The notes below the pieces were generated by a model. The model did no database searches. It was not told where the DNA came from and saw only the letters and a program-made list of their open reading frames with translations. Both the position numbers and the translations under genes were made by a program. Below are positions 1 through 64,000 of a stretch of DNA of 64,000 nt, in pieces. Origin of the DNA: a virus (taxonomy: Duplodnaviria; Heunggongvirae; Uroviricota; Caudoviricetes); the IMG/VR virus record IMGVR_UViG_3300028048_000100, positions 33,214-97,213 of that record. One strand, given 5' to 3'. Numbering within the stretch: position 1 is the first letter of the stretch; every line of letters starts with the position of its first letter.

Positions 1-86
1 TGATGGGCGGTTGGAATTACATTTCCGGGTCTAACAAAGAAGAACTGACATATATTGACGATCCATTGACAATTGTGTTTGAATAA
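1..86 (+). CDS. 3' end of an upstream ORF (partial at window edge)
   Basis: Frame 3 is open from the window edge to TAA at 84-86. Confidence 0.3.
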   Translation, partial: MGGWNYISGSNKEELTYIDDPLTIVFE

Positions 87-87
87 C

Positions 88-219
88 ATGAACAGAATTG
101 AAAAACAGGGCGCTACTTACGTAGTGTATGCTAAACGCGATACCGGAGATGTACCTATCTTATTCACTCCGGACAAATCGCAAGCGGAATTGATGTATAA
201 ATACATAACCGAAGTATGA
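88..219 (+). CDS. small hypothetical protein (43 aa)
   Basis: ATG at 88; its TGA stop (217-219) overlaps the ATG at 216 of the next gene, an ATGA coupling. Confidence 0.35.
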   Translation: MNRIEKQGATYVVYAKRDTGDVPILFTPDKSQAELMYKYITEV

Positions 220-2774
220 TAAGATTTGTAGATTTAGAAACCAGTAACGTATTCAACGGGAACAAACCATATGTGTTCTGGATGGATAAGGAGCAATCAA
301 TCAATTTGCTATATACAAAACGTATATGCGTGTTGAGTGATAAACCGGTCCTTTTGATGAATATGCAAATCAATAATGTATTTCGGTTTGTCAATATGCA
401 AAATCTGGGTGAATTTGCTGATATCAGTGTTAATGATTTTAATTATAAAAATCTGCAACGCCTATACACTAACAACTATAGTAGTATCGGTGTACAATAT
501 GGTACTACCGGTTATTTTGTGCATATGATTTATATCATTGCTCAATCTACTGTTATTGGCGAATTTCATGAAGACTTTAGTATCGACGACGAGACATTTG
601 AAATTGCGGCGGACTTCTATGCAGAGGATGAGAATCTCAAAATCAACTTAGCTAACTTCGGAGTTGAGATACCAGAATCTATACAAAATGCGATCTACGA
701 CGTTAATGTCCATGAAGAAGCTAATGACGATATCACACTGAACCGTAAGTACAAAGAGCTGCTTCTCAACTACTGGAGCATCGTGGCTAATCGCGGTTCA
801 TACAAATCTTTACTTAACTCTTTGGCGTGGTTTGAATATGGGGATATCGTTAAGATTGAAGAGATATGGAAACATCCTGAGATAAGTCGAGAGATGTATT
901 CTCGTGCTGATTTAAACCAAACGCTAACCACTGCAGTTAAGGCAACCTTATCTAAATTCGCTAAGACGACATATATCGGACTCTATGCGGCTATGGAGAA
1001 GTTTGCTAGAAACGAACATGGCGAGGTGGTTAATGACCACTATTTAGCAGAACGTGGTTTCTGGGGCGAGGATACACCTGCACTTGAGGCACTGGCTATG
1101 AGATGGACTCGCGAAGAGATGAGCCTCAAGATGCACTTACTCGGCTGTTTCTACGAGGCTTACTTCATGCCGATTCACTTGGACCTATTGCAGTCTACTA
1201 TAGAAGACGTAGTCTTTACGAATACTATCAAGATACTGCCTACACACAATATTAACCGTTTTGATTTCCTTTCTAACTTCGATTCATTCGAGTGTAATAT
1301 CAAAGACGGCGATGTGTTCCAGTTGGGTGATGTAAGTGTTCAAGCAGGAGATATGCTCAAGAAGCACTATATTGACGAGAGCGATCCAGATTCTTACAAG
1401 ACTCAGATGGCAAATGTGATTGAAATTCATGACGAATCAGCATGTCTTGCCTTTATAGCTAAATCGGATAATAGCAGCATAGGACTGGAAAGATTAAGTT
1501 CAAATCACACTTTAGAATATAGTTTCGACAAAGAAAATTGGGATGTATTTGATATTGACACAGTTATCGATCTCAACAACGAACAAATCGTATATGTAAG
1601 AGGTATTCTGGAGGAATCTATAGACGATGAGTATACGCAGTTTAAAATGTCTGGACGCATTGCATGTAGCGGCAATTGCAACTGCTTGTGGAATTATGAG
1701 GATTCAAATGCACAATTGCTACCATATTGTGGATATAACTTATTTAAAGATTGCAGCTCATTGCTCAACTGTCCTGAATTGCCATCTACTAAATTGGCTG
1801 AATACTGTTATTACGCCATGTTTTATGGTTGCAACAATATCAGCAAGGCTCCGATTTTGCCAGCAACTGAATTAAAAACAAGTTGTTATCGCTTTATGTT
1901 TAGTAAATCCGGCTTGACAAAAACACCAGAATTGCCTGCTACTCAGCTCTCAGAATATTGTTATTATTCTATGTTTGAAAATTGTGCTAATTTACTGGAA
2001 GCTGTGCCAGTGCTTGAGGCAGATCAATTATACGATTATTGTTATGCATGGATGTTCTATGGATGTTCATCACTAACAATCGCACCGGAATTACCCGCAA
2101 CCCGTCTAGGGAATTATTGCTATAGGAGCATGTTCTATGGATGTTCATCACTAACATCTGTGCCAGAATTACCCGCAACAGAGCTAACATATGGATGTTA
2201 TATGTATATGTTTGGAGGTTGCTCTTCGTTGCGCATTGCACAGGATATATTGCCCGCAACCAAACTGCCCAGAGATCCTCAATATTCTGGAATAGGTGGC
2301 CATGGATTGAGATTCGATGATGAAAGGTATTTCGGTGTATATACTGGTATGTTTTATGGCTGTAGAAATTTAGAAACAGCTCCAATACTACCTGCAAAAC
2401 AATTAACTACCAGCTGTTATCATGCTATGTTCTATTATTGCACTAAATTAAACAGAGTGGTCATGTTAGCTACAGACATACAAGACCAACAAGTATCTGA
2501 ATACATAGACGATCTGAACAATTTGCTGCATGAAAAAATAGGACCTTCGGCGAATGCGGACGCACAGTGGTTAAAGAAAAACACTACTATTATTTGGATA
2601 GACCATAGCGGTACAGTACAAAATCGCAGATGGTGTATAACCCAAGATGTTTATAATCAATGGTGTGCAATAGATACTTACTATACCCATGTTTCTAATA
2701 GAGAGCTGGCAGTATTAACACCAGAAGAGATAAACGAAATCATAGAGCAATATCATATAATATACGACGAATAA
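216..2774 (+). CDS. tandem-repeat protein with DUF285/BspA-like 'MFxGCSSLT..PELPATxL..CY' repeats; candidate receptor-binding or tail-fibre protein
   Basis: 852-aa ORF. At least 10 copies of a ~23-aa repeat (…CYxxMF[YG]GCSSLTxxPELPATxL…) lie between residues ~480 and 760. The MFsgCssL signature is typical of DUF285/BspA-type repeats. Confidence 0.7.
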   Translation: MIRFVDLETSNVFNGNKPYVFWMDKEQSINLLYTKRICVLSDKPVLLMNMQINNVFRFVNMQNLGEFADISVNDFNYKNLQRLYTNNYSSIGVQYGTTGYFVHMIYIIAQSTVIGEFHEDFSIDDETFEIAADFYAEDENLKINLANFGVEIPESIQNAIYDVNVHEEANDDITLNRKYKELLLNYWSIVANRGSYKSLLNSLAWFEYGDIVKIEEIWKHPEISREMYSRADLNQTLTTAVKATLSKFAKTTYIGLYAAMEKFARNEHGEVVNDHYLAERGFWGEDTPALEALAMRWTREEMSLKMHLLGCFYEAYFMPIHLDLLQSTIEDVVFTNTIKILPTHNINRFDFLSNFDSFECNIKDGDVFQLGDVSVQAGDMLKKHYIDESDPDSYKTQMANVIEIHDESACLAFIAKSDNSSIGLERLSSNHTLEYSFDKENWDVFDIDTVIDLNNEQIVYVRGILEESIDDEYTQFKMSGRIACSGNCNCLWNYEDSNAQLLPYCGYNLFKDCSSLLNCPELPSTKLAEYCYYAMFYGCNNISKAPILPATELKTSCYRFMFSKSGLTKTPELPATQLSEYCYYSMFENCANLLEAVPVLEADQLYDYCYAWMFYGCSSLTIAPELPATRLGNYCYRSMFYGCSSLTSVPELPATELTYGCYMYMFGGCSSLRIAQDILPATKLPRDPQYSGIGGHGLRFDDERYFGVYTGMFYGCRNLETAPILPAKQLTTSCYHAMFYYCTKLNRVVMLATDIQDQQVSEYIDDLNNLLHEKIGPSANADAQWLKKNTTIIWIDHSGTVQNRRWCITQDVYNQWCAIDTYYTHVSNRELAVLTPEEINEIIEQYHIIYDE

Positions 2775-2775
2775 T

Positions 2776-4275
2776 ATGGAGATGGATTACAATGATTATC
2801 CAATATTTGGAGTAGAAGAAGAGTATAACAAGCAAATGGCTCTTCAAGGAGAGCGCGAGACATCCGGTATTGTAAATAATCGCCTGAGAACATTCATGGT
2901 GAATAATTACAATGGTATTGGTGTGGTTGTGCCTATTCGTTGTACTATGAATGGCGATAATGACGACTTTGTTAATAAGGAGATCATCACAGTAATCACT
3001 TACAAAGCCGACGACCCAAGCAAGACTATTACACATAAGAAGACCCTGACTAAACATGAACTATATCATTGTGTAGATGGTAAGATTCATGTGAATTTCA
3101 ACTTATTACTCACTGAAGAGGGTGAAACTGTGTTGAATATGGGTTTCTATACAGCCGGTGGTCGTTCATATGTTCGTTCTATACACATAACTGTAGCAGG
3201 CGACACCCTATGTCGTATCCATCTATATCGTGTCAAGTCTAACTGGAGATTGAACATCAATGACGATGAGTTAGATACTCGTCAAATCAGCGGCACCAAC
3301 GACTATAAAGCCCACATGGTTCGCCCATTCAATAGGTATATGTTCTCACACGTACGTAACTATGATGAGCGCTTGAGGGACATTAAAGACTACAAGCTGC
3401 CAAATGGTGGAACCGACTGGGTGAAGAAAGAGCATTTCATGGAGGTTGCCGGCTTCCATAGATTATACGTGCCGGGCGTTTACTACACAGGCAACCCAGG
3501 TCAAGGCGATCCCGACTATTATGGAATACGCCTCAATTACGTAGTCATTATCAATCAGGCGGGTTTGGATTGGCTGAGGGAAAACCACCCAGACGAGTAC
3601 AATGATTTAGCCGTGTTCAACGAGGCGACTGATATTACATCAAGCTCACGTAAGTTCGACTTGTATATTCGCCGTGTTTTGATCGATCCAGACGGTGATC
3701 CTGAAGACCCCAGCAATATCAAAGATAAGTACTACACATTCATCAGTTGCGATTTTGACTACGATGAGCAAAACGGTCAATACATATACATCAAGAATGC
3801 AGTCCGCGAAGCAGCACAGGCAAAGACTTATGAAGGCCAGTCCATTAAAGTCATCAGAAATGGCGATGGATTCTTCCCTCAGAAACACTACCTGGAGGAG
3901 CTTGGTGTAGGTTTGAAGTATAAGACTGATGAGTGGGGTAATCAGATCTTAGACGACAATGGCAACCCAATATACGAAGGTTTATCAAGAGGCGCTCGTT
4001 TAGAGGATTACACCATAACTAACAAAGATACCGTGGTGGCTATTCCTGAAGCTAAGTACAACGGACTAACGATTAAAGATGCCGAATGGATATTCATTAA
4101 CAAGTCCGCAGTTGGCGACGAGCGCGAGATTAAAATGATATCTACTAAGGAACCGTTTGTTGGGAAGGATATCAAGAAAGCGTTGGAACCAGGTTTCTAC
4201 GACGTGATATTTAGATACAAAACTGGCGATCAGCCACACGAGGTACGCTTGAATAGCGCATTCCTCAAGAAGTAA
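2776..4275 (+). CDS. hypothetical protein (499 aa), possibly virion-associated
   Basis: Long ORF starting 2 nt after the previous stop. No recognisable motifs. Confidence 0.6.
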   Translation: MEMDYNDYPIFGVEEEYNKQMALQGERETSGIVNNRLRTFMVNNYNGIGVVVPIRCTMNGDNDDFVNKEIITVITYKADDPSKTITHKKTLTKHELYHCVDGKIHVNFNLLLTEEGETVLNMGFYTAGGRSYVRSIHITVAGDTLCRIHLYRVKSNWRLNINDDELDTRQISGTNDYKAHMVRPFNRYMFSHVRNYDERLRDIKDYKLPNGGTDWVKKEHFMEVAGFHRLYVPGVYYTGNPGQGDPDYYGIRLNYVVIINQAGLDWLRENHPDEYNDLAVFNEATDITSSSRKFDLYIRRVLIDPDGDPEDPSNIKDKYYTFISCDFDYDEQNGQYIYIKNAVREAAQAKTYEGQSIKVIRNGDGFFPQKHYLEELGVGLKYKTDEWGNQILDDNGNPIYEGLSRGARLEDYTITNKDTVVAIPEAKYNGLTIKDAEWIFINKSAVGDEREIKMISTKEPFVGKDIKKALEPGFYDVIFRYKTGDQPHEVRLNSAFLKK

Positions 4276-4282
4276 TAAAAGA

Positions 4283-4324
4283 AGAAAGATCTATTCTCAG
4301 GTTCTTCCGGGAATAGATCTTTCT
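4283..4324 (+). terminator. stem-loop terminator candidate
   Basis: 14-bp inverted repeat agaaagatctattc / gaatagatctttct with a 14-nt loop, directly after the 2776-4275 stop and followed by a T-rich run. Confidence 0.5.
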
Positions 4325-4424
4325 ATTTCTAAATGTTTTAGCAAAGTTAATAGGATGACCGTAGAGCTCGATTTCTCGATCCCTACTTTCTTTTCGCACT
4401 CGTTTGAGTGCTTGAATCATTATG

Positions 4425-4982
4425 TCATCCTTTTTGTTCTTCATCTGTTTCAATAGCCATTATGCTATCTACGAATCTTGCTTTGCCATTGTCATCCAAA
4501 CCACACCCAACAAAGAATAGATCAGAGCTGTCCTCTATACCGAAGATCAGTTTGGTAGTTTGGTTTAGTTCACGGCGAGCGCGTGCTAATAGGGTTACAA
4601 AAACAACTTCTTTCGCCCCGAAGCGCTCTAAGTATATCTTCTCGAGGTTGCGAGTAGTGGATCCAGAATCGCAGAAGTCGTCGACGATTATAACCGTCTT
4701 GCCCGTGCAATCGACATTAGGCATATAGTTATATATCAACTCGCCTTGTTTGTCTCCACTGTATGAGCTTACTTTGATATTGGCTGTGGTCAATTCCATC
4801 AGCATATCATGTGCAAGCTTATCCAGGATCTTGTGGGATAGGAACGCTCCGCCTTCCAATACTGTTAAATATACACAGTTTTCAGCGCCTCGATTTTCAA
4901 TGAGGTTGTATACTCGATTGGCGAGCTGCAAAACTGCAGTTTTTACCTCGAATCGGCTATATATCGTCTTATACCTCTTCAT
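4425..4982 (-). CDS. type I phosphoribosyltransferase domain protein (HGPRT/APRT-like)
   Basis: PRPP-binding motif 'KTVIIVDDFCDSGSTT' in a ~185-aa protein. Confidence 0.55.
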   Translation of the reverse strand: MKRYKTIYSRFEVKTAVLQLANRVYNLIENRGAENCVYLTVLEGGAFLSHKILDKLAHDMLMELTTANIKVSSYSGDKQGELIYNYMPNVDCTGKTVIIVDDFCDSGSTTRNLEKIYLERFGAKEVVFVTLLARARRELNQTTKLIFGIEDSSDLFFVGCGLDDNGKARFVDSIMAIETDEEQKG

Positions 4983-5352
4983 TATTCAGTGATTTAATAA
5001 ATGACCATACGAATATCACTATGAACACAAGCACTGCGAATCCAAATGAAATGCAGAATGCCAATGTTCCGAGACTTGCAAATAATGCCATTACGGACAT
5101 TACGCTGAATGGGATTCGCGATTCGTGAATCGCAGGACCTTCAATCCAATCAATCCCAAGCCATCTGTAGTAGTCCATGAGACCCTTGAGGACTTTGCAG
5201 TGATTTGGTTTGTCACTGTAACGATACATTCTCCAAATTGCACTAAGAGCATACACTACTGTGGAGAGTAACAAAAATGCTCCAAGCCATCCAATGAGAT
5301 AAAACATCACTACGACGGCTAAGTCGGAGAGGGTGATTGCTGCTAAAATCAT
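4969..5352 (-). CDS. small integral membrane protein
   Basis: 127 aa with several hydrophobic helices (LAVVVMFYLIGWLGAFLLLSTVVYAL…). Confidence 0.45.
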   Translation of the reverse strand: MILAAITLSDLAVVVMFYLIGWLGAFLLLSTVVYALSAIWRMYRYSDKPNHCKVLKGLMDYYRWLGIDWIEGPAIHESRIPFSVMSVMALFASLGTLAFCISFGFAVLVFIVIFVWSFIKSLNNEEV

Positions 5353-5376
5353 ACTTATATTGTTTTAATGGTTAAG

Positions 5377-5449
5377 TACCCCGGGTGCGACTCGAACGCA
5401 CGACCGGCGGGTTAGAAATCCGCTGCTCTATCCACTGAGCTACCGGGGC
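5377..5449 (-). tRNA. trnR: tRNA-Arg (anticodon TCT)
   Basis: The minus strand reads GCCCCGGTAGCTCAGTGGATAGAGCAGCGGATTTCTAACCCGCCGGTCGTGCGTTCGAGTCGCACCCGGGGTA. It folds into a cloverleaf: D-arm GCTC/GAGC, anticodon loop TTTCTAA (U33, TCT, A37), T-arm GTGCG-TTCGAGT-CGCAC and a 7-bp acceptor stem with G1:U72. CCA is not encoded. Confidence 0.75.
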
Positions 5450-5478
5450 AAATGTGACGGACTAGCCGCCACGGTCGG

Positions 5479-5958
5479 TTACTTAATATACGGATATGGA
5501 TCAGCACTTACTTCTTTAGCATTTTTCTTCAGTCCTGAACCATCTCGGTTTGTGAAATGTCTATCCACCTCAAATACTAGCCCTGTTCCAAGTTCCTTCA
5601 CGAAACCTTTTAACCATAAATCATATGTACCTTCGCCAGAGAATGCATCAAAATTAGTAGCTATAGAGTCATTGACTCGCCTAAGTGCTTCTAATTCCTT
5701 GGTTTTCCCTCGTGCGAGGACTTCACTTTTGCTTGTGACCTTCTGCGTGGTATCATTGAACAAAACGGTATCGCCTACATTCAATGCGAGCGCTGCCTTT
5801 CCGTCCATTGCATACTTACCTTGTGGGAATGTCACTTCGAACTGTCCGTCGCCGTCTCCAGATAACTGGACTCCGTATGCCAATCCGAACTGTGTTCCGC
5901 ATGAGGTGAGCATGATACTACTCATCACTGCAATTACGAAAACTAAAAATTTCTTCAT
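5479..5958 (-). CDS. putative secreted lipoprotein
   Basis: The internal start MKKFLVFVIAVMSSIMLTSCG gives a signal peptide plus a lipobox (LTSC). The ORF track extends the frame to 6003. Confidence 0.5.
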   Translation of the reverse strand: MKKFLVFVIAVMSSIMLTSCGTQFGLAYGVQLSGDGDGQFEVTFPQGKYAMDGKAALALNVGDTVLFNDTTQKVTSKSEVLARGKTKELEALRRVNDSIATNFDAFSGEGTYDLWLKGFVKELGTGLVFEVDRHFTNRDGSGLKKNAKEVSADPYPYIK

Positions 5959-5993
5959 GATGTTTGAATTTATTATGTTAAAATATAATAAAA

Positions 5994-6554
5994 TTATCTC
6001 CAAAATTTATACGTATAGTCGAACCCTTGAATACTCCAAATCTGCCCATCTTTGTACTTGTATTCGGCCAATTTAAGCAATTGATCTGGATCTCCTTCTA
6101 GTTTCATTCGACTCATGCGATATAACCGCTGATTAGTCGTCTCCTTGTCTAATCCACCGAGTTCTTTGATGTATGGGCCTACCTTGAGATAGGTTAGCAT
6201 CTGGACCCAGTACGAAGCCCCATGATCAATCATATCCTGAACATCCTTACGTCCTGAGTAGACTGCAATGTTCATCCACTTACCCCTCTCTGTGGTCCAG
6301 TCACAATAATATCCGACTATCTTAGCCAATCCATCGTAATCGGCATCTCCGCCCATTAGGCACAGACAAGTACAGGCGCTGTTGGCATCAAGCAAACGAT
6401 ACAACTCTTGTTTGGTTAGTTCTGTACCAACGTCCTCCCAGAGGAACTTACTGTGACAATCCGGACAGTGAATCGGACAGTTGCTGAGGTTGATACATAA
6501 TGTCACCTCATCTGGTATCTCCGAGAATGTTACTTGGTAGTTATAGTATTTCAT
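5994..6554 (-). CDS. nrdG: radical-SAM activase, NrdG-like (anaerobic RNR activating protein family)
   Basis: N-terminal CxxxCxxC (NCPIHCPDCH) followed by GGD (LMGGDADYDG) and 'IAVYSGRK', mirroring E. coli/T4 NrdG. ~186 aa. Its start overlaps the first IQD-family gene stop (ATGA). Confidence 0.5.
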   Translation of the reverse strand: MKYYNYQVTFSEIPDEVTLCINLSNCPIHCPDCHSKFLWEDVGTELTKQELYRLLDANSACTCLCLMGGDADYDGLAKIVGYYCDWTTERGKWMNIAVYSGRKDVQDMIDHGASYWVQMLTYLKVGPYIKELGGLDKETTNQRLYRMSRMKLEGDPDQLLKLAEYKYKDGQIWSIQGFDYTYKFWR

Positions 6555-6838
6555 AAGTATAGTGGTGTTATATTGTAATCTTTAAATTCTTCATAGATTT
6601 TCTGACATGCTAATTGAAACTCTTCACTCGGATCATCTGGATTATGAAGGTTGGGCACATATACATAAAACTCAGATGGGGTGCAATTTGGGAATCTCTT
6701 CTGAATAGCTAAAAATTCGAATCTCCAGTCCCTCATGACTAGGTCGCATCGCAATCGTTTCTGTCTAACGAACGTATCGAACAGCTTGGCTGCGTCAGTC
6801 ACTTGTTTCAATATATCCTCATCGCACGTCTGTATCAT
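6551..6838 (-). CDS. IQD-leader paralog family protein (variant leader MIQTCDEDIL)
   Basis: N-term MIQTCDEDILKQV; overlaps its neighbours. Confidence 0.6.
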   Translation of the reverse strand: MIQTCDEDILKQVTDAAKLFDTFVRQKRLRCDLVMRDWRFEFLAIQKRFPNCTPSEFYVYVPNLHNPDDPSEEFQLACQKIYEEFKDYNITPLYL

Positions 6839-7136
6839 ATAAAAAATATACTTCAGTTATCTTACGGATGTTAAATATATGGCGTCGGATTAAGTCAAAC
6901 ATGAAGCTCTTAGGTAATCCTCTGGGAGTTGCATAAGTCTGCCATTCGAACTGGAACTGACTGTCCGGATTGCGATTGGGAACCAAGTACTGGAACACCA
7001 AGCTACCCCCTGCGCCTTCCCATTTAGACTCAACGTGATCCTTATACTGCATTTCAAACGATCGCTTTAAGTTATCCTCAAACTCGATCTCGTGCATGTT
7101 ACCCTTCACAACCTTTGTGTCATCATCTTGTATCAT
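6819..7136 (-). CDS. IQD-leader paralog family protein
   Basis: N-term MIQDDDTKVVKGN; the promoter-like motif abuts its ATG. Confidence 0.7.
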   Translation of the reverse strand: MIQDDDTKVVKGNMHEIEFEDNLKRSFEMQYKDHVESKWEGAGGSLVFQYLVPNRNPDSQFQFEWQTYATPRGLPKSFMFDLIRRHIFNIRKITEVYFLYDTDVR

Positions 7137-7167
7137 ATATACAAAGTATCTGGGATATCTTTAGTGC
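7137..7167 (-). promoter_or_regulatory. conserved phage promoter-like motif (short variant)
   Basis: The minus strand reads GCACTAAAGATATCccagatactttGTATAT directly fused to ATGATACAAGAT of 6819-7136. Confidence 0.45.
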
Positions 7168-7352
7168 TTCTTCATTGCTTTTGCAAACATAGGTGCTAAA
7201 CTGGCAGGTACAACGACGTAACTAGATGATCCATACTTTCGTCTTCGCTCTTCAATAGCGTTAGCGGTATTTAGTATCTTGTCAAAGAGCTGACGAGACT
7301 GAATCATCTTGTCTTCTCGATCTAGTACTTGTTCATCACTTGCTTGTATCAT
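7161..7352 (-). CDS. IQD-leader paralog family protein (63 aa)
   Basis: N-term MIQASDEQVLDRE. Confidence 0.6.
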   Translation of the reverse strand: MIQASDEQVLDREDKMIQSRQLFDKILNTANAIEERRRKYGSSSYVVVPASLAPMFAKAMKKH

Positions 7353-8002
7353 AGTACAAATGTTTGAGGGCTGTTTGCAATCATTCGTATTCGAGAGATC
7401 TCTTCCACAACAGCAGAGGCATCTTCGTTGTGGTCCAACCCACTAAATCGTGCTGTTAATTCGTCTTCATATCGATCCGATTTGATACTCAATCGCTCAC
7501 CAAGGACTTTGAATTTGACATAGAAGTTGTGTGAGCTCGCATATGATCCGTCCCAAAACTCATGGTCAACCTTTTCTGGGTCCATGATCTCAACGTTGTA
7601 TCCCGAACGAATCACAGTAGACTCGCGTAGGCCCCTCATTCGCGTCTCATCATCAGCCTCATACGTGGTGTACTCATATTTCATATATAAGGGCTCCGGT
7701 AGATGTTCACTAATCCACTTGAGGCCTTTTTCCATATACTCGTTAACGATATTTGCATTCACATATACCGGGTATCCACACATATTATCATACACGTATT
7801 TCGTATACGAGCGACGATTGATGCTTTTGATACTAAACCTCATCATCATCTCGGATATGTGGTTGTCGCGATTGAAGCTTCGATCTAACGCATTTATCTT
7901 ACCGGCGCCTGTGAAGAAGTCGTATATTAAACGAGCCACCTCTCGTCTCATATGTGTACGAGACACTTCAAAAATTACTTTTTCATCACTGTCCTGTATC
8001 AT
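7349..8002 (-). CDS. IQD-leader paralog family protein (217 aa)
   Basis: N-term MIQDSDEKVIFEV; 4-nt overlap with its neighbours. Confidence 0.7.
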   Translation of the reverse strand: MIQDSDEKVIFEVSRTHMRREVARLIYDFFTGAGKINALDRSFNRDNHISEMMMRFSIKSINRRSYTKYVYDNMCGYPVYVNANIVNEYMEKGLKWISEHLPEPLYMKYEYTTYEADDETRMRGLRESTVIRSGYNVEIMDPEKVDHEFWDGSYASSHNFYVKFKVLGERLSIKSDRYEDELTARFSGLDHNEDASAVVEEISRIRMIANSPQTFVL

Positions 8003-8423
8003 CGTATATTGCTTCTAATCCATATTCTACACTATCCATCCACTGTATATTTACACCAAACTGCCTCAGTTTCAATGCTAAGTTGTTCTTAGTCTTCCAG
8101 ACTAATCTCTCTTCTTTTATAACACTCCCATCATCTCGAACACCTACACATACAAGTTGCTCCTCAGTATCTTTTATCATTTCCTCATACTCATACTTAT
8201 AGAACTTGACCGATATCACATGATCGTTGATGTAATAATGATCTCCTCCAGGAGGTACTACGAGTATTGGTTCGCTGAATATGACTCGGAATAGACCAGT
8301 CACTTCAAAGTACTTATCGTTACTATTCCGATTCGCATAGGAATGGTTAAATGCATCCAAAATGATCTGATCCACTAATCGATCAGTCTTACCTATTACT
8401 ATGTCATCATCATCTTGGATCAT
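7986..8423 (-). CDS. IQD-leader paralog family protein
   Basis: N-term MIQDDDDIVIGKT. Confidence 0.7.
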   Translation of the reverse strand: MIQDDDDIVIGKTDRLVDQIILDAFNHSYANRNSNDKYFEVTGLFRVIFSEPILVVPPGGDHYYINDHVISVKFYKYEYEEMIKDTEEQLVCVGVRDDGSVIKEERLVWKTKNNLALKLRQFGVNIQWMDSVEYGLEAIYDDTGQ

Positions 8424-8737
8424 TAGATTGCTTGGTATACGCTTGAAGGAATTGTTAGCTTATGCGGAAAGGTAATCTCTCCTTTATCTCGTTCCAATAA
8501 CAATGAGAACCCAACTAATGCGAACACGTCAGTTACCGTCTCTCTCACTCGTATAACATGCTCTTTCCAAATAGCTTCTCCTTTCTTCCTAATGTAATAT
8601 GTGAAGTCCCAGCAGCCGTTGCATCTATTCACGTAGTTGGTCGCTTTCTGTAACTTACAAGCTTCCCTTACATCCTCGGCGAAATGAGAATAGTTAGTTA
8701 CTTGATCTATTACTATACTATCATCGTCCTGTATCAT
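8423..8737 (-). CDS. IQD-leader paralog family protein
   Basis: N-term MIQDDDSIVIDQV; 1-nt overlap with the downstream gene. Confidence 0.7.
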   Translation of the reverse strand: MIQDDDSIVIDQVTNYSHFAEDVREACKLQKATNYVNRCNGCWDFTYYIRKKGEAIWKEHVIRVRETVTDVFALVGFSLLLERDKGEITFPHKLTIPSSVYQAI

Positions 8738-9095
8738 TGTGTAAGTTTATCTGTATCTTTACAAACATTTCGTCTCTCTCATGTGGAGAAGCGTACTTAG
8801 CCATCTCTATGACTGTCTTATTGTACTCTAACATGTCCTGTATTTCAGACATCCTCTTGCGCACGTATACTTTGAAGTCGTCATTGATGTTCGATTTAAC
8901 CCACTGAGGACTAAAATGGATTGTGTGCGGACGTTTACGACCACCATACGTTATAAGATCAACGCTAAAAGTCCAACTAAGCTCTCTTCCATAATTATAG
9001 CGGATAGCATTCTCAAGCTCTTGATTGAGTAAGCTCTCGAACTCAGCACCTTCTCGTACTTTCTTCTCTACTATGTTATCATCATCTTGTATCAT
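8721..9095 (-). CDS. IQD-leader paralog family protein
   Basis: N-term MIQDDDNIVEKKV. Confidence 0.7.
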   Translation of the reverse strand: MIQDDDNIVEKKVREGAEFESLLNQELENAIRYNYGRELSWTFSVDLITYGGRKRPHTIHFSPQWVKSNINDDFKVYVRKRMSEIQDMLEYNKTVIEMAKYASPHERDEMFVKIQINLHNDTGR

Positions 9096-9517
9096 TTCGG
9101 CATTACTATTCCAACGGGCTTGATGAGATATGACGGTACTTTGAAGTATGGCGGCGTTTTACTTGGTTCTTTTTTATCGAGATTATTTACTATAAAATCT
9201 ACAATACAGGCCGCTAATCTCTTCGGTAATGCAGATTTCCCTAGTTCGGACCATGCTATCTCCATGGTTAATTCCTTTTCAGTAGTGTCATAGTTACAGC
9301 CCCGAAAACGCACAGGCTCGTCAAACACTAATTTGATTTTTGCCTTCACATGCGCCTGATATTTCATATCACCATCAGAGTAGCGTTGGTGTATGATACT
9401 CCGTCCCCGAAGGTCTATTGACTTCTGGTATAACTCTTCACACATATGTTCTAAGTGCCACCGGTTCATTTCCTTGGCAGACTTAGCCATTACTTGCTTG
9501 TCGTCGTCTTGTATCAT
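9092..9517 (-). CDS. IQD-leader paralog family protein
   Basis: N-term MIQDDDKQVMAKS; ATGA coupling. Confidence 0.7.
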   Translation of the reverse strand: MIQDDDKQVMAKSAKEMNRWHLEHMCEELYQKSIDLRGRSIIHQRYSDGDMKYQAHVKAKIKLVFDEPVRFRGCNYDTTEKELTMEIAWSELGKSALPKRLAACIVDFIVNNLDKKEPSKTPPYFKVPSYLIKPVGIVMPK

Positions 9518-10125
9518 TTCACTACGTAGTGTATTGTCTGATACGGTAGTTCTCGTATCGGAGACAGTTTTGTTTCGAATGGGATAGCATCGTTAAAGAG
9601 CACCGATAGAGCAACCTCAGAGTCTGCTATGTTCTCAGTAAGCTTGATAACGAATTGTATGCTATGTACTATATATGGATCAGTCAACTTTAATCCATCG
9701 CTGGTGAGTCCAAACTTATCAGACATGAAGCCTACGATAACACTGCCGGTCTCTTGCTTAAGGTTAGTGTCGTATATCCCAGTCTGATTGACGTTCTTTA
9801 TATCACTATCCACGCGGGTGAGAGTCTCGCCATAGATAGCATTCATGTCGCGAATGAACTCTGCAATCTTACCCACGAGGTTGCGATACACATCGTTCAT
9901 GTAAAATATAGGTTTGCGCTTTTGGGGGTTGGCTACAAACTTATCCGTAAACTTGAGTATGTACCGCCCGACATCACTACCCTCCTGTTGAAAAGCCTCA
10001 ACGCGGTCAAAGTCAAACACACCATCGAACGAAGTCTTGAACTGCTCAGTGATGCGGTGACAAACCCAGTATGGGTTATTCTGGAGATTGCGCTGCTCAA
10101 CAATATTATCGCTATCCTGGATCAT
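9514..10125 (-). CDS. IQD-leader paralog family protein (203 aa)
   Basis: N-term MIQDSDNIVEQRN; the promoter motif abuts its ATG. Confidence 0.7.
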   Translation of the reverse strand: MIQDSDNIVEQRNLQNNPYWVCHRITEQFKTSFDGVFDFDRVEAFQQEGSDVGRYILKFTDKFVANPQKRKPIFYMNDVYRNLVGKIAEFIRDMNAIYGETLTRVDSDIKNVNQTGIYDTNLKQETGSVIVGFMSDKFGLTSDGLKLTDPYIVHSIQFVIKLTENIADSEVALSVLFNDAIPFETKLSPIRELPYQTIHYVVK

Positions 10126-10159
10126 ATATCTATATCCAAAGAATGCAAAAATCTTTAGT
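10126..10159 (-). promoter_or_regulatory. conserved phage promoter-like motif
   Basis: The minus strand reads CACTAAAGATTTTTGcattctttGGATATAGATAT directly fused to ATGATCCAGGAT of 9514-10125. Confidence 0.5.
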
Positions 10160-10575
10160 TATAATCGTGCTTCATAACGGTGCCAAGGATCCAGCACACT
10201 GACTCTTTCGATTAACACGTTGTGCATATCATGTTCTTCCACAGGGTATTTCTCCTGTATCCGTTTTAAGAGCTGTATATAAATTGTGTCGATGAGGCGG
10301 ATATAGTTATCAGCTGAAAACTTGCGGACCTGCTTGTTGAACTGGAATTGTTTCGGGATGTTCACAGTTACATACCCTTTGTCTTCAAATTCTAAATCAG
10401 GATCGCGATCAACAGTATAGTCCGTGATGATAACAACGTCTACCTTCTTGCCCACAATAGCCATTGAGAACACACTTTTCACAGATAGGTCCGCATGTTC
10501 CTGGATCTCTTTGCATATGCGCATGTATTGCTCTAAATTACGCCCTAATACTTCATTGTCGTCATTTTGAATCAT
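10159..10575 (-). CDS. IQD-leader paralog family protein
   Basis: N-term MIQNDDNEVLGRN. Confidence 0.7.
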   Translation of the reverse strand: MIQNDDNEVLGRNLEQYMRICKEIQEHADLSVKSVFSMAIVGKKVDVVIITDYTVDRDPDLEFEDKGYVTVNIPKQFQFNKQVRKFSADNYIRLIDTIYIQLLKRIQEKYPVEEHDMHNVLIERVSVLDPWHRYEARL

Positions 10576-11146
10576 GTGAAACTCCTGTATAACTAAAGTG
10601 GAATGAATCGTTAGTTTCTTTTATGGTGCCGTTCTCAAGATCGGCTTGATCAATGCCGAGCTTATCGAGCATATCTAACATACCAGCGGCATTCACACCA
10701 GCAGTGTCGTAGATATCGCTAAGATGATTTGCTAATAAATGGGTTTTGGTCACCGATGGACCTTGACGCCACAATAACATACTCTTGATAGACCTGAAGT
10801 CCTCTAAGTTGTAGTGACGTTTACTCATATAAGCAACAATTTTATCCAATATCACAGAAGCCCAGGAGGTCTCATTTGCAGATACTGTCCAGTCCATATG
10901 AACCCATAGATCATCTGGTATAGTTACATAGATGCTCTCATCATTCCGATCCTTAGTCTTAAATGATATCTTGATGCTATCATACGGCCCATACATCTCA
11001 CTACGAGGATCGCCGGGATTGCTTCTTTTTACCTCTGTAAGCTTACTCCACAATATCGGCATATACCGCATAATCTCGGTGGTAATCTTGAGGTGATTCT
11101 CATCTACGCCAGATTTTAATATTTTCTCATCCGACTCTTGTATCAT
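10562..11146 (-). CDS. IQD-leader paralog family protein (194 aa)
   Basis: N-term MIQESDEKILKSG. Confidence 0.7.
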   Translation of the reverse strand: MIQESDEKILKSGVDENHLKITTEIMRYMPILWSKLTEVKRSNPGDPRSEMYGPYDSIKISFKTKDRNDESIYVTIPDDLWVHMDWTVSANETSWASVILDKIVAYMSKRHYNLEDFRSIKSMLLWRQGPSVTKTHLLANHLSDIYDTAGVNAAGMLDMLDKLGIDQADLENGTIKETNDSFHFSYTGVSHDSK

Positions 11147-11157
11147 AAAATTTGATT

Positions 11158-11196
11158 ATTGCACATTTATTTGCGATTTAACGCGCGATCTCATCA
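11158..11196. promoter_or_regulatory. conserved intergenic element TTGCGATTTAAC-N4-GATCTC (copy 1 of 3)
   Basis: attgcacatttatTTGCGATTTAACgcgcGATCTC. Near-identical copies lie at 30791-30827 and 50431-50472. Confidence 0.5.
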
Positions 11197-11246
11197 AGGC
11201 TGAATAGTTCTTAACCTAAAACGTTTTAGCGCATTTAAAATCAATT

Positions 11247-11513
11247 TTATCTCACCTCGAAGTATATGAAACTACCATCTTTCACCAAGTGTTTGAGGTA
11301 ATCGGATTTTCGATACCATCCATAATGCTGGATTCTGATGCTATCATCTGTCATATCAATAACCTTTTTACCAATTACATTGGAGCCATTTTTAACGAGG
11401 ATAGTGCAGTGACGTCTAAAACTAAGATTGCGCCAATGTTCTTCTCTCCAGTAGTATCCGTACCAGATGACTGCTGCAATGATAAGCAGCGCTATAACGA
11501 TTGGGGTTATCAT
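11247..11513 (-). CDS. small membrane protein (88 aa)
   Basis: N-terminal TM helix MITPIVIALLIIAAVIWYGYYW. Confidence 0.5.
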   Translation of the reverse strand: MITPIVIALLIIAAVIWYGYYWREEHWRNLSFRRHCTILVKNGSNVIGKKVIDMTDDSIRIQHYGWYRKSDYLKHLVKDGSFIYFEVR

Positions 11514-11779
11514 TTTTTCTTGAGTTTAGATTGGATTTGTTTTGAGATTTCTAAGTTACGTTTACGCTTCTCCTCCATTTCCTCTGGATGAGTATGGGCG
11601 TATTCGATCTGCTCAGTCACAAAGGACTTCGGTATTTGCAGCTTCCAGTTGAAGTAGTGAGGACACATTAGGAACCAATGTGGATCCCGGGCGTCGTCAA
11701 TACACTTGCCTTTCATGATACAAGTTTTCTTGCATACCTCTTCTTGAAAGACAGGGACATCTTTAACGTCGTATTTCAT
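11510..11779 (-). CDS. small Cys-rich (zinc-binding?) protein
   Basis: CKKTC…CIDD…CPHY cysteine cluster. 4-nt overlap with the downstream gene. Confidence 0.45.
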   Translation of the reverse strand: MKYDVKDVPVFQEEVCKKTCIMKGKCIDDARDPHWFLMCPHYFNWKLQIPKSFVTEQIEYAHTHPEEMEEKRKRNLEISKQIQSKLKKK

Positions 11780-11780
11780 A

Positions 11781-12236
11781 TTACTTAAGGTTGAATCGTT
11801 TGAGGTATTCTGAACTCAGCGGATAAAACACACCGTCTTCACCCATGTAGTGACTGGCGCCGAGCACAACCATCAAGGACATGTTATCTCCATCCTTGCA
11901 ATACTCAGGAAAGTATAGCGTTATGGGTTTGTTGATGCCATGAGCGTAGCCAATCTCCCAAACCGTACCTGATGTGCAATAGTGACTGCCGTACATAGCA
12001 ATAACCATGTCACACGAGTCAAGCTCCTGCACATCCTTATCTCGGACTGCTTTAGCCCATTGGTAGTTAGAGAAGTTCCAAGTGCCGTCTGGTTTTTGAA
12101 AATCTCCAGGAACCTTGAACTCCATTGGGATGTATAACTTTGCGTTCGGATACTTCGTACGCACTATCTCAATCATGTGTTTAAGGGCTTCGCGCTCACG
12201 AGGCTGCGAAAATGGCCCGGCAATGTATATCTTCAT
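11781..12236 (-). CDS. nucleoside 2-deoxyribosyltransferase (NDT) family protein
   Basis: 'KIYIAGPF' N-terminal motif and 'TSGTVWEIGYAHGINKPI', matching the NDT catalytic Glu region. The most likely start is MIMKIY at 12236; the track's earlier Met (12260) reads through the promoter motif. Confidence 0.55.
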   Translation of the reverse strand: MKIYIAGPFSQPREREALKHMIEIVRTKYPNAKLYIPMEFKVPGDFQKPDGTWNFSNYQWAKAVRDKDVQELDSCDMVIAMYGSHYCTSGTVWEIGYAHGINKPITLYFPEYCKDGDNMSLMVVLGASHYMGEDGVFYPLSSEYLKRFNLK

Positions 12237-12242
12237 AATCAT

Positions 12243-12276
12243 ATATCTATATATGCACAAATTAGTAATCTTTAGA
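12243..12276 (-). promoter_or_regulatory. conserved phage promoter-like motif (variant)
   Basis: The minus strand reads CTAAAGATTACtaatttgtgcATATATAGATAT followed by ATGATTATG. Confidence 0.45.
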
Positions 12277-12819
12277 AGTAAACGGCTGATAAATTAGTTC
12301 ATTCTTATGTTTCTTGATGTAATTGAATATGTTTTCTAAGATTTTCTGCTTACCAAACTCTATTGGAAATTCATACTCATCCTCTTTTTTACCAACTGAT
12401 CTGAACGCATCTCTCTGCTTGTTCAGGGCAAAGTTTCGCGTGCTCTCCCGGTCTCTTAGAGACATATTAGTTAGTATTATCCCAAATTTCACCGAGCTTG
12501 GTTCTGTGTAGCCATACCTTGGATCCCTATTGATCCCGCGCACAATCAGGTTAATCATGCAGTCTGAGAATTTGATAGCATTAGTATATGGTCCAAGCAT
12601 TCCACTAGATTGTATTGTTAGTTCAATTTGCCGGCCTATGATCGCATCCAATACTCTAATGGAGAATCCTTCTAACCACTCAGTATAAGTCATATCGGGC
12701 AAGTCTTTAATACCAGATGTATCCGGCCAGCCACTAGACCAGTTACTTTCCCGTTCTTTTGGGATATATAGTGTGTCTTTGGTCTTCTCCAATATTTCGT
12801 TGTCGCTATCTTGTATCAT
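12262..12819 (-). CDS. IQD-leader paralog family protein (185 aa)
   Basis: N-term MIQDSDNEILEKT. Confidence 0.7.
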   Translation of the reverse strand: MIQDSDNEILEKTKDTLYIPKERESNWSSGWPDTSGIKDLPDMTYTEWLEGFSIRVLDAIIGRQIELTIQSSGMLGPYTNAIKFSDCMINLIVRGINRDPRYGYTEPSSVKFGIILTNMSLRDRESTRNFALNKQRDAFRSVGKKEDEYEFPIEFGKQKILENIFNYIKKHKNELIYQPFTSKDY

Positions 12820-13175
12820 CTTACTTTCAGCAAATTTATTTCATACAAGCCATATTTTTCGTATGGATATTCTCGCCCGATTTTTCTGTCTTGTTCGAAT
12901 ATTCGGTCCACTATAAATGCAATAGTGTTAATCACATTCTCTTCTAACGAGAGCTTCATATCATAGTGCCAATCTTCTGGAATGTTAAGTCTGAGAAAAT
13001 CAGGATGTCCATTATAGTAGACTACTCGAAGCTGCTTATATTCAGTCTTACCATACACCTCTAGATCTTTGCCCACAACTCTAACATATGCCGGAAGTTC
13101 TTTGGTGATCTCCCGGTATAATGTTATGCCCGTAACAGATTTGGACAATACTTCACTGTCGTCGTCTTGAATCAT
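12816..13175 (-). CDS. IQD-leader paralog family protein
   Basis: N-term MIQDDDSEVLSKS; ATGA overlap with the upstream gene, checked by hand. Confidence 0.7.
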   Translation of the reverse strand: MIQDDDSEVLSKSVTGITLYREITKELPAYVRVVGKDLEVYGKTEYKQLRVVYYNGHPDFLRLNIPEDWHYDMKLSLEENVINTIAFIVDRIFEQDRKIGREYPYEKYGLYEINLLKVR

Positions 13176-14077
13176 GCTTTTTGGAAGCTTGTGGGTTCCA
13201 TGAGGAGCATATAGCTGTGAGACACCTTGGTTACTTGACGAGCCTCATCCCAAACGTATTTGTGGAAGACGTGAGTCTTGATCACATTCGCGGTGAAGTC
13301 GTGATTCTTAACAGTCGCACCAAGCTCGCGGCCGGTTTTCGTAGTGAGGATCGGTTTGTAGATCCAATAGTTCGCCCAGTGCGTCGGGGCAATAGACTTC
13401 ATTGGAAGGTTGAACATAGCCACCTTAACGTTGTGGCCATCTACGATAGCGTTAGCTGCGAGGTTGCCATCAATGCCATCGGTGTTATTCATCGCACTGT
13501 TGTTGTAGATGTTCGAGGTGAAGTGGATGAGCTTAGTACCGTCGAAGTTGAGCTCCTTGTCTGCGTCTTTAACAGTCACCTCAACTCTGCGATCAGTAAC
13601 GATGAGTTGGTACTTAACAGGGTCGATATCATCGATCTTACGAAGTGAACGAGCGCTCGACATGAGACGATACTTACTAACGATGTCGAAGTTGCCGGTC
13701 TTGATATCGAAATGACGGCTGCGATCTACAATAGTAGTGGCTACCTCAATCTCAAACCAGTTGTCTTTAAGGCGCACGCCCTCATCCAGACGCTCACCCT
13801 TCTTATTGAACTTATACGGGAGAGAGTACTGCGGGCCGTAAGCCGTGGCACCATAGTGAGAGATGTCTGCGTTGTCGAAGATTACATGGCAGCGATATAT
13901 CAGCTTATCGTCGTTGTCGATGACGTTAGCAGATGCGGCTTGAACGATCTGCTTGGTACGGCCCTCACCGATCTCCAAAGCGAATACGTTGGTAGTGAAG
14001 TATGCTCGACGGGTGCCCGAGAACTTTAACATGTCCTCCGCTCTCTCCAAAACGCTGAAATCACTGTCCTGTATCAT
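13172..14077 (-). CDS. IQD-leader paralog family protein (301 aa, largest member)
   Basis: N-term MIQDSDFSVLERA; first gene after the promoter motif. A 3-codon mini-ORF (ATGCAGATATGA) overlaps its start. Confidence 0.7.
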   Translation of the reverse strand: MIQDSDFSVLERAEDMLKFSGTRRAYFTTNVFALEIGEGRTKQIVQAASANVIDNDDKLIYRCHVIFDNADISHYGATAYGPQYSLPYKFNKKGERLDEGVRLKDNWFEIEVATTIVDRSRHFDIKTGNFDIVSKYRLMSSARSLRKIDDIDPVKYQLIVTDRRVEVTVKDADKELNFDGTKLIHFTSNIYNNSAMNNTDGIDGNLAANAIVDGHNVKVAMFNLPMKSIAPTHWANYWIYKPILTTKTGRELGATVKNHDFTANVIKTHVFHKYVWDEARQVTKVSHSYMLLMEPTSFQKA

Positions 14078-14098
14078 ATCTGCATAGTTTTATGTTAT

Positions 14099-14132
14099 AT
14101 ATCTATATACAAAGAAAGAGGAAATCTTTAGT
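14099..14132 (-). promoter_or_regulatory. conserved phage promoter-like motif (canonical copy)
   Basis: The minus strand reads GGGAATCACTAAAGATTTCctctttctttGTATATAGATAT ~20 nt upstream of the ATG at 14077. Confidence 0.55.
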
Positions 14133-14163
14133 GATTCCCTCCTGAATTATAGACGTTTTGGTG

Positions 14164-14739
14164 TTATTTCCTTATGACCTTTTCTGCGTGGTCTATTAGG
14201 TATTGATATATATCTTCAGTTGCTATTCTAGCGCTGTGATTTATCACATGTGGAAATACTGAAGTTATTACGTATAACTCAGTTTTTATTTTTCGTCGTT
14301 GCGCGATTGATAGATAAGCAGTATTTTTCGATGCGTTGAATGTGAATCTGCAGATATACGTATCTCCATAACTCACATCGAAAGAGAAATTGTCAGATTC
14401 TTTACCTTTATTTGTAGTGAAGTTTACAGTTAGACCTTGTTTCTTGAGATCTCGTTTTACTTCCCTAGCACCGCCTTGAATGATCGACATTATAACCGAC
14501 ATTTCAAGTCCTTGATTCCCTGTTCCTTCATCACGCGTAACAACTTCGTCTTTAAATTTCACATACATTGGTGATAAGAAATTCCGACTATCGGTTGCAG
14601 GGTTGTACGCTCTCACATCAGGAATCAAGCCCAAATGCTTTAATAATGAATCGCAAAGGGCATACGTTGCGGTCATGGTTTTTGACTTATCAAGAACCTC
14701 AGAGTCATTATCTTGTATTGCTTCCCATAGCGGTCTCAT
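14164..14739 (-). CDS. IQD-leader paralog family protein, long-leader form
   Basis: N-term MRPLWEAIQDNDSEVLDKS. Confidence 0.7.
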   Translation of the reverse strand: MRPLWEAIQDNDSEVLDKSKTMTATYALCDSLLKHLGLIPDVRAYNPATDSRNFLSPMYVKFKDEVVTRDEGTGNQGLEMSVIMSIIQGGAREVKRDLKKQGLTVNFTTNKGKESDNFSFDVSYGDTYICRFTFNASKNTAYLSIAQRRKIKTELYVITSVFPHVINHSARIATEDIYQYLIDHAEKVIRK

Positions 14740-15245
14740 TATGCGCCGATCATTTTTAACATGCTGTCGTATACATCACGTTTATCACCACATTTGATGA
14801 ACACGCGACCACCATTAAACTCTGGAGTGAAAGTTACTTCATGTACTGGCATTGTGTTTTGACCAGGTATATTAGGGTTCTTTGTACGGACTGTGACTGC
14901 TCCATTTTGAGGATTGTATGAGTATACGCACTGATTAGCATTCAGTGAAAAAATATAACTCAATCTTTGAGCAAATTGCACATATGCAATCTTCGGATCC
15001 GAACTCGATGTTTGGAACTCAAGATATGGTTCACTGTCGTTTACAACAGATATCTTATTGATCACTCCAACAGCCTTTAGTGCAGAGTTGATGCAGTTAT
15101 ATACGAGGCTGGCGAAGCTGCTCACCATAGCGGCTGCTTGGTTCCTAGCCATCTGCTGTAGTTGTTCATCGCTCGGTTTGTCTACTCCCGGATTAACTGG
15201 AAGACCTCGCATTTGTTGTATTCGTTTATAGAAATCTGGATTCAT
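14739..15245 (-). CDS. hypothetical protein (168 aa)
   Basis: ORF coupled to the flanking family genes. No motif found. Confidence 0.55.
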   Translation of the reverse strand: MNPDFYKRIQQMRGLPVNPGVDKPSDEQLQQMARNQAAAMVSSFASLVYNCINSALKAVGVINKISVVNDSEPYLEFQTSSSDPKIAYVQFAQRLSYIFSLNANQCVYSYNPQNGAVTVRTKNPNIPGQNTMPVHEVTFTPEFNGGRVFIKCGDKRDVYDSMLKMIGA

Positions 15246-15272
15246 AATAGCAATTTATTTAATATACAAGAA

Positions 15273-15779
15273 TTACACATTATCTTCAATGATCTTGAGT
15301 AATTCCTTGTGTTTGAGAGCATGTCTGGATAGCTCAAATGGCATAAATCTCACGATGACATTATGACCGAATTTGTCTTTAGTCCTCACAACGTCGATGT
15401 GCCAATCTACACCGTGCTCCTCATCCTCATCTCCGAATCTCCAAGACAGTAGGTACTTGACTAACCACACATCCGGATTAACAGCCATCTTTTGTTGATC
15501 GTGCGATTCAATTGCAAATTCCAAATCATGATATTGCTTCTTGATCATTTGGTTCATCTTGCTAATTTCGAGGATAAACTGATTTGTCCTCCAATTGTCA
15601 AAGTACCAGGTTTCATCACCCACTTCTTTAACCCCTATCCGATTGTCTCGAGTTCTACGATCTAGTTTACCAAATACTTTTACAAAGCATTCAGCGAAAA
15701 ATGGATAGAATAGTGCTTCTTTAGATTTGCTATCTACCTCTTTGTCATTATCTTGTATAGCTTCCCAAAGTGGTCTCAT
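15273..15779 (-). CDS. IQD-leader paralog family protein, long-leader form
   Basis: N-term MRPLWEAIQDNDKEVDSKS; ATGA overlap with the upstream gene. Confidence 0.7.
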   Translation of the reverse strand: MRPLWEAIQDNDKEVDSKSKEALFYPFFAECFVKVFGKLDRRTRDNRIGVKEVGDETWYFDNWRTNQFILEISKMNQMIKKQYHDLEFAIESHDQQKMAVNPDVWLVKYLLSWRFGDEDEEHGVDWHIDVVRTKDKFGHNVIVRFMPFELSRHALKHKELLKIIEDNV

Positions 15780-16411
15780 CGTTTTGACTGTAATTTATCT
15801 TTCCAATATTTCAAAATTTGCTCACGAGTACGTTTCTTGAATCTCCCCTCAGTAAATACCGCTTTAGACCAGGCCTCTGTTGGGAGAGGTGTAACCGCAG
15901 AACATAGCCCCGGAATATATTGACGCACACCAAAATCCATGCCGGCTTTTTCTAATTGCTCAACCAACCATTTATAATCGAAATGAGATAGTTCGTTTTT
16001 GAGAGGTTTATTGAAGCTTTTCAGATAGAATGGTTTATATATCTCAAATATACGTTCCATTATCTGGAAACGAATGCGTGGAGGGTAATAGTGAAGATTG
16101 AATCCGATGATACGTCTGCCCTCTTTTGATACATAATCACCAAAGAATATAACAACTGGCATTGCATCATAGTACTCCAGCTCCTCCTTGGTCTTCGGCT
16201 CGAAATAGTTGAACATAACTAACTGGCCGGGTATCATGGATCCGGTTTGGCGATGTTCATAATTATCAGTCAAGTACAAGCGAGATACTTTGTCACGAAC
16301 TTTGTTGTTCTCCTTGTAGAGCTTTTGACTTCTAACATCCTTGCGTAGGTTATAGTTTCTCTTAGGTTTTTGGCCTACGTTTTTGGTTATGTATTTCGAC
16401 GTGTCTCTCAT
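15776..16411 (-). CDS. hypothetical basic protein (211 aa)
   Basis: Lys/Arg-rich N-terminus. ATGA coupling on both sides. Confidence 0.55.
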   Translation of the reverse strand: MRDTSKYITKNVGQKPKRNYNLRKDVRSQKLYKENNKVRDKVSRLYLTDNYEHRQTGSMIPGQLVMFNYFEPKTKEELEYYDAMPVVIFFGDYVSKEGRRIIGFNLHYYPPRIRFQIMERIFEIYKPFYLKSFNKPLKNELSHFDYKWLVEQLEKAGMDFGVRQYIPGLCSAVTPLPTEAWSKAVFTEGRFKKRTREQILKYWKDKLQSKR

Positions 16412-17181
16412 CTGTCTAATAGTCTTTTGATATTTGTGCGGTTATTGAGACGTTGATTCCAGTAATCGAAGTAACCAATTGTACGATCGATATCCGATTT
16501 GCTGTCGTATGCAGTCAGATCGGTACCCAGAATCAATCTGTCAGTATCTACTTGGAATAGCTTGCGGGCGTCCACGTCAATAAACTTAAACGCATGCCAG
16601 GATAGCTCGAACCATAGATTTTGATATTTGTGTTGCAAGTCGACTGCACGTTTAAATGCTTCGGTGTGACTATCCAAAGCATTGATCCCCATGTGACAAA
16701 GGACTACTTTTCGCTTGTCGTTGCATTTGAGCAATGCCTCTAAGCCTTCTACTGCACTATTATTAGCTAAATCAATATGCACAAATATTGGTAGATCCTT
16801 GGTTAGAGGGTTTGCAGATATGTCGAATGCTAATTTGAAATCATCATAAGTCTGCTCTCCGCTGGTGTGGCCAATATAGTGTTTATAGCATTTGATCTCT
16901 CCTATGCACTTTACACGATCCGGATAGGCTTTAACCACCTTGCATATCTCTTCAATATCCCTGCCATTAGCAGCGATTGGACCTTTTTTGTTCAGCTTGC
17001 AATATGATTCAAAATACTCAAACAGCGACTTATCTTTATGTTTGATATCGCTGTTGATCATAGCAATCGACGAGTCGATATCGATAGCGGGATAGTCTTT
17101 GAGAACGTTATTCCCAAAGAGGTTAGCGTGGCTGTCACTGCGTGTCGCACATCCAAATAAAAAATCCTTTAAGTCTCTCAT
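16408..17181 (-). CDS. hypothetical protein (257 aa), begins MRDLKDF
   Basis: ORF just downstream of the terminase gene. Function unknown. Confidence 0.55.
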   Translation of the reverse strand: MRDLKDFLFGCATRSDSHANLFGNNVLKDYPAIDIDSSIAMINSDIKHKDKSLFEYFESYCKLNKKGPIAANGRDIEEICKVVKAYPDRVKCIGEIKCYKHYIGHTSGEQTYDDFKLAFDISANPLTKDLPIFVHIDLANNSAVEGLEALLKCNDKRKVVLCHMGINALDSHTEAFKRAVDLQHKYQNLWFELSWHAFKFIDVDARKLFQVDTDRLILGTDLTAYDSKSDIDRTIGYFDYWNQRLNNRTNIKRLLDR

Positions 17182-17202
17182 ATTGCTGTTAATATAATAA
17201 GT

Positions 17203-19191
17203 TTACCACATGCCAGATTGCTGATAATTCTGCTGATAATTTGGCTGTTGTTGGTATCTTTGGTTCATAGCAGCATATATATCATTCATATTAGTAAATA
17301 CCTTTGTTGGATCGAAGTACTGCCCATCGCTATATTGTTGCAGCTTCTGCATGTCAATCTGCCCTGGGTATGCCATAGGTCGAACAGGTTGTGCTTGCTG
17401 CGGTTGGGGAGATGGAGTACCAACCAGCCCAAGTTCAAGGCGAGATTCAAACTCAGATCTCAGATATTTGTATGCACGAGACTGTTTGGCGTGAACCATT
17501 TGAATCTCAGCCATCATAATATCGTCGTGGCCGAATGATGCCTTGTACGTACCATTGCCATTACTATCACTAAAGTTCTCTGCCTCAAACAAAAAGTCCA
17601 CACACCTATTAACTAATACATCGCGTTCAAATTCATCTTTGAACATTTTACAGCCGATGGACTTAGTAGCTGTGTTTAGCTTGACACCCATCGTAAACTT
17701 AGTCATATTGTCGTTATAGTACTTGACTATGTTAGACTCATCGAAATTAGCGCAGCTCGGATACTTATTGCGATTCTCCATCAGATACATGATGAACAAT
17801 TCTCCGTACGTGTTGTATTCCAAGCTTATACAGTGCTGGTCTGGATGTAAGTATTTGATATCCAATTCCATCAAAGCAATGGACGCTTTGTCGAGGTTCA
17901 TTGTGTTACATCTGAACATACCTACACACTCATCTTTCTTACCAGGAATCATTCGGTTAAATAGGAACACAGTATAGTCCAATCCTACGCCCTCAGCCAA
18001 GTCTGCAGTTACTGTGATGAAGCTATTGCGGAGGTCGTCCATCGGTTCGAAATCAGGCTTCCAGAAGAAGTGCTCTGAACCAGTAACGCCAAATAAGTCC
18101 TTATTGACAAATGTGATAGCTTCGCGTTGTCTCTTGCGGAGTATCTTAGTGTTAATGAGTGTATTGGCGTTGATGTCGAAGTTAGTACCAAACTGTGTAT
18201 TGAATGCCTCTTCAGAGCCATAGTTAGCCACCTGCATCTGGTGCCATGCCTCGTCTCGCTTCTCCCAGCAACGCTTCTCCGGATTCCATTCTGGTATCTC
18301 GTCCCAGTCGGTTTTGTAAGCACCAAACTCATTCATATGCTGCTCTGCTGCCTTGTATATACGGTAGAACAAGTCCAAGCCACCCTGTGTACTGGTTAGC
18401 ATAAGACGTGCCTTACCTGCCTGGATGGTAGGCAGCAAGAAGTTGTACAATTTGTCTTTGATATTTGGTGCAGTGTGAGCCACCTCGTCCCAAAGCACGC
18501 AGTGTAAAGTGTAACCAATGCCTGCAGTTGGAGTAGTGGCCTGGGCGATAAGCTTGCAGCCGTTATCCAAAACAATCTGCGACTCATTCCATTTGTACAC
18601 GCCAGGGCGTAAGAAGTACGGTAACTCAACGAAGATCGCCTTTGTCTTTTCCATAATATCCTTAGCGTGTGAGAAAACATCCGCAATAACAAGCGCATTC
18701 TTATCCACATTGAACAGAATGTACCATAGTAAGAATATAGATGAGGTAGTTGTTTTACCGCATTGTCGAGCGGCGAGATATATAGAAAGACGGTATTTCA
18801 TTAAGTGGTCCAAATAACCTTCTTGGTAACCACGCATCTTAACCTTCTTGATGCCTTCCGGCGTCATCAATTTACAATATGTGTTGCTGAAGTAATGGAT
18901 ATCCGCGGCGCATTTCTTCCATTCTTCTATCTCTTCTTTTGTACGCTGGAATACGAGGTCGCCCTTCAAGATTTTTGAGTTGTTCTCGTAGAATGGATTC
19001 GCGACCAGCTTTCGTCCATCCTCCAGTCCTTTGATAGCAGCTTCGATGGTTTTAGTAGACCAGACTACACGTCTCGCCTTAACACCATCGCGCTCTTCTT
19101 TAACTGGATTAAAATCATTCTTCATATGATATATAATATGTTTTAATGCAATTTTTTCATAGTTTTTCTTTAATAAACACTGAAAACACAC
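17203..19191 (-). CDS. terL: terminase large subunit (TerL)
   Basis: Terminase-type Walker A 'LAARQCGKTTT', Walker B 'HCVLWDEVAH' and a downstream nuclease-like region. It carries an unusual Q/N/Y-rich C-terminal tail. Confidence 0.85.
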   Translation of the reverse strand: MCFQCLLKKNYEKIALKHIIYHMKNDFNPVKEERDGVKARRVVWSTKTIEAAIKGLEDGRKLVANPFYENNSKILKGDLVFQRTKEEIEEWKKCAADIHYFSNTYCKLMTPEGIKKVKMRGYQEGYLDHLMKYRLSIYLAARQCGKTTTSSIFLLWYILFNVDKNALVIADVFSHAKDIMEKTKAIFVELPYFLRPGVYKWNESQIVLDNGCKLIAQATTPTAGIGYTLHCVLWDEVAHTAPNIKDKLYNFLLPTIQAGKARLMLTSTQGGLDLFYRIYKAAEQHMNEFGAYKTDWDEIPEWNPEKRCWEKRDEAWHQMQVANYGSEEAFNTQFGTNFDINANTLINTKILRKRQREAITFVNKDLFGVTGSEHFFWKPDFEPMDDLRNSFITVTADLAEGVGLDYTVFLFNRMIPGKKDECVGMFRCNTMNLDKASIALMELDIKYLHPDQHCISLEYNTYGELFIMYLMENRNKYPSCANFDESNIVKYYNDNMTKFTMGVKLNTATKSIGCKMFKDEFERDVLVNRCVDFLFEAENFSDSNGNGTYKASFGHDDIMMAEIQMVHAKQSRAYKYLRSEFESRLELGLVGTPSPQPQQAQPVRPMAYPGQIDMQKLQQYSDGQYFDPTKVFTNMNDIYAAMNQRYQQQPNYQQNYQQSGMW

Positions 19192-19220
19192 TTATTCTAG
19201 ATCAAAATAAATGCATTTAT

Positions 19221-20318
19221 ATGGGTAAACAAAACGATTATGAGGGTCTAGAATCTGAGATCGGCAACCTCGGCGGTGAGGAGCAAGTCACCGAGCAGAA
19301 GGCTGAAAAGAGTCTGGGCAAGCTCAAGTACGATCACGGAACACGAAAAAGAGAATTGTCAGACGAGGAGAAGCGCGAACTTGAGGCGTTCCGAGCACGT
19401 TCGGATAGCCGTAGTACAATCGGTCGTGGAATGGGCGGTCCAAAACTCCCAATGGGTGACCCTGATGATGGAGTGGTTCCAGTTGGTGATGGATGGATCC
19501 CAGTAGACCGCATGGAAATGGGATTGCGCTCTTACTTCTATCCGGAGGATTGGCAATTTGCAGTTCGTCCTGCAACAGTCAATGCTATCAAGAACTGGAC
19601 TAGTGTGGATGAGGAGCGTATGGATCAGGTTAACAATGCGTTCAACGACATGATCAAAACCTGCGTCAAGATCACGAGTTCAGAAGGTGGTGTATCTTGG
19701 GAGAATCTCAATAGCTGGGATCGTTTCTGGTTTGTTATGAAGATCCGTGAGTACACATTCACCCACGGTGAGAGCAAAGTTCAATTCACTGACACCTGCT
19801 CGGAGTGTGATGAAGACATTACATATGAACTCACGTCGGCTGGCCTGCACTACGAATATCCAGATGACGATATCATCGAGAAACACTGGGATGGCAAGGT
19901 GTGGAAGATCAATCCACGCGAATATGATGTCGATGCAGATGAGATCACACTATATCTACCTACTCTCGGCAAGGACAACGCTGTTATCACATGGGCTACT
20001 AATCGCTATCGTCAAACTGGTAAGGTGGATGAACATTTTGCGGAGGTTATTCCTTGGTTGATTCCTAAAGCATCTCGCGACCCACAGATGTTCGACCGTC
20101 AAATAGACAAGATTTATAAGGACTACAAGAGCTGGAGTGTTGAGTTCAACTCATTCATCCGAGATGTAATCCGCAACTTGACTATCATGCCGTCTAACAA
20201 GCTGAGAACAATTTGTCCATGCTGCGGCAGGGAGGCTGTCTCAAATCTTCGATTTCCAGACGGTATCAAGGTCATCTTCAATGTCGCTACCAGAGCAAAG
20301 AAGTTTGGTTCTCGATAA
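19221..20318 (+). CDS. hypothetical protein with a zinc-ribbon (CSECDED…CPCCG)
   Basis: Divergent from terL. A start at MGKQNDYEG is preferred to avoid overlap with terL. Confidence 0.5.
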   Translation: MGKQNDYEGLESEIGNLGGEEQVTEQKAEKSLGKLKYDHGTRKRELSDEEKRELEAFRARSDSRSTIGRGMGGPKLPMGDPDDGVVPVGDGWIPVDRMEMGLRSYFYPEDWQFAVRPATVNAIKNWTSVDEERMDQVNNAFNDMIKTCVKITSSEGGVSWENLNSWDRFWFVMKIREYTFTHGESKVQFTDTCSECDEDITYELTSAGLHYEYPDDDIIEKHWDGKVWKINPREYDVDADEITLYLPTLGKDNAVITWATNRYRQTGKVDEHFAEVIPWLIPKASRDPQMFDRQIDKIYKDYKSWSVEFNSFIRDVIRNLTIMPSNKLRTICPCCGREAVSNLRFPDGIKVIFNVATRAKKFGSR

Positions 20319-20661
20319 TAACAGTTTGGAAAGGGCTTTGCTTAGCCTTTTCCATATCAATGTTATGAACCTAATAGTCAATAAGGTTCAACTAGCCAAA
20401 AACTTCCATATACAGCCGTCTGAGATAGATAACATGTATATGTGGGAATATGAGATATTCCTTAAAGAGCTCAACAGCATCGTCAAGAAGGAGAACAAAG
20501 AGCAGCAAGAAGAGCGTGATAAGTATAAGGTTGGTGATTATCGCAAGTTAGCTAATCCTAATAATGCGATGAAGATGGCTAACCAAAGTGGTATGAAAAT
20601 GCCGAGTATGCCAAGCGCTCCAAGCATAAGAATGCCGAGCTCAGGATCGTTCAAGATCTGA
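20281..20661 (+). CDS. hypothetical protein (126 aa)
   Basis: ORF followed by a hairpin terminator. Confidence 0.45.
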   Translation: MSLPEQRSLVLDNNSLERALLSLFHINVMNLIVNKVQLAKNFHIQPSEIDNMYMWEYEIFLKELNSIVKKENKEQQEERDKYKVGDYRKLANPNNAMKMANQSGMKMPSMPSAPSIRMPSSGSFKI

Positions 20662-20669
20662 CAAAAAAG

Positions 20670-20698
20670 AAAGAGAACCGCAAGGTTCTCTTTTATTA
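20670..20698 (+). terminator. rho-independent terminator
   Basis: agagaacc-gcaa-ggttctct stem followed by TTTTATT. Confidence 0.65.
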
Positions 20699-20707
20699 TA
20701 TAGTTAT

Positions 20708-21283
20708 ATGAGAACACTTTGGGAAGCCATACAGGATACAGACGATAGAATCAATGCAAAGGCGGATAGTTATTTAGCTATTAGACGGATGGCTGAAGAG
20801 CTGATTGATACATTTGGAAAAGCTACGCATACAATTGATATGTGGAGTGGGGATGGTATTACGTTTGATAAGTACACACGTAATACAAAGGGTAGTGCTA
20901 TGCTAGATCCTGAGTCATACACGACACCTCTTCAAGACGTAAAAGATGAGGTACAAACTTTGATTGATAAATTCAAAGCCGGATTGAAAAAGATCCACGG
21001 CGTCAAGAATATAAAGGATGCATTCACTAATGATAATGACAACCGCAGCACTATTTTCAAGAAATCATCTATATGGGTGATGGTGGAATTTGATAAGAAG
21101 TTAGATATGCCCGGGTTCTCATTTGAATTTGTATTTGAATACACGTCTACAGGTCATAGAAAAGCAATCGACATACGAAATATACCGGAAGGTATTAACT
21201 TCGTTGAGATGTACAGCCGCGTATTCTCAGACAATCAGGATAACGTTAAGCAGTTCAAAAAAATAATCGAAGAATTGGTATGA
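20708..21283 (+). CDS. IQD-leader paralog family protein, long-leader form
   Basis: N-term MRTLWEAIQDTDDRINAKA. Confidence 0.75.
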   Translation: MRTLWEAIQDTDDRINAKADSYLAIRRMAEELIDTFGKATHTIDMWSGDGITFDKYTRNTKGSAMLDPESYTTPLQDVKDEVQTLIDKFKAGLKKIHGVKNIKDAFTNDNDNRSTIFKKSSIWVMVEFDKKLDMPGFSFEFVFEYTSTGHRKAIDIRNIPEGINFVEMYSRVFSDNQDNVKQFKKIIEELV

Positions 21284-21690
21284 GGACTCTTTGGGAAGCG
21301 ATTAACGATAATGACGAAACTGTGATTCATAACAGTAAACTCATCACAGACGTAGACACCCAACGCTATAAGCTGATGAAGCTATTAACGGAGTTCTTTG
21401 GAGTTAAGGAGTTTATACCTCACAAGAACTATCACGGCACGCTGATTATCAAGAGAACTAATCATCTCAAGATAAACGAATTTGCCAAGCAATTAGAGAA
21501 GCAACCTTTTGTTACTATGACCAAAGTAGATCGAGGGGATAAGTTAGCGAGTTATGGTTCAACTCTATATGTGAATAGTAATCTTGGTATATTGTGGTAT
21601 TTCACTTTCAATAAGGTGCTGAATGCCATCACCTCGGTACATGATAGTGAAGGTGTTCACATAAATCTATTTAACTACATGAAACAATGA
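21280..21690 (+). CDS. IQD-leader paralog family protein, long-leader form
   Basis: N-term MRTLWEAINDNDETVIHNS; ATGA coupling. Confidence 0.75.
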   Translation: MRTLWEAINDNDETVIHNSKLITDVDTQRYKLMKLLTEFFGVKEFIPHKNYHGTLIIKRTNHLKINEFAKQLEKQPFVTMTKVDRGDKLASYGSTLYVNSNLGILWYFTFNKVLNAITSVHDSEGVHINLFNYMKQ

Positions 21691-22172
21691 GACCGCTTTG
21701 GGAAGCCATACAAGATAGTGATGATAAGATCCTAAACAGATCAAAAGATATGCTTGGGAAGAATCAGCTGGAGGCGATGATGCTACTAATCATCAACCCA
21801 GTTGTAGAACTGATGCATAAATATCAGTGTAAGTACAATGGCCAAGATGATGCTACTAATGTATTCTCATTTGAAGAAAAGGATCACTACACCAATAACA
21901 TAGACTCAAAAGAGGTTAGAGATGCAGTGATAAAGAGCATCAAATCATCCAACTACAAGGATATCATGAAGATAGATACTAAGTATGTATTGTTCATAGA
22001 TTTCACTGATGAGGATATGCGAAAGAAATACCATAGGTCCGATAAGAAGTACAACGACCAATACGCACTGAACGTGGAAGTTACATTCCATTCAGGCAAG
22101 TGTTTTCTCAACGTATTCGGCAATAACACCTTCATAAGAACCTTCGAAAAATTACTAGATAAGCGAGCATGA
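21687..22172 (+). CDS. IQD-leader paralog family protein, long-leader form
   Basis: N-term MRPLWEAIQDSDDKILNRS. Confidence 0.75.
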   Translation: MRPLWEAIQDSDDKILNRSKDMLGKNQLEAMMLLIINPVVELMHKYQCKYNGQDDATNVFSFEEKDHYTNNIDSKEVRDAVIKSIKSSNYKDIMKIDTKYVLFIDFTDEDMRKKYHRSDKKYNDQYALNVEVTFHSGKCFLNVFGNNTFIRTFEKLLDKRA

Positions 22173-22666
22173 GAACACTCTGGGAAGCCATACAAAGTAG
22201 CGACGATGACATAGCTGCAGCATCAAGCAAAAGCATGGTGCCGTATCGCATAGTAGATATATTCTGCGATGTATTTGCACACATGTATCGTGATAAGGAT
22301 TCAAAATACGATCAAGGAAGTGATTATGTAGCTGGGCGTATACCAGTGTCTAACTATGACAAAATGGATAAGTATAAGACTGAGACTGAGCTGAAGAAGG
22401 ATCTACGTAAGTTCTGTAATAGTGTTCGATCTGAGTTTGCTCCGAAGGTGCTCATCCAGATGAAGACTAAACGAGATCAGATACTCAGAGTGGTAGATCG
22501 AAAAGACTATCGCATAATCATTTCTATTGGTAGCGCCACATATGGGCTAACAGTTCAGTTTGACACAAATCCGACGGCGAAGGGCGAGATTCCGGAGGTT
22601 AATTATATCCGTGTGATCTCGGGCAATCCTGATCTCATAACCGCATTCCATAATAAAGTTAAATGA
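22169..22666 (+). CDS. IQD-leader paralog family protein, long-leader form
   Basis: N-term MRTLWEAIQSSDDDIAAAS. Confidence 0.75.
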   Translation: MRTLWEAIQSSDDDIAAASSKSMVPYRIVDIFCDVFAHMYRDKDSKYDQGSDYVAGRIPVSNYDKMDKYKTETELKKDLRKFCNSVRSEFAPKVLIQMKTKRDQILRVVDRKDYRIIISIGSATYGLTVQFDTNPTAKGEIPEVNYIRVISGNPDLITAFHNKVK

Positions 22667-22667
22667 T

Positions 22668-23144
22668 ATGAGAACTCTTTGGGAAGCCATACAAGACAAC
22701 GATACTAAAATAGATGCGATATATGAAGAGTCTCGTTTGTTGCAAGAGATAGCAGATGGACTCAAGAAGCATTTCAGCAACTACTTGGAAAACGACTCCA
22801 AGATTAAGAAGGTCGGATCTTGGTGCCCACTTGGTAGGGTAGACGATGACTTGTACAACAAGGAAAGTATAAAGGATACCGAGGACTTCATGATTAAAAC
22901 TATCAAACAGATGCACAGGGATATCAAAAAGATACTAAAGAAGACGCTGGTTGATATTGAAACTTCAGTAGACAACTTCGGAGAGAATCACATCAAGCAC
23001 TACAATCTTACATTGTACATATCTGGATGTGAAACAAAGCACCTGATTCAATTTGTATTACACTCTAAGAGAAATAAATTCGGCGAAGAGGTGGAATACA
23101 TTGCTATTTGGACAAAAGATACTGAATTAGCCGATTTGATATGA
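22668..23144 (+). CDS. IQD-leader paralog family protein, long-leader form
   Basis: N-term MRTLWEAIQDNDTKIDAIY. Confidence 0.75.
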   Translation: MRTLWEAIQDNDTKIDAIYEESRLLQEIADGLKKHFSNYLENDSKIKKVGSWCPLGRVDDDLYNKESIKDTEDFMIKTIKQMHRDIKKILKKTLVDIETSVDNFGENHIKHYNLTLYISGCETKHLIQFVLHSKRNKFGEEVEYIAIWTKDTELADLI

Positions 23145-23602
23145 GAACACTCTGGGAAGCAATAAATGATAACGACGATAAGGTACTAGACGGAGCTGAT
23201 CTAGCCATGCTTGGTGCAGATGTTAAACGCGCTATTGAAAGCGTATATGGGCAGCTGTCACCAGATGAGGGTCGCCATGCTCGTCCTAAGTTAGTAGGTG
23301 AAGTAGGAGAGAAATACTTCCAGGATTACGAGTACAGCAAGAAATCCGGTAAGATGACTTATATTCATACTGATGGCACTGTTGTTCGAATCATGAAGAA
23401 TGCCCGAAGCAAAGGCATAGACGTGAAGATGGAGAAGTCAGATCACCACTACAGTGAAGTGGATGAACGCAAATACTATATGACATTCACTAGAAATGAT
23501 GTGAAGATAGAATTAACAATCATCGCCGACTCAACACGTAAATATGGAGTAGATACCATTGGCGTGTGGGCTGATGATGATGTCAAAAAATACCTACAAT
23601 AA
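23141..23602 (+). CDS. IQD-leader paralog family protein, long-leader form
   Basis: N-term MRTLWEAINDNDDKVLDGA. Confidence 0.75.
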   Translation: MRTLWEAINDNDDKVLDGADLAMLGADVKRAIESVYGQLSPDEGRHARPKLVGEVGEKYFQDYEYSKKSGKMTYIHTDGTVVRIMKNARSKGIDVKMEKSDHHYSEVDERKYYMTFTRNDVKIELTIIADSTRKYGVDTIGVWADDDVKKYLQ

Positions 23603-25218
23603 TGGGATGCGCACTTAAACGAATATTACAGTTTCAGCAGGCGGTGAAGTTCGGGCCAATCCAAGCGATCGATGACAAGAACGTCGACGTGGCGGCTACA
23701 TGCATGTACTCATGGAGCTCTGATGGTGTATGCTGGACGTCTTGGACTACTTATGAGAACTACTTGAAGATTGCTAAGAACATCGAAAGTGATTTCTTCT
23801 TACGTGTACTACTGTTCGGCGGATTTGACCGTATCTCACTCAACGGATTGTTCACTAAGTGCTACACAATTGTTTTGGATAGTACTAATCCGTTCCTTAC
23901 TGATTTCTGTGGCAATGAGAATCTGTTCAATCCATACTGCAACTTAGACTGCGCGCTCCTACTACAAGAGCAGTTAGCTAACTCAATCATATGTATGTTC
24001 GGCATCCCTATCTACTACTTCCGCGTTGCCCCAGATGTGACTACTGCAGACTATACTTTTAAGGAGTTTGTGCTGCATAATGTGGTGGACGTTAAGCAAA
24101 TCAAGCTGATGCTACAAGACGGTCAGATGCCAAGTTCTAACCCAAGGTTCACAGAGCTTGATTTTGATTGGCAAACGGATTGGGAAGTAGAAGTGGGCAA
24201 GAGACAGTTCGCTCAAGCCTTTGGTGACACCGCGTTTCCAAAACAGCGTGACTTCATATACATCCCAATGATGAAACGTATGTGGAGCGTGAACTCAGCT
24301 TACGATGAGAAAAACGAAGGACTGTTGTGGAGACCAACCACATGGAAATTAGCATTGGTTAAGTATAACGAACTAACCAACGTAAACACAGACAACGTGA
24401 GTGATGCAATAGACTCATGGTTGACAAACAAATACGAAGATACTTTCGGCAAATTAGAAGACACAGAGCAAAAACGCGAAAGTGGTACAGCTCAACTTTC
24501 CGCTCCAACGCATGCGTCAACTAACTTGTTTAATATATTTATGGAAGACGCAGTGAGACAAGCTTATACTAAAAATGACATAGCAATACTGGCCAAGCAA
24601 TACAATCAAAAGAGTAATGTCATCGCCAGAAATATATATAGATTCCTTAACGAGAATGGCCAGGTGACTTATCAAGAGGGTTACTGTGGCGAGAGCGGTA
24701 TGCTAAGTTTTATCTTGGAGACACCAGGCAGCACTGAAACAGCCCGCGAGATAGTACATATGGGTAATGTAGGAGTTCAGTTGGAGTTCCTACTTGGCAG
24801 TAGCATGTTCAACCTGAAATTCGGTGGATGCACTGCTGAATTAGAGCCATTCAATACATACCTTGTTGTATGCCAATGGAATCGTGCTACGTTCTCCACT
24901 GAGCTCAAGGTGTTTAAGTACACACATGAAGGTGATATTCCAATCTATAAGTTACGTCCGGAGATGTATTGGTTTGACCTAGACAATCCTATTTGTGACG
25001 CTGTCGGTGAATATAACAATGATTTCCGCGTAGAGTCTAAACAGCCATGTTATATATCTGGCTATCCTTGCATGATGACTAATATCAAGCTGTATAACCG
25101 TTATATGGGTGAAGATGCTACTAAGGAAGCGATGAAATATCTGACACGAAATGAGAGCTGTGTATTCTCCGATCAAGCCCGCCCAATAGATTCCGGGCAA
25201 GGATTTGCAGTAAGGTAA
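23602..25218 (+). CDS. hypothetical protein (538 aa), possibly structural
   Basis: Long ORF with a 1-nt overlap to the preceding gene. Confidence 0.6.
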   Translation: MGCALKRILQFQQAVKFGPIQAIDDKNVDVAATCMYSWSSDGVCWTSWTTYENYLKIAKNIESDFFLRVLLFGGFDRISLNGLFTKCYTIVLDSTNPFLTDFCGNENLFNPYCNLDCALLLQEQLANSIICMFGIPIYYFRVAPDVTTADYTFKEFVLHNVVDVKQIKLMLQDGQMPSSNPRFTELDFDWQTDWEVEVGKRQFAQAFGDTAFPKQRDFIYIPMMKRMWSVNSAYDEKNEGLLWRPTTWKLALVKYNELTNVNTDNVSDAIDSWLTNKYEDTFGKLEDTEQKRESGTAQLSAPTHASTNLFNIFMEDAVRQAYTKNDIAILAKQYNQKSNVIARNIYRFLNENGQVTYQEGYCGESGMLSFILETPGSTETAREIVHMGNVGVQLEFLLGSSMFNLKFGGCTAELEPFNTYLVVCQWNRATFSTELKVFKYTHEGDIPIYKLRPEMYWFDLDNPICDAVGEYNNDFRVESKQPCYISGYPCMMTNIKLYNRYMGEDATKEAMKYLTRNESCVFSDQARPIDSGQGFAVR

Positions 25219-25578
25219 TTAGAATATGAGTATATTTTCTACACCGGTTAATTTGATGTAGTTATCACGAATCTCATCTACAAATTGGCTTGCCAAACTC
25301 TCTGTACTTTGAGTGATTGGGAAGCTAATTTTTTTGCTCATGTGATATGGAGCACGAACAAGGCATACACCTGCATTTGGATCACAGAGTACTGCATTGA
25401 CATGGAAGTACTCAGCCATAAACGCCAGGAAACTCGAATGTCTCAATTGAACTGTAGTTTCTGAATGCTCCCTGAGGTTTTTATCTATAGCATCTGTAGC
25501 GAGGTTGATTAGTTTATCTCGCCAATGCAGATCAAAGTACTGTCGACGCTCTATTGCTATGTCACTGTCCTGGATCAT
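25219..25578 (-). CDS. IQD-leader paralog family protein
   Basis: N-term MIQDSDIAIERRQ. Confidence 0.7.
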   Translation of the reverse strand: MIQDSDIAIERRQYFDLHWRDKLINLATDAIDKNLREHSETTVQLRHSSFLAFMAEYFHVNAVLCDPNAGVCLVRAPYHMSKKISFPITQSTESLASQFVDEIRDNYIKLTGVENILIF

Positions 25579-25892
25579 TTAGGCACTACTATCTTTGTTG
25601 TTTTTAGCTTTTCAAATTCTTTGTATGCAAATTCTTTAAACATCTCCAGATCACCATGTCCTCTGTAGTTTTCGTAATCGATCTTTAGTGTGACTTTGTA
25701 CGGGATATTCTTATGTACATCATCATTATATGCATATATAACAATATACAAGTATTTAGGCACATCTATAGAGCATGCCTCAAGATCTTGAAATACACCG
25801 ATCTTACGTTGGACCTCTTCCGCAGCCTTCTCTGCACACAACGTCCAGAATTTATGACCAACCAATATGTCTTGATCAGTGTCTTGTATCAT
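25575..25892 (-). CDS. IQD-leader paralog family protein
   Basis: MIQDTDQDILVGH at an internal Met. The ORF track extends to 25928, which would give ATGA coupling; which start is used is uncertain. Confidence 0.6.
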   Translation of the reverse strand: MIQDTDQDILVGHKFWTLCAEKAAEEVQRKIGVFQDLEACSIDVPKYLYIVIYAYNDDVHKNIPYKVTLKIDYENYRGHGDLEMFKEFAYKEFEKLKTTKIVVPK

Positions 25893-25924
25893 TTCTTTGC
25901 AATTACTTGTTTTCTTGTTTCGTA

Positions 25925-26323
25925 TCAATCTGGTGAGAGTATGAAGGTTTTTGTCGGGTCCTTTATCATTGTTGGATATAAGGACGCAAAGTCATTTACA
26001 CCCTTAAAAACAACCTCGGTGTATGCAAAATCTACGATGTTCTTATTCCAAGGGACATCGGTGATTTTATCGTATAGCTGTTGAACTATTTGGTCAATCA
26101 GAACATCTAGACCAAATGTTACCCAGTTTAGTGGGAATGTGATGGATGCTTGTTTATGCGATGCAGTCGATCGATCACCAAATACCACCTGCTCTTCAAT
26201 CACTAGACCCATGCTGGTTGGGTTCTCGATGATCCAACCATATAGAAACTCACGCAGTTTGTGATCCCGCATCATCAGCAAGTCGCTTTTGCTCAATATG
26301 CCTTCGTCGGTATCTTGTATCAT
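25925..26323 (-). CDS. IQD-leader paralog family protein
   Basis: N-term MIQDTDEGILSKS. Confidence 0.7.
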   Translation of the reverse strand: MIQDTDEGILSKSDLLMMRDHKLREFLYGWIIENPTSMGLVIEEQVVFGDRSTASHKQASITFPLNWVTFGLDVLIDQIVQQLYDKITDVPWNKNIVDFAYTEVVFKGVNDFASLYPTMIKDPTKTFILSPD

Positions 26324-26676
26324 GAGATATTGTATTTAATCACAGAGTTAACACCCATCTCTTTCTTAGCCCGGTAATGTTCCTCCCTGTCTTTAAGGAG
26401 CTTGCGTATTTTGTTTGGATCCGTTGCGTCAAATAAACCACCTTTATAGAAATGGGAGGAGGCCCGGACCACATCTATGTCAAAGTAGTTCAACAGCTTT
26501 ATGGTCCAATCGTCCATTTTGCCGTTCTCAAAATTATGCTCAAGCTCCATCACACGCGATGAGTAGCTAATATTAGCATATTCTACGATTTTTGCCACAG
26601 CCTCCTCACGCATCCGTTCTTGGAAGAGAATACGGCTGTTGTCATCTAATATTTTTGAATCATCATCTTGAATCAT
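26320..26676 (-). CDS. IQD-leader paralog family protein
   Basis: N-term MIQDDDSKILDDN. Confidence 0.7.
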   Translation of the reverse strand: MIQDDDSKILDDNSRILFQERMREEAVAKIVEYANISYSSRVMELEHNFENGKMDDWTIKLLNYFDIDVVRASSHFYKGGLFDATDPNKIRKLLKDREEHYRAKKEMGVNSVIKYNIS

Positions 26677-27011
26677 TAGTCATATTTAAAATCAAACAAC
26701 ACATCAATAGCTCCGCAACCAGCTGCAGCATTCATCACCTGGGTTGCAAATTTTTTAGCGCATTCTTCTTCACTTAGATCAAAATCATAGTAAATATTTT
26801 CTCTCCTGAGGAGTTTGAACCCATTAGAGTAGCAACCTAGAGGAGCCGGAGGATTGGGTACAAAGTATCTCACGTCTGCCGCACTAAATAAGAGATTAGA
26901 CTTCTCATGATGTAGCCGATGGAAGTGAACAGCATGTTCGTATGCCCGCTGGTATATCTTATATTGATCACCTCGAGCATTAGCAATACTTTTGTCCGAA
27001 TCTTGTATCAT
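26676..27011 (-). CDS. IQD-leader paralog family protein
   Basis: N-term MIQDSDKSIANAR; the promoter motif abuts its ATG. Confidence 0.7.
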   Translation of the reverse strand: MIQDSDKSIANARGDQYKIYQRAYEHAVHFHRLHHEKSNLLFSAADVRYFVPNPPAPLGCYSNGFKLLRRENIYYDFDLSEEECAKKFATQVMNAAAGCGAIDVLFDFKYD

Positions 27012-27045
27012 GTATCTATATACAAAGAAAACGAAAAACTTTAGG
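27012..27045 (-). promoter_or_regulatory. conserved phage promoter-like motif
   Basis: The minus strand reads CCTAAAGTTTTTCgttttctttGTATATAGATAC directly fused to ATGATACAAGAT. Confidence 0.5.
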
Positions 27046-27334
27046 AAAGAATTAAACAGAGATTGTTTGTTCGAACTAATTCGTCTATCTCATCGACAGT
27101 CAAGTCAAATTGTTCATTTAGAGATTTAATGATGAAGTCACACATCTTATTAACTAAGTCATCTCCAGCAACTACACTGTACAACTTGTTTTTAATCATA
27201 GACATCTCGAAGGTTATCTTACTCCCAGACCTACGTTCGTCGAGCCGATTGAACTCCACGAAATCCTTAACGATGTTACGCAATGCTAGACCATTACATC
27301 GATCTAAAACCTGTTTTTCACCATCCTGGATCAT
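27041..27334 (-). CDS. IQD-leader paralog family protein (variant MIQDGEKQVL)
   Basis: N-term MIQDGEKQVLDRC. Confidence 0.65.
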   Translation of the reverse strand: MIQDGEKQVLDRCNGLALRNIVKDFVEFNRLDERRSGSKITFEMSMIKNKLYSVVAGDDLVNKMCDFIIKSLNEQFDLTVDEIDELVRTNNLCLILS

Positions 27335-27723
27335 TTGTTTTTATAATAATTCCACAAGTCATCAGTTAGTGGCTGAAATTGGTGATAATCGTACGAATGT
27401 TCTTCTATCTGTCGCATCACCTCCCTAAATACATAATCAGCACACATATCGGCTGATTCTGTTGTGCCATTTAAAAACACTTGGTGACTTTGGTTGAATG
27501 TAATAGTCAAAGGACTCTTACTACGAAATACGACCCATATGTCCACTTGAAATGGAAATCTATCTGTTCGTTGCAGTACGCCTTTTTCAGTCTCACATGG
27601 ATCGAAACGAGAGTCCATGTAACGCTGTGCTATCCAATAATTCGCTTGCATACGAAACGAATCTTTAAGAGTCTCAGCCCAAGCCATGAACTCATTAGGT
27701 ATGTTATCTACGTCTTGGATCAT
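27331..27723 (-). CDS. IQD-leader paralog family protein
   Basis: Internal Met gives MIQDVDNIPNEF. The track ORF begins 7 codons earlier, at 27744. Confidence 0.6.
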   Translation of the reverse strand: MIQDVDNIPNEFMAWAETLKDSFRMQANYWIAQRYMDSRFDPCETEKGVLQRTDRFPFQVDIWVVFRSKSPLTITFNQSHQVFLNGTTESADMCADYVFREVMRQIEEHSYDYHQFQPLTDDLWNYYKNK

Positions 27724-28162
27724 AGTTCCTGAGATACTTTTCAATTATGTTCGTTATAGCTGCACTTTTATCCATCGCATCTCTGTTGATGGATTCAAGT
27801 GTGAACTCATTACTTCTTATTTCAGCAGCCAAATTAGCAGCTTTGACAAAATATTCCAGTTGGCCTTGATTGTACATAGATACTGTTTCACTGAGGGATC
27901 CTGAGTCTATGTATGAGTCGCCGTATTTAGTTGTCACATATTTGGGGTAGTATATATGCCCTCCGAACATGCGCGGATACTCTTTAATTGAACTGAACGT
28001 CTCAAAAACCACACAATCGTATCCAGCCTTGTCCTTGAATATCCATCTATTTCCAGATTCGGTCATCTCATATTCAAAGCCATGGCTGAAAAGGCTCTCA
28101 TTAGTTATCGGTAAGTTATCGATAATGTCCTGTTCAACTTGCTCATCAGTATCTTGTATCAT
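27704..28162 (-). CDS. IQD-leader paralog family protein (152 aa); intact copy of a tandem duplicate
   Basis: N-term MIQDTDEQVEQDIIDNLPITNESLF. The body is homologous to the split ORFs at 28167-28581. Confidence 0.7.
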   Translation of the reverse strand: MIQDTDEQVEQDIIDNLPITNESLFSHGFEYEMTESGNRWIFKDKAGYDCVVFETFSSIKEYPRMFGGHIYYPKYVTTKYGDSYIDSGSLSETVSMYNQGQLEYFVKAANLAAEIRSNEFTLESINRDAMDKSAAITNIIEKYLRNYDPRRR

Positions 28163-28166
28163 AACG

Positions 28167-28581
28167 TCACCCTTTCCAAAGGTAATCGGTTATTTCCTCG
28201 TTTAACTCCTTACTCTCTTGGGCAATGTACATTCTCAGTTTAGCAGCACGATGAGCTAATCTGATAAAACGCTCAAGTTGACCCTTCGTATATAAGTATG
28301 TTTTTCTAGTGTCTGATTTGACTGACCCTGGGCCTATCGAATGCTGCAACTGAGGGTAGGGGGATATTACATACGAGTTTACGTGGATAACCGTTTATCA
28401 AGCTGTCTCGTATGAGAAGTACATTCTCGTACCCAGATACATCTTTATAGACCCAACAGTTTTCAGGATTGGTGTTTGATATTCCTTTAAAATACAACCC
28501 ATTCCTGAAAAGATCGGCGTTTGTTATAGGCAGGTTATCTATAACATCTTTTTCCACTTGTTCATCACTTGCTTGTATCAT
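28167..28581 (-). pseudogene. frameshifted tandem duplicate of the 27704-28162 gene (IQD-leader family)
   Basis: ORF 28306-28581 (MIQASDEQVEKDVIDNLPITNADLF…GYPRKL) aligns to the N-terminal half of 27704-28162. ORF 28167-28349, in another frame (…GQLERFIRLAHRAAKLR), aligns to the C-terminal half (GQLEYFVKAANLAAEIR). The two frames overlap at 28306-28349. Confidence 0.5.
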
Positions 28582-28934
28582 AACACCACCTCCGTTACTA
28601 ATACCCTCATCTTACCACGCATATGACTATATCCTCGATTGATTCCACGGACATCGTATTGTCTGTTATATCGAGACCGAACATGCACTGTTTTGCCTAT
28701 GAGTACTATATCTTTTCTCGACATCCCTATAGGAGTCTCGTCAAAAATCACATCATCAGGATCCGCGTACACAGCCCAGGCTATAGGTGTCGATTGGAGA
28801 TCTACATATTGCTTATCTGATGCAAGCATATCCACAACCTCCATACCCAAGCTGTCGCGCAAGAACTCTTCAGTGAGGCGAAACATCTTACTATCTCGTT
28901 CTTCTAATATGTCCTTGTCATTTTGCTGAATCAT
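28578..28934 (-). CDS. IQD-leader paralog family protein (variant MIQQNDKDIL)
   Basis: N-term MIQQNDKDILEER. Confidence 0.65.
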   Translation of the reverse strand: MIQQNDKDILEERDSKMFRLTEEFLRDSLGMEVVDMLASDKQYVDLQSTPIAWAVYADPDDVIFDETPIGMSRKDIVLIGKTVHVRSRYNRQYDVRGINRGYSHMRGKMRVLVTEVVL

Positions 28935-29365
28935 ATCATATATCGTTCGCCGCTTTTAAGACGTGCCTTGACTGAGTAGTTTCCCAAATCAGTGTCATAA
29001 CCCCATTCCATAATGAAGTCCATGATTTTCTGAAAGTAGAACTCTGTGAGTGCATTAAGTTCTAATTTGTACATCTTGCGCTCCCGGTTAGTGTCTTGGA
29101 ATGAGATCTTGAACTGGAGAGGGCCGGTAATGTGGTGAAGCTCTTCATCAGTGATGCGAATCCCAGCATACTTATAGTTGACGTGATAGGTGATCTTGAC
29201 TTTTAGAGGCCATTTGCACCCACGTTTAGTTATGCCCCACTTGACATCGTCTTTAGTATTGTAAAACGACCCGAGTTCGCTTTTCAGTTGGCGTTTAAAG
29301 TTCTTGTAACCTTTCAATGCGCTAGCTGAATCTTTCAATAAGATATTGTCGTCTCCGGTAATCAT
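28931..29365 (-). CDS. IQD-leader paralog family protein (variant MITGDDNILL)
   Basis: N-term MITGDDNILLKDS; ATGA overlap with the upstream gene. Confidence 0.6.
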   Translation of the reverse strand: MITGDDNILLKDSASALKGYKNFKRQLKSELGSFYNTKDDVKWGITKRGCKWPLKVKITYHVNYKYAGIRITDEELHHITGPLQFKISFQDTNRERKMYKLELNALTEFYFQKIMDFIMEWGYDTDLGNYSVKARLKSGERYMI

Positions 29366-30117
29366 AGGTAGTGCGTATAAACGGCGCGTCCGTTGCTGTT
29401 AAGTGAAACACATGTGATCTTGTGACCCATATAGGACGCAAGGATGATATCGTCTTTATGCTTGTTGGCAATAGCAACTAAGTCGTTCTTGAACAATTGG
29501 TGTTTAGCTGTTACCTCTTCCAAGATGTCGATGAATAACTGCTTGAATGAGTTACTAGTCTTGACAATCTCATAAGCACGAGCAATGCAATCCCGGCACT
29601 GATCCTTCTCAATATGCTTGAGAGTAGCTTCTAAGTCACCCTCAGATCCGAACGTCTTGTATTCGTGCTTGATCCCTTCGAACTTCTTGAAGTCACCCTT
29701 CAATAACCACCCGATCATGTCCGCTCTTAGCTCATGTTCCAGATAGCATGCATGAGATTCGGATTCTTCATGTCCGGTCTTTTCTCTGATTCTTTTGTCA
29801 GCATTATTCTTACGATCCGCTCCTAAGAACATATAGCCACCGATAAACCCAGATACACAGCTGTATACGTGTGCGTCTTTGGTATAGTCACCATAATTGC
29901 GATGATAAAAACACCCAGCACTATCCTCAGCTTCGTTCTCGATAATAGTCAACTCAGTTAGCGTCCAATCGAGTACGTCATCTAGCAGGTCAAGGCGACC
30001 TCTGCTCTCAAGACACTCAATGGTCTTGTATATGAACATAGCAGCGTGCATTGCTTCGTGAGCTGCTGTGTCGATAGCTGATACTTTCTGTGGCACTAAT
30101 GCGTTAGATTGATCCAT
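29362..30117 (-). CDS. HExxH-motif protein, putative zinc metallopeptidase
   Basis: 'AAHEAMHAAM' HExxH motif near the N-terminus. The start is set at MDQSNAL (30117) because the track's earlier Met (30153) reads through the promoter motif. It is the first gene of the 25219-29365 paralog array. Confidence 0.45.
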   Translation of the reverse strand: MDQSNALVPQKVSAIDTAAHEAMHAAMFIYKTIECLESRGRLDLLDDVLDWTLTELTIIENEAEDSAGCFYHRNYGDYTKDAHVYSCVSGFIGGYMFLGADRKNNADKRIREKTGHEESESHACYLEHELRADMIGWLLKGDFKKFEGIKHEYKTFGSEGDLEATLKHIEKDQCRDCIARAYEIVKTSNSFKQLFIDILEEVTAKHQLFKNDLVAIANKHKDDIILASYMGHKITCVSLNSNGRAVYTHYL

Positions 30118-30139
30118 AGTGTTTGCATATTTAATTGTT

Positions 30140-30173
30140 ATATCTATATACAAACAAAAAGGAAATCTTTAGT
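30140..30173 (-). promoter_or_regulatory. conserved phage promoter-like motif (canonical copy)
   Basis: The minus strand reads GGGAATCACTAAAGATTTCctttttgtttGTATATAGATAT. Confidence 0.55.
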
Positions 30174-30181
30174 GATTCCCT

Positions 30182-30766
30182 TTAAATTTCATGCACATCA
30201 ATTATACTTTCGAGTGACATTTTGCGATGGTTGAGATCGCCCTTGATCTCATATCCGAAATTGATATAGCCTTCTTTGCAAAGCTCATCAAACAATTCCT
30301 TCATAATCCGGTCAATCTCCTTTTGATATTCCGCATCTGTACTTCTGCAACCATCTTTGACCAAACCAAACTCAACAGGGACATAACAAATGACTACTTC
30401 CGGGTTCTTCTCAAGCCATCTCTTTACTCGTCTCTTCTGCAACCAAGCCTCAAACACGAGCTTCATCTTCTCACCGCGAGAGAACGGACTGTAGTAGTCC
30501 ACCTTCTTGTGACGTGCCAAATAGGTTGTATATGCACATACATCGATTATTGAACGCGTAGACAAGAAGAAATTGCTTTCATCCAAAGCTTTCATATAAT
30601 CTTTAAATATTCGACGCTGTGTACTTGCGTTACCCTCTTTATTACTTGCCCCGCCATGAGCGATGACATTTCGAGCTATACCATCTATGATATCACACCG
30701 GTCTCTGAACAAGTTAGCGAGGGTTGTTTTGCCGGTGCCCTGTGCTCCTAATAAACATATCTTCAT
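30182..30766 (-). CDS. P-loop NTPase / kinase-like protein
   Basis: Walker A 'LLGAQGTGKTTL' at the N-terminus of a 194-aa protein. Confidence 0.55.
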   Translation of the reverse strand: MKICLLGAQGTGKTTLANLFRDRCDIIDGIARNVIAHGGASNKEGNASTQRRIFKDYMKALDESNFFLSTRSIIDVCAYTTYLARHKKVDYYSPFSRGEKMKLVFEAWLQKRRVKRWLEKNPEVVICYVPVEFGLVKDGCRSTDAEYQKEIDRIMKELFDELCKEGYINFGYEIKGDLNHRKMSLESIIDVHEI

Positions 30767-30790
30767 GACTGTATAATAAAAATTACGTTA

Positions 30791-30865
30791 TTGCGCGTTT
30801 ATTTGCGATTTAACAAAAGATCTCCGCAAAGTAATATAAGTCATTACTTAAAGCGGAGATCTTTT
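30791..30865. promoter_or_regulatory. conserved element TTGCGATTTAAC-N4-GATCTC (copy 2) embedded in a 13-bp perfect hairpin
   Basis: ttgcgcgtttatTTGCGATTTAACaaaaGATCTCcgc … gcgGAGATCtttt. The stem is 30815-30827 / 30853-30865, with an inner 7-bp hairpin aagtaat/attactt. Confidence 0.5.
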
Positions 30866-31074
30866 TATATACGCGAGATTTTTAAGTTCGGATGATTCTC
30901 GCCAATCTGGATTATCTTGGATCCAGTATCTACTGAGAACACAATCTCGTTTCCTTCTATGCTATAGTCGCAAACAGTGCCGTCCAGGTTCAGCGGGATG
31001 ATACACTCACAATGAAAATGGAAGCGCTTGCCTAGCATACTCTTGGCTAGATAGTCTTTTATCGGTTCTTCCAT
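30865..31074 (-). CDS. small hypothetical protein (69 aa)
   Basis: ORF coupled to the neighbouring gene. Confidence 0.35.
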   Translation of the reverse strand: MEEPIKDYLAKSMLGKRFHFHCECIIPLNLDGTVCDYSIEGNEIVFSVDTGSKIIQIGENHPNLKISRI

Positions 31075-31301
31075 AAGTAGTTCTTGAAGTATTTCAGCTC
31101 ATCAGTATATCCGAACAAATGGATAAAAGACTCATCTACAAACCTCAGCATGGCCTGCAGCACACGGTTGGGACTTTCGATTATCTTATGAGAGATGATG
31201 TGCTGTATGATACCGTTCTTCTTGTAATCATATGGCTGATGCAACTTACTCTCGAACTTATCGTAGTCGCGGAATCTATGTCCATTCTGATATGCTTTCA
31301 T
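31059..31301 (-). CDS. small hypothetical protein (80 aa)
   Basis: ORF ending 2 nt before 31303-31980. Confidence 0.4.
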   Translation of the reverse strand: MKAYQNGHRFRDYDKFESKLHQPYDYKKNGIIQHIISHKIIESPNRVLQAMLRFVDESFIHLFGYTDELKYFKNYLWKNR

Positions 31302-31302
31302 C

Positions 31303-31980
31303 TTATTCTAATGTTACGTTTTTTGATTCGATCTTAGAGATTTTATCCTCCCACATAGCTACATTGATGCATTCCGATGCCGGTATAGTGTATGGACTAG
31401 TCTTTAGTGATGTCTTGAGTAGCTTGAACTGTTGAGTTATGCTATTCAAGATAGGTATCAACTCATCTGCAAAGGTACCTGTATGACTACTCTTGCCATC
31501 TGCATTGCCGAGAGATATGTTATCCGAGTTGATAGTTATGGTTCGGTTTGGATTTGGATGCTGTATGATGATATCCCCATCAGCGTTGATGTTAATCTTC
31601 GACTTGTCTCGAGACATCACCCATCCAGACCCGTCAGAGAAGTACAACGTGCCCCAAGATCCATTCACGTCACGATTGACTAGTATATCGATGTCTCCTT
31701 CATCATCCACTAAGAGTTTCTTGTCGTCATCTAAGTTGTCCTTGCGAACCCAATATAGTTGCTGATCGTTGTCAGTGAAGTTAATCACCCACACTTCTTC
31801 AGATTCAACAGGAGAAGAAAACTCATTCTTGTGCCCTAGAAACAATGGGTAAACTGGCGGAAGCTTATCTGGGTCGTCAGTTATTGAGAACAAGCCCGGT
31901 GCCTCTACCTTGATAGTCCCTTTAGTATCTACTACTTTGAGTACCGTCGCCGGTCTCATTGTTGCATTTCCCCACTTCAT
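31303..31980 (-). CDS. candidate baseplate spike/hub protein (gpV/gp5-like OB-fold N-terminus)
   Basis: The N-terminus 'ATVLKVVDTKGTIKVEAPGLF…' resembles phage spike OB domains. Weak. Confidence 0.3.
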   Translation of the reverse strand: MKWGNATMRPATVLKVVDTKGTIKVEAPGLFSITDDPDKLPPVYPLFLGHKNEFSSPVESEEVWVINFTDNDQQLYWVRKDNLDDDKKLLVDDEGDIDILVNRDVNGSWGTLYFSDGSGWVMSRDKSKININADGDIIIQHPNPNRTITINSDNISLGNADGKSSHTGTFADELIPILNSITQQFKLLKTSLKTSPYTIPASECINVAMWEDKISKIESKNVTLE

Positions 31981-31983
31981 GAT

Positions 31984-32727
31984 TTACGATATCATTCTCA
32001 TATTTGTGTCAGAATCTCCACTCATATTAACAGTACTCGAAAGTTTCCTTATATAGTGATCTACTTGTACTACAGTTCTCATATCATATACAGGCATGTA
32101 AGTCTCTACGGCAAGCTGCAGACTGATCTTGCGATCTTTATTGTCTGAAGTAGTACCGTCAATCTGCATGTTATACTCTGCATCCATAGACTCTGGGATA
32201 ACATAGGAAAACTTAATGTGTTGACCCATATATACAACACTTGCAGTCCTAATGAAACTGAGTTTGGTTATAATCTGCTGAATAAGTTCCAATGCGTCTG
32301 TATAAGTGTCCAAGTAATAATTCAAATCGAACGACATAGTCAGTGGATATCTACGGAACTCTGCAGTGAAAGTAGTGACACCTTCTTCGTGTTCTAATTG
32401 GAATTGACCTTGAGAGTACGGAGACGTGAGCTGGTCCGGGATAAGGTTGATGCCCTTCGGCTCTACAATACAACGAGGTTTAACGCTGTACACGTAGTCC
32501 TCATTGGATACTTGTCCTGGTTCAACAGCTGCGTTTTGACCCTTTACACCAAGCCACATAGTATCATCACCAGTATTTAAGATGAAATGTGGTACGCCTG
32601 CTCCTCGAACTGTTATGTCCTTCTTGAGTTGCTGCATAACACCTTTGATGAGGATCATGAAGAAGAGAGATTGATTGTTGATATCAATCTCACCCCTTCT
32701 AATCTTATTAGTTAACGCAGTATCCAT
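31984..32727 (-). CDS. hypothetical tail/baseplate-module protein (247 aa)
   Basis: Coupled between the 1055-aa protein and the gpV-like gene. Confidence 0.4.
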   Translation of the reverse strand: MDTALTNKIRRGEIDINNQSLFFMILIKGVMQQLKKDITVRGAGVPHFILNTGDDTMWLGVKGQNAAVEPGQVSNEDYVYSVKPRCIVEPKGINLIPDQLTSPYSQGQFQLEHEEGVTTFTAEFRRYPLTMSFDLNYYLDTYTDALELIQQIITKLSFIRTASVVYMGQHIKFSYVIPESMDAEYNMQIDGTTSDNKDRKISLQLAVETYMPVYDMRTVVQVDHYIRKLSSTVNMSGDSDTNMRMIS

Positions 32728-35700
32728 TATCTTCTACGTATGCTATTTACTGTTGTTCGTACTACTGGTGCAAACTTTGTTTGTTTAGCAATAGTATCTT
32801 TTGGAATCTTTGCTATGACAGAGCTGTACTTAGTAATATTGTTAGTTTGTGATTCAACAATCTTCTTGTGAAGTGACTTGTTCTCTTCTGTTGAGTTGTT
32901 AACGATCTTGAAGTAATAGTTAGTCGGGTCATTAAACAGTGATAGACGAATATCGAACTGCACCTCAAGCTCATCATTTGAGTATGTATATCCATCATCG
33001 CTAATCTTATAGAATGAGAACCAGAATGGTAAGATCAAACTCTCGCCAGGTTCCAGTGTCTTAAAGCTACGTGCACTATCAGAATTAACGAATAGCTGAC
33101 TCATACTCTTAGTAATCATTGGAGCATATTGTGGCTCTTTCATGTCCTCTGTAATGACACCCTTGAGCTCGCGATCAGCATATACATCTTTTGAACGGAA
33201 GTACATGAACTGATTGTTATGCTGTTTGTTGAAGCGATATACTCCAATAGCTCCTGAAGATCCCTCATTAGTATCTGTAGCCTTTAAGCCGATAGAAGCA
33301 CTGGTATAATTGTTCAACAAGATACGTGTGTTGTCATAAGAATCCTTGTTGCTATAGCTTCTCGGATTCTCAGGATCTGTGATGATACGAGTTCTGCTAC
33401 CGGGGAACAATGAGTAGATGTTCACTGTTCTTGTGGATGTGTTTGTGATCTGGATGTTAGCAATGTTAGAATACTTATATGCCTCTTCGCGATCGATTGG
33501 TTCAGTTTTACTGCTCTTATCAACACTAACATTGACTACATTATCTACATCCTTGGCAATAAGGGTAGATGTACTTGCAAAGATAAACTCAATCTTCAGA
33601 TTGTCTGAGTTAGATCCATACACAGCATCTTCCAGAGAAACAATCGCATTATCCATAGATGATAGCTTATCCTTCAAAGGAATAACACGACGTTCAGCCG
33701 TGTAGAAACCTGAAGATATGTGCTCAGGGTGGTGGAAGTATACCAAATCCTGATCACTCAACTTATCGTTTACATGGTCATTTACACCTTCATCTATCAG
33801 TATGTTCTTAAAGCGATTGGTTTCAATATCGCTATTATTTTCTTCGATGATGGTTAGGACCTGTACGTCCTTAAGTAATTCATCTGGGAACTCTACATTA
33901 ACAATATTACTCCAATCACTGGTGGTCTCAATAAACGGCGCACCAAAGTCCCAAACAATCTTGAGGCGAATATCCACAGTCTCTCCCTGAGTGATAGGTA
34001 TATCAATCTGGTTGAATGATGGTACGTTCTTATCGTCTGTTGTAACAACCTCTGCCCCATTCACATAATCTGGATAATCAAACGTATATTGGCTATCCGC
34101 ATCGCAAGAAGGATTCTTTACACGATTGAATCCAGGCATGATGTTCCAGTCAGAGAAGATAAACTTACCATTCTGGAGGCTATCCGCATTGCCTACTGCG
34201 CGATCTTTGTTCTTATAACGATATTGAACTTGAATTGCTCGGATATGCTTCATGAACTGCGCAATCTCTGTGTCGCCCTGTGCCAAAGTAACCCAATCGA
34301 AATATCCGCGAATGTGGTACTTCGCATTCTCAATAGGCACCTCACTTTGGTTAGCTGCTAATGAAATCTCAGAGATAACATTGTTGATGGCAGTCACAAT
34401 CTCATTCTTCTTTGCAGTATTTTCACTTAACTGTGATTCGTATAGCGTGCGAATGTTTGAAGTATCATCGAATGTGTTAGAAGCAAGAGTGGATTGTATC
34501 TCAGAAATCTTCTTCTGTACCTCATCCAATTTTAATTCATACTGCTTTTTCTGCGAATATAGGCTACGAATGCGCTGTACTGTCGGAGAATCGTTGAGGT
34601 GTTTATTGATTTGAATCACACTCAAGTCGTTAGCACTGAGTGTCGGCTTGTATTGTGTAAATGTATCGAAATCCTCCTTCGGATATTTTGTGATGTTAGT
34701 GTCGATTATTGCCACAATCTCGGCCAGAATATCGCCAATATTCTTGACGTTATCCTTGTAGAATGTTTGATAGCTTTCAGTTTCCTTAACAGCATTCTTG
34801 ATGCGATATGAGTCAACTACTACACCATCTCCCCAAGGAGATTGAACATTCATGCGGTCGTTGAGAGCTGCGATGAATACTCCGATGTATTGATTCTCCT
34901 CAAGAGTAACATCCATATATTTATCTTTGCTGTAGTCACGATCTGAGAAGAAGCGTAACTTGTGCAAATCCTGAATATTCTGAAGCTCAGTTTCTGCGCC
35001 TGTATATGGTGCGATGTCGAGGTAATCACCATTAACGATATTGAGAACTAATTGATTTGTACTCATATTAACGTCAACGATCTGAAGTTTAACCCGGCCG
35101 TCATAAGTAGTCAAGTACTGACCTGGCTCTAGTTCAACGTCGATTGTCTCATCGAACTTCTTGTAGTATAGTTGAGTATTCTCTGCAAACTTGAGAGTAA
35201 GCTGCTGAGTTAAATCACTAAGAGTCTCGTCTTTAATGATCTCAGTAATGACATAGGTACCAGTGCCGATTGCTTGACGAACGGGTAGCTGTTTTACCGT
35301 ATCATACTCCTCGTAATCTACACCTTTATTTAGTACAGCCAGCTGCTTGTACAACTCTCTATATGGAACTGATACTGAATACTCATCAATACCCACTTCC
35401 GTATCGATGTGGATGTAGGATCCTAACACAGCCTTAGCGCGAGCAGTGATTGGCACAACTTTCTTAACGATTACTTTTGAGATATCGTCAGGAAGTGTTG
35501 TCAAATCAAAGCGTACGTAAGCATTTGGGGTGATCATGTCTTTGAAGAAGTTAGTATCCTCATATAAGAACTTCTTCGCATTGTCTGGTTTGAGGTATAG
35601 AGCATTTGGCGTGTTGTTGAAACCACGCACCTGAATTGTCTTTGAATTACCGTCGAATTGGAAATATGCCTCACCAGCAGCCGGAGCATTGACAAGGTTA

Positions 35701-35894
35701 TACAAACTCTCCTGAAGAGCATTGATTTTGTTCTCCAATGATAGGAAAGAAGGGATAACGAATTTGTTATCAGACATACTAACAACTAAGTGCTCTTTCT
35801 TAGTAAAGAATGAATCATTGAGTGTCTTGAGAATGTCTAGGTTTTGCTCGGTAAGCTCCTCTAGTCTTTTTATGGCTTCGGTTAAACTTGTCAT
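32727..35894 (-). CDS. large virion protein (1055 aa), tail/baseplate candidate
   Basis: Very long ORF with a coiled-coil-like N-terminus. No enzymatic motifs seen. Confidence 0.55.
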   Translation of the reverse strand: MTSLTEAIKRLEELTEQNLDILKTLNDSFFTKKEHLVVSMSDNKFVIPSFLSLENKINALQESLYNLVNAPAAGEAYFQFDGNSKTIQVRGFNNTPNALYLKPDNAKKFLYEDTNFFKDMITPNAYVRFDLTTLPDDISKVIVKKVVPITARAKAVLGSYIHIDTEVGIDEYSVSVPYRELYKQLAVLNKGVDYEEYDTVKQLPVRQAIGTGTYVITEIIKDETLSDLTQQLTLKFAENTQLYYKKFDETIDVELEPGQYLTTYDGRVKLQIVDVNMSTNQLVLNIVNGDYLDIAPYTGAETELQNIQDLHKLRFFSDRDYSKDKYMDVTLEENQYIGVFIAALNDRMNVQSPWGDGVVVDSYRIKNAVKETESYQTFYKDNVKNIGDILAEIVAIIDTNITKYPKEDFDTFTQYKPTLSANDLSVIQINKHLNDSPTVQRIRSLYSQKKQYELKLDEVQKKISEIQSTLASNTFDDTSNIRTLYESQLSENTAKKNEIVTAINNVISEISLAANQSEVPIENAKYHIRGYFDWVTLAQGDTEIAQFMKHIRAIQVQYRYKNKDRAVGNADSLQNGKFIFSDWNIMPGFNRVKNPSCDADSQYTFDYPDYVNGAEVVTTDDKNVPSFNQIDIPITQGETVDIRLKIVWDFGAPFIETTSDWSNIVNVEFPDELLKDVQVLTIIEENNSDIETNRFKNILIDEGVNDHVNDKLSDQDLVYFHHPEHISSGFYTAERRVIPLKDKLSSMDNAIVSLEDAVYGSNSDNLKIEFIFASTSTLIAKDVDNVVNVSVDKSSKTEPIDREEAYKYSNIANIQITNTSTRTVNIYSLFPGSRTRIITDPENPRSYSNKDSYDNTRILLNNYTSASIGLKATDTNEGSSGAIGVYRFNKQHNNQFMYFRSKDVYADRELKGVITEDMKEPQYAPMITKSMSQLFVNSDSARSFKTLEPGESLILPFWFSFYKISDDGYTYSNDELEVQFDIRLSLFNDPTNYYFKIVNNSTEENKSLHKKIVESQTNNITKYSSVIAKIPKDTIAKQTKFAPVVRTTVNSIRRR

Positions 35895-35978
35895 TTTACT
35901 ATACTTTAATACATAAATAATAAAGTGCAGACCTAACTTTTCTAAAAGAATTTAGATTAGTAACCTTATTATAATTAC

Positions 35979-37787
35979 ATGGCTGAATTATTCAAAGACG
36001 CGGGAAATATCTCTAAAAACCTGCCTAGATATGCAAGTAGTAGAGAGGATATAGTAACCAATGATGTCATTCGTGAGATAAACACTTATGATACGTGGGG
36101 TGACATACCCATCCCTGGTGATATGCAGGATTTGAAACTTGTCAAGAAAGATGGCAAGATCATTCAAGACCCTAAGGCGAAACAGACTTATGGTGTGAGA
36201 TCTATATTCAATCGTCTGCTACTAGTGCCTCATTTGGGTAACCGCGTGAGGGAGGATTTGAATGCGCCGTTGATTGATTCGCCAAAGACGCGTCAGAATA
36301 TCAAGATGCGTTCTAACCCTTCCATCAAAATGCTGGTAGCAGCATCTGTTGCCGGTGCACTTGGCAGAGAGACATATTCTTACAGCGACTTCATGTATTG
36401 CAAATATCTAGGCCGTGTTCCAAACAATTACCTCATCACCCTTCGTCGCTTCCCCATAGCATGTAACGACTATATCGGTCAGCTTGTTCGTAGAAGTAAA
36501 GAAGAACGTGAGACACAGGTTTCATTAGGTTGTATGGTTACTTGGTTAGGAACACCGGGTAATGAGATGAGCAATATCCTCAAATACAACTACTCTATGC
36601 CATTCGAAGAGAAGAAGGCTGAGGTGCAGGATGTAGAGACTAGGAATCCAGACACACCAATGGCTAAGATGTTTGCTGCATTTGATAGTAAATACGCCGA
36701 GCAGGTTATGTTAGGACAGGCAGACCCAAATCCAGCTTCAGACATTGTTGGTAAATTGGGTATGCCGACTGTTGCTGGGCTTGGAGCCGGCGGCGGATCT
36801 CCCTACGGCGATCAACTTACTAAGAAAGACCAGAATAAGATATATGGTCCAGTGGATGTCGTAAAAACTACACACATGCGTAGTGATAAGGATGGTCTTC
36901 AATTCAGTCACGAGTTCGAACTTCAATTTGAATATGAGTTGAGATCTTACTCAAACATCAATGCGCGTCAGGCTATGCTAGACCTGATTGCGAACATCCT
37001 AACTGTGACATACGTGTCTGGTAGCTTCTGGAGGGGTGGATTCCGGGGCTTAGGTCCTCACCAATCCGACTTATTCTCTAACTTGAAAGTGATGAAAGCA
37101 AAAGGTGGTTTCACCGGTATGATGGACGCTTTTGCTGATGATTTGAGTACGATTGGCTCTAAGGTATCGGCCAATGTAAAGGAACAGGGTGGTGTATTAG
37201 AGACTATCAAGAACTTAGCTAACAACTTTGGCGGTATGCTTCTTGGTGGCCTTTTGAATAAGATGGGGCGTCCGCAAAAAGCGATGCTTAACTCGCTGCT
37301 GTCTCCAGCGCCAGTTGGCCTATGGCATGTAACTGTTGGTAATCCATTCCACCCAATCATGTCTATCGGCAACCTAATACTAACAGATACATCCATAACA
37401 CATGATGGACCTCTTGGTCTAGACGACTTTCCGACTAAGCTCATTGTTAAGTGTAAACTAAAAAGAGCAAAAGGTCGTGCAGCCCAAGATATTGAAATGC
37501 TATATAATCAGGGTATGGTTCGAAGCTATACCTCTATGAACAAAGATATCGATACCTTAATCAAATCAGCACCAACCTATCGCGGATCTGGTTCATCTAG
37601 CTCAGGTAATGCTAATACTACAGACAATGCCGCAGGTCGTCCGGGTGTAATCAAACGCATCGACGATATTGCAGGTGGAGACTTGCTCAAGAGATATATG
37701 TATAGCTCTGATGTTAGTAATTTAGCCACTGCGAGTGCAGAGTGGTTCAAGGGTGGTGATAGTAAACCTTCTACTTCAAAGACATAA
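35979..37787 (+). CDS. hypothetical protein (602 aa), structural candidate
   Basis: Long ORF with Gly-rich loops. Confidence 0.55.
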   Translation: MAELFKDAGNISKNLPRYASSREDIVTNDVIREINTYDTWGDIPIPGDMQDLKLVKKDGKIIQDPKAKQTYGVRSIFNRLLLVPHLGNRVREDLNAPLIDSPKTRQNIKMRSNPSIKMLVAASVAGALGRETYSYSDFMYCKYLGRVPNNYLITLRRFPIACNDYIGQLVRRSKEERETQVSLGCMVTWLGTPGNEMSNILKYNYSMPFEEKKAEVQDVETRNPDTPMAKMFAAFDSKYAEQVMLGQADPNPASDIVGKLGMPTVAGLGAGGGSPYGDQLTKKDQNKIYGPVDVVKTTHMRSDKDGLQFSHEFELQFEYELRSYSNINARQAMLDLIANILTVTYVSGSFWRGGFRGLGPHQSDLFSNLKVMKAKGGFTGMMDAFADDLSTIGSKVSANVKEQGGVLETIKNLANNFGGMLLGGLLNKMGRPQKAMLNSLLSPAPVGLWHVTVGNPFHPIMSIGNLILTDTSITHDGPLGLDDFPTKLIVKCKLKRAKGRAAQDIEMLYNQGMVRSYTSMNKDIDTLIKSAPTYRGSGSSSSGNANTTDNAAGRPGVIKRIDDIAGGDLLKRYMYSSDVSNLATASAEWFKGGDSKPSTSKT

Positions 37788-37790
37788 TGT

Positions 37791-38243
37791 ATGGGACATG
37801 ATATTAAACAGCTTAAACCAAAACTAAATGGTCGCTATCAGCAGGGGTACATCAGGACCTCTGCTTGTAATAAACTGTTCAATTCTCAAAAGACCCAACC
37901 AGTTATCTATCGGTCTTCTTACGAAAAACGTTTCATCAGTTGGCTTGAGACGAACCCCAAAGTAAAGAAATGGGGTTCAGAATGTGCACCTATACCATAT
38001 ATGTATATCGACGGCTACATGCACAATTACTACCCAGATTTTATCGTTGAAATGACTAATGGGGATGTTTTGGTGATAGAAATCAAGCCATTTAATCAGA
38101 CTGTCAAACCAGATGAGGCTGATGACTACGCATACAACACATATGTTAAGAACATGTGCAAGTGGCAGGCAGCAAAAAAATTCTGTGATGATCGAAACAT
38201 GAAGTTCCAAATCGTCACAGAACGTACTATTTCTCGACTGTAA
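37791..38243 (+). CDS. hypothetical protein (150 aa)
   Basis: ORF 4 nt after the previous stop. Confidence 0.5.
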   Translation: MGHDIKQLKPKLNGRYQQGYIRTSACNKLFNSQKTQPVIYRSSYEKRFISWLETNPKVKKWGSECAPIPYMYIDGYMHNYYPDFIVEMTNGDVLVIEIKPFNQTVKPDEADDYAYNTYVKNMCKWQAAKKFCDDRNMKFQIVTERTISRL

Positions 38244-38834
38244 TCAATCTAACATCCAAATCTCTTCTGGTACTGATATTTCATATGTCCAACTCAGAGC
38301 TTTGAAGTCCATGCGATACTCTTTATTAGATTTTGTACCAGGACGTTTATCGTATGGTTTTTGGGCGTGTTTATCACGGAACCATACTCTAAATTGAATT
38401 TCCAGTCCACACACCTTGTATATCTGGTTTGAATCAAACTCTTTACTAGTCTTTTCAAACTCGACGTGTTTAGATTTTAGGTACTTTTCAAAACCTTCTC
38501 TCAATGCAGCACGGATGAAATTTTGGTTATCTATATCAACAGCTTCAAAGTCCTTGTTGTAATAGATGCTTGCATCATCGTGGTGAATAGATATGATGTA
38601 GTTCCACATATCATCCATATAGTACTTAACCGTGACACATTTCTTATTGATCCACTCATGACCGCGATTAGCAATAACCGGTTTACTCGCACCATTGACC
38701 TTACGAGAATCGATATGAAGTTGCTCGAAGAACTGATCCAGTGCTTCGCGTGCACGACGTTTGTCAATTTCGTTCTTGACTTTCTTGTCAATTACGTCGT
38801 CATTATCTTGTATGGCTTCCCAGAGTGTTCTCAT
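38244..38834 (-). CDS. IQD-leader paralog family protein, long-leader form (isolated copy)
   Basis: N-term MRTLWEAIQDNDDVIDKKV. Confidence 0.7.
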   Translation of the reverse strand: MRTLWEAIQDNDDVIDKKVKNEIDKRRAREALDQFFEQLHIDSRKVNGASKPVIANRGHEWINKKCVTVKYYMDDMWNYIISIHHDDASIYYNKDFEAVDIDNQNFIRAALREGFEKYLKSKHVEFEKTSKEFDSNQIYKVCGLEIQFRVWFRDKHAQKPYDKRPGTKSNKEYRMDFKALSWTYEISVPEEIWMLD

Positions 38835-39229
38835 TTCTTAAATTTTAACAGGAAATTTGTGTAAGTACCGCCGATCTCGAAGAATACATAATCAGCCTTC
38901 TCCCAAAGACCCTTGGAATTGTTGTATCCATAACTACCTACCTCATATAGCTCAGAGTCGTCAGCAAAGTAACTCTTGACGATCTCATAAACCTCTTCGT
39001 AGGTCATGCCCGGTTCAATACGAGCAGTAAGTATCTTAAACAAGCTATCCCAGAGTTTAGCAGGAGCCTTAACAAGCCAATCCAATGAATAATCTACAGA
39101 GTGTTCCTTAACATCCTTCTCGATGGCTTTCTTGTCGAGCAAACCGGACTTCTTGTTTAGATTTTTCCAAATGAGCTTTGCCTTTTGTGTATCAATAGCT
39201 TCGGTCAAGTATTCAGATAGACTTTTCAT
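38831..39229 (-). CDS. MKxL..LxE-leader family protein
   Basis: N-term MKSLSEYLTEAIDTQ; ATGA coupling. Confidence 0.55.
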   Translation of the reverse strand: MKSLSEYLTEAIDTQKAKLIWKNLNKKSGLLDKKAIEKDVKEHSVDYSLDWLVKAPAKLWDSLFKILTARIEPGMTYEEVYEIVKSYFADDSELYEVGSYGYNNSKGLWEKADYVFFEIGGTYTNFLLKFKK

Positions 39230-40896
39230 TATACTATATTGACTTTATTCATTTCTTTAGTTAATATATGTGCCTTGTATGGGCTAACTGTATAACCGAG
39301 CTTTGCCAATGTGTCACGGTTCAATAAGCAGTTTGTTGTCTTAGTATCGCGGTTATCAACAATACTGATATGTACGTCTTTAACCTTACGTAGACCGAGC
39401 TGTAACTCGGGGAGAACGATCACTGGTCTCTTGAAATGCTCTTCACCGGCAATAACCTTAGACTCTTTCACTTTCTCATAGCTAAACTTCTTGCCATCGA
39501 TAGTAAACTCAACAGTATTACCCTTATCTTCAAACTCACCAACCTCCAAACAAGTGGCATTAGTTGAGTTACCAGTGTCTAACTTAGCTAGGAACTCTTT
39601 TCTAACACCCTCACCAAAGTCGATAGTTACGCTCTCTACGTATCCGGCGGTTTTGTCTTGAAGCATGAACTCTGAAGGATCATCCAGCTCATTTAAGAGG
39701 ATGTTCACAAAGTTCTCCTTGATAACATCTGAGATACCATCTGTACCCGGCGATGCATTGATCTCCAATACGACGTTGTCGCCGATCTTTGGATTACTAC
39801 CCTTTACGAGTGGCATGATATCCACAGCACACCATGGCAAGTGTGACAGCTGTGCGGTGCGGAGTGCGATTTGTTCTTGCTCCTTAGTCAGCTTAACTGG
39901 TTCTGCTGTTGCACCGAGAGAAACATTTGAACGGAAGTCACCAGAGATCTTAACACGTTTCATACAAGCCAAGATCATCTGTTTATTACGAAGTGTGAGT
40001 ACATGAACACGAATATCACCCCCATCAGCCTCTTCTTTCTTTTGGATGATAAGCTTGCGCTCAGGATCGATGGCGAAGATCATTTGGAATATAGCCAATA
40101 TCTTCTTACCATCTACCATAGCTACACCAGTTCCACCATGGCCGTCTAGAATCTTAACAACGAACATCAACTCTTCGTTCTTATCCTGGTCCTTGTCACT
40201 CCATTCCGGATAAACCTCACGCATAGCATCATTATAGAGTTTCTCGTCATATAGAATCTCCTTAGTCATCAGTGTAAAGTTAGGCTGAGGAATCTCACCC
40301 TTCTGGAACAATACTGCTGAATCATACTTATTACATGCGAGTGCACTATACTGTACTGGATTGAGAACTAAGAAACCTCTATCCTGGAGCACCTTGACAA
40401 TATGTTCGCACTCATCTTCATCTTGCACGCCAAGACGTGAGAAGATCAAGGTGTCTAAGTTAGACTCTTTCTCAATAGTAAACTTCTCATCACCGTCAGT
40501 AATGACTATCTTGTTCTCATTCTCATCTGCGTCAATATCTGCTGCAACAAATACGTGAACCTCGGGGATAATCGGGCATTTTTGTTTCTTGAGAGTGTCA
40601 ACCGCATCGTAGATATTCTTTAATGTCTTGTTCTCCTTCGGGTCACGGTCATTAGTGAATACAACGATGTGTTTGAATATATTTTTACACTCTTTTGGAT
40701 GCTGTTCAGCATACGCTACCTCAAGTTCTTCTTTATTCTGAGCTTGTTTGGAAATTCGCTTTTGCTCTTTTTCCTTTTCCTTTTCTATTTCTGCGCGCTC
40801 TTTAGCAGATTTTTCCTCGAGCTTCTCTGTGATCATTTGGCGCACTTGGTCATCGTGCATCAGCGCATTCACATTGTGAAAATTTGAATAATCCAT
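39229..40896 (-). CDS. RimK-like ATP-grasp ligase fused to a C-terminal retropepsin-like domain (PF05618-type 'ATP-dependent Zn protease')
   Basis: 'FVVKILDGHGGTGVAMVDG', 'DIRVHVL' and 'GDFRSNVSLGATAEPVKLT' match RimK ATP-grasp motifs. The C-terminus carries 'LDTGNS…' and 'LLNRDTLAKLGYTV', which are aspartic-protease-like. Confidence 0.6.
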   Translation of the reverse strand: MDYSNFHNVNALMHDDQVRQMITEKLEEKSAKERAEIEKEKEKEQKRISKQAQNKEELEVAYAEQHPKECKNIFKHIVVFTNDRDPKENKTLKNIYDAVDTLKKQKCPIIPEVHVFVAADIDADENENKIVITDGDEKFTIEKESNLDTLIFSRLGVQDEDECEHIVKVLQDRGFLVLNPVQYSALACNKYDSAVLFQKGEIPQPNFTLMTKEILYDEKLYNDAMREVYPEWSDKDQDKNEELMFVVKILDGHGGTGVAMVDGKKILAIFQMIFAIDPERKLIIQKKEEADGGDIRVHVLTLRNKQMILACMKRVKISGDFRSNVSLGATAEPVKLTKEQEQIALRTAQLSHLPWCAVDIMPLVKGSNPKIGDNVVLEINASPGTDGISDVIKENFVNILLNELDDPSEFMLQDKTAGYVESVTIDFGEGVRKEFLAKLDTGNSTNATCLEVGEFEDKGNTVEFTIDGKKFSYEKVKESKVIAGEEHFKRPVIVLPELQLGLRKVKDVHISIVDNRDTKTTNCLLNRDTLAKLGYTVSPYKAHILTKEMNKVNIV

Positions 40897-40933
40897 AATT
40901 TTTTACTCTATAACTATATAATAATGATATTTC

Positions 40934-42037
40934 ATGTATATTAAATCCATGAGAAACAAATGTACACTAATCATCGACGGCAACTGGTTGCTCAACTCTC
41001 GCATGTTTGTTATGAGTGACCGTTTCCGTAAGAATCAGGATGAACACACACGGGCCGCAGCACAAGCCGAACTATCAGAACGTCTAGCTAAATCTATCGT
41101 ATTTATGCTAGGTAAGATGTCTAGTATCGATAACGTTATCTTAGTAGCTGATGGCGGCTCCTGGCGTAAGCAACTACCAAAACCAATTCTAGCACAAGAC
41201 ATTGTTTATAAGGGCAACCGTTCATTGGACGAAGGGCTGGATTGGGATTGTATATTCGGTGCCTTGAATAAACTATGTGATCGTTGTAATGAGCTCGGTA
41301 TAACTACGACTCGTTACCTCAATATTGAAGGTGACGATTGGGTATGGTATTGGACTCGCCGTTTAAATGAGGATGGTATCAACTGTATCATCTGGAGTGT
41401 AGACAATGACCTTAAGCAGCTCGTTCAGGTTAACAATGGAGCATTTACTGCATGGTATTGCAATGATAAGACAGGTTTATTCTTGTCTAAAGAGCTGGAA
41501 ACTAAGGAGATGAGCGACATTGATTTTCTTATGAATCCTGGTACTGAATCTCCGCTACTCAATTCTCTCAAGATAGCCGCTGGACATGTTACATATATCA
41601 CGCCAGACTCTATCGTAATTGGAAAAGTTATGTGTGGAGATAGTGGTGATAACATTAAATCCGTTATTCGATATCAGAAAGATGGTCGCAACCGCAGATT
41701 GGGTGAAAAAGAGTGGAAGAGCATCTCTGAAGCGTACAATATCAAAACCATTGAGGATTTAGAAGGAGATAAGGAGACACAGATAATTAAAGATCTTGTA
41801 TCTAAGTACTCTGACCGCTCTAGCAAGATTACTGCGGAGAATATCAAGGCGATGATTGAATACAATAAGAAGCTCGTTTGGCTTCATGAATCAATCATCC
41901 CAGAAAGCCTGATTCAGAAAATGAATGAGGCGGAATATAAGTATTGCGATATGAGTTATATCCGCAACAATTACAAAGTGTTAACTGGCGAAAATACAGA
42001 TGATATCGAAAGTCTTTTCGGTGGAATTTCACTTTAA
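40934..42037 (+). CDS. 5'-3' exonuclease / flap endonuclease (T4 RNase H-like)
   Basis: 'LIIDGNWLL', 'ILVADGGSWRK…YKGNR', 'GDDWVWYW', 'VDNDLKQL' and 'CGDSGDNIKSV' parallel the T4 RNase H/FEN catalytic motifs. Confidence 0.75.
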   Translation: MYIKSMRNKCTLIIDGNWLLNSRMFVMSDRFRKNQDEHTRAAAQAELSERLAKSIVFMLGKMSSIDNVILVADGGSWRKQLPKPILAQDIVYKGNRSLDEGLDWDCIFGALNKLCDRCNELGITTTRYLNIEGDDWVWYWTRRLNEDGINCIIWSVDNDLKQLVQVNNGAFTAWYCNDKTGLFLSKELETKEMSDIDFLMNPGTESPLLNSLKIAAGHVTYITPDSIVIGKVMCGDSGDNIKSVIRYQKDGRNRRLGEKEWKSISEAYNIKTIEDLEGDKETQIIKDLVSKYSDRSSKITAENIKAMIEYNKKLVWLHESIIPESLIQKMNEAEYKYCDMSYIRNNYKVLTGENTDDIESLFGGISL

Positions 42038-42121
42038 GACTAAAGAGGTTTGTCTTATTATATATATTAAGACTGACCAATACATTGAAACATTTAACTA
42101 ACAAAAAAATAACTGAACATT

Positions 42122-43228
42122 ATGAATTCATTCATTGACGAAGTCATGGGCTTTGATTCAACGAGCCTTGACGTATTCCAAGAGAAACCCCAATCTAAGG
42201 GAAATGTAAACATCTACAAAACCAATCCTGCAGATTCTAAGGCAGAAGATGGTCACTACCACAGCAAAGTTCGTATTCTTTACAATCCATTGAACCTCAA
42301 ACGTTCAATTGTTCACCAGGCTGTCTATGTCCTCCACGACAAGCAAGGTACACTCATCGTGAAGTCATCTCTCGGCGATGGTGATAAGAGCTGTCCGTTG
42401 TTCACCGGCTGGAAAGCATTGCACTATGCAAAGATGCCAGACCCTGAAAATCCGACCAAGACCATCGACGACATGGAGAAGCGTGCATGGGGCGACGAAA
42501 AGTACGAGAAGAACGAGTCTGATTGGGCTCTTGTACAGATCCTCGAAGACGACAACAAGCCTGAGCTCGTCGGCCAGATCAAAGCTATGAAACTTCCAAA
42601 GGTTGTTCTCACCAAGCTGACCGCTAAGATGAACCCGAGTGCTGATTCCAAGAAGGCCCCAGTACCTGTCATGGACTATCTCATCGGTATTCCTTTGGAT
42701 ATCGACGTAACTCCAGGTCCGGATGATCCTAAGAATCCTCAGCGCAAGCAGCGCGAGATCAGCTACGATCTTTGCGATTTCGATACCGATTACGCTCCGA
42801 TCATGAAGGTTGACGGCACTCCACTGTTCACCGACGAGGAGATCGAGACTATCGATGCATTCAATGAGGCAAAGGCTCTGATCAACGGTAAGGCAAAGAC
42901 CGCAAAGGCAAAAGAGGACGCCGAGAAGAAGCTTGCCGGCATGACAGAGGCTGTTAAGGCTCTCTACCAGAAGGCACTCGACTACCTCAAGGATGAGGCT
43001 CACGTAATCGACCTCGTTGCAGAGTGTGGTTATACTCCGTGGAATCCTGAAGTATCCGAACGCGTATCCAAGTGGATTGCATCTATTGCAGCTATGAAAG
43101 ATCCGTTGGTAGAGGATATCAATGAGACCGCAGCTCCGGCAGCAGCAGAAGAAGCAACTACTGAAGCCGCTCCGGTGGAAGCAGCTGATCCGGCAGCGCA
43201 AATGGCCGCTGGTGACTTGCCTTTCTAA
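42122..43228 (+). CDS. single-stranded DNA-binding protein candidate
   Basis: Ala/Glu-rich C-terminal tail ending …AAGDLPF, as in the SSB DIPF tails. Sits in the replication gene neighbourhood. Confidence 0.45.
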   Translation: MNSFIDEVMGFDSTSLDVFQEKPQSKGNVNIYKTNPADSKAEDGHYHSKVRILYNPLNLKRSIVHQAVYVLHDKQGTLIVKSSLGDGDKSCPLFTGWKALHYAKMPDPENPTKTIDDMEKRAWGDEKYEKNESDWALVQILEDDNKPELVGQIKAMKLPKVVLTKLTAKMNPSADSKKAPVPVMDYLIGIPLDIDVTPGPDDPKNPQRKQREISYDLCDFDTDYAPIMKVDGTPLFTDEEIETIDAFNEAKALINGKAKTAKAKEDAEKKLAGMTEAVKALYQKALDYLKDEAHVIDLVAECGYTPWNPEVSERVSKWIASIAAMKDPLVEDINETAAPAAAEEATTEAAPVEAADPAAQMAAGDLPF

Positions 43229-43246
43229 AAGATTGGTAGTACGATC

Positions 43247-43288
43247 AAAAAAAGAGGGCCTCGTAAGAGATCCTCTTTATTTTTTTGT
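43247..43288. terminator. bidirectional hairpin terminator between convergent genes
   Basis: aaaagagggcctcg…gatcctctttattttttt. Confidence 0.45.
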
Positions 43289-43299
43289 TTGGAACTAGC

Positions 43300-43971
43300 T
43301 CAACCTTCATATGTACAAGTCTCCCAATCCCAGTTGCCTGCACCAGTGATTATAGAAGATAATTCTTCCGCAAGCTTCTTGGATGTGTTATCGTCTGCTA
43401 TCAGATAGAAGAACATGCCGTCATCTCCATCAGCAGTCAATAGGTAAACCTCGTCACCTTTATTGAGATCAAATTCATCGGATAACAACTCTTGTTGAGC
43501 GTAGGAGTCGTCCCACGGATAGTTTCCTAGGAACTTAGTACCATAGTCAACTCGCTTGTCTTCGATGTCTTTGCATACCTTACAAAGGTTCTTGATGAAT
43601 GGTTTATTAGATTTAGCCCAATCAGCATCAACGGATACATCATCCCATCGATCCCAATCCTCACCATTCTTAGTGTTGACATCGAATTTGGCTGCGAAAG
43701 ATATGATGGATTCAACGTTGGCTGCAGAAGACTCAATATGCTTATTAGATTCAACGAGTAAGCTTTCCTTTAGAAAATCCTTCAGGTCTTTCATCTTCTT
43801 CTTGGTTTTTTGCTTCTTAGCCTTTGCTTTGTCAGTATCCATACCTTGTGCGAGTGGTTCCGATAAAGTGTCTTCACCAGTTGGTCCCGGATTACCAGCA
43901 CCCATTGTGTTACCCGGTGTAGTATAGATACCGGCACCATCACACTCGAGATATGTTAGCAAACTTCGCAT
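43300..43971 (-). CDS. hypothetical protein (223 aa), begins MRSLL
   Basis: ORF with a Lys-rich patch (KAKAKKQKTKKK). Confidence 0.55.
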   Translation of the reverse strand: MRSLLTYLECDGAGIYTTPGNTMGAGNPGPTGEDTLSEPLAQGMDTDKAKAKKQKTKKKMKDLKDFLKESLLVESNKHIESSAANVESIISFAAKFDVNTKNGEDWDRWDDVSVDADWAKSNKPFIKNLCKVCKDIEDKRVDYGTKFLGNYPWDDSYAQQELLSDEFDLNKGDEVYLLTADGDDGMFFYLIADDNTSKKLAEELSSIITGAGNWDWETCTYEG

Positions 43972-44597
43972 TATTCCTCACCTGGTTCTGGATCAGCAGC
44001 TGGATCTGCTGGTTGTTCATCAGATACTTCAGTAACAGCAGTCTCATGAACAGATACCTTTACATAGATACCTGCGGGATCACCGGCTAGATCATAGAGT
44101 GGGTAAACAGCTTCCGGATCAAGCTCAGTTGCTTCTACGCGATATTTTTCACCAATCAGTGAAGGTTCTGGGTCTGGTTCGTTTGTTAACACTTCGACTT
44201 CGGTATAATCCTCGCCGCGGTCTACTACTTTAACAGTACCACGAGCCCATTCAGTAGTTGCCTCTTCGTCAGCGTATGAGACAAAGTCATAGAGCTCCTC
44301 TACTGGCTCCTCTGAAGAATCATCAGAGCTAGATCCTGCATCTGAGCTGTCTGAAGAATCAGAGCTATCTGAGCTTGAGCCTCCGTCTGAAGAATCGTCT
44401 GAAGAATCAGAGCTATCTGAGTTGTCGCCGAAGAAGTAATCGTAAGCAGCTACTTGAGTTACAGCGGCACGAGCAATCTTGCCACCTTCTGATTCAGCGT
44501 CATCTGGATCGATTACACCCTCTGCGATAGCAACGTTGACAGCAGGCTGTGTAATATAGTCTTCCAATTTGAGTTTTTCCTCATTATTTGCGTCCAT
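43971..44597 (-). CDS. highly acidic Ser/Asp-repeat protein
   Basis: …DSSDSSDDSSDGGSSSDSSDSSDSSDAGSSSDDSSEE… low-complexity core. The DNA carries direct repeats (tctgaagaatcagagctatctga, twice). Confidence 0.55.
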   Translation of the reverse strand: MDANNEEKLKLEDYITQPAVNVAIAEGVIDPDDAESEGGKIARAAVTQVAAYDYFFGDNSDSSDSSDDSSDGGSSSDSSDSSDSSDAGSSSDDSSEEPVEELYDFVSYADEEATTEWARGTVKVVDRGEDYTEVEVLTNEPDPEPSLIGEKYRVEATELDPEAVYPLYDLAGDPAGIYVKVSVHETAVTEVSDEQPADPAADPEPGEE

Positions 44598-44666
44598 AAT
44601 TGCAGTATATTTTTCTAATATAATAACTACTCAAGAAAGGGTTGGAAATTCATATATTAGATAGGA

Positions 44667-47600
44667 ATGAAAGAGAACATATCACTTGAGCAATCATTAC
44701 AGGCGTATCGTGTAATGAATACTCCGACTGAGCTCTCGTGGAAGCAACACTGGGCCAAGGAAACATTCACGTGCGACAGCTACATAGACTGCTCCGACGA
44801 AGAGAAGGCGCAATTCAATAAGCGTCTGCAAGAGGGTGAGATCACTCTCGCTCCTATTAACTTGCCCGGCGGTCAGATGGGTGAACTTAGCACGCTACAA
44901 ACATTAGTTGAGCGGCTATACGATATTCGTTATAAGGACACCCCGAAGATTCGTCGTATGGTAATCTTCTCCTCTCGTACTGGTGAGCGACCTGCTGGTA
45001 AGAACCGCGCATTTGAACTATGGAACGGATTTCAGGTAATCGACTTGGATATCAAAGATGCAACAATGGCTAATAAGTTAAAGCAGCATCTGTTTGATAG
45101 CCTCAAGTCTTGCAACTGGTTCCTTGGTGTAGCCCTATCCTCATCTGGTAAGGGTTTGCATGTCTATACTAAGATTACGGTTCCAGAAGCTGATGCAGAT
45201 GACACTCGTAAGCGTAAGATGCTATATCTGACTAACTTCCGTCACAAATACTCTTATGTATATATCGTACTCAATAACGGGTGCAAGCAATTCGGATACA
45301 CCAAAGAGGATATCCTTAAGTGGATGGACTTGGCTATGTTCAAGCCACAGCAGGGCGCTTTCATTGGTTACGACCCTCATCCATTGATTAGTACTCATTA
45401 CTTTGAGGATTTCATTTACGTAAACTTCGACAACGAGCAGAGCATTGGTTCCGCTATGGACTGGCTGACATATCCAGATCTGAAAGAGATCTTTAAGAGA
45501 TGGGAGTGGTTTGAGGATGATGACCAGGCCGATATCAAGATTGAGGTCCAATCAGCAGGAGATTTGGAGTACGATACTAAGAACAAAGTACACTATAAGC
45601 ACAAAGAGCGTTGGCGTTTGGCTAATACCCTTGTAAAACTATATGGCATAGACAAGGGTTATCGTTATCTCCGCATGATATGCTCTAACTCAGTAAGTGA
45701 CAAAGAGCTGCAGGCGGACTGTATCACTGCGTCTCGCCACGACAAGCCTGTAGATGTGTGGGCTGTTAACCGATTGAACAGCCAGCATGGATTCAAGATC
45801 AAGCTCAATGTGCAGGCAGAACAGTTTGATGAGTCAGAGATATACAAATCAGTAGACAGCATTGACAATCCAACAATCATTCGCGAGTCTGAGAAACTAA
45901 TGACGTTTAATATTAAGAAGGATGAATATCTTGGTAATATTAAATGGCAACTATTGGCTAATATCGGGCGAGTTACTCTTATCGAGGCTGGTGCTGGTGT
46001 GGGCAAGACCGAAATGGTCAAGTCTCTAGTACGTGACGGCAAGAAGGTCGTTCTCGTTATGCCGTTTACATCTACTATTAAGTCTAAGGTAGAGGGCGAT
46101 AAGGACTGGTTATATGCGTATGGTAATCACAAGGTACGCCTCGATCAAACACCAGGTGTGGCCATGACTATTGATAAGTTCTCTCATCTCAATCTGATGG
46201 ATATCAAGGCATGTGGCTTCGACTATATCATCATAGACGAGTCTCACCTTATGTTTCAATCAGAATACCGACCTGTTATGACTCGCGTTATTGAGATGGT
46301 TCGTAACACAGAAGTGCCTATTATCCTCATGTCTGGTACTCCAAGTGGTGAGTTAGTATTCTTCCCAGATATCGTGCACCTCAAAGTTAATAAAGAGGAA
46401 ACACGTCAAAAGGAGTTTCATGTGTTCTTTACCCAGAGCAATGATGACTTAAAGATGTATATGTGCAAGGCGATGGCCAAGGACATTGCTGAAGGACGGC
46501 GCATTCTATTCCCGACAAATAAGGGTACACTATTTTCAAAGGAAATCAAGGCAGCAGTACAGTACTTCTTGGAGACTGACCATTTCTTATTTGATGAAGT
46601 CAAGCTGAACTATTACAAGAAGTCTAATGTGGGTGAGAAATTCATGGATGATGTCAACTTCCAGAAGACTATCAAGAAAACGCAGATACTAATGTGTTCG
46701 TCTTATCTATCTGTGGGTGTAGACATCCTCGATAAGTATAAGTTTGCTATCTACTTTGATGACTTGATGATGCCACAGGAGGTGGAGCAGTTTGCTAACC
46801 GCTTACGCTCAAACGACCTATTCATCAACTTATATGTGTCTCGGTTTGATTCGGACGGCAACTCCAAGAACCTCAACAAGTTCCGCGATATCAACTTCAA
46901 GTTGAATGATGAAGAGATAAAGAATATACACTCTATCCTCCGCATCTGCAACTCTATGATTGAACGTAACCCAGTAGAGTATCGGTACAATACGCTGATC
47001 AGCTCTATTGTAAATAGCAATAAATTCATTGAATACAATGAGATAGACAACAAGTACTACCTCAATGAGATTGCGTATAAGACTATTTACTTCGAGCGTA
47101 AATATCGAGAATATGTGCAACAATTGCCTGTACTTATGAAAGGCATGAAATCATATGGATACTTACTTTCTTCTAAGGATCTACCTGCATTTGAAAACAA
47201 GGAGATCATGGGAGATGTTAAGACCAAAAGCAAACAGGCATATGATGAGCAGGTAACACAGAACTCCGATGATATTATCGAACTCCTAGATCTTATCACA
47301 GAGGACCGTCTAGAACTATACAAAGATGTTATGGCCGGTCACTATGAGATCAAGAAGGGTCCAGAGTGGAAGGAGGATCCCGAGAACAAACTCATGATGG
47401 TGAAGAATATTGAGATGTTTGAAAAAGTGGTACCAATCTGCGTGTCCATGTCTAAGATGTTTACAGTGGAAGATATCAAGGACATATTTATGCACTGTAG
47501 AAGTAGAAATACATTCAACTTCGCTGCCATAGGACGTATTCGTATGCTAATCAACTTGGTTTATAACAATAAGATCAAGCGCTTGGACTTACCTATTCAA

Positions 47601-47999
47601 GAGTTTATGGAGAGTGTATACAAATTCTCTGAGCTGGGTACTGTACACAAGGCTGAGGTGTCTAAATTCATCCGCAACTTCGCAACCAAATACGCTATTA
47701 ACGCTTCTTCTATGGATATTATCATCACGCGATCTGAGATAACCATGAAGGAATTGATCGAGACATTCACCAATATGTTTAAGTGTTTGGTTGATGTATC
47801 TCGTCCAGATAAAGAAGGTAATGTCAAGCTTAAAAAAGTAGAGTTGTTGTGGAAGGAACGCGAGGAGTATAACCGTAGCGACGAGTATCAAGCAGAGAAA
47901 CTATTCGTACTGGCTGAGTTCTTACAGGGAGCGCAAATTCAAACGCAAGTTGTGGACGATTCCTCGGATGATTCCTCGGATGATTTTAACGTTGGTTGA
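44667..47999 (+). CDS. DNA primase (AEP/prim-pol) fused to an SF2 helicase
   Basis: AEP motifs 'VIDLDIKD' and 'SSSGKGLHVY'. Helicase Walker A 'EAGAGVGKTEM' and DExH 'IIIDESH'. C-terminal DDSSDDSSDD tail. Confidence 0.7.
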   Translation: MKENISLEQSLQAYRVMNTPTELSWKQHWAKETFTCDSYIDCSDEEKAQFNKRLQEGEITLAPINLPGGQMGELSTLQTLVERLYDIRYKDTPKIRRMVIFSSRTGERPAGKNRAFELWNGFQVIDLDIKDATMANKLKQHLFDSLKSCNWFLGVALSSSGKGLHVYTKITVPEADADDTRKRKMLYLTNFRHKYSYVYIVLNNGCKQFGYTKEDILKWMDLAMFKPQQGAFIGYDPHPLISTHYFEDFIYVNFDNEQSIGSAMDWLTYPDLKEIFKRWEWFEDDDQADIKIEVQSAGDLEYDTKNKVHYKHKERWRLANTLVKLYGIDKGYRYLRMICSNSVSDKELQADCITASRHDKPVDVWAVNRLNSQHGFKIKLNVQAEQFDESEIYKSVDSIDNPTIIRESEKLMTFNIKKDEYLGNIKWQLLANIGRVTLIEAGAGVGKTEMVKSLVRDGKKVVLVMPFTSTIKSKVEGDKDWLYAYGNHKVRLDQTPGVAMTIDKFSHLNLMDIKACGFDYIIIDESHLMFQSEYRPVMTRVIEMVRNTEVPIILMSGTPSGELVFFPDIVHLKVNKEETRQKEFHVFFTQSNDDLKMYMCKAMAKDIAEGRRILFPTNKGTLFSKEIKAAVQYFLETDHFLFDEVKLNYYKKSNVGEKFMDDVNFQKTIKKTQILMCSSYLSVGVDILDKYKFAIYFDDLMMPQEVEQFANRLRSNDLFINLYVSRFDSDGNSKNLNKFRDINFKLNDEEIKNIHSILRICNSMIERNPVEYRYNTLISSIVNSNKFIEYNEIDNKYYLNEIAYKTIYFERKYREYVQQLPVLMKGMKSYGYLLSSKDLPAFENKEIMGDVKTKSKQAYDEQVTQNSDDIIELLDLITEDRLELYKDVMAGHYEIKKGPEWKEDPENKLMMVKNIEMFEKVVPICVSMSKMFTVEDIKDIFMHCRSRNTFNFAAIGRIRMLINLVYNNKIKRLDLPIQEFMESVYKFSELGTVHKAEVSKFIRNFATKYAINASSMDIIITRSEITMKELIETFTNMFKCLVDVSRPDKEGNVKLKKVELLWKEREEYNRSDEYQAEKLFVLAEFLQGAQIQTQVVDDSSDDSSDDFNVG

Positions 48000-48056
48000 T
48001 TATTATTGTAAATTTTCTAATGATTTTCAATATATTCGTTATAGTAAACTGTATAC

Positions 48057-49268
48057 ATGAAGCCAACGCAGATTAGGAGAGGAATCAGCTCTTTCATAAA
48101 GAGTAACAAAGAAGCAGTAACAAAATATGAATTAGAATGTGACGATACTTTTGAGAATAATACTGATGATATCGTTTTTTTGTTGAGCAAATTGGATAAC
48201 TTAGACGACACTAAAACAATATTATATCGGGCATTATACAACTCTATAGTAAATCACGTACATATATTAGATAGCCTGGACACGGTCGTTACACTTCGTA
48301 ACATGGGTGCAGACGATTCGGATAAATCACTTAACTTCTATTTCGACGAGATCAATCAGATATATGAGAACAATCATAATGAATATGATCTCGTATACTG
48401 TGAAGAGAACCTTGACAAGCTTATCCAGATGAACCTTAAAACGGTAATTTCTATTGCGAAGAAATACCAGAACAAAGGTCTTAGTCTGGAAGACTTAATA
48501 CAAGCAGGCAATGAAGGATTGGTGGTGTGCGCGAAGGGAGACTCTAAAACAGGCAAGCCAAAGTACGATCCAAAGCGAGCTACGTTGAAAGAAGATGCAC
48601 TTGCGGATCTAGGTACTCTGCCAGACGACGCCACCGTAGAAGAGATCGACATGCTACTCGATAAATGGTTCACGTATGGTAAGCTAAAAAAGAAATTCGA
48701 CGAGGATTTCCCATCACATAGATATACAAAAGCAGAAGTGGAAGAATGGGTTAAGAAAAATGTAGTCAATGCAAAGTTCAACTCAGTAGCATCTATGTGG
48801 ATCCGTGCATATATACTCATGTCTCTCAATGATGAGTCACGCACAGTAAAGATTCCCAAAGCGGAAATCGACAAAGAAGCAAAAGAAACCGGCACTTACA
48901 AACGTGAGGAAAAAGTAGATATAGATGCTCCAATATCCAGCGAAGACTCTCGCACATATAGTGATATGTTAAGCGAAGAGGAGCAGGCTAGCAATATGGA
49001 GATCAGCGAAGCGCAAGACGAGTTCAAACGTGGTCTGAATAAGTTGTTAGATGGGGTTAAACCGAGAGATAGAGCGGTATTCCTAAAGAAGTTCGGAATT
49101 GGGTTGCCGAGGCCGATGTTACCACGCGAAATAGCTGAACAAGAAGGTCTGTCTATTGCCCGTGTATCACAGATATTTCAAACAGTCGAGCAGCAGATAG
49201 TCAAGAATCAAGCTAAATACGACGTGGATATTGAGAGACTGTTAGAATCGGCTAAAGCACTCCGATAG
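48057..49268 (+). CDS. sigma-70 family RNA polymerase sigma factor
   Basis: Region 2 'ISIAKKYQNKGLSLEDLIQAGNEGLVVCAKGD'. Region 4 HTH 'REIAEQEGLSIARVSQIFQTVEQ'. Confidence 0.75.
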   Translation: MKPTQIRRGISSFIKSNKEAVTKYELECDDTFENNTDDIVFLLSKLDNLDDTKTILYRALYNSIVNHVHILDSLDTVVTLRNMGADDSDKSLNFYFDEINQIYENNHNEYDLVYCEENLDKLIQMNLKTVISIAKKYQNKGLSLEDLIQAGNEGLVVCAKGDSKTGKPKYDPKRATLKEDALADLGTLPDDATVEEIDMLLDKWFTYGKLKKKFDEDFPSHRYTKAEVEEWVKKNVVNAKFNSVASMWIRAYILMSLNDESRTVKIPKAEIDKEAKETGTYKREEKVDIDAPISSEDSRTYSDMLSEEEQASNMEISEAQDEFKRGLNKLLDGVKPRDRAVFLKKFGIGLPRPMLPREIAEQEGLSIARVSQIFQTVEQQIVKNQAKYDVDIERLLESAKALR

Positions 49269-49285
49269 ATTTGTTATTTTAACTT

Positions 49286-49576
49286 ATGAGCAGAAGTCTG
49301 AAAAACAGAAGATTAAAACACGGTGCACATTTTCACTGGGTAAACTACAGTTCCAATAAACAGGACAAGCAATACGCAAACCGATCCATGCGGCGTAACA
49401 ACCGCATTAGAATTAAACTCGGGAAAGAACCGTATCACAGCCTTAGAGAAGTGTGTGACAATTGGAATTTTAACAGCGATGGTGGATGCTCATATGTTAA
49501 CTTCTTAGGTAGCAGATATGGATACAAAGGAGAACCATACTCAAAAGAAGATATTAGACTAATTAACAGGAAATGA
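49286..49576 (+). CDS. small basic protein (96 aa)
   Basis: ORF with ATGA coupling to the next gene. Confidence 0.45.
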   Translation: MSRSLKNRRLKHGAHFHWVNYSSNKQDKQYANRSMRRNNRIRIKLGKEPYHSLREVCDNWNFNSDGGCSYVNFLGSRYGYKGEPYSKEDIRLINRK

Positions 49577-50421
49577 ATAAAACTAAGTACATAGGTATCA
49601 GGGGTCACCGTGGCTCAGGTAAGAGCACAGTGGCTTATCTACTAGGCAATATCATTCAGTGGTTACTGGACAACTACATGACCAAACAGGGTTTGAATAT
49701 GAAGTATGCAACAGAGCTTACTAATGACCCGGTATTTACGGTTTCTTATCGTGTTTGGTGTGAATGTATCAAAACAGATGAGCAATTTGCATTGTCAGAC
49801 ATGAACAGCAACAATGTATACCTCGAAACATTTGGTAACACACCGAAGATGCTGATAGAGTTATTAACTGATATGCCACATGAATACTTCAATTCAGACT
49901 ACTATAAGGATCATGTGGTAGTTAACATTTCAGACTTCACTTGGAAGGTATCTGAAGATCCATCTCATGAGGTTACATATGACTATGAAGCTCTATTGGA
50001 TGAGATTGAACGCGGAAACATCACCGAAGTAGATGATGAGAACATTTATCTGACACTTCGTGACCTTATCGTATACTTTGCAACGGTCAGCATGAAGTAC
50101 CTCGGACGTAGTGTTTGGGTTAAGACTGTTAAGTGTAACGAGAAGAAATATGACCAATATGAGGACTATTACAATATTGGGACTCGTTATAAGATATTTG
50201 CCGACATCAAGGCGCCATCCGAGCTCGACTACGTTCGTAACCAAGGTGGAACTATCATCTTAGTAGAACGCCCTGAGTTTAAGAAGAAGGCGAAAGGTGT
50301 ATCCACATTGGATCACGACGATCGCTGCGATTATCGCGTGACGATTAACAAAGATATCTTGGATGATGACGAGCTAAAATCACAATTGGTTGGGATTGCA
50401 ATAGATTTAGTACGAGAGTGA
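49573..50421 (+). CDS. P-loop kinase (dNMP-kinase-like)
   Basis: Walker A 'GIRGHRGSGKSTVAYLL' at the N-terminus. Confidence 0.5.
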   Translation: MNKTKYIGIRGHRGSGKSTVAYLLGNIIQWLLDNYMTKQGLNMKYATELTNDPVFTVSYRVWCECIKTDEQFALSDMNSNNVYLETFGNTPKMLIELLTDMPHEYFNSDYYKDHVVVNISDFTWKVSEDPSHEVTYDYEALLDEIERGNITEVDDENIYLTLRDLIVYFATVSMKYLGRSVWVKTVKCNEKKYDQYEDYYNIGTRYKIFADIKAPSELDYVRNQGGTIILVERPEFKKKAKGVSTLDHDDRCDYRVTINKDILDDDELKSQLVGIAIDLVRE

Positions 50422-50430
50422 CATGTAAAA

Positions 50431-50472
50431 ATGCGCATAATTCGCATTTTCTTGCGATTTAACGAGAGATCT
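50431..50472. promoter_or_regulatory. conserved element TTGCGATTTAAC-N4-GATCTC (copy 3)
   Basis: aatgcgcataattcgcattttcTTGCGATTTAACgagaGATCTC. It contains the 8-bp palindrome GAGATCTC. Confidence 0.5.
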
Positions 50473-50503
50473 CATTGAAAGTGATGATCTATATCAAAAA
50501 CAA

Positions 50504-50534
50504 AAAAGAGGAGCTTAAAACTCCTCTTTTATTA
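50504..50534. terminator. bidirectional rho-independent terminator
   Basis: aaaagaggag-cttaaaa-ctcctctttt, flanked by A/T runs, between convergent genes. Confidence 0.65.
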
Positions 50535-50822
50535 TGCCTTCGCGCCAATCACTGAACCAACAACTGCACAAATTGTACGCGATGTTAGTATGTTATAGAT
50601 TGGCCCATCCGTTACGCCTAGTGCTTTACAAATGGCTTTCATGACAGATGCGCCGATTGTTGCGCCTGCTAGACCGCCTACTAATGAGCCCAAGAATCCT
50701 TCGTCTACGTTGTTCTCTTTGATCGCTTGTGCAATCTTATCAGATACCTCCTCGACTACTTTCTCGTCAATTGGTTCGTTTTTTGCCAGGCTTTCATTTA
50801 GTTTTTCAGATAATCCTTTCAT
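50532..50822 (-). CDS. MKxL..LxE-leader family; glycine-zipper small membrane protein
   Basis: N-term MKGLSEKLNESL. The C-terminus has GSLVGGLAGATIGASV and GSVIGAKA. Confidence 0.55.
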   Translation of the reverse strand: MKGLSEKLNESLAKNEPIDEKVVEEVSDKIAQAIKENNVDEGFLGSLVGGLAGATIGASVMKAICKALGVTDGPIYNILTSRTICAVVGSVIGAKA

Positions 50823-50832
50823 AGCTATTCGT

Positions 50833-51441
50833 TTATTGGCCCATCAGTTTGTAAACCAAGTCATGGTCTTCCAATGACATGTCTGTGTCTGCGATTGTGT
50901 AGATTGCAAAATAGTCATCCTTCTCCAAGAACTTGTCGAAGTTGCTCTTATTATGCTTGCGCAATTCACCTTCTTTGTCATATATGGTTGCGATTTGATT
51001 GGCAAGATTTTGAAGTACGCTGTCATCTATCTTTTTAGGATAGTCCGGGCAGTTAACCTTAGCACGCTTCTGGAGCACGTCGAGAATCATGGACTCTGCA
51101 GTAGCAGCATCGACTGATTCATTAACACTCTCTCGGATGCTCCATAGTTTGTGAATCTTGTCCTGATACTCCTGGTCGGCAGCATCTGCCATGCTAAGGA
51201 TATCGTCCTCTACATAACTAATGAATGAATCAACAGTCTTGTGGTTAAGGAGCTCCTCTTCGTTTTCATACCAGTCAAGCACTTCGTTAGCAAGATCACG
51301 AAGATCGTCATCACTCATATGGGCACGAGATTCCTTGTTCTTTGTTGCAAGAAGATCGAATATGGCTTTTTCAGCATCGGTATTGCTGATTCCACGCGCT
51401 TCGTTTAAGCTCTCAATGAGCATGTCTTTTAAATCCTTCAT
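50833..51441 (-). CDS. MKxL..LxE-leader family acidic protein
   Basis: N-term MKDLKDMLIESL. Confidence 0.55.
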   Translation of the reverse strand: MKDLKDMLIESLNEARGISNTDAEKAIFDLLATKNKESRAHMSDDDLRDLANEVLDWYENEEELLNHKTVDSFISYVEDDILSMADAADQEYQDKIHKLWSIRESVNESVDAATAESMILDVLQKRAKVNCPDYPKKIDDSVLQNLANQIATIYDKEGELRKHNKSNFDKFLEKDDYFAIYTIADTDMSLEDHDLVYKLMGQ

Positions 51442-51445
51442 GTCT

Positions 51446-52051
51446 TTATGACTTTATTCCGAAGAGCTTGCCGCAATCAGTTGCGACTGGCCCATAGCTT
51501 GGCTGCTGGCCTATTTCATTCTCGAGATTCTCGTCGTTGAATGGGATGATAACGATGTATTTCACGTCACTGTGTTTCCACATATCCTTAACAGCCTTGT
51601 CCACTTTTATCTGTAAACCCTCGTTGGTGTGTTCGCTCATGCTCTCGTTTAAAAACTCGACTAAGCTTCTCATCGGTTTATCTGCACTCTCTCTCAATAC
51701 TTTGAGTTTATACAGGGTAGAATCGATAAGAGATAGAATGGCATCCACATCACTCTTGAGCTCGTCTTCTTTGAGGAACTTTTTGCCATCCTCAGCCAGT
51801 TCTCTGAGTGATTCGAGGTATTCGATAGCATTCATCTTATCAGTTGACATCACATTCTTGAGGTTCTTAACCACACCATGAATGCCCTGATACTCTTCGA
51901 TGAGTGAATCTACGAGATCAACAACCTTTTCATAGAACTCATTTAGAGCAATGTGCGAACTATATTTGTCGGTCTTGAGATGGGCTTTCCAGGCTTCTAC
52001 CATAGAACCCTGAAGTGTTCCTAAATATTCTTCAATCGTTTCAACTTTCAT
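51446..52051 (-). CDS. hypothetical acidic protein (201 aa)
   Basis: N-term MKVETIEEYL. Lies in the same coupled block. Confidence 0.55.
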   Translation of the reverse strand: MKVETIEEYLGTLQGSMVEAWKAHLKTDKYSSHIALNEFYEKVVDLVDSLIEEYQGIHGVVKNLKNVMSTDKMNAIEYLESLRELAEDGKKFLKEDELKSDVDAILSLIDSTLYKLKVLRESADKPMRSLVEFLNESMSEHTNEGLQIKVDKAVKDMWKHSDVKYIVIIPFNDENLENEIGQQPSYGPVATDCGKLFGIKS

Positions 52052-52063
52052 ACCTTTTGTTTC

Positions 52064-52408
52064 TTATTTCAGACAGATGTATGACACGTTATTAACTACC
52101 TTAACATCCTGAGGCTTCATACTCAATAGAGCTGAGTACTCATCATCGTCAGTGCCAAGTAGATCTTGATAATCCTCGATCGAATTGAACGCAACAACAA
52201 ACACTGCACCTTCGTATTGATCAAAGGAGAGGAATGCACGCTTGTACTTCTTGAAACCTTCTGCTGCATCGAGAGTAGTATATGCTGCCCCCTTGGAAGC
52301 TTCCCATTGAATTGCATTTGCAAGGGGTTGTTTTTCCTCGTTTATGTCATTTGTATTTTGCTCATTGACTTCGAGCTGCTCTTTCAGCATTTCACCTAGA
52401 TCCTTCAT
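52064..52408 (-). CDS. MKxL..LxE-leader family protein
   Basis: N-term MKDLGEMLKEQL. Confidence 0.55.
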   Translation of the reverse strand: MKDLGEMLKEQLEVNEQNTNDINEEKQPLANAIQWEASKGAAYTTLDAAEGFKKYKRAFLSFDQYEGAVFVVAFNSIEDYQDLLGTDDDEYSALLSMKPQDVKVVNNVSYICLK

Positions 52409-52410
52409 GA

Positions 52411-52680
52411 TTATTTGATGATATTTTTAGCCCAATCAATGTGTTTGTCGATATCGTATTCTTTTGCAATTTTCTCGAGGGTATCCTTTACTTCTTTGTG
52501 AGTAAACTCGATACCTTCATCATCCCATGCGTCTTTGAGACCCTGAGTGATGCGTTCTTCCAGAATATATTGCAAAGATTTCCAACCTCTACGTTCGTTG
52601 ACGTCGGTATGAGGAGTCTCCTGGTTGTCATCTTGTTTAACACCCAAGGATTCTTTCAATGTTTCTTCTAGACTTTTCAT
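52411..52680 (-). CDS. MKxL..LxE-leader family protein
   Basis: N-term MKSLEETLKESL. Confidence 0.55.
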   Translation of the reverse strand: MKSLEETLKESLGVKQDDNQETPHTDVNERRGWKSLQYILEERITQGLKDAWDDEGIEFTHKEVKDTLEKIAKEYDIDKHIDWAKNIIK

Positions 52681-52705
52681 TATCTCGTGATTTAATTTGA
52701 CTTAG

Positions 52706-52852
52706 TTATAAAGGCTTTACATCGAATGTAAGACCATTTGCAAGAGTCACCATCTTATAGCCAGGATTCTCTTCAATATCAACCGCTGTGCATACTGCGG
52801 AAGGGTTGATGTATAGGCGTTTGCCATCTAATGTTTCGTAATTAGGTTCCAT
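52706..52852 (-). CDS. small hypothetical protein (48 aa)
   Basis: Found by hand translation: MEPNYETLDGKRLY…VKPL. Not in the track, which only lists ORFs of 60 aa or longer. Confidence 0.3.
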   Translation of the reverse strand: MEPNYETLDGKRLYINPSAVCTAVDIEENPGYKMVTLANGLTFDVKPL

Positions 52853-52898
52853 ACAAATATAATAAAATTTATCATACGTTATTAAATAACTTTCGCTT

Positions 52899-53315
52899 GT
52901 GAATATATTTATTCAAATAATTATAACTATGGACCAAACAATTAAAGACAATTGGCTAGAATGCGTCCAGAATTTTGACGCTCAGGTTGAGGATGTGTAT
53001 ATTTTGCTTAACCCATTAAGTGATATCAAGCGGTTCTACGAACTTGTCAACAATATGTTCACAATAGAGGGTACCAGTGAGAATGGTGTATCACTCAAGC
53101 GCAGATCCGTTAGGATACTTGCAGCTAAGTATATATTAGAGTGTGAAAAAGATGCGAAATCTGACACGCCACAAACAACAGTTATTACATATCCGCTAAA
53201 CCAACCCATACCTACATCCCCGGCTACTCCACTGCCTTGGTGGCAACAGCCAATTTACTGCACCAGTGATGGAAGGAATATTCCATATAATCAGGCAAAC
53301 AATACAGTACAATGA
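52899..53315 (+). CDS. hypothetical protein (138 aa)
   Basis: ORF with ATGA coupling to the phosphoesterase gene. Confidence 0.5.
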   Translation: MNIFIQIIITMDQTIKDNWLECVQNFDAQVEDVYILLNPLSDIKRFYELVNNMFTIEGTSENGVSLKRRSVRILAAKYILECEKDAKSDTPQTTVITYPLNQPIPTSPATPLPWWQQPIYCTSDGRNIPYNQANNTVQ

Positions 53316-54118
53316 AAACATATGACAAATGCAATATCATCGGAGATACTCATGGTCTGACTTTGTGGAAGGACTTAGTTATTGATGATGCGGTTAATGT
53401 GTTTGTTGGAGACTACTTCTCACCACACCGGTTTATTCCTTATGAAGATGTGGAGAAGAACTTCTTGGAAATTATTGAATATAAGAAGAAACATCCTCAA
53501 ACTGTATTGCTCATCGGTAATCATGACGAAGATCATTGGCACATCTGTGAGATCTATCAGCGCCATCATTTCGAACATCGGACAGAGATTCAGCAGTTGT
53601 TCGAGACAAACAAAGATCTGTTTCAGATGGCATATTCTTTTAAAAACCAGATCTTAGTTACGCATGCCGGTGTCAGTAAGGGCTGGTATGAGTCGCGTAT
53701 CGTCGGAGATAACCTCGAAGAAGAAGATCGTCTCAAACTCACACCAGACAAAGTGGCAGAGGAGATCAATCGGGTGTGGCATGAAGACCCTCGAGTAAAC
53801 TTCTCATACGCTACTAACCGCAAAATGAGTGACTACGGAGCATACTCAAGTCTCCAGTCACCGATATGGATTCGCTTCAGTGCCTTGAAGGACTTCAATC
53901 TATTTGCCGGTATGCCGCACATTCAAGTGTTTGGACATACTATGGTAGAGAGTATCGAATCATACTGCGATGGATATAATGTTTTCAAAGGCAATCTATA
54001 TGATGTGGATTGTCTGGAAACCACCAGAGAAAGCTTGCTTATTGAAATTGGAAAAGATCGTGTAAGACACGTATATCATTATCAAGTTGCAGATCCACCG
54101 CCTGCAGACCAATTGTAA
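53312..54118 (+). CDS. calcineurin-like metallophosphoesterase / Ser-Thr phosphatase
   Basis: Motifs 'IIGDTHG', 'VFVGDYF' and 'LIGNHDE' match GDxHG…GDxxDR…GNHE. Confidence 0.65.
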   Translation: MKTYDKCNIIGDTHGLTLWKDLVIDDAVNVFVGDYFSPHRFIPYEDVEKNFLEIIEYKKKHPQTVLLIGNHDEDHWHICEIYQRHHFEHRTEIQQLFETNKDLFQMAYSFKNQILVTHAGVSKGWYESRIVGDNLEEEDRLKLTPDKVAEEINRVWHEDPRVNFSYATNRKMSDYGAYSSLQSPIWIRFSALKDFNLFAGMPHIQVFGHTMVESIESYCDGYNVFKGNLYDVDCLETTRESLLIEIGKDRVRHVYHYQVADPPPADQL

Positions 54119-54132
54119 ACAAACACAATAAA

Positions 54133-55206
54133 ATGGAAAATATATTACTTTTTTCGTTTACAACAAGCATCAGCGAGAACAAGAACTTGCAGATGGTATA
54201 TGATGATAACGGTATGCTGCATATCATCGGCCGCTTTGGTGGGATGGATGAACATTCCGAAGATGGTAAGGCGTGGATTGACTATCCGAGCTTCTATCAA
54301 TGCGCTGAGGACTTTAGAAAGCGTGCTCGTAAAGATGGGCTTATTGGGATACCCGGAGAGTTAGAACATCCAGTGGGTGTTGATCGAGATAAAATCACCC
54401 TTGAAAATATATCACACAAGATCGTAGACTTAGTCGTATCTGACTGTGGTGATGTCACTGGTGAGATTGTCATATTGGATACTCCTAAGGGTCGAATTGC
54501 AAAAGCTATCATAGACGAGGGATTACCTCTGTACATCTCATTAAGGGCAGAGTGCAACGTCCAATGGGATAGTATGCAGATCCCAAGGATCAACCTAATT
54601 AAGTTCATCACATTTGACTTAGCGAGTCAAACAAGTCTGGCATTATATGAAAAACCAGAAGCGACTATTGCAGAAACAAATAAACAAAATACTAGTATGA
54701 ATAAGGAAAAACCAACAAAACGCAACAAGAAGTACGAAAGCCTGAACGGCAAGTACAAAGTTGACCAGAAGAAGCGTGCTGTCGTTTACTTCATCGTATC
54801 TAAGGGTGAGGTTATTGCCGGTGTAGCAAAGTGTAACGAAGGTGAAGTGTTTGATCTTGAACTCGGCCGTCAGATCGCATATCGTCGTGCTCACTACAAT
54901 CAACGTGAACGTGATCTATTCTTGCTCCGCATGTTTATCGATGACATGAAGAGTTCAATCGACGCATTCAAAGACGCTCATTTGCTTTACTGTAAGCACT
55001 ATGAGATTGCTCTACAACGTGCTGCTGAAGAAGAGAAGCTGCAGCTCGCTATGATGCGCGATCTTCGTCGCGAGATTGATGAGTTGATCAAGTATGGGCA
55101 TGTACTCACAGAGGCGGAGCGTGAAGCGTTAAATCCTGGCGAGGGTGCCATCTCATGCGGCATCAAGAGAGAAGTCCGTGAGGATGTTAAAGAAGAGGAA
55201 AAGTAA
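54133..55206 (+). CDS. hypothetical protein (357 aa)
   Basis: Long ORF. Coiled-coil-like C-terminus. Confidence 0.55.
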   Translation: MENILLFSFTTSISENKNLQMVYDDNGMLHIIGRFGGMDEHSEDGKAWIDYPSFYQCAEDFRKRARKDGLIGIPGELEHPVGVDRDKITLENISHKIVDLVVSDCGDVTGEIVILDTPKGRIAKAIIDEGLPLYISLRAECNVQWDSMQIPRINLIKFITFDLASQTSLALYEKPEATIAETNKQNTSMNKEKPTKRNKKYESLNGKYKVDQKKRAVVYFIVSKGEVIAGVAKCNEGEVFDLELGRQIAYRRAHYNQRERDLFLLRMFIDDMKSSIDAFKDAHLLYCKHYEIALQRAAEEEKLQLAMMRDLRREIDELIKYGHVLTEAEREALNPGEGAISCGIKREVREDVKEEEK

Positions 55207-55238
55207 TTTGCCTATTCGATAAAAAGAGAGGGAAGATC

Positions 55239-55272
55239 ACTAAAGATTTTCCCTTTCTTTGTATATAGATAT
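55239..55272 (+). promoter_or_regulatory. conserved phage promoter-like motif (plus-strand copy)
   Basis: GGGAAGATCACTAAAGATTTTccctttctttGTATATAGATAT. Confidence 0.55.
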
Positions 55273-55291
55273 AGAACCAAATAATTTGCAT

Positions 55292-55669
55292 ATGAATAAC
55301 AAACCGTTTAAAAAAGGTGAACTCGTTATCACTTATTCAGGTGATCGGAGAGAGATTCAAGTTGAGCACAAGGTCGTCACCAGTGTCGGTGAGAAGTATG
55401 TCACCGTCATGAGTGTTGATTCTGCAGGCAAGCCTTGGGGCCGTAAGGAACAGTATAGCGTAATCACGCGATATTTAAAAGACTACCAGTCTCGTCAATT
55501 GTTTCATGATGAGCAAGAACTTCAAGAAGATCTCAAAGAGAAAGAATTAGTAACTAAGTTCCACCGTTTGGCTGACGTGTATGGTTTCAATCGGGAAGAG
55601 ATCAAGCTTTTCATGGAAATCCATGAGGCTGGTATTGAGAACTGGAAAAACGAGCACTATAAAGCATAA
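55292..55669 (+). CDS. hypothetical protein
   Basis: The start is set at MNNKPFKKG. The track's earlier Met (55259) reads through the promoter motif. Confidence 0.5.
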   Translation: MNNKPFKKGELVITYSGDRREIQVEHKVVTSVGEKYVTVMSVDSAGKPWGRKEQYSVITRYLKDYQSRQLFHDEQELQEDLKEKELVTKFHRLADVYGFNREEIKLFMEIHEAGIENWKNEHYKA

Positions 55670-55693
55670 TGTATATGAAAAAGCTCAAATAAT

Positions 55694-55727
55694 CCTAAAG
55701 ATTTCTAAAATCATCGTATATAGACAT
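55694..55727 (+). promoter_or_regulatory. conserved phage promoter-like motif (variant)
   Basis: CCTAAAGATTTCtaaaatcatcGTATATAGACAT. Confidence 0.45.
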
Positions 55728-55748
55728 GTAACATTAAATATATTACTT

Positions 55749-55967
55749 ATGTACAGCGTTAAAAATTGCCCAAATTGGGTTCACAATCACAAGTACGCAG
55801 TCATTAGGGACTGTAGGAATGAGCAAGCACCAAACAACGGATTCTGGTTTTATGGGTCGTATGACAGTTTGATCACCGCTCAAGAGGCACTTAACGAGAT
55901 CGGCAATGGTGTCATCGTCGAGTCGAAAGAGGTTGAGATGATCCCTCCGTACAACAATTTTGGATAA
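55749..55967 (+). CDS. small hypothetical protein (72 aa)
   Basis: ATG ~20 nt downstream of the promoter motif: MYSVKNCPNWVH…. Confidence 0.45.
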   Translation: MYSVKNCPNWVHNHKYAVIRDCRNEQAPNNGFWFYGSYDSLITAQEALNEIGNGVIVESKEVEMIPPYNNFG

Positions 55968-55995
55968 CATTTCAAACAAATAAACAATATCAAAA

Positions 55996-56265
55996 ATGGA
56001 AAAAGCATTCATTTACACAGTAGTAATTATCCTACTGTTGGCAGTAGTAGCCGCTTTTAGTTTTGGCCTTGGCGCCCTTGTAATGGTTCTTTGGAACTGG
56101 CTAGTACCGGCAATCTTTGGCCTCGGAACGATTACCTTCTGGCAGGGTTGGGGTCTGTTAGTCCTTACTAGCCTGTTGTTCCGCTCTCGCATGGGCGATA
56201 GTGTTAACAATTCTTGGAAAGAAACCAAGGAGAATCTCAAACGCGAGCTTAACATGAAGAAGTAA
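55996..56265 (+). CDS. small membrane protein (2 TM)
   Basis: The sequence is hydrophobic throughout (VVIILLLAVVAAFSFGLGALVMVLW…), consistent with two transmembrane segments. Confidence 0.5.
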   Translation: MEKAFIYTVVIILLLAVVAAFSFGLGALVMVLWNWLVPAIFGLGTITFWQGWGLLVLTSLLFRSRMGDSVNNSWKETKENLKRELNMKK

Positions 56266-56266
56266 C

Positions 56267-56482
56267 ATGAGAGACAGTTTAACAATAGGGTTGCTTGTCA
56301 TGTTCTGCCTATTGGGTGTAGCAAATCTCTATATGGGTTTCTACAATCAGCACAACTTCAATGAGCACGTTGCAGAACATGACAGTATCATGATCCAACA
56401 AAAGATCCACCCACAGGAATTGCGTGTGACTATTAACTACGTCTATCCACATGACACAGCAACTATTCAGAAAAGCAAGTAA
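56267..56482 (+). CDS. small membrane protein (N-terminal TM)
   Basis: N-terminal hydrophobic segment LTIGLLVMFCLLGVANLYMGF. Confidence 0.4.
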   Translation: MRDSLTIGLLVMFCLLGVANLYMGFYNQHNFNEHVAEHDSIMIQQKIHPQELRVTINYVYPHDTATIQKSK

Positions 56483-56686
56483 GACCGCCACTACTGGCAT
56501 ATGGTTTGCAAGAGTCAATCAAGACCTTAGAGACTTTTGTCCTCGGGCATATGGAAATGGATTCCGTGCGCGTCGTGAGCAGTTCCGAGGTTTTGCAATT
56601 CAAACTCTAGCCGTAAATGCTTTCGGATATTCACTGCAGGTGTGGTTTGAAGTAAAGTAGGCACAAAAAAACCACTATATTAAATC

Positions 56687-57037
56687 ATGTTTAACTTATC
56701 ATTACATTTAATCGGTTTGTATGGGGGTATCGTGCTGTATCTGATCAGCATCCTCATGTTCGAATCGTTCAAACCGAGGATCGTGAATCTAATCTTCTTC
56801 GGATTGGCATGTGTTCCAGGTTTCGGTTTGATCTTTATGACGGGCATTTTGCTATGGCAAATATTCGGTCATGATAGGCAACCATATCTGATAGACATGG
56901 ATGAACGATGTTTCTGCGACATCATAGTCCGGAGAAACAAATTAAATCGATGGCTGTTCAACGACATCGATTGGAAACACTGGGATAATGTAATCGCCCA
57001 GCAAAAAGAAACCGTTGAAAAATCCAAACAGTTATAA
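56687..57037 (+). CDS. membrane protein (116 aa)
   Basis: Three hydrophobic segments. Confidence 0.5.
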   Translation: MFNLSLHLIGLYGGIVLYLISILMFESFKPRIVNLIFFGLACVPGFGLIFMTGILLWQIFGHDRQPYLIDMDERCFCDIIVRRNKLNRWLFNDIDWKHWDNVIAQQKETVEKSKQL

Positions 57038-57055
57038 ACCCAAACAAAAATCAAA

Positions 57056-57889
57056 ATGGAAACAAGACATTATTTGACATTGGCGATTATCGCCTTCGTA
57101 ATCATCCTCGTTCCGACGACTATGTGTCGCTGCACGCGAGTTGATTCGTCGGAAGTTGGAATCAAGTTCAACAAACTGTCACTGACTGATCAGGGCAAGC
57201 TCGACGCAACCACGGTATCCGGCTATGTATTCTACAACCCGATCACAACCGACGTGTACACCTATGAGACGTATATGCGCTCCGTGGATTACAAACCTTT
57301 CCGTGTGAAAACGAAAGACGGAACAGAGTTTACGATGGATCCTATGCTCAACTACAACCTCGAACGTGAACGTGCTATTGATGTATTCGCGAAATTCCGC
57401 CGCCCGTTAGAGCATATTGAAGCCACATATATCCGAAATGCTATCTATGACGCATACCGCATCCACGCCAATAAGTATACCGCCGATGAGTTGATGGCTA
57501 ACCAAGCTAAATTCGAAGCAGAAGTTAAAGAAGCACTCGATTCAGTTCTCGGTACAGAGGGATTCTATGTCGCACAGTTTACCTCGCTGATTGATCCGCC
57601 TGAGAGTTTGAAAAAGACTATCAATGAGAAGAACCAAGCAGTACAGTCCGCGTTGAAAGCCGATAATGAAGTCAAAAAGGCAGAAGCCGAGGCCAAGATT
57701 GCAGTTGCCAAGGCAGAAGGAGATGCTCGAGCCATGCGTGTGAGAGCCGATGCAGAGGCTTACTACAATCGCACGATCTCCGCATCACTATCCGAGCGTA
57801 TCGTCCAGGAGGATTGGATCGAAAAGTGGGATGGACATCTACCACAGGTTTCAGGAGGCAATACGCCACTGATCTCAATCCCGAAGTAA
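57056..57889 (+). CDS. SPFH/band-7 (prohibitin/HflC-like) membrane protein
   Basis: N-terminal TM helix followed by an SPFH-type region with an Ala/Glu-rich coiled-coil: 'KKAEAEAKIAVAKAEGDARAMRVRADAEAYY'. Confidence 0.6.
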   Translation: METRHYLTLAIIAFVIILVPTTMCRCTRVDSSEVGIKFNKLSLTDQGKLDATTVSGYVFYNPITTDVYTYETYMRSVDYKPFRVKTKDGTEFTMDPMLNYNLERERAIDVFAKFRRPLEHIEATYIRNAIYDAYRIHANKYTADELMANQAKFEAEVKEALDSVLGTEGFYVAQFTSLIDPPESLKKTINEKNQAVQSALKADNEVKKAEAEAKIAVAKAEGDARAMRVRADAEAYYNRTISASLSERIVQEDWIEKWDGHLPQVSGGNTPLISIPK

Positions 57890-57913
57890 CAACTATATAC
57901 ATATGCAAAAGGT

Positions 57914-58102
57914 TTGGTCAGACATCGTCGTGAGATGAGGTCTGACTTTCTTTATTATATAAACATGATAGGTGAAACACAAATAGAATCCAAGCACTTA
58001 GGTACACTGTATGAGAAACAGGATAAGTCAAATCCCCACACATTTGATCTAGGTAAACTATCTCATAGTGGACGTCACATACATGATATAACAGAAGAGT
58101 GA
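57914..58102 (+). CDS. small hypothetical protein (62 aa)
   Basis: ORF overlapping the helicase start by 4 nt. Confidence 0.3.
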   Translation: MVRHRREMRSDFLYYINMIGETQIESKHLGTLYEKQDKSNPHTFDLGKLSHSGRHIHDITEE

Positions 58103-59844
58103 GGGCTAAATCAGCTCTACTATTTTTGTATATTATCTATATGATACATATCAAATACAATCCAAACGATAAGCGATATATCTTCTTATATGGGGACGAC
58201 ACCGAGCTCAAAGCTCTCGAGTCGTACCTAAATAAGATCCCCCAATATATGTTCCTACCGAGCTTTGCCGGTATACCAAAGCCGGAAGTGTTCCTGTTCA
58301 AGTTCAAGAAAGATGGACGGGTTATATACTATACTTATGCGGGTTTATGGAAACAGGTGGTGGATTGGTGTAATGATAATAACGTAGCACATGACGATCT
58401 AGACGGAGTATTTAAGTATACTGAGTTTAGCATGTCACTTGATGAGTTTGCACAACACGTGGCTACCTGGAATCTTAACATTGACCCTCGCGGATATCAA
58501 GTTCGTGCTGCGTGGCTGATTCTTAAGTACCGAGTTTCTCTATCCCAACTAGCCACGCGTGCCGGTAAGACTCTCATCGCGTATATGGTCTTTCGTTATA
58601 TGCTTGAGAACGGAGGGGCCCATAGCGTATTGATGATAGTACCAAACACAACTCTCGTCAAGCAGGCTGTTAAGGACATGGCTGAATATAAGGAGTTCTT
58701 CAAGACGGAAACTGTGTGGGCTGGAGGAGAATTGTGTATAGGTTCAAACCTGACTGTTGGAACCTTTCAATCATTAGTTAAACGTTGCGATCGCAAATCA
58801 TCTAAGTACGACCCGAAGTTCTTCAATAAGTTCGATGTGATATGCTGCGATGAGGCGCACACAAGTAAGTGCGCATCCATCAAGACTATCTTATCACAAG
58901 ACTTCATCAAAACTGTTAAGCTCCGTTTTGGTTTCTCTGGGTCCTTACCTCCCAAGAATACCATTGAATCATTCACCACACAATCGCTACTCGGACCAAT
59001 GATTCAAGACATCCGTTCTAAAGAGTTGATGGATGAAGGATTCATTACACCTGTTGAGATACATCAGGTCCGTATCAATTATGATTGGACGCCGGAACTC
59101 AAACGACTCTATCTGAGATGCGGTGAATACCTATGCAGCACCCCGAAGATTGAGTACTATACCAACAAGAAGGGCAATTTAAAAAAGCGCAACAAACAAC
59201 TACCAAAGGATCGGCAGGAGTTCACTATGAAAGAGGAGCGTGAGCTGCCATTCACCCTGCGTAAGATCAAGCCGTTATATAATGACGATGAATACATATC
59301 ATATTTGATTGACTTGTGTAAGGCTCGCGGTTCGAATCTGTTGTTATTAGAGCAGATGATAGTCCACCGCAGCCAGAAGCGTGTCGATATTATGGATGAC
59401 CTCATTGCAAGTTTTGAAAAGAACTGTGTTGTATTTGGTCATCATACTGAATACTTAGTGTATCTATATAACCACTTCAAGCAGAAGTTCCCAGATCGAA
59501 ACGTGTATATAATTGTAGGTAATACTACAGTTAAAGCACGTGAGAAAGTGATCGATGCACTTGTTAAGGATAAGGACGCCATCTTGGTGGCTAGCTACGG
59601 TTGCGTTGGAACTGGATTGACCCTAAAGAACTTGGATTATGGCATCTTAACTCAATCGTTTAAGTCTGGCGTTATCAACAAACAATCTATAGGTCGTGGA
59701 CTGTGTCTTGCCAATGACAAAGACAAATACCGATTGTATGACCTTATCGACGTGCTTCCAACGAAACGATTGTATACACAGGGCCTAGCAAAGATACGAC
59801 TCTATAAAGAAGAAGAGTTTGAATACTACATACATGAAAAATAA
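58099..59844 (+). CDS. SF2 DEAD/DEAH-box helicase
   Basis: Walker A 'LATRAGKTLIA', DEAH 'VICCDEAHT' and a C-terminal 'VASYGCVGTGLT' motif. Confidence 0.7.
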   Translation: MRAKSALLFLYIIYMIHIKYNPNDKRYIFLYGDDTELKALESYLNKIPQYMFLPSFAGIPKPEVFLFKFKKDGRVIYYTYAGLWKQVVDWCNDNNVAHDDLDGVFKYTEFSMSLDEFAQHVATWNLNIDPRGYQVRAAWLILKYRVSLSQLATRAGKTLIAYMVFRYMLENGGAHSVLMIVPNTTLVKQAVKDMAEYKEFFKTETVWAGGELCIGSNLTVGTFQSLVKRCDRKSSKYDPKFFNKFDVICCDEAHTSKCASIKTILSQDFIKTVKLRFGFSGSLPPKNTIESFTTQSLLGPMIQDIRSKELMDEGFITPVEIHQVRINYDWTPELKRLYLRCGEYLCSTPKIEYYTNKKGNLKKRNKQLPKDRQEFTMKEERELPFTLRKIKPLYNDDEYISYLIDLCKARGSNLLLLEQMIVHRSQKRVDIMDDLIASFEKNCVVFGHHTEYLVYLYNHFKQKFPDRNVYIIVGNTTVKAREKVIDALVKDKDAILVASYGCVGTGLTLKNLDYGILTQSFKSGVINKQSIGRGLCLANDKDKYRLYDLIDVLPTKRLYTQGLAKIRLYKEEEFEYYIHEK

Positions 59845-59870
59845 AAGAGGACCGATAAGTCCTCTTTTGT
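59844..59870. terminator. bidirectional rho-independent terminator
   Basis: aaagaggac-cgataa-gtcctcttt followed by tgttgtt. Confidence 0.65.
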
Positions 59871-59872
59871 TG

Positions 59873-60973
59873 TTATACGCCGTACTCTTTGAATTTCGCA
59901 TCGAGCTTTGCAAATAGCGCTCTCAATTGGCGCTCCGTACTGTTACGACGTTCTAGGTAGTCCTTAACGCCTAGACCGAAGTTATATCCGCTACGCTTTT
60001 GCGCTTTGATCATGTCAACAGTTTCTTCGATGTAGCTATTGTATAGTCTTAACAAGCCGCCGTTTACCCAAGCTGCATCTGAGTGCTTTGATGACTTAGC
60101 CTCACCATTGATGAGTTTGTTGAGATCGTAGAAACTAACATACTTGCTACTATCGTTTCCAGCCTGTGTCATGACACTTTGCATGAACTTCATATAGCGA
60201 TCCATGTACTCTCTCATGAGTTTGTCGATCTCCTCTGTGCTAGAATCATTAAACTTGCGATTGGCGATGATCTCCCTGTATCGCTTGATGTTTTCCTTAG
60301 CGTTATTTCGGCAGTATGTATAGAACTCACCAAGTGTCTTCCAATCATCAGTCAAATCAACGCCTCCGGCACGTTTACCAAGCTCGCCTTGAATACGTTT
60401 GAGAGCGCGGTCCTGTGCATCTGGAGTAGGAATCATACCTTCTCTGTCTCTTCTGCGTTGGTTCTGTACAGTGCGGTTATCATTTTCAGCCAGGTTGATG
60501 ACATATAATGTATCGCATCCTCTAATAAGATCATCAATCGCCTTTTTACCATCCTCTTGCTCCAACTTCTTCTTGTTAGTACAGCGGTACACGCGGTCCC
60601 AAGATGAGGTGTAGATAAGATGGAGCTCGTCGTTGAGATAACCAAAGATATATACATAGCCGAGAGGCACTTCGTGTTTCTTATGGTTTAAGCCGGCATA
60701 CACCTCTTTGCCTGCACGTTTAGCACGAATCATACTCAACACTACGTCGATGTCTTTGTTCTGGCTATTTTCGTCACCGGTGACACGTTTCTTTACCATG
60801 GTGATATCATCGTCTTCGATCTTATCCCACATGGCGTTATCCATATGTGTATCCTTGCAAAAATTAGAAAAATTACTTGCAAACGGAAGACAGTCATTGG
60901 CAAACATTCTAACGAGTTTACTTTCAAATGACTCGTTAATCATCGCTTCATATATTTCAAATAAACTTCTCAT
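59873..60973 (-). CDS. leader-family protein, divergent MRSL subgroup
   Basis: The internal Met gives MRSLFEIYEAMINE, which parallels 61362-61943. With this start the ATG forms an ATGA overlap with the stop of 60970-61365. The track ORF extends to 61009. Confidence 0.55.
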   Translation of the reverse strand: MRSLFEIYEAMINESFESKLVRMFANDCLPFASNFSNFCKDTHMDNAMWDKIEDDDITMVKKRVTGDENSQNKDIDVVLSMIRAKRAGKEVYAGLNHKKHEVPLGYVYIFGYLNDELHLIYTSSWDRVYRCTNKKKLEQEDGKKAIDDLIRGCDTLYVINLAENDNRTVQNQRRRDREGMIPTPDAQDRALKRIQGELGKRAGGVDLTDDWKTLGEFYTYCRNNAKENIKRYREIIANRKFNDSSTEEIDKLMREYMDRYMKFMQSVMTQAGNDSSKYVSFYDLNKLINGEAKSSKHSDAAWVNGGLLRLYNSYIEETVDMIKAQKRSGYNFGLGVKDYLERRNSTERQLRALFAKLDAKFKEYGV

Positions 60974-61365
60974 AAGTCTTTTTTGTGTATTCCTAAATAA
61001 AGGGTCCATACGTCATCTGGCACATCCACGTCCAGGCGGATTACATAACTATCCTTGATAGAATCTACGATATGCTGCATATCCTTGAGGTACTCATGCC
61101 ATTCACCACTACCATTCAATCCACCATATATCTTAGCTATATAGTGGTCATCCCGACCTTCTACCATGTACACTGTTACAAGTGCTAGATTAGACTTGTT
61201 TTTGAACTCTAATTTTGCTTTAAGCTTGTCATCGAGATCGTGGGTTTCTTTCCACTTCTCACCGAATTGCTCATAGTGCTTCTTGAGTTCGTCTTCGTCC
61301 TCATGTACCTGCACCTTAAGGTTGGACATGATATAGCTATGCATTAGAAAGTTCTGAAGTGTCAT
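60970..61365 (-). CDS. hypothetical protein (131 aa)
   Basis: ORF with ATGA coupling on both sides. Confidence 0.55.
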   Translation of the reverse strand: MTLQNFLMHSYIMSNLKVQVHEDEDELKKHYEQFGEKWKETHDLDDKLKAKLEFKNKSNLALVTVYMVEGRDDHYIAKIYGGLNGSGEWHEYLKDMQHIVDSIKDSYVIRLDVDVPDDVWTLYLGIHKKDL

Positions 61366-61943
61366 AGTATAACGATTTTACTTTTTGGAGTGCCAGAGAA
61401 GCGTGATACAATCTTTTCGTCAATTTTCATGCCGTCACACTCTTTGATCTTGATATACTTAGCTTTTGGCATACCCTTAAGGGACTTGATAGTACAATTC
61501 CTAATTATTAGGCCGCAGCACTCTTTAACATCACAGTCGCTAAAGTCAAGACCCTTACTATATTCAATAGTTATGTTATTCTTAGGCATATTAGTTGGCA
61601 GACCGCGTACAGATGTTATCTCTTGACCGCATAAGACGAAGGCTAAACGCTCATCATCGGGATCTGCAAATTTTATGAAGCTTGGCAAGTTCTCCTTAAA
61701 GATATCAACTGTATGGTCTCCGGAGAATGCATTAGCTGATCTGATTCGTATCTTGCCGTTTACAATTTCAAAATTACGCGCGTCATTAGAACCATCTCGA
61801 ACTGAATAATCATACAGATCATGGCAATGGTCTTTAAACCATGCGTTTACGTTGACAGCAGTAGCTAAATCTTGTGCAGTCTTATCCAGAACGTCATTAT
61901 CGTCCATATGTATAGCCTCATATATGTCTAATAAAGATCTCAT
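61362..61943 (-). CDS. leader-family protein, divergent MRSL subgroup
   Basis: N-term MRSLLDIYEAIHMDDNDVLDKT aligns with MRTLWEAIQDNDDKVLD. Confidence 0.6.
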   Translation of the reverse strand: MRSLLDIYEAIHMDDNDVLDKTAQDLATAVNVNAWFKDHCHDLYDYSVRDGSNDARNFEIVNGKIRIRSANAFSGDHTVDIFKENLPSFIKFADPDDERLAFVLCGQEITSVRGLPTNMPKNNITIEYSKGLDFSDCDVKECCGLIIRNCTIKSLKGMPKAKYIKIKECDGMKIDEKIVSRFSGTPKSKIVIL

Positions 61944-61994
61944 ATCTAAATAATAAGCCAGTTTTGATTATATTGTTATATAAACACAGCTAAT

Positions 61995-62786
61995 ATGGTT
62001 AAAGATATTGTAGCATTTGACGTAGAAACCACAGGTTTAAATCCTCAGAAGGATTTCATCATTCAGCTTGTTCTCAAAAAGTTGACGGGTGATACTCTGG
62101 AGGTTAAGGAAACCAGGCAGTGGTATATCGAGCCAATTCACGCTTATGAAATCACTCCTCAAGCTCAGGAAAAACATGGTATAACCAAAGAGTTCTTGAA
62201 GAAGAATGGCGTGCCTCTCAAAAGTATCGCTCAAGAAATCCTGGACTTCTTTGATGGTTGTGACATTCTGACATTCAATGGTAACACATTTGACGTTAAC
62301 TTCTTGTATTCAAATCTCAAGCAGATTGAATATGAGTTCGATATCAACAACCGCATTTTCTATGATGCATTCCTAATGTACAAGAAACTGCACCCCTCTA
62401 CTCTGGAGGCATTGTATCTGCACTATACTGGTAATATCTTGGACGGTGCACATAATGCGTTCAACGATGTAGACGCCACTATCGAAGTATTCAAGCACTT
62501 ACATCAAGGTCCAGGCGATAGATGGGAAGGTCTCACCCGTGCTGATATGGATAAGATGGAGGAGAACTACATCGATTCACCAGAGCGCTCCGTATGTTAT
62601 AAGCCAGGCATCAACCCAGATGAGAAGATCATCGTGTTCGCTACCGGCAAGCACAAAGACGAAGAGTTCATGAAAGTATGCAAACAGGATCCATCTTACA
62701 TCAAGTGGTTCATGGACAATGTGGCATCGGAGTTCACAAAGAACATGCTTCGCGTCTACTATAACAAACATAGGTCTAAATCCTAG
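61995..62786 (+). CDS. DnaQ-like 3'-5' exonuclease (DEDDh)
   Basis: Exo I 'VAFDVETTGL' and Exo III 'HNAFNDVDAT' motifs. Confidence 0.7.
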   Translation: MVKDIVAFDVETTGLNPQKDFIIQLVLKKLTGDTLEVKETRQWYIEPIHAYEITPQAQEKHGITKEFLKKNGVPLKSIAQEILDFFDGCDILTFNGNTFDVNFLYSNLKQIEYEFDINNRIFYDAFLMYKKLHPSTLEALYLHYTGNILDGAHNAFNDVDATIEVFKHLHQGPGDRWEGLTRADMDKMEENYIDSPERSVCYKPGINPDEKIIVFATGKHKDEEFMKVCKQDPSYIKWFMDNVASEFTKNMLRVYYNKHRSKS

Positions 62787-62844
62787 GCCTATTTTTGCTA
62801 TGTTAATACATCAAGAGATTGTTTAACTTCTAATTATAATCTAG

Positions 62845-63999
62845 ATGAAAGAAAAAAATCGGAGAAATCCAAAGAAACAAAAACAGGAACAAGAAGAAAA
62901 GCGCGTCAATATAGAACGCCGTCAAGTTGCTGTTATTGCAAAATCCAAAAACCTTAAGAGTACGTTTGATTTCGAATGGCCTGAGTGGACTAAGGAAACC
63001 GACCGTATCAAAGCCAATACCAAGCGCTATGCAGACATGCCGATTGCAGAAGTATTCGGTGTCAAGGCTGATCAAGTGCCAGGTTATCAAGAAACCCCGC
63101 GCGAACTGCATGTCGGTGAGATTATCAAAGTCGACATCGACAACGTGGCAACAAGCAAGCTGAGTGGCTGTGCAACCAAGCAGATCCTCTTATCGGCAGT
63201 CAATCTCGGTAAGTATAAGATCATGCAGGAGGTTAGCAATACTCATCCGCTGTTGCTCAAGAATCTCGATGCAGAAGTTGTACGTGCTAACCGCGAGACA
63301 GTATATGTCGATGTTATCAAGCCGATGTTTGACGGATGGCTGCAGCCGATCCTTAAAGATCCGGATGTGCAACGCAACGTTAAGCTCGCTCAGACGATCA
63401 AAGTTAAGAATCTCCAGCTGACTCGTGGTGGATTTATCGGCCAGGCAGTTATTCCGGTAGTTTCTGCATTCGTAGGACAGGAGTATACTGTAGAAGCATT
63501 CATTCCGGGTTCACAAATCGTATTGAATATCGAATCCGACTTCGAACAATGGGTTGGACAGGATGTGGAAGCATTTGTTACCAACTACATTCCGAAACCG
63601 GGTGAGCGCGAAAAGATGTCTCTTGTATGTTCTCGTAAGGACTATCTGAAGCTCCAGGGAGACAAGAACATCATCAAGCTGTTCGGTATGTACTGCGACA
63701 ATGATGATAAGTGGACTAAGGAAACGGAGAAGAAGCACCTCGGCTTGGTAACTGGTATCATCAACAGCTCGAAGAAGTGTGGTGTATTCGTTGAGATTCC
63801 AAGTCTGTCTATCACAGGTATGATCGAGATGCCGCCTGCCAACCTTTGCGATTTCAAACCGGGCGATGAGGTGCGCGTTAACATCGTAGATTTCGAAGAG
63901 AATACGTACTTCGACCCAGTAGTAAAACAATACGTCCACGACGCTCCATATGAGATCGAAGACGGAGTATTGCGAAGCTGCAATATCAAACCAATTTTA
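62845..63999 (+). CDS. S1-like RNA-binding domain protein (partial, continues past the window end)
   Basis: The track missed this ORF because no stop falls inside the window; the frame from ATG 62845 is open to the end. It has two S1-like segments: 'GGFIGQAVIPVVSAFVGQEYTVEAFIPGSQIVLNIE' and 'TGIINSSKKCGVFVEIPSLSITGMIEMP'. Confidence 0.55.
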   Translation, partial: MKEKNRRNPKKQKQEQEEKRVNIERRQVAVIAKSKNLKSTFDFEWPEWTKETDRIKANTKRYADMPIAEVFGVKADQVPGYQETPRELHVGEIIKVDIDNVATSKLSGCATKQILLSAVNLGKYKIMQEVSNTHPLLLKNLDAEVVRANRETVYVDVIKPMFDGWLQPILKDPDVQRNVKLAQTIKVKNLQLTRGGFIGQAVIPVVSAFVGQEYTVEAFIPGSQIVLNIESDFEQWVGQDVEAFVTNYIPKPGEREKMSLVCSRKDYLKLQGDKNIIKLFGMYCDNDDKWTKETEKKHLGLVTGIINSSKKCGVFVEIPSLSITGMIEMPPANLCDFKPGDEVRVNIVDFEENTYFDPVVKQYVHDAPYEIEDGVLRSCNIKPIL

Positions 64000-64000
64000 A

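Follow-up and report, generated by a model that had tools for sequence, protein, structure and literature searches.

The first half of a short N-terminal tag on many proteins of a jumbo T4-like phage resembles the T4 capsid-targeting propeptides

Results

Leader and box genes

The DNA analysed here, the window, is a 64 kb stretch of a novel jumbo T4-like phage and has 93 gene calls. With 31% identity to PTm1 and less to T4-like phages, the large terminase shows the lineage to be a very distant one. A megablast search with 8 kb of the window against 50,697 phage records gave zero matches.

Tagged proteins are encoded by 36 of the 93 genes, and the tag comes in two versions (Table 1). In 11 proteins, a leader is followed, directly after a predicted cut, by an I-Q-D-x-D-x-x-(V/I) box, and in 25 more genes the box comes straight after the Met. 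All six genes of a tandem array on the plus strand start with MR[TP]LWEAI[QN][DS].D, as do the genes at 14164, 15273 and 38244 on the minus strand. The leaderless genes form three arrays, all on the minus strand, and no in-frame leader is present upstream of any of the 25. They begin exactly at the leader/box junction, with Met in place of the P1' Ala. The original prediction had seen short MIQD forms as the leader-free N-terminus, and this understated the case.

The leader genes lie in strand blocks with the terminase, hub-like and neck-like genes, and four of them adjoin the protease gene (acidic cluster 50532-52680). Units with leader genes are preceded by TTATTATAT-type motifs, the leaderless arrays by cassettes of a stem-loop and TTTGTATATAGATA, which is found at 27013 and 30141. 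The two classes of upstream motif are alike and the TTATTATAT type also occurs ahead of replication genes, so that they provide no secure early versus late split. The T4 late promoter TATAAATA was discarded as the promoter type in use, as there is only a single copy (196-203).

Table 1. Leader, box and associated features of the window (a slash marks the predicted cut)
Feature	Coordinates	Strand	Remarks
Leader and box, gene 1 of six-gene tandem array, MRTLWE/AIQDTDDRI	20708..21283	+	preceded by hairpin and TTATTATATAGTTAT
Leader and box, gene 2, MRTLWE/AINDNDETV	21280..21690	+	ATGA overlap with gene 1
Leader and box, gene 3, MRPLWE/AIQDSDDKI	21687..22172	+	
Leader and box, gene 4, MRTLWE/AIQSSDDDI	22169..22666	+	
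Leader and box, gene 5, MRTLWE/AIQDNDTKI	22668..23144	+	
Leader and box, gene 6, MRTLWE/AINDNDDKV	23141..23602	+	modelled with AlphaFold2
Baseplate-hub-like gene	19146..20318		flanks the six-gene array on one side
Neck-like gene	23602..25218		flanks the six-gene array on the other side
Leader and box, MRPLWE/AIQDNDSEV	14164..14739	-	last before the stem-loop/promoter cassette 14100-14135
Leader and box, MRPLWE/AIQDNDKEV	15273..15779	-	downstream of same-strand terminase gene
Leader and box, MRTLWE/AIQDNDDVI	38244..38834	-	ends the unit 39229 (RimK-like), 38831, 38244
Variant leader and box, MRSLLDIYE/AIHMDDNDVL	61362..61943	-	
Variant leader, MRSLFEIYE/AMINE/S	59873..60973	-	likely start 60973, ATGA overlap with 60970-61365
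10-residue T4-CTS-like leader, MKSLSEYLTE/AID	38831..39229	-	
10-residue leader, MKGLSEKLNE/SL	50532..50822	-	C-terminal segment Gly-rich, hydrophobic
10-residue leader, MKDLKDMLIE/SL	50833..51441	-	acidic protein; IRE/S and VNE/S inside at residues 104-108
10-residue leader, MKDLGEMLKE/QL	52064..52408	-	
10-residue leader, MKSLEETLKE/SL	52411..52680	-	first gene of the cluster diverging from the protease unit
Internal leader copy, MRSLVEFLNE/S	51644..51673	-	residues 127-136 of 51446-52051, behind DUF5856 domain
Internal leader copy, MKDLKDFLKE/S	43765..43794	-	residues 60-69 of 43300-43971; followed by LVE/S, HIE/S, NVE/S
11 leaderless box genes, MIQ[D]xDxx[VI]	6551..11146	-	starts 6838, 7136, 7352, 8002, 8423, 8737, 9095, 9517, 10125, 10575, 11146
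3 leaderless box genes	12262..14077	-	12262-12819, 12816-13175, 13172-14077; cassette 14100-14135 at head
11 leaderless box genes	25219..29365	-	25219, 25575, 25925, 26320, 26676, 27041, 27331, 27704, 28306, 28578, 28931
Stem-loop and TTTGTATATAGATA cassette	14100..14135	-	upstream, leader genes; downstream, leaderless genes
T4 gp21-type prohead (head maturation) protease	54133..55206	+	C-terminal extension

A gp21-type prohead protease

The search for a prohead protease, which had been proposed as a check of the original prediction, was successful within the window itself. The protein matches phrog_207 'head maturation protease' (1.6e-13) and, in tblastn, the PTm1 'prohead core scaffolding protein and protease' (2e-13) as well as P-SSM2 gp21. 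Its His motif GELEHP and its Ser motif ISLRA align with GELNHP and VSSRG of T4 gp21. There was no sequence match among solved structures, and no relatives were found when the protein was used as query in IMG/VR. A major capsid protein, sought for its propeptide site, is absent from the window, from the 10 kb upstream (L004) and from the neighbourhood of the protease gene: unlike in T4, no scaffold and major capsid genes lie behind the protease gene.

Frequency and pattern of the leader

It had been claimed that at least 18 proteins begin with M-[RK]-[DSTPG]-L. This start is present in 17 of the 93 gene calls, and the number of 18 is reached if the alternative, ATGA-overlapping start at 60973 is used; in the background of 1279 ORFs from unrelated viral contigs there are five such starts. 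L/I-x-E had been attributed to each of these proteins, and it is indeed found within the first 10 residues of 16 of the 18. The two others are 16408 (MRDLKDFLFG), which has no Glu, and 43300, whose N-terminus (MRSLLTYLE) has a Tyr at P3 and which carries a perfect copy of the leader inside. The 16 leaders comprise 6 to 10 residues, end with (L/I)-x-E and are followed by A, S or Q: five are 10 residues long and match the pattern of the capsid-targeting sequence (CTS) exactly, and eleven more have 6 to 9 residues and end with LWE or IYE. The pattern ^M[KR].[LIMFYV].[DE].[LI].E, which describes the 10-residue leader MK[DSG]LxExLxE, occurs in 5 of the 93 genes as compared to none of the 1279 background ORFs.

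When all genes of the window are considered, (L/I)xE is present in residues 2-12 of 25 of the 93 as compared to 9.5% in equal-sized internal windows, counts that are non-independent because of paralogy, and in only 4 of the 53 genes outside the tag families. The entire excess thus stems from the tag families and is a family feature rather than a proteome-wide one: the enrichment exists, but the original prediction went too far in calling it general, as only two or three families show it.

Tag and bodies

The near-invariant tag comprises 10 to 12 residues. Once it is removed, BLAST finds no similarity among the tagged proteins, and the bodies are not alignable. The MRTLWEA set is nevertheless one diverged family in which conservation runs past the predicted cut, and a single predicted fold and weak motifs in the body are common to its long forms. 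The 10-residue leader is found on clearly different proteins: a DUF5856-domain protein, a Gly-zipper protein and acidic helical proteins. Moreover, leader copies lie internally at domain junctions, beside clusters of xE/S, in 43300, 50833 and 51446, as would be expected of core proteins that are chopped into fragments. For (L/I)xE[AS] in the bodies, one occurrence was observed and 4.5 were expected, a weak depletion trend only. Most of the tagged proteins are acidic to neutral (median pI of 6.6 for the leader forms and 5.6 for the leaderless forms; pI above 8 in 6 of 35). No family in Pfam or PHROGs matched any of the 36 tagged proteins, and a tblastn search with one member of the tag family against known phages gave zero matches.

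The strongest conservation is seen for the box residues I, Q, D5 and V8, which come behind the proposed cut and are shared by the leaderless genes; I1, D5 and V8/L9 are on the same face of the helix. In the AlphaFold2 model of gene 6 (pLDDT 78.7, pTM 0.73), the tag is predicted to open a long helix (residues 4-36) that is followed by a helix and a four-stranded sheet. The short, leaderless form gave a poor model (pLDDT 59).

Relatives in other metagenomic phages

An hmmsearch yielded 25 full-length relatives, and the leaders of the relatives have 6 to 11 residues, every one ending with Glu before [ASG]-I. Sixteen variants sequenced from other metagenomic phages have zero to four extra leader residues; the Glu is invariant and [ASG]-I is always next. 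L006 has an identical MRTLWEAIQD, yet no other detectable protein similarity to the window. The dissimilarity of the bodies and the sharing of this peptide alone suggest that the tag is portable. In the relative L001, a syntenic gene contains INEDD, which resembles the box but is not preceded by Glu. For arrays of MIQD genes, IMG/VR returned 116 single, chance-like matches and zero arrays.

Conservation at the peptide level

The tag is conserved at the peptide level, and neither codon bias nor DNA repeats explain it. One might consider a translation-initiation element, a recombination site or AT-rich codon bias: A-rich synonyms are favoured in the tag (GAA 15/15, ATA 13/15, AGA 12/15), and the ATGA stop/start overlap demands a second codon beginning with A. 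However, an equal A-rich bias exists in codons 2-12 of genes outside the families, which are free of the motif, so that the codon bias named in the original prediction as a possible refutation fails as an explanation. Moreover, Leu is encoded by four codons, Ala by four and Ile by two to three, Asp12 is split 7/8, the tag also occurs internally in proteins, and relatives have amino-acid insertions within it. Conservation at the nucleic-acid level is thus largely refuted and, in our view, highly improbable.

Discussion

The leaders are reminiscent of the T4 CTS: in T4, the same M-K-x-hydrophobic-x-E-x-(I/L)-x-E leader is carried by the otherwise unrelated proteins IPI, IPII, IPIII and Alt and removed by gp21 (PMC3012670, PMC9026906, PMC8442874). 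The original prediction is supported in part. The leaders and the T4 CTS MKTYQEFIAE are colinear (PMC8442874), as are the leaders and the propeptides of T4 gp24, gp22 and gp67, a gp21-type protease is encoded in the same genome in both cases, P3 is L or I, P1 is E and P1' is A or S; the gp21 motif is L/I-X-E, the Glu-Ala bond included (PMC9026906). The P3-P1-P1' pattern is shared by the T4 sites of gp24 (MAKINELLRE/S), gp22 (...LIAE/A), gp23 (...FLTE/A) and gp67 (MEGLIE/A). Like the T4 prohead core and shell proteins with propeptides (gp67, gp68, gp22, gp24, gp23), the proteins encoded at 50532-52680 are small and acidic, their genes lie beside the protease gene, and they have leaders and multiple xE/S or xE/A sites. 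T4 gp67 (MEGLIE/AIKSNDLV) and PTm1 ORF-308 (MKKRTLAE/AIVE) resemble MRTLWE/AIQDND. The prediction does not hold in other respects. In T4, the leader is the sole conserved part of the proteins. The bodies here are likewise dissimilar, but a second conserved box lies behind the predicted cut. IPI-III are small and highly basic and the tagged proteins are not, and the box-like sequence in L001 lacks the Glu. T4 propeptides have 10 to 19 residues (PMC9026906) and the CTS has 10; the commonest leader here, MRTLWE, has six and is thus below any T4 example. The T4 system has far fewer members than the one described here.

Large diverged paralogue families that have been proposed or shown to be in the head are also known from giant phages, namely family B of SPN3US with its 20 members, which provides a precedent, and the inner-body proteins of phiKZ (PMC5694885, PMC9026906). 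The protease of these phages is related to gp21 and cuts after Glu, as we propose here, but its motif is A/S-x-E rather than L/I-x-E (PMC5694885, PMC9026906), and the propeptides mostly exceed 100 residues, in contrast to the 6 to 10 of the leaders. Neither a short invariant N-terminal box nor a sister set that lacks the leader has been described in these families.

We favour, with slightly better than even confidence, the idea that the tag consists of two modules, a cleavable T4-type prohead-core targeting propeptide and a retained box. The first module, M-(R/K)-x-L-...-(L/I/V)-x-E, would ancestrally have had 10 residues and been cut down to six in MRTLWE, and it may guide its protein into the prohead core during assembly. 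Cleavage after the Glu by the gp21-type protease would then remove it, leaving a new N-terminus A/S-I-... Two kinds of proteins may carry such leaders: core- or scaffold-like proteins, represented by the acidic cluster beside the protease gene, and internal cargo, the MRTLWEA family, which would be delivered with the DNA. The second module, I-Q-D-x-D-x-x-V/I-(L), would be separate and retained, and would form the beginning of the N-terminal helix in small alpha+beta proteins that belong to a rapidly evolving family. The 11 box proteins with a leader are predicted to be packaged, the 25 without to be made only in the infected cell. That the Glu junction is the probable cleavage point is suggested by the fixed Glu in the relatives, by the leaderless paralogues, and by the position of leader genes in units with virion genes. 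It speaks against the two-module idea that the T4 CTS does not need conservation of a box beyond the cut.

This last point is where an uncleaved docking helix would fare better. Leader and box together would then be a short linear motif for one common partner, for instance a phage enzyme, a host hub protein or a protein of the prohead core or portal. Specificity would come from the variable body, and (L/I)xE would simply belong to an amphipathic helix. It fits this idea that the box rather than the leader is most conserved and common to all 36 proteins, that a long helix begins with the tag in the model, and that the key box residues share one face of this helix. MRTLWEAIQD also has an Asp at position 10, and in the T4 CTS an Asp at this position stops cutting but not targeting (PMC9026906). 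Finally, the gp67 homologues of other T4-like phages retain an 'I-x-AI-x-S-x-DLV' start despite having D or K where T4 has Glu, so that a helix beginning with 'xxEAI' is not necessarily cut there. However, a docking helix leaves unexplained the invariant Glu in leaders of varying length, the loss in 25 paralogues of precisely the stretch ahead of the junction, the internal leader copies beside runs of xE/S, and the four leader genes next to the protease gene. We regard it as possible, if rather doubtful. Homology of the tag to gp67 itself was rejected: with an HMM of five gp67 N-termini the best match in the window had E = 1.4, equal to background, and there was no PHROG match, so the resemblance is at the level of the motif only. 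The same result agrees with an ordinary diverged paralogue family whose N-terminus evolves slowly for structural reasons, as a helix cap or fold nucleus, and whose likeness to T4 propeptides is coincidental. The weak body motifs and common predicted fold of the long forms and the full-length relatives also fit such a family. Yet the contrast between the near-invariant tag and the unalignable bodies is extreme, the 10-residue leader is shared by proteins as different as the DUF5856, Gly-zipper and acidic helical ones, and the exact CTS pattern is absent from the background, so that we consider mere paralogy distinctly unlikely.

It is tempting to speculate, although we consider this unlikely on balance, that the box is a second, retained address label. 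At least 36 hypervariable small effectors encoded in 64 kb would then be either preloaded into the capsid by means of a cleavable T4-like leader and injected together with the DNA or made after infection without the leader, and the box would couple all of them to one partner, a host hub or a phage machine. If this were true, the phage would have a modular system of a tag plus a variable warhead with a natural on/off switch for packaging.

Capsid protein-loading rules have already been used in engineering T4 as a delivery vehicle. More than one third of the genes in the region carry the tag, and if its leaders function like those of T4, this phage would provide a natural series for the study of such rules: leaders of 6, 9, 10 and 11 residues, paralogues that have or lack a leader, and dozens of different cargo proteins. 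In that case, capsid targeting by 10 residues and cleavage by gp21 would also be far older and wider than the T-even phages and would extend to jumbo phages of probably Bacteroidota hosts. The retained box may mark a large set of proteins for host takeover or anti-defence.

A two-part N-terminal tag

Many proteins of this phage begin with a leader, M-[RK]-x-L...(L/I)-x-E, which can be followed by a box, I-Q-D-x-D-x-x-(V/I); genes are named here by their start coordinate, and a slash marks the predicted cut after Glu. The sequence MR[TP]LWEAI[QN][DS]xD starts six tandem genes (20708-23602) as well as 14164, 15273 and 38244, and a MAFFT alignment of these nine proteins shows only 15-24% identity past the tag. 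The original prediction listed at least 18 proteins with an M-[RK]-[DSTPG]-L start, each with (L/I)xE. The number was borne out: 17 of the 93 gene calls have this start vs 5 of 1279 ORFs of unrelated viral contigs, and an alternative start at 60973 adds the 18th protein. However, (L/I)xE is found inside the first ten residues of 16 of them, the exceptions being 16408 and the N-terminus of 43300. The proposed enrichment of (L/I)xE is real (residues 2-12 of 25/93 genes vs 9.5% internal background), but it is confined to the tag families (4/53 in other genes).

Another 25 genes, arranged in three arrays, start with M-I-Q-(D)-x-D-x-x-(V/I). The idea that these short forms resemble a mature N-terminus that lacks the propeptide is supported, as all 25 open with the stretch that long forms have after MRTLWE-A; no in-frame leader was found upstream of them. 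Among 35 aligned tags, the box residues are I (35), Q (31), D at position 3 (26), D at position 5 (34), V/I at position 8 (33) and L at position 9 (17). Once the tag is stripped, BLAST finds similarity in only one pair among the 36 tagged proteins, and none of them matches Pfam or PHROGs; thus, a tag of about ten residues, and little else, is common to 36 of the 93 genes.

N-termini of relatives, taken from metagenomes and a library of 1.84 billion proteins, include some with Ala (MRPLYE/AIQDNDEKL, MRSLYDSILE/AIQDSDERV, MRTLLEVIYE/AIQDNDSKV, MKSLSDKLNE/AIHDSDDEV) and some with Ser after the predicted cut (MRSLYE/SILSTDTEV, MKTLYSVLE/SITDSDEE, MRSLLDIIYE/SISDSDSGV, MKPLMQVFE/SINMDDDQV). Their leaders differ in length by 0-4 residues and all end in hydrophobic-x-Glu, with [ASG]-Ile and the box coming next. 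Long forms are rare: 1.84 billion representatives yielded 25 clusters at E <= 1e-3, and several of these stem from the window phage itself. L006 has an MRTLWEAIQD identical to that of the window, yet no other protein similarity is detectable; the syntenic gene of relative L001 has a box-like INEDD without preceding Glu. Genes 38831, 50532, 50833, 52064 and 52411 begin with MK[DSG]LxExLxE, a ten-residue leader followed by S, A or Q without a clear box. Internal copies of the ten-residue leader lie at domain junctions, adjoining runs of xE/S, in 43300 (residues 60-69) and 51446 (residues 127-136). In 51446, which belongs to the cluster adjoining the protease gene, a DUF5856 domain is followed by the internal leader-like MRSLVEFLNE/S and a second domain; the PHROG that it matches carries the description starvation-inducible transcriptional regulator. 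The RimK-like gene, which opens a unit running on into leader genes 38831 and 38244, could encode a peptide ligase with head or cargo proteins as substrates.

Prohead protease and comparison with T4

The prohead protease gene that the original prediction proposed to look for lies inside the window. By tblastn, its product matches proteases annotated as gp21-type in PTm1, Chryseobacterium phages and cyanophages, and the motifs GELEHP and ISLRA align with GELNHP and VSSRG of T4. The cluster diverging from the protease unit contains four of the five genes with ten-residue leaders, which are colinear with the T4 capsid targeting sequence (CTS) MKTYQEFIAE (PMC8442874); this pattern occurs five times in the window vs 0/1279 background ORFs. 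Protease gp21 cleaves after the Glu of L/I-X-E, Glu-Ala being the first bond mapped; CTS positions 4 and 7 serve targeting and positions 8 and 10 processing, and Asp at position 10 blocks processing without blocking targeting (PMC9026906). Reading the T4 genome directly, we found the same pattern as in the window leaders in gp24 (MAKINELLRE/S), gp22 (MLKEQLIAE/A), gp23 (...FLTE/AEIGG) and gp67 (MEGLIE/AIKSNDLV). The small acidic proteins PTm1 ORF-308 (L028 26653-26847) and T4 gp67 (L145 4782-5024) begin with MKKRTLAEAIVEG and MEGLIEAIKSNDLV, respectively, both resembling MRTLWEAIQDND; this is a motif-level likeness only, homology to the tag being not significant in an HMM test.

CTS-like leaders on variable internal proteins of T-even phages (PMC3012670, PMC9026906) and large head-paralogue families of giant phages (PMC5694885) are already known. 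In open-access text, we found no description of such a leader logic in so distant a lineage, of a second, retained box, of a family this large (36/93 genes) or of paired leader and leaderless sets.

Genome organization and host

Features of the window
Feature	Coordinates	Strand	Remarks
tRNA-Arg	5376-5449	-	anticodon TCT (reads AGA)
Leaderless array	6551-11146	-	
Leaderless array	12262-14077	-	
Leaderless array	25219-29365	-	
Cassette	14100-14135	-	
Cassette	30141-30176	-	
Cassette	55236-55271	+	
Partial cassette	7155-7168	-	
Partial cassette	10127-10162	-	
Partial cassette	27013-27026	-	
T4-type large terminase	17203-19191	-	31% identical to jumbo Tenacibaculum phage PTm1, 28% to Sphingomonas phage PAU
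Baseplate-hub-like protein	19146-20318		
Neck/head-closure-like protein	23602-25218		
RimK-like ATP-grasp protein	39229-40896	-	555 residues; PF08443, 2e-20
Sigma-70-family factor	48057-49268	+	phrog_351, 1.1e-24
DUF5856 protein	51446-52051	-	PF19174, 3.7e-19; phrog_858
gp21-type prohead protease	54133-55206		phrog_207, 1.6e-13
Phage_ProQ_C_like protein	55292-55600	+	PF24203, 2.6e-8
ORF running past window end	62845-64000	+	at least 385 residues; weak S1 RNA-binding match under Pfam cut-off

A search of 50,697 deposited phage genomes gave no nucleotide match to the window; identical sequence is present in a JGI metagenome contig and in Logan assemblies. The window also codes for helicases, SSB, an RNase H-like exonuclease and a sigma factor. 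In relative L002, the large terminase gene (780-4259) is interrupted by a 319-residue ORF (1393-2352) that may be a mobile element or intron-encoded gene. AGA is the Arg codon in 12/15 MR.LWEA leaders; in other genes, it accounts for 56% of the Arg codons among codons 2-12 vs 19% in gene bodies. The absence of Shine-Dalgarno sequences from all window genes, their common ATGA stop/start overlaps, A-rich codons 2-12 (third positions 37% A vs 24% in gene bodies, all genes) and Prevotella Lak phages among the best tblastn matches of the protease together suggest a Bacteroidota-type host.

Leader genes share strand blocks with morphogenesis genes: the hub-like gene is followed by 20281, the six leader genes and the neck-like gene, and the terminase gene by 16408, 15776, 15273, 14739 and 14164. 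Motifs of the TTATTATAT type precede both blocks. Between the last of the leader genes and the first leaderless one lies a cassette made up of a stem-loop and TTTGTATATAGATA (14100-14135). Copies of it head the other leaderless arrays, and every copy stands at the head of a small-gene array. The cassette consists of an 8-bp stem-loop (AGGGAATC-ACTAAA-GATTTCCT), a T-run and then TTTGTATATAGATAT; it has the appearance of a terminator combined with a promoter and resembles PeSL elements of T4-like phages (PMC4122927). The ProQ-like gene, missed by longest-ORF calling, directly follows the copy downstream of the protease gene. Only a single copy of the T4 late promoter TATAAATA is present in the window (196-203).

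Explanations for the leader

We consider it modestly probable that the leader is a T4-type prohead-core targeting propeptide cut after Glu by the gp21-type protease, because the Glu is invariant at the junction while the upstream length varies, because leaderless paralogues begin exactly there, and because both internal leader copies and a protease gene exist. Against cleavage, the best-conserved residues fall beyond the cut site, the most frequent leader is just six residues long, and the cargo proteins are not basic; the D or K tolerated at the equivalent Glu in gp67 homologues and the Glu-free junction of L001 also count against it. A docking helix that stays uncleaved is possible but rather unlikely. 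The AlphaFold2 model from the long-form alignment is usable (pLDDT 78.7, pTM 0.73): the tag begins a long helix (residues 4-36), after which come a strand, a helix and an antiparallel sheet of four strands. The short-form model is poor overall, but its first 60 residues are predicted with confidence, as coil (1-5) and then helices. Plain paralogy seems improbable, and a cause at the nucleic-acid level can hardly be credited: every conserved tag residue shows varying synonymous codons, and the A-rich synonyms preferred in tags are also common at the starts of non-family genes. AT-rich codon bias therefore does not account for the motif; conservation is at the peptide level, being neither a DNA repeat nor a composition effect.

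The motif layout fits late expression of packaged proteins and separate regulation of those that are not packaged; we only infer this timing, since the two upstream motif classes are alike and the TTATTATAT-type also precedes replication genes. If the leader is indeed a cleavable propeptide, it would direct proteins to the prohead core, where the gp21-type protease would remove it after Glu; the MRTLWEA proteins would then represent cargo that is packaged, whereas core or scaffold-like proteins would come from the acidic cluster adjoining the protease gene.

Follow-up and report, generated by a model that had tools for sequence, protein, structure and literature searches.

The window, which is the whole 64,000-nucleotide stretch of viral DNA analysed here, carries on its minus strand a gene encoding a RimK-type ATP-grasp ligase and a RimB/PF05618-like domain in a single polypeptide. 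In the ORF listing the gene starts with ATG and encodes 555 aa, and its coordinates match the original prediction exactly. The features of the gene are collected in Table 1. That prediction described a phage protein in which a RimK-family ligase is joined to a PF05618/retropepsin-like domain, and sequence, profile and fold all agree with it. Each of the motifs on which it was based is found, namely VVKILDGHGGTGV (residues 246-258), DIRVHV (294-299), GDFRSNVSLGATAEPV (319-334) and DTGN (440-443). The catalytic residues, without which the assignment would fall, are intact: the ATP and Mg ligands and the Asp of the DTG motif are all present. The full-length AF2 model has a mean pLDDT of 89 and a pTM of 0.83. 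It was generated from a diverse alignment; a model based on a shallow set of sequences (>=68% identity) reached a pLDDT of only 60 and was replaced.

Table 1. Features of the fusion gene and of the gene directly downstream, in window coordinates.
Feature	Position	Strand	Basis
Whole gene: leader, linker, RimK-type ATP-grasp and RimB/PF05618-like domain	39229..40896	-	ORF listing, Pfam, AF2, translation
Stop codon of fusion gene	39229-39231	-	
Residues 1-24, N-terminal leader MDYSNFHNVNALMHDDQVRQMITE	40825..40896	-	Putative capsid-targeting/prohead-protease motif (L/I-x-E, then cleavage)
Residues 25-72, K/E-rich helical linker	40681..40824	-	Charge content, AF2 helix, weak column conservation
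Residues 73-205, pre-ATP-grasp N-domain	40282..40680	-	pLDDT >90, Foldseek, residue mapping
Residues 206-405, central and C-terminal ATP-grasp domains	39682..40281	-	HMMER to 7qyr/7qys; E. coli RimK alignment; conservation in diverse fusions
Residues 406-555, RimB/PF05618-like retropepsin-fold domain (core ~415-540)	39232..39681	-	Profile and fold matches
D440-T-G-N443 active-site motif	39568..39579	-	Alignment to DTGA of 9g59/2pma/9g58
Downstream 132-aa gene (context only, not part of the enzyme)	38831..39229	-	Sequence

The fusion is not peculiar to this virus. IMG/VR contains at least 551 relatives, and the carriers extend from T4-like phages that infect SAR11 relatives in the sea to jumbo phages of gut and rumen. 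They include the cultured Pelagibacter phage Mosig and Yersinia phage YerA41. The order of ligase followed by protease is uniform, being found in all 39 aligned fusions as well as in Mosig and YerA41. In YerA41 the gene is among the middle-expressed ones and its product bears the annotation 'ribosomal protein modification protein'; the Mosig homolog is annotated 'glutathione synthetase'. Among 185,579 species genomes the pattern AK[LF]DTGNG occurs on 7 MAG contigs; this count was obtained with a degenerate DNA pattern that DTGNS variants escape, and is a lower bound for cellular genomes. The clade is essentially viral. When the region was compared with cultured phages by megablast, no match was returned.

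The N-terminal ~150 residues had been described as a charged coiled coil, and this does not hold. Residues 73-205 form the alpha/beta N-domain of the ligase, which superposes on that of RimK. The only stretch that fits such a description is the K/E-rich helix of residues ~25-60. Residues 16-60 are 56% E, K, D and R, with a helix at 31-56 modelled at a pLDDT of 51-73, and the linker varies in length and sequence between relatives so that its alignment columns are poorly conserved. Scanned as a single sequence against Pfam, the N-terminal 149 aa returned no meaningful match.

The ligase half (residues ~73-405) has the three-domain ATP-grasp fold in the AF2 model, and RimK is its nearest structure. 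Residues 245-397 match the Pfam RimK family PF08443 with E=2e-20 (73.7 bits, compared with a cutoff of 21), and the ATP-grasp call is therefore far beyond chance. The top PDB sequence matches of this half are RimK structures. The best Foldseek matches are likewise RimK (5zct, 7qys, 7qyr and 4iwx), with TM scores on the target of 0.80-0.84 over ~330 columns, against a RimK chain of ~290 aa; other folds score lower, ArgX/LysX at 0.77 and the RiPP ligases at 0.58-0.73. In NCBIfam the leading matches are without exception alpha-L-glutamate ligases, with MptN and rimK_fam first, followed by RimK, CofF and LysX. The curated NCBIfam cutoffs are missed, both for rimK_fam (TIGR00768, 88.1 against 143.4) and for the RimK equivalog (NF007764, 51.6 against 331), and the protein is therefore a divergent relative and not a RimK orthologue. 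The cutoff for MptN is also missed (88.2 bits against 350).

The residues that bind ATP in RimK have equivalents in K248 (K141 of RimK), D294 (D187) and R322-S323-N324 (R211-S-N213), while the Mg ligands correspond to D359 (D248), E378 (E260) and N380 (N262). These are kept in 38-39 of the 39 diverse fusions, with the exception of S323 (27/39). In the crystal of P. aeruginosa RimK the poly-Glu chain is contacted by S7, R8, S14, R64, S68, R189 and N262 (PMC10092738). Five of these seven are kept, as T81 (S7), T91 (S14), R154 (R64), R296 (R189) and N380 (N262), the equivalents of S7 and S14 being T or S across the fusions. In the N-domain, K190 is the equivalent of RimK K100. Of the two contacts that differ, R8 aligns to N82, with a basic residue two positions on in only 21/39 fusions, and the position of S68 is variable and is Ala in E. 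coli RimK too.

As a point against the function proposed below, the protein stands apart from the RimK orthologues, and members of this superfamily can change their substrate. The ligase could act on a small molecule or free glutamate, making free poly-alpha-Glu, a glutathione-like peptide or a glutamylated cofactor that the C-terminal domain would size or recycle, and this we consider quite unlikely. RimK does make free poly-alpha-Glu in vitro and is stimulated by RimB in doing so, the leading NCBIfam match MptN is a cofactor ligase, and CofF scores too. The annotation of the Mosig homolog and a Pfam GSH-S_ATP match with E=7e-11 also favour this reading, but the latter match is partial and weaker than that of RimK (42 compared with 74 bits), and GshB is poor among the PDB sequence matches (E=0.22). 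Moreover, the substrates of MptN and CofF belong to methanogen and F420 pathways, unlikely in these hosts, and the RimK contacts retained here include R64 and R189, which hold the protein tail.

The C-terminal domain is beta-rich, with a pLDDT of ~90. It had been likened to the PF05618 domains usually encoded beside rimK, for which profile, fold and DTG motif agree. The literal form of that assignment, a Pfam hit, fails for the single sequence, as the window protein does not match PF05618 even at E<=10 and its C-terminal 151 aa alone likewise give nothing meaningful. A profile built from 33 relatives of the domain matches the PF05618 proteins of PDB entries 9g59, 2pma and 9g58 with E=4.4e-13, 6.5e-13 and 1.1e-11 respectively, over profile positions 3-127 of 135 and with the DTG aligned. 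PF05618 is matched by 18 of 42 relatives at E<=0.01, and two fusions of the same domain order (P0188 with 31.6 bits and P0193 with 32.7 bits) pass its gathering score of 27 bits. In fold, the domain resembles stand-alone PF05618-like phage proteins called 'acid protease' or 'zinc protease' (TM 0.69-0.75), and HIV-1 protease is also matched (TM ~0.61-0.66 on the target). Multi-stretch matches to the domain in three giant proteins (P0140, P0153 and P0173) proved to be RTX or low-complexity repeats and were discarded.

The active-site motif D440-T-G-N443 is strongly conserved across the fusions (D 38/39, T 37/39, G 38/39 and N 39/39). The sequence DTGN with its invariant Asn is a signature of the clade, where bacterial PF05618 has DTGA. 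D440 is equivalent to the catalytic Asp of RimB (D31) and RloA (D48). The basic residues K46, R114 and R137 that coordinate poly-E in RloA correspond to K438 (36/39), R490 (36/39) and R516 (20/39), a mapping based on motif alignment and on the distance of each residue from the catalytic Asp of 2pma. R527 corresponds to the arginine of the GR motif, which is NR in the phage clade. As a counterpoint to the function proposed below, the Asn after DTG and the NR in place of GR are changes beside the active site.

The characterised PF05618 enzymes, RimB, RloA and the RimB part of RimBK, all cut poly-Glu. Improbably, in our estimate, the domain might be an activator, an oligomerisation module or a substrate-binding module and not a protease; RimB also stimulates the ATPase and poly-Glu synthesis of RimK non-proteolytically, DTGA and GR are the forms found in the active bacterial enzymes, and the counterpart of R137 is kept in little more than half of the fusions. 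However, D-T-G is retained in 37-38/39 fusions down to 24% identity, together with K438 and R490. A domain that had lost catalysis would hardly be expected to keep these residues, although the 'fireman's grip' is structural as well.

Post-translational protein modification, typically with poly-Glu, is the reading that appears best supported. More specifically, we propose, with about an even chance of being right, that the protein is a bifunctional enzyme of reversible alpha-polyglutamylation, in which a RimK-type ligase and a RimB-type protease act upon an acceptor that is most plausibly bS6. The proposal draws on the homology and fold of both halves, on their intact catalytic and poly-Glu-binding residues, on the wide distribution of the fusion among phages and on its placement in replication modules. 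Residues 73-405 would use ATP and Mg to add L-glutamate one by one to the carboxy-terminal glutamate of the acceptor protein. The RimB-type domain (~415-540) would pair with a second copy inside the expected RimK-like oligomer, and the paired domains would cut oligo-Glu chains. This domain would probably also stimulate the ligase, as free RimB does RimK, and ligase and protease would jointly set the length of the tail. The acceptor is most plausibly the host ribosomal protein bS6 (RpsF), in which case the phage would retune host ribosomes during the expression of its replication genes.

None of the ORFs in the window contains four or more consecutive Glu residues. A poly-Glu substrate for the protease would therefore be made post-translationally, and the fused ligase is its obvious source. 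In 86 loci, none of the conserved neighbours has a Glu-Glu terminus, and the 15 of 1209 ORFs that have one are roughly the number expected by chance. An acidic 208-aa neighbour (43971-44597) that ends in ...PGEE was considered as an RpsF-style substrate and rejected; its homolog in the relative L005 has 95 aa and ends in ...DDAV.

In the window the fusion gene lies beside FEN/RNase H, SSB-like and helicase genes, and in T4-like relatives it lies directly after regA, within the gp45-44-62-regA...gp43 module. No defence-system match was returned by PADLOC. The gene sits among those of nucleotide metabolism and replication, and the enzyme might be imagined to attach an amino acid to a modified base in DNA hypermodification. 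YerA41 has a thymidine modification of ~1 kDa, and Mom-like genes are found near the homolog in L004. The modification in YerA41 is apparently an oligosaccharide, however, most carriers are ordinary T4-like phages, and a poly-Glu protease domain would have no role in such a process, which leaves this explanation extremely improbable.

The 132-aa gene that follows has an ATG overlapping the stop codon of the fusion (TAATG), and it is one of two leader-tagged downstream genes that are translationally coupled to the fusion gene in the window. This arrangement might suggest a RiPP-like system, in which the ATP-grasp enzyme would modify leader-tagged small proteins and the protease domain would cut off their leaders; the graspetide ligases MdnC and PsnB are among the structural neighbours, and the window contains dozens of small paralogs with conserved N-termini. 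We regard this as very improbable. RimK fits clearly better (TM 0.84 compared with 0.6-0.73), PF05618 enzymes are specific for poly-Glu, and the family thrives in T4-like marine phages that lack such arrays. Both of the downstream leader-tagged genes are absent from L005, a relative with 83% identity. Among the 86 loci the MIQD/LWEAIQD leaders are found beside the fusion in the window only: the MIQD/MRTLWEAIQD families accompany it in 0/85 other loci. The speculation in the original prediction that the enzyme acts on the leader-tagged proteins of the window therefore gains no support.

The enzyme itself begins with a short conserved leader. Within the close family Y3 is present in 28/28 sequences, I/L22 in 22/28 and E24 in 25/28, and V9 and L12 are also conserved. 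The element [IL]22-x-E24 is thus conserved amid an otherwise variable region, and here reads MITE/K, where the slash marks the putative cleavage point. The T4 CTS is MKTYQEFIAE and is cleaved once (PMC8442874). A CTS-type motif ([FY]xxF[IL]xE/A-like) is present in the first 30 aa of 48/75 distinct N-termini of the family, compared with 117/1018 (11.5%) other ORFs; the controls were far lower, with 4/75 for residues 31-60 and, on average, 3.7/75 for shuffled sequences. The residue that follows the Glu of the motif is Ala or Ser in 36/48, and examples of the family leaders are MQVSKFKEFINE/AKK, MEKFKSFITE/AKD and MKTFNEIISE/AT. The downstream 132-aa gene has a CTS-like leader, MKSLSEYLTE/A, and leaders of the type MKxLxEYIxE are carried by the +1 to +5 genes in the window and in loci L006, L014-L017 and L021. 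The presence of CTS-like leaders on both the enzyme and the genes just downstream suggests shared packaging and not a relation of enzyme and substrate. In the window, the MRTLWEAIQD leaders align in register with T4 MKTYQEFIAE and, if such packaging occurs, might belong to the same cargo.

These leaders raise the possibility, which we hold to be real but rather unlikely, that the enzyme is a capsid-targeted internal protein, directed by its leader into the prohead core, trimmed by the prohead protease after [IL]-x-E and injected with the DNA to reach early host targets, as is T4 Alt. The enrichment of the motif among family N-termini, the retention of [IL]22-x-E24 in the close family and the similar leaders on neighbouring genes point this way, and a gene for a T4-type gp23 capsid protein lies on a related contig. 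LC-MS/MS of purified YerA41 virions listed the homolog g112 among 63 particle-associated proteins; this detection is weak evidence, as many replication enzymes are listed in the same virion proteome. Against this reading stand the shortness of the motif and the relatedness of the sequences, through which the statistics overstate independence. In its strict form it is missing from 27/75 N-termini, and the gene is placed in replication modules and not in head modules. Alternatively, the leader could pack as a helix against the enzyme or serve in oligomerisation. Taken together with the proposed polyglutamylation activity, the leader might define a virion-packaged effector, trimmed in the prohead and injected, that would at once write and edit polyglutamate tails on bS6 or another host protein, with the MKxLxEYIxE genes as co-packaged cargo. 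We rate this combination as unlikely; if true, it would be the first phage-delivered protein polyglutamylase. Should capsid targeting hold, the enzyme would add a new enzymatic class to the few proteins that phages inject with their DNA.

RimK polyglutamylates bS6 and RimB trims the tails; to our knowledge, this is among the few known ways by which bacteria retune their proteome at the ribosome, and its biology is known almost solely from Pseudomonas and E. coli. On the reading preferred here, that of a reversible polyglutamylation enzyme, a compact writer-plus-eraser would be common in large phages. Its broad occurrence there suggests that phages routinely use polyglutamylation chemistry in takeover, and Mosig and YerA41 offer cultured systems for testing the idea. 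A single-chain enzyme of this kind could also be used to attach poly-Glu tags and to set their length.

Several known systems share parts of this architecture. Records of other phage RimK-like genes (PHROG 2599, 'ribosomal protein S6 glutaminyl transferase', for example in cyanophage S-RIM12; Methylophilales phage Melnitz) are RimK-family ATP-grasp proteins of large phages, but match the fusion over its ATP-grasp part only (query 133-395). The T4 internal proteins and Alt (PMC8442874, PMC3012670) have the same leader pattern, aromatic-x-x-hydrophobic-[IL]-x-E followed by Ala or Ser. Alt may be an earlier example of an enzyme that enters the host together with the DNA, the likeness being confined to the short leader motif, with no further homology. 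Among solved structures, the C-terminal domain is closest to the RloA proteases (9g58 and 9g59; PMC11957051) and Legionella lpg0085 (2pma), which share its fold and its DTG, RP[VI]I and DR motifs. RloA is specific for poly-Glu and is a secreted, stand-alone protein with a signal peptide (PMC11957051), whereas the phage domain is cytoplasmic and fused.

RimK and RimB of Pseudomonas (the rimABK operon; 7qyr and 7qys, with 4iwx and 5zct from E. coli) belong to the same two protein families as the halves of the phage enzyme, but are two proteins where the phage has a single polypeptide. The phage ligase is very divergent from RimK (~20% identity), the RimA/c-di-GMP partner is not seen, DTGN and NR replace DTGA and GR, and an N-terminal leader and a K/E linker are added. 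A single-chain fusion of RimB-like and RimK-like domains is likewise found in the bacterial RimBK hybrid, represented by DP2392 of Desulfotalea psychrophila and present mostly in Flavobacteriales and Rhodobacterales; its protease half is active on poly-Glu tails, and glutamylation of RpsF by the hybrid was not seen (PMC11957791), which weighs against the function proposed here. In RimBK, which is cellular, the RimB domain is N-terminal, whereas in the essentially viral fusion it is C-terminal, and this reversal of domain order implies an independent fusion event.

The fusion gene occupies exactly the coordinates of the original prediction (Table), and all the motifs quoted there are found in its translation. 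The assignment as a RimK-like ATP-grasp protein is borne out by Pfam, where residues 245–397 match PF08443 (RimK ATP-grasp; E = 2e-20; 73.7 bits, with a cutoff of 21) and GSH-S_ATP is matched less strongly. In NCBIfam only alpha-L-glutamate ligases are among the top matches (MptN and rimK_fam, 88 bits each, followed by RimK, CofF and LysX), but each lies below its curated cutoff; judged by these cutoffs the protein is not a RimK orthologue. PHROGs places it in phrog_2599, 'ribosomal protein S6 glutaminyl transferase'. In an AlphaFold2 model based upon the diverse 39-sequence alignment (mean pLDDT 89, pTM 0.83) the nearest PDB structures are the RimK crystals 5zct, 7qys, 7qyr, 4iwx and 5zk6, with TM-scores of 0.80–0.84 (normalized to the ~290-residue RimK chain, with ~330 aligned columns). 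ArgX/LysX structures come next (TM ~0.77), and the RiPP ligases MdnC/PsnB give 0.58–0.73. A full three-domain ligase, spanning residues ~73–405, is thus present.

Coordinates of the fusion, its motifs and RimK equivalences, and other genes (window positions unless marked as fusion residues)
Feature	Position	Strand	Remark
Fusion ORF	39229–40896	-	ATG start, 555 codons
Motif VVKILDGHGGTGV	fusion residues 246–258		
Motif DIRVHV	fusion residues 294–299		
Motif GDFRSNVSLGATAEPV	fusion residues 319–334		
Motif DTGN	fusion residues 440–443		
RimK K141	fusion K248		
RimK D187 / R189	fusion D294 / R296		
RimK R211-S-N213	fusion R322-S-N324		
RimK D248 / E260 / N262	fusion D359 / E378 / N380		Mg ligands
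MIQ-leader genes	6551–14077, 25219–29365	-	~30 small genes starting MIQ[DESNT][DSNT][DE]..[VI]
MR[TP]LWEAIQD leader genes	14164–14739, 15273–15779, 38244–38834, 61362–61943	-	
MR[TP]LWEAIQD leader genes	20708–23602	+	six in tandem
MK[SDG]L.E.L.E[SA] leader genes	50532–52680, 38831–39229, 16408–17181, 43300–43971	-	MKGLSEKLNES, MKDLKDMLIES, MKDLGEMLKEQ, MKSLEETLKES
TnsA-like / endonuclease I-like nuclease	37791–38243	+	150 aa; PF08722, E = 1e-16
Likely SSB	42122–43228	+	368 aa
Acidic protein	43971–44597	-	208 aa
Helicase(-primase)	44667–47999	+	1110 aa

Ligase residues were equated by alignment with Pseudomonas and E. coli RimK. The mapped ATP-grasp and Mg residues are kept in 38–39 of the 39 fusions, at identities down to 24%, with the exception of S323 (27/39). 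Penta-glutamate bound to P. aeruginosa RimK touches seven residues, S7, R8, S14, R64, S68, R189 and N262 (PMC10092738). Five of these are kept in the fusion, as T81, T91, R154, R296 and N380; the equivalent of R8 is Asn, while the position of S68 is variable among the fusions and is Ala in E. coli RimK as well.

For the C-terminal half a domain of PF05618, the RimB/RloA retropepsin-like proteases, had been proposed. As single sequences neither the whole fusion nor residues 405–555 match PF05618 in Pfam even at E ≤ 10, literally the outcome named in the original prediction as refuting it; the domain is nevertheless recovered by profile. A profile of 33 C-terminal domains matches the solved PF05618 proteins 9g59 (E = 4.4e-13), 2pma (6.5e-13) and 9g58 (1.1e-11) over positions 3–127 of 135, aligning AKLDTGN with AK[LM]DTGA, RPVI with RPV[IV], and a DR...L[LI]xR...VDP block. 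Searched exhaustively with HMMER, the 151-aa domain gave 92 related cluster representatives, and 18 of 42 of these reach PF05618 on their own. Two fusions with the same ligase-then-protease order, P0188 (31.6 bits) and P0193 (32.7 bits), exceed its gathering score across the whole domain. The missing single-sequence match reflects limited sensitivity rather than absent homology. The first, poor structure model already resembles HIV-1 protease (TM ~0.65), and the good model gives TM 0.69–0.75 with free-standing phage proteins named 'acid protease' or 'zinc protease'. From the matches of relatives, the profile matches and the retropepsin fold, the C-terminal domain is therefore genuinely of RimB/RloA type. 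The catalytic Asp position is D440 (38/39), and its equivalent is essential in characterized enzymes (D31 in RimB, D48 in RloA; PMC11957791, PMC11957051). RloA coordinates poly-Glu through the basic residues K46, R114 and R137 (PMC11957051), corresponding to K438 (36/39), R490 (36/39) and R516 (20/39) of the fusion.

Fusions of this order are widespread. The public protein collection holds >1900 relatives, the best 120 all being full-length fusions, and IMG/VR at least 551 confirmed relatives; among those listed most lie on contigs of 100–430 kb, and nearly all cover the two domains in this order. The fusion, of the same architecture and with DTGN, is also encoded by two cultured phages, Pelagibacter phage Mosig (as a 'putative glutathione synthetase') and Yersinia phage YerA41 (gp066, 'structural protein'; formerly g112, 'ribosomal protein modification protein'). 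YerA41 g112 has middle expression and was detected in virions. No close cultured phage was found at the DNA level; a T4-type gp23 capsid protein is encoded on a contig whose fusion is 72% identical, and the helicase-primase places the window phage distantly with the jumbo phages PAU, PTm1 and MA9V (~220 kb). In 185,579 genomes, each representative of a species, AK[LF]DTGNG was sought with a degenerate pattern, which gave 55 sites, about the chance expectation; the count is a lower bound, as DTGNS variants lie outside the pattern. Only seven are true relatives, all on MAG contigs, and the clade is therefore essentially viral. Two of these 'bacterial genomes' have contigs of ~400 kb with a 50%-identical copy of the phage fusion: L107 (ONIZ01000001.1, 'uncultured Firmicutes bacterium RUG343'), whose 410,106 bp equal the length of viral contig IMGVR_UViG_2799112330_000002, and L122 (CADBGE010000001.1, RUG13941, 400,076 bp). 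Each is probably a megaphage that was binned as a bacterial MAG. P0199 (631 aa) and P0209 (618 aa) are triple fusions, with an Acb1-like/2H phosphoesterase (PF23474; 31.5 and 25.1 bits) preceding the RimK ATP-grasp and PF05618-like domains, which in some phages connects the module with a domain of anti-CBASS type.

The N-terminal charged coiled coil of 150 residues that had been predicted is absent; residues 73–205 form the pre-ATP-grasp domain (pLDDT above 90). A K/E-rich helix, differing in length and sequence between homologues, is limited to residues ~25–60 (56% charged in 16–60), and residues 1–24 are a separate leader, conserved in the close family (Y3 28/28, V9 23/28, L12 23/28, [IL]22 22/28 and E24 25/28). 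In the T4-like subgroup ...[FY]x[DES]F[IL]xE[AS]K... opens nearly all homologues directly ahead of the first beta-strand (for example MQVSKFKEFINEAKK, MEKFKSFITEAKD and MKTFNEIISEAT; MQVQPFKNYLEEAT in Mosig); its counterpart in the window's family is MITE|K, residues 21–25. The T4 capsid-targeting sequence (CTS), MKTYQEFIAE, is cleaved once and is alone enough to bring foreign proteins into heads (PMC8442874, PMC3012670). Scored in the first 30 residues, a CTS-type pattern occurs in 48 of 75 distinct fusion N-termini, compared with 117/1018 other ORFs of the same loci, 4/75 for fusion residues 31–60 and a mean of 3.7/75 for shuffled N-termini (nominal p = 4e-24, inflated by kinship of the sequences). 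The residue after the motif Glu is Ala or Ser in 36 of the 48. Same-strand genes at +1 to +5 bear MKxLxEYIxE leaders in the window and in other loci with relatives (L006, L014–L017, L021); that of the window's +1 gene, whose start overlaps the fusion's stop, is MKSLSEYLTEA. Because of the CTS-like leader, those of the neighbours and the YerA41 virion detection, packaging of the enzyme in the virion and injection, as for T4 Alt, can be considered, though it is rather unlikely, the basis being a short motif and a single permissive proteome in which many replication enzymes are listed too.

Other leaders recur in the window. The MIQ-leader genes, diverse beyond their start and frequently overlapping by a few bases, are a very large paralogue or cassette array with a common N-terminus. 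A second leader, MR[TP]LWEAIQD[NST]D, is the MIQD leader with a prefix, and MRTLWEAIQD is in register with the T4 CTS (M1, T3, E6 and I8 identical; K/R2 and E/D10 similar); its genes could encode dozens of capsid-targeted cargo proteins, or the leader could be only a recombination or translation-initiation cassette. A third type is T4 CTS-like, and is borne by four of five adjoining small genes at 50.5–52.7 kb, resembling a T4 internal-protein cluster. It had been speculated that the fusion acts on the leader-tagged proteins. MIQD... and MRTLWEAIQD... leaders are found near the fusion in none of 85 other loci, and the two leader-tagged genes downstream of it are missing in an 83%-identical relative, so that an enzyme–substrate relation is unsupported. 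Common packaging is the more economical link, if any.

Replication genes are the commonest neighbours of the fusion in 86 loci. In the window a FEN/RNase H-like gene lies head-to-head with it, with an SSB-like gene and helicase-primase nearby; the T4-like subgroup has the order gp45, gp44, gp62, regA, fusion, with gp43 close by and RegA at -1 in 18 of 20 loci. No conserved small partner gene and no conserved neighbour ending in Glu-Glu was found in the 86 loci, and four consecutive Glu are absent from all ORFs in the window. The helicase(-primase) has a BT4734-like N-terminal domain, and its closest cultured relatives (Sphingomonas phage PAU gp68 and Tenacibaculum PTm1/PTm5 helicases, 27% identity) hint at a Bacteroidota-type host. 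The likely SSB adjoins the FEN gene, has no Pfam match and is 65–77% conserved in relatives; its Ala/Glu-rich tail ends ...AAGDLPF, like an acidic SSB tail tip (DDDIPF type). The nuclease, possibly a homing or accessory endonuclease, is encoded on the other strand and is flanked by structural-looking genes and the fusion operon; locus L005 has one too. The very acidic protein, which has a low-complexity stretch rich in SD (DSSDSSDDSSDGGSSSDSSDSSDSSD) and ends ...PEPGEE, is conserved only in its N-terminal ~50 aa in a relative (L005 6646–6933), and may be DNA-mimic-like. Close to the YerA41 fusion (L001), a few kb away at most, are 8859–9212 (YerA41_074) and 6635–7009 (YerA41_070), described by the depositors as a small LysW-like protein and a mono-ADP-ribosylating toxin. 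LysX, a ligase of the RimK family, uses the C-terminal Glu of the carrier LysW as acceptor, and in the LysW-like protein the phage could encode an acceptor of its own.

To our knowledge, every characterized enzyme closely related to the ligase half links an amino acid, in most cases L-Glu, to the carboxylate of a glutamate. All characterized PF05618 enzymes cleave poly-Glu; RimB trims the tails added to RpsF by RimK and also stimulates RimK (PMC11957791, PMC11957051), and RloA cleaves runs of ≥8 Glu (PMC11957051). In the bacterial RimBK hybrid the RimB part is active on the same poly-Glu substrate, while RpsF was not glutamylated by RimBK in vitro (PMC11957791). Since the relatives of both halves handle Glu, and both halves of the fusion retain catalytic and most poly-Glu-binding residues, the fusion is most likely, given its observed homology, fold and conserved residues, its distribution and its gene context, a single polypeptide that both writes and erases oligo-alpha-glutamate tails at the C-terminus of a protein. 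It would be expressed with the replication module; we infer Glu specificity and protease activity, with the protease domain dimerizing within a RimK-like oligomer and host bS6 as the most plausible acceptor.

RimK-like genes in phages have been annotated before. That the viral fusions make up a large, conserved clade, marked by DTGN and a CTS-like leader, we did not find described in the searchable literature. The published bacterial RimB–RimK hybrid has the opposite domain order. The bacterial PF05618 enzymes have DTGA and L-x-G-R, whereas the viral clade has DTGN, its Asn being invariant (39/39), and L-x-N-R. The leader of the T4-like-subgroup fusions resembles, over a short motif, the T4 CTS.

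Follow-up and report, generated by a model that had tools for sequence, protein, structure and literature searches.

A phage sigma-70-family factor with a helical domain inserted in region 2, encoded in the replication module of an uncultivated gut/rumen phage lineage

The sigma gene, its neighbours and its relatives

The stretch of DNA analysed here (the window, 64,000 nucleotides of the IMG/VR record IMGVR_UViG_3300028048_000100) carries phage genes that include a T4-type large terminase, baseplate, exonuclease, SSB and helicases. On its plus strand, an open reading frame with an ATG start (48057..49268) encodes a protein of 403 aa, hereafter the phage sigma. Pfam Sigma70_r2 matched this protein with E=1e-5 (25.6 bits; cutoff 24) and matched all 44 family members, and the sigma superfamily model TIGR02937 scored 73.4 bits against a cutoff of 42.9, its positions 50-162 of 165 aligning with residues 239-382. 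The best PHROG was phrog_351, a general sigma family (E=1e-24). When the family was aligned by hhalign to a complete Bacteroidota-type sigma-A, a probability of 99% was obtained (E=9e-18); the alignment reached position 275 of 285 and the two proteins were colinear from region 1.2 to region 4.2. Sequence and profile matches in the PDB were sigma factors throughout (E down to 3.5e-21). Using the AF2 model (pLDDT 82), the best 50 Foldseek matches in the PDB were all sigma chains, and the matches among the viral structures of BFVD were sigma factors as well. The open reading frame is a real sigma-70-family protein, as a sequence-only reading of this DNA had proposed.

The gene lies directly downstream of a primase-helicase gene of 1110 aa (44667..47999, plus strand; Pfam DEAD and BT4734-like_N), with which it forms one transcription unit; no terminator was found between the two. 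The same adjacency was seen in 13 of 20 relative loci. On the 3′ side follow an ORF of 96 aa with unknown function (49286..49576, plus strand), which has a homologue in the same place in relative L002, and, as last gene of the unit, a dNMP-kinase-like gene of 282 aa (49573..50421, plus strand; PHROG_139 with E=6e-11, Pfam DNMK) that also follows the sigma gene in 11 relatives. The sole strong terminator-like hairpin near the end of the unit is located beyond this gene, on the minus strand (50504-50530). The phage sigma is a core gene of the replication module (primase-helicase, sigma, dNMP-kinase-like) of a large phage lineage with a T4-type terminase.

A word-index search gave 1199 relatives of the phage sigma; in an exhaustive search, 51 clusters passed E<1e-30. 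They belong to large uncultivated gut/rumen phages that are known only from metagenomes. Among the GTDB species representatives, no family member was found in any bacterial chromosome; the only true relative sits on a 410-kb contig that is also listed as viral in IMG/VR. A prophage or bacterial origin was rejected, as the other GTDB matches were weak or partial, mostly limited to region 2, and did not have this architecture. Nucleotide and protein searches of GenBank phages likewise gave no relative with this architecture. With tblastn at E<=1, no record in the GenBank phage collection covered at least 80% of the phage sigma. Few matches there spanned past the insertion site described below (42-71% coverage, 25-29% identity, without the insertion), and most others comprised region 2 only.

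The host of the lineage is probably a member of the Bacteroidota. A Shine-Dalgarno core precedes only 4 of 90 genes, the closest cellular sigmas are of the 285-aa MRQLKIT/KFISYAVWWIRQSI type that is also found in a Bacteroidales genome, and the nearest cultured relatives of the phage terminase are Tenacibaculum jumbo phages.

Domain architecture of the phage sigma

The protein starts with an N-terminal domain of five helices (aa 1-85; 48057..48311, plus strand), modelled by AF2 as helices H3-16 to H70-83 with a pLDDT of 83-93 over the block. This domain is kept in close relatives and missing from shorter distant ones; it has no match in Pfam and belongs to no recognised family. Region 1.2 follows (aa 90-106, SLNFYFDEINQIY; 48324..48374, plus strand) and was placed by profile and hhalign alignment to DSIRLYLQEIG of SigA and SITSYFNDINK of the Bacteroidota-type sigma-A, its residues Y95, F96 and Y103 being invariant in the family. 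Regions 2.1-2.2 (aa 118-175; 48408..48581, plus strand) contain the core-binding helix with LIQAGNEGLVVCAKGD and KYDPKR and correspond to positions 1-39 of Pfam Sigma70_r2. Residues 118-160 align with PDB SigA chains, and the columns of regions 2.1-2.2 are near-invariant. Regions 2.3-2.4 and the start of region 3.0 (aa 239-272, AKFNSVASMWIRAYIL...SRTVKIPKAEI; 48771..48872, plus strand) align to KFSTYATWWIRQAI...SRTIRLP; regions 2.3-2.4 are invariant in the family and retained even in the most distant relatives. The sequence-only reading had recognised region 2 correctly and had quoted LIQAGNEGLVVCAKGD as the part that melts the promoter and reads the −10 element. This segment (residues 147-162, nt 48495-48542) lies within the core-binding region 2.2, whereas the melting and −10-reading part is AKFNSVASMWIRAYIL (residues 239-254, regions 2.3/2.4), about 80 residues further towards the C-terminus.

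Between regions 2.2 and 2.3 a helical domain is inserted (aa 176-238; 48582..48770, plus strand), so that the uninterrupted run of regions 2.1-2.4 of a contiguous sigma domain 2 is not present. An insertion of 64-102 aa was found at this place in all 44 aligned relatives. In the phage sigma it comprises about 64 aa and directly separates the two residues that correspond to G424 and Y425 of E. coli sigma-70. Because it splits region 2, the Pfam Sigma70_r2 match is limited to 39 of the 71 model positions. Two identities for the insertion were considered and rejected. DUF5498 reached 21.3 bits against a cutoff of 27 in one of 44 members, a chance match, and a calcium-binding EF-hand has a similar topology, but its conserved DxDxDG-type loop is absent from the alignment. 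We therefore treat the insertion as a generic small helical bundle. A literature search on insertions between regions 2.2 and 2.3 returned nothing relevant, which is weak negative evidence.

The region 3.2 ‘finger’ (aa 284-300, EEKVDIDAPISSED; 48906..48956, plus strand) aligns to ISLETPIGKEED of SigA. The span from region 3.0 to region 3.2 takes about 15 residues in the phage sigma versus about 47 in SigA, and Pfam Sigma70_r3 matched no family member; by these alignments most of sigma domain 3 is deleted. We found no prior description of a sigma factor that combines this loss with a domain 2 split by a folded domain beside the melting residues. Regions 4.1-4.2 form a helix-turn-helix (aa 318-388, with FGIGLPRPMLPREIAEQEGLSIARVSQIFQ; 49008..49220, plus strand) that is supported by TIGR02937, profile and hhalign alignments and by invariant columns. 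In the cyanobacterial SigA (PDB chain 8h3v_G), the family profile matched region 3.2-4.2 (domain E=1.4e-4). The earlier reading had named hits to both the Sigma70_r2 and Sigma70_r4 models as its check. The first was obtained above the cutoff, whereas the second literally failed, with no match to the 403-aa protein at E<=1 and matches in only two of 44 relatives. Judged by the alignments, region 4 is present despite this miss, as had been claimed.

Among relatives with 47-79% overall identity, the core-binding helices, the region 3.2 finger and the helices that putatively read DNA (regions 2.4 and 4.2) do not vary. The region 4.2 helix is invariant in close relatives and diverges in distant ones; region 4.2 contains SIARVSQ in this phage, TIARVSQIY in L012, SVNKVKY in L018 and L019 and VSSIKSI in L020. 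In the family alignment, several sigma-70 positions are replaced in region 2 (Y430 by V/I, W433 by M/L, Q437 by A and T440 by L) and in region 4 (R584 by I, E585 by A and R588 by S), while W434, R436 and the K-Y/F-D-P-x-R loop are retained. With the roles assigned to the individual sigma-70 residues (PMC2613000), the alignment indicates that the phage sigma has other residues at the positions with which primary sigmas read the −10 and −35 elements.

The best matches of the phage sigma are group 1 and group 2 sigmas, and it fits none of the established types completely. Compared with group 1 (RpoD/SigA), it scored 77 bits with TIGR02393 (cutoff 354), stayed equally far under the cutoffs of the remaining RpoD and RpoS equivalog models, and has no complete domain 3. 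It is no group 4 (ECF) sigma, as YFDEINQIY of region 1.2 and DIDAPISSED of the region 3.2 finger are kept and both align to primary sigmas, and the presence of region 4 separates it from minimal late sigmas of the T4 gp55 type. MzaA, the sigma of the MZA anti-phage system, was rejected as identity, as the NF041931 score was 61 bits where the cutoff is 800.

In the exhaustive search, the Bacteroidota primary sigma-A came out as the closest cellular relative. Both share YF-E/D-I/V in region 1.2, the core-binding LIS-x-GNLGL and FGI...P..M...EIAE in region 4. The phage sigma adds the 85-aa N-terminal domain and the 64-aa insertion, and is about 30-45 residues shorter in domain 3. The helices at the positions that read DNA differ as well, with FNSVASMWIRAYIL versus FISYAVWWIRQSIL in Bacteroidota sigma-A for the −10 element and SIARVSQIFQ versus STERVRQLKE for the −35 element. 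Among viral proteins, the best structural matches are RpoD-like sigmas from the large jumbo phages related to T4 (‘group 2’) in the survey of Iyer et al. 2021 (PMC7824862), with Tenacibaculum phage PTm1, Microcystis phage MaAM05 and Aeromonas phage phiA8-29 as examples. Like the phage sigma, these are near-complete sigma-70-family proteins of phages without their own RNA polymerase and are presumed to recruit the host core. However, their identity to the phage sigma is at most 18-25%, and the region 2 insertion has no counterpart there. The phage sigma is a structural variant of an already known kind of phage protein.

Two classes of promoter-like motifs

The sequence-only reading had also proposed a conserved promoter motif, and such a motif is present. 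ACTAAAGATTTC and GTATATAGATAT co-occur at a fixed gap of 10 nt; the bipartite motif, with the layout CTAAAG, 16 nt, TATATAGAT, has eight intergenic sites (class A). With a two-block matrix, we found seven sites of at least 22 bits, all intergenic, compared with 0.7 in shuffles. On the minus strand, sites of 24.1 bits are located at 14101..14131 (upstream of 13172..14077), 30142..30172 (upstream of 29362..30117), 27014..27044 (upstream of 26676..27011) and 12245..12275 (upstream of the nucleoside deoxyribosyltransferase gene 11781..12242), and a site of 23.1 bits at 10128..10158 (upstream of 9514..10125); in the last three, the ATG is found 3 nt past the element. A weaker site with a 15-nt spacer (7135..7164, minus strand, 14.4 bits) lies upstream of 6819..7136. 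On the plus strand, sites are located at 55240..55270 (24.1 bits, upstream of the re-called gene 55292..55669) and 55695..55725 (22.3 bits, upstream of 55749..55967).

Apart from the nucleoside deoxyribosyltransferase, the eight downstream genes encode unknowns. The motif had been assigned to paralog arrays and late genes, which did not hold, as the eight sites precede eight mutually non-paralogous genes instead. An origin of the class A sites through gene duplication was rejected, since the proteins encoded downstream have no more than six N-terminal residues in common and are not detectable paralogs. In the ±10 kb available from relatives, matches to the class A matrix equalled the shuffle expectation, so that conservation of class A appears anecdotal only. 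In relative L002, two small ORFs are preceded by ACTAAA, 17 nt, TTATATAAAA.

The large terminase and a tandem array of six paralogous genes are preceded by a different element, a T-run followed by TATTATA (class B). TTATTATA is intergenic in 10 of its 11 occurrences, in a window of which 5.6% is intergenic. An ORF start follows TATTATA at 64% of its occurrences, versus 20% for composition-matched words; in 20 relatives, these values are 29% and 16%, the enrichment being weak or absent in L015, L018 and L019. These frequencies indicate that the class B element is conserved across the phage family. The large terminase gene has TATTATA 6 nt ahead of its start codon (19132..19138, minus strand), and TTATTATA, fused to a GC hairpin and a T-run, lies 8 nt before the first gene of the array (20693..20700, plus strand). 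Further elements lie upstream of genes for a RimK-like ATP-grasp protein (40917..40924, minus strand) and an SSB-like protein (42055..42062, plus strand), 6 nt before a 602-aa gene (35966..35973, plus strand) and a thymidylate kinase gene (30772..30779, minus strand), upstream of 16408..17181 (17193..17200, minus strand), and between the divergently oriented 43971..44597 and primase-helicase genes (44619..44626, minus strand).

The sigma gene itself is preceded by the class B-like TATTATT, 49 nt upstream of its start codon (48001..48007, plus strand), and by weak class A-like elements; in relative L002, TATTATTATA is found 9 nt upstream of the sigma gene. The two classes resemble each other, as the downstream half of class A, TTTGTATATAGATAT, is identical to the extended class B element TTATTATATAGTTAT at 12 of 15 positions.

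Bacteroidota primary sigma-A has about 285 aa, lacks region 1.1 and reads TTTG at −33 and TAnnTTTG at −7. Neither promoters of this type (one found, 1.6 expected) nor canonical sigma-70 promoters (18 found, 17.6 expected) are enriched in the window, in agreement with the earlier description of the motifs as non-host-like.

Promoter recognition by the phage sigma

We think it reasonably likely that the phage sigma is a functional initiation factor of a large lytic phage that directs polymerase to phage-specific AT-rich promoters. It would be co-produced with the replication genes and would bind the host core RNA polymerase through the conserved surfaces of regions 2.2 and 4, displacing the host sigma-A. 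As its DNA-reading residues are unlike those of every primary sigma, it would direct the polymerase to phage rather than host promoters. In the weakest step of this proposal, the likeliest targets would be a −10-like core TTnnTATA, 2-25 nt before start codons. This core is shared by both classes. It stands alone in class B (terminase, paralog array and replication genes), whereas in class A (eight small or nucleotide-metabolism genes) it is combined, at a spacing of 16 nt, with a −35-like CTAAAG box that region 4 would read. Many transcripts would then be leaderless or nearly so, in keeping with a host in which Shine-Dalgarno sequences are not used. The conservation of region 2.3/2.4 together with a divergent region 4.2 helix parallels a conserved −10-like element without a conserved −35 element. 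The link between the phage sigma and either promoter class is an inference. Given the class B-like and weak class A-like elements in front of the sigma gene, first expression of this gene would need another route if its product read both classes; no such route was found within the 64-kb window.

Alternatively, the phage sigma may read only class A, the motif named in the sequence-only reading, with the TATTATA class served by host holoenzyme or by a phage factor outside the window, for example of the T4 gp55/gp33 type. Intact domains 2 and 4 predict a two-box promoter with about 17-bp spacing, which is the geometry of class A; moreover, the region 4.2 helix is invariant in close relatives, L002 has a similar two-box site, and large T4-like phages often carry an RpoD-like sigma in addition to a minimal sigma and gp33 (PMC7824862). 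We nevertheless regard this as unlikely, because the downstream half of class A has nearly the same sequence as extended class B and because relatives show no enrichment of class A although they conserve the sigma as a core gene. In addition, no gp55- or gp33-like gene was found among the 34 proteins scanned, a scan limited to the window and to at most a minority of its small ORFs. The roles could also be divided by time, with class A as early promoters for the unmodified host polymerase and the phage sigma acting as a middle or late factor on the TATTATA class only. This class would then work like T4 late promoters, which consist of TATAAATA and have no −35 element. The class A genes, small unknowns and nucleotide metabolism, are typical early cargo, class B precedes the terminase and the array in the structural region, and the family conserves class B as well as region 2.3/2.4 while region 4.2 diverges. 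We consider this division quite improbable, since class A resembles neither the Bacteroidota consensus (TTTG ... TAnnTTTG) nor that of sigma-70, neither of which is enriched. Class B also precedes the replication genes and the sigma gene itself, and the strong conservation of region 4 in close relatives would be unexpected for a protein that has no DNA target there.

The phage sigma might even be a non-productive decoy that shuts off host transcription by occupying the core polymerase or by competing with sigma-A. The replaced melting residues Y430 and W433, the 64-aa domain inserted at the adjacent loop and the loss of most of domain 3 would agree with this. However, a decoy needs only its core-binding surfaces, and the 2.4 and 4.2 helices and the 3.2 finger are invariant at about 50% overall identity; W434, R436 and the K-Y/F-D-P-x-R loop are also kept. 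Group 4 (ECF) sigmas lack domain 3 and the melting aromatics, yet are fully active. As the abundant non-host-like promoter motifs of the phage also need a reader, we judge a decoy very improbable. Returning to a functional initiation factor, the replaced Y430 and W433 together with the adjacent inserted domain suggest that the phage sigma could be impaired in melting or dependent on a partner.

A tentative and rather doubtful extension is that the insertion, located at the loop of the −11 flipped-base pocket in a sigma without most of domain 3, takes over contacts just upstream of the −10 element; it might touch the T-rich spacer, or TTnn within TTnnTATA. If true, this would be a new, largely −35-independent way of promoter recognition by a sigma-70-family protein, and a gut/rumen jumbo phage lineage would run a leaderless-mRNA programme on the unusual Bacteroidota RNA polymerase. 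Phage sigmas are a classic takeover device, and the existence of one here is unsurprising. Since the likely Bacteroidota hosts have a divergent primary sigma and promoter code, the lineage could offer a tractable system for phage rewiring of transcription and a candidate orthogonal sigma/promoter pair for engineering of Bacteroides or Prevotella.

The proposed logic is that of known phages. Bacillus phage SPO1 gp28 and gp33/gp34 and T4 gp55 switch the host RNA polymerase to middle and late promoters; likewise, the phage sigma would replace the host sigma on the core and thereby shift promoter specificity within a temporal programme. A summary of the SPO1 case is given in PMC13401047. The sigmas of SPO1 and T4 are small and highly diverged, and T4 gp55 is only a region-2-like module that needs gp33 and the sliding clamp. 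In contrast, the phage sigma keeps regions 1.2, 2, 3.2 and 4 and is recognisably near a cellular primary sigma. We know of no ECF sigma with an insertion in domain 2. With ECF sigmas the phage sigma shares the absent or much reduced domain 3, the absence of the canonical melting aromatics and, as proposed here, two-box promoters, but unlike these it has region 1.2 and the region 3.2 finger.

A sigma-70-family protein with a split region 2

The sequence-only reading had placed a sigma factor at 48057..49268 on the plus strand, and this placement is exact: the ORF has an ATG start and encodes 403 aa, of which the cited peptide LIQAGNEGLVVCAKGD makes up residues 147-162. Residues 122-160 match Pfam Sigma70_r2 (E=1e-5; 25.6 bits, cutoff 24), although only over profile positions 1-39 of 71. 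The NCBIfam superfamily model TIGR02937 reaches 73.4 bits (cutoff 42.9), its second stretch aligning residues 239-382 with profile positions 50-162 of 165, and PHROG_351 ('RNA polymerase sigma factor') matches at E=1e-24. The proposed check with the region 2 and region 4 models thus gave a split result: Sigma70_r2 scored above its cutoff and matched all 44 aligned relatives, whereas Sigma70_r4 had no match at E<=1 in the 403-aa protein and was found in 2 of the 44. Despite this, region 4 is present. The family profile aligned with the cyanobacterial SigA chain 8h3v_G over regions 3.2-4.2 (domain E=1.4e-4; overall E=3.5e-21), and hhalign against a full-length Bacteroidota-type sigma-A showed colinearity all the way from region 1.2 through region 4.2 (99% probability, E=9e-18). 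In addition, the best 50 PDB matches to the AlphaFold2 model (pLDDT 82) were sigma chains only, and all named viral structural matches at E<=0.001 were phage sigma factors. We conclude that the protein is a member of the sigma-70 family with a split region 2 and a reduced domain 3.

A domain map was drawn from alignments to solved sigmas and to the Bacteroidota-type sigma. A five-helix N-terminal domain (residues 1-85), which folds confidently and matches no family, is followed by region 1.2 (residues 90-106) and regions 2.1-2.2 (residues 118-175). The latter end in KYDPKR, the counterpart of KFEYRRG (418-424) in E. coli sigma-70. Residues 176-238 form an insertion without counterpart in any cellular sigma, after which regions 2.3, 2.4 and the start of region 3.0 resume at residues 239-272 (AKFNSVASMWIRAYIL...SRTVKIPKAEI). 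Region 3.0 is followed by about 15 residues, compared to about 47 in primary sigmas, and Pfam Sigma70_r3 matched 0 of 44 relatives; judged from the alignments, domain 3 is mostly absent. The region 3.2 finger (residues 284-300, DIDAPISSED) and regions 4.1-4.2 (residues 318-388) complete the protein.

Because no calcium-binding loop in the insertion is conserved across the family alignment, we treat it as an uncharacterised small helical domain. For large T4-related phages that lack a polymerase of their own, RpoD-like sigmas have been described as a class (PMC7824862), and the sigma finding as first worded is therefore of a known kind. A folded domain inserted between regions 2.2 and 2.3 together with domain 3 loss was absent from the solved structures and GenBank phages compared. 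A literature search did not turn up a description of this combination, with the insertion conserved, either, and we consider it to be what is new here.

In E. coli sigma-70, melting is the task of Y425, F427, Y430, W433 and W434; position -12 is read by Q437 and T440, and the -35 element by R584, E585 and R588 (PMC2613000). At these positions the phage family carries A, F, V/I, M/L and W; A and L; and I, A and S, respectively. The columns are invariant or nearly so among relatives with 47-79% overall identity, and the core-binding helix (consensus ELISAGNLGL) is invariant as well. Such a pattern would be expected of a working factor with a specificity unlike that of any primary sigma. The most distant relatives (metagenomic loci L018-L020) keep region 2.3/2.4 as MWI(R/K)AYI while their region 4.2 helix is altered. 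This parallels the conservation of a -10-like core but not of a -35.

Two classes of promoter-like motifs

The conserved promoter motif cited in the sequence-only reading (class A) is real and consists of CTAAAG, a 16-nt T-rich spacer and TATATAGAT. Its matrix found seven sites of >=22 bits against 0.7 expected, plus one weaker site, and all eight are intergenic once the ORF call at 55581 is replaced by two genes. This longest-ORF call (55581..55967, +) is probably wrong; 55292..55669 and 55749..55967 fit better, each with its own class A site. The genes that follow class A sites encode a nucleoside 2-deoxyribosyltransferase (11781..12242, -) and seven proteins without assigned function. Gene duplication as the source of the sites was rejected, as no paralogy was detectable among the eight genes behind them. 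Four of these genes, 6819..7136, 9514..10125, 13172..14077 and 26676..27011 (all -), have in common a MIQD(S/D)D N-terminus and the DNA GATATGATMCARGAT, beyond which no similarity among them was detectable. Instead of paralogy, this common start may reflect a conserved element of translation initiation or of the initial transcribed region. The class A matrix was not enriched in the 20-kb loci of relatives, where single look-alikes occur (e.g. L002, L003, L005, L009, L012-17).

The idea that class A drives the paralog array and late genes was not borne out. The terminase, replication and sigma genes and the first gene of the six-gene tandem array are preceded instead by another motif (class B), in which TATTATA(T/A) comes after a T-run. 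It is located 5-25 nt before the ATG, often directly after a GC hairpin. Exact TTATTATA is intergenic in 10 of 11 occurrences, while intergenic DNA makes up 5.6% of the window. An ORF start follows TATTATA in 64% of cases in the window, compared to 20% for composition-matched 7-mers; when the window and 20 relatives, 49%-GC genomes included, are pooled, the values are 29% and 16%. The downstream half of class A (TTTGTATATAGATAT) is identical to extended class B (TTATTATATAGTTAT) at 12 of 15 positions, so that the two sequences are nearly the same. Neither canonical sigma-70 nor Bacteroidota-type promoters were enriched in the window.

In several related phages, a terminator-like GC-rich hairpin with a T-tail runs directly into TATTATA, forming compact terminator-promoter junctions (window 20660-20700; L007 14660-14712 and 18080-18130; L015 12800-12852; L020 2920-2970 and 12363(-)). 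Promoter-like elements stop 2-7 nt short of many start codons (e.g. 10125-10158, 12242-12275, 27011-27044, 19125-19138 and 35966-35979), and a Shine-Dalgarno core lies upstream of only 4 of 90 window genes; from this, many mRNAs are predicted to have little or no leader. A third conserved motif, GAGATC-N4-GTTAAATCGCAA-N-AAAYGYG, has three copies in the window (11173-11182, 30805-30814 and 50454-50463, all -), and its core is also found in distant relatives (L012 20487-20496; L013 20543-20552). Two copies precede 10562..11146 and the thymidylate kinase gene, and the third sits in the convergent gap directly after the sigma operon, beside a minus-strand TTTGATATAGAT element. It may act as an operator or as an antisense promoter.

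Candidate targets of the phage sigma

The phage sigma probably takes the place of the host sigma on the core RNA polymerase of the host and redirects that enzyme. Its cognate -10-like element might be the TTnnTATA core common to classes A and B, and region 4 might besides read CTAAAG in class A. It is unlikely that the sigma reads class A only. Recognition of class B alone, in which case the class A sites would be early promoters read by the host, is somewhat less likely still. That it merely acts as a decoy on the core polymerase is highly improbable, as the DNA-reading columns are near-invariant in the family, like those of a working specificity factor. The main difficulty for the proposed recognition of both classes is that the sigma gene itself is preceded by class A/B-like elements; its first expression therefore needs another route, and none was found within the 64-kb window.

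Gene neighbourhood, distribution and host

The window is phage DNA. It encodes a T4-type large terminase (17203..19125, -), T4-baseplate-like, head-closure-like and prohead-protease-like proteins, and DNA-handling proteins (5'-3' exonuclease, SSB-like protein, UvsW-like helicase and DNA-polymerase exonuclease subunit). It also carries a 555-aa RimK-type ATP-grasp protein (39229..40896, -), a Dps-like 'starvation-inducible' protein (51446..52051, -) and one tRNA, tRNA-Arg(TCT) (5376..5449, -).

Of the 20 relatives examined, 13 keep the gene order primase-helicase, sigma, dNMP-kinase-like (with the dNMP-kinase-like gene downstream in 11), and no terminator was found inside this unit. This places the sigma among the core genes of the replication (early or middle) module. 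Compared to window 44667..49268, loci L001-L017 show 42-56% identity in the sigma (35% in L015) and 53-72% in the adjoining primase-helicase, so that the sigma is the faster-evolving partner.

Window 47000-51000, which includes the sigma gene, had no nucleotide match among GenBank phages, and no GenBank phage record, even at E<=1, had the architecture of the phage sigma. A metagenomic protein collection yielded 1199 relatives at E<=0.001, the best 120 all about 400 aa long. The exhaustive search gave 51 clusters (50% identity) at E<1e-30, and sigma-bearing contigs are as long as 226-240 kb. Among GTDB species representatives there was a single true relative, on a rumen contig that is viral in IMG/VR too (RUG343, 410 kb); the remaining matches were weak or partial, mostly to region 2. 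This contig (L019 = L021; ONIZ01000001.1, 410,106 bp) is labelled 'uncultured Firmicutes bacterium RUG343' in GTDB and carries a distant family sigma, whose ORF seems truncated under standard stop codons; stop-codon recoding or simply a different start is possible.

A Bacteroidota host is our best inference. Scarce Shine-Dalgarno cores typify Bacteroidota as well as the phages that infect them. No cultured-phage terminase exceeds 31% identity to that of the window, and the nearest belong to PTm1, PTm5 and pT24, jumbo phages that infect Tenacibaculum, a Bacteroidota genus. The cellular sigmas ranked nearest by the exhaustive search (about 285 aa) start with MRQLKIT... and contain KFISYAVWWIRQSI; a genome labelled Bacteroidales encodes a sigma of this type. 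That RUG343 comes from the rumen points the same way.

Nine paralogous genes for proteins of 126-196 aa (14164..14739, 15273..15779 and 38244..38834, all -; six tandem genes at 20708..23602, +) adjoin the baseplate and head-closure genes.
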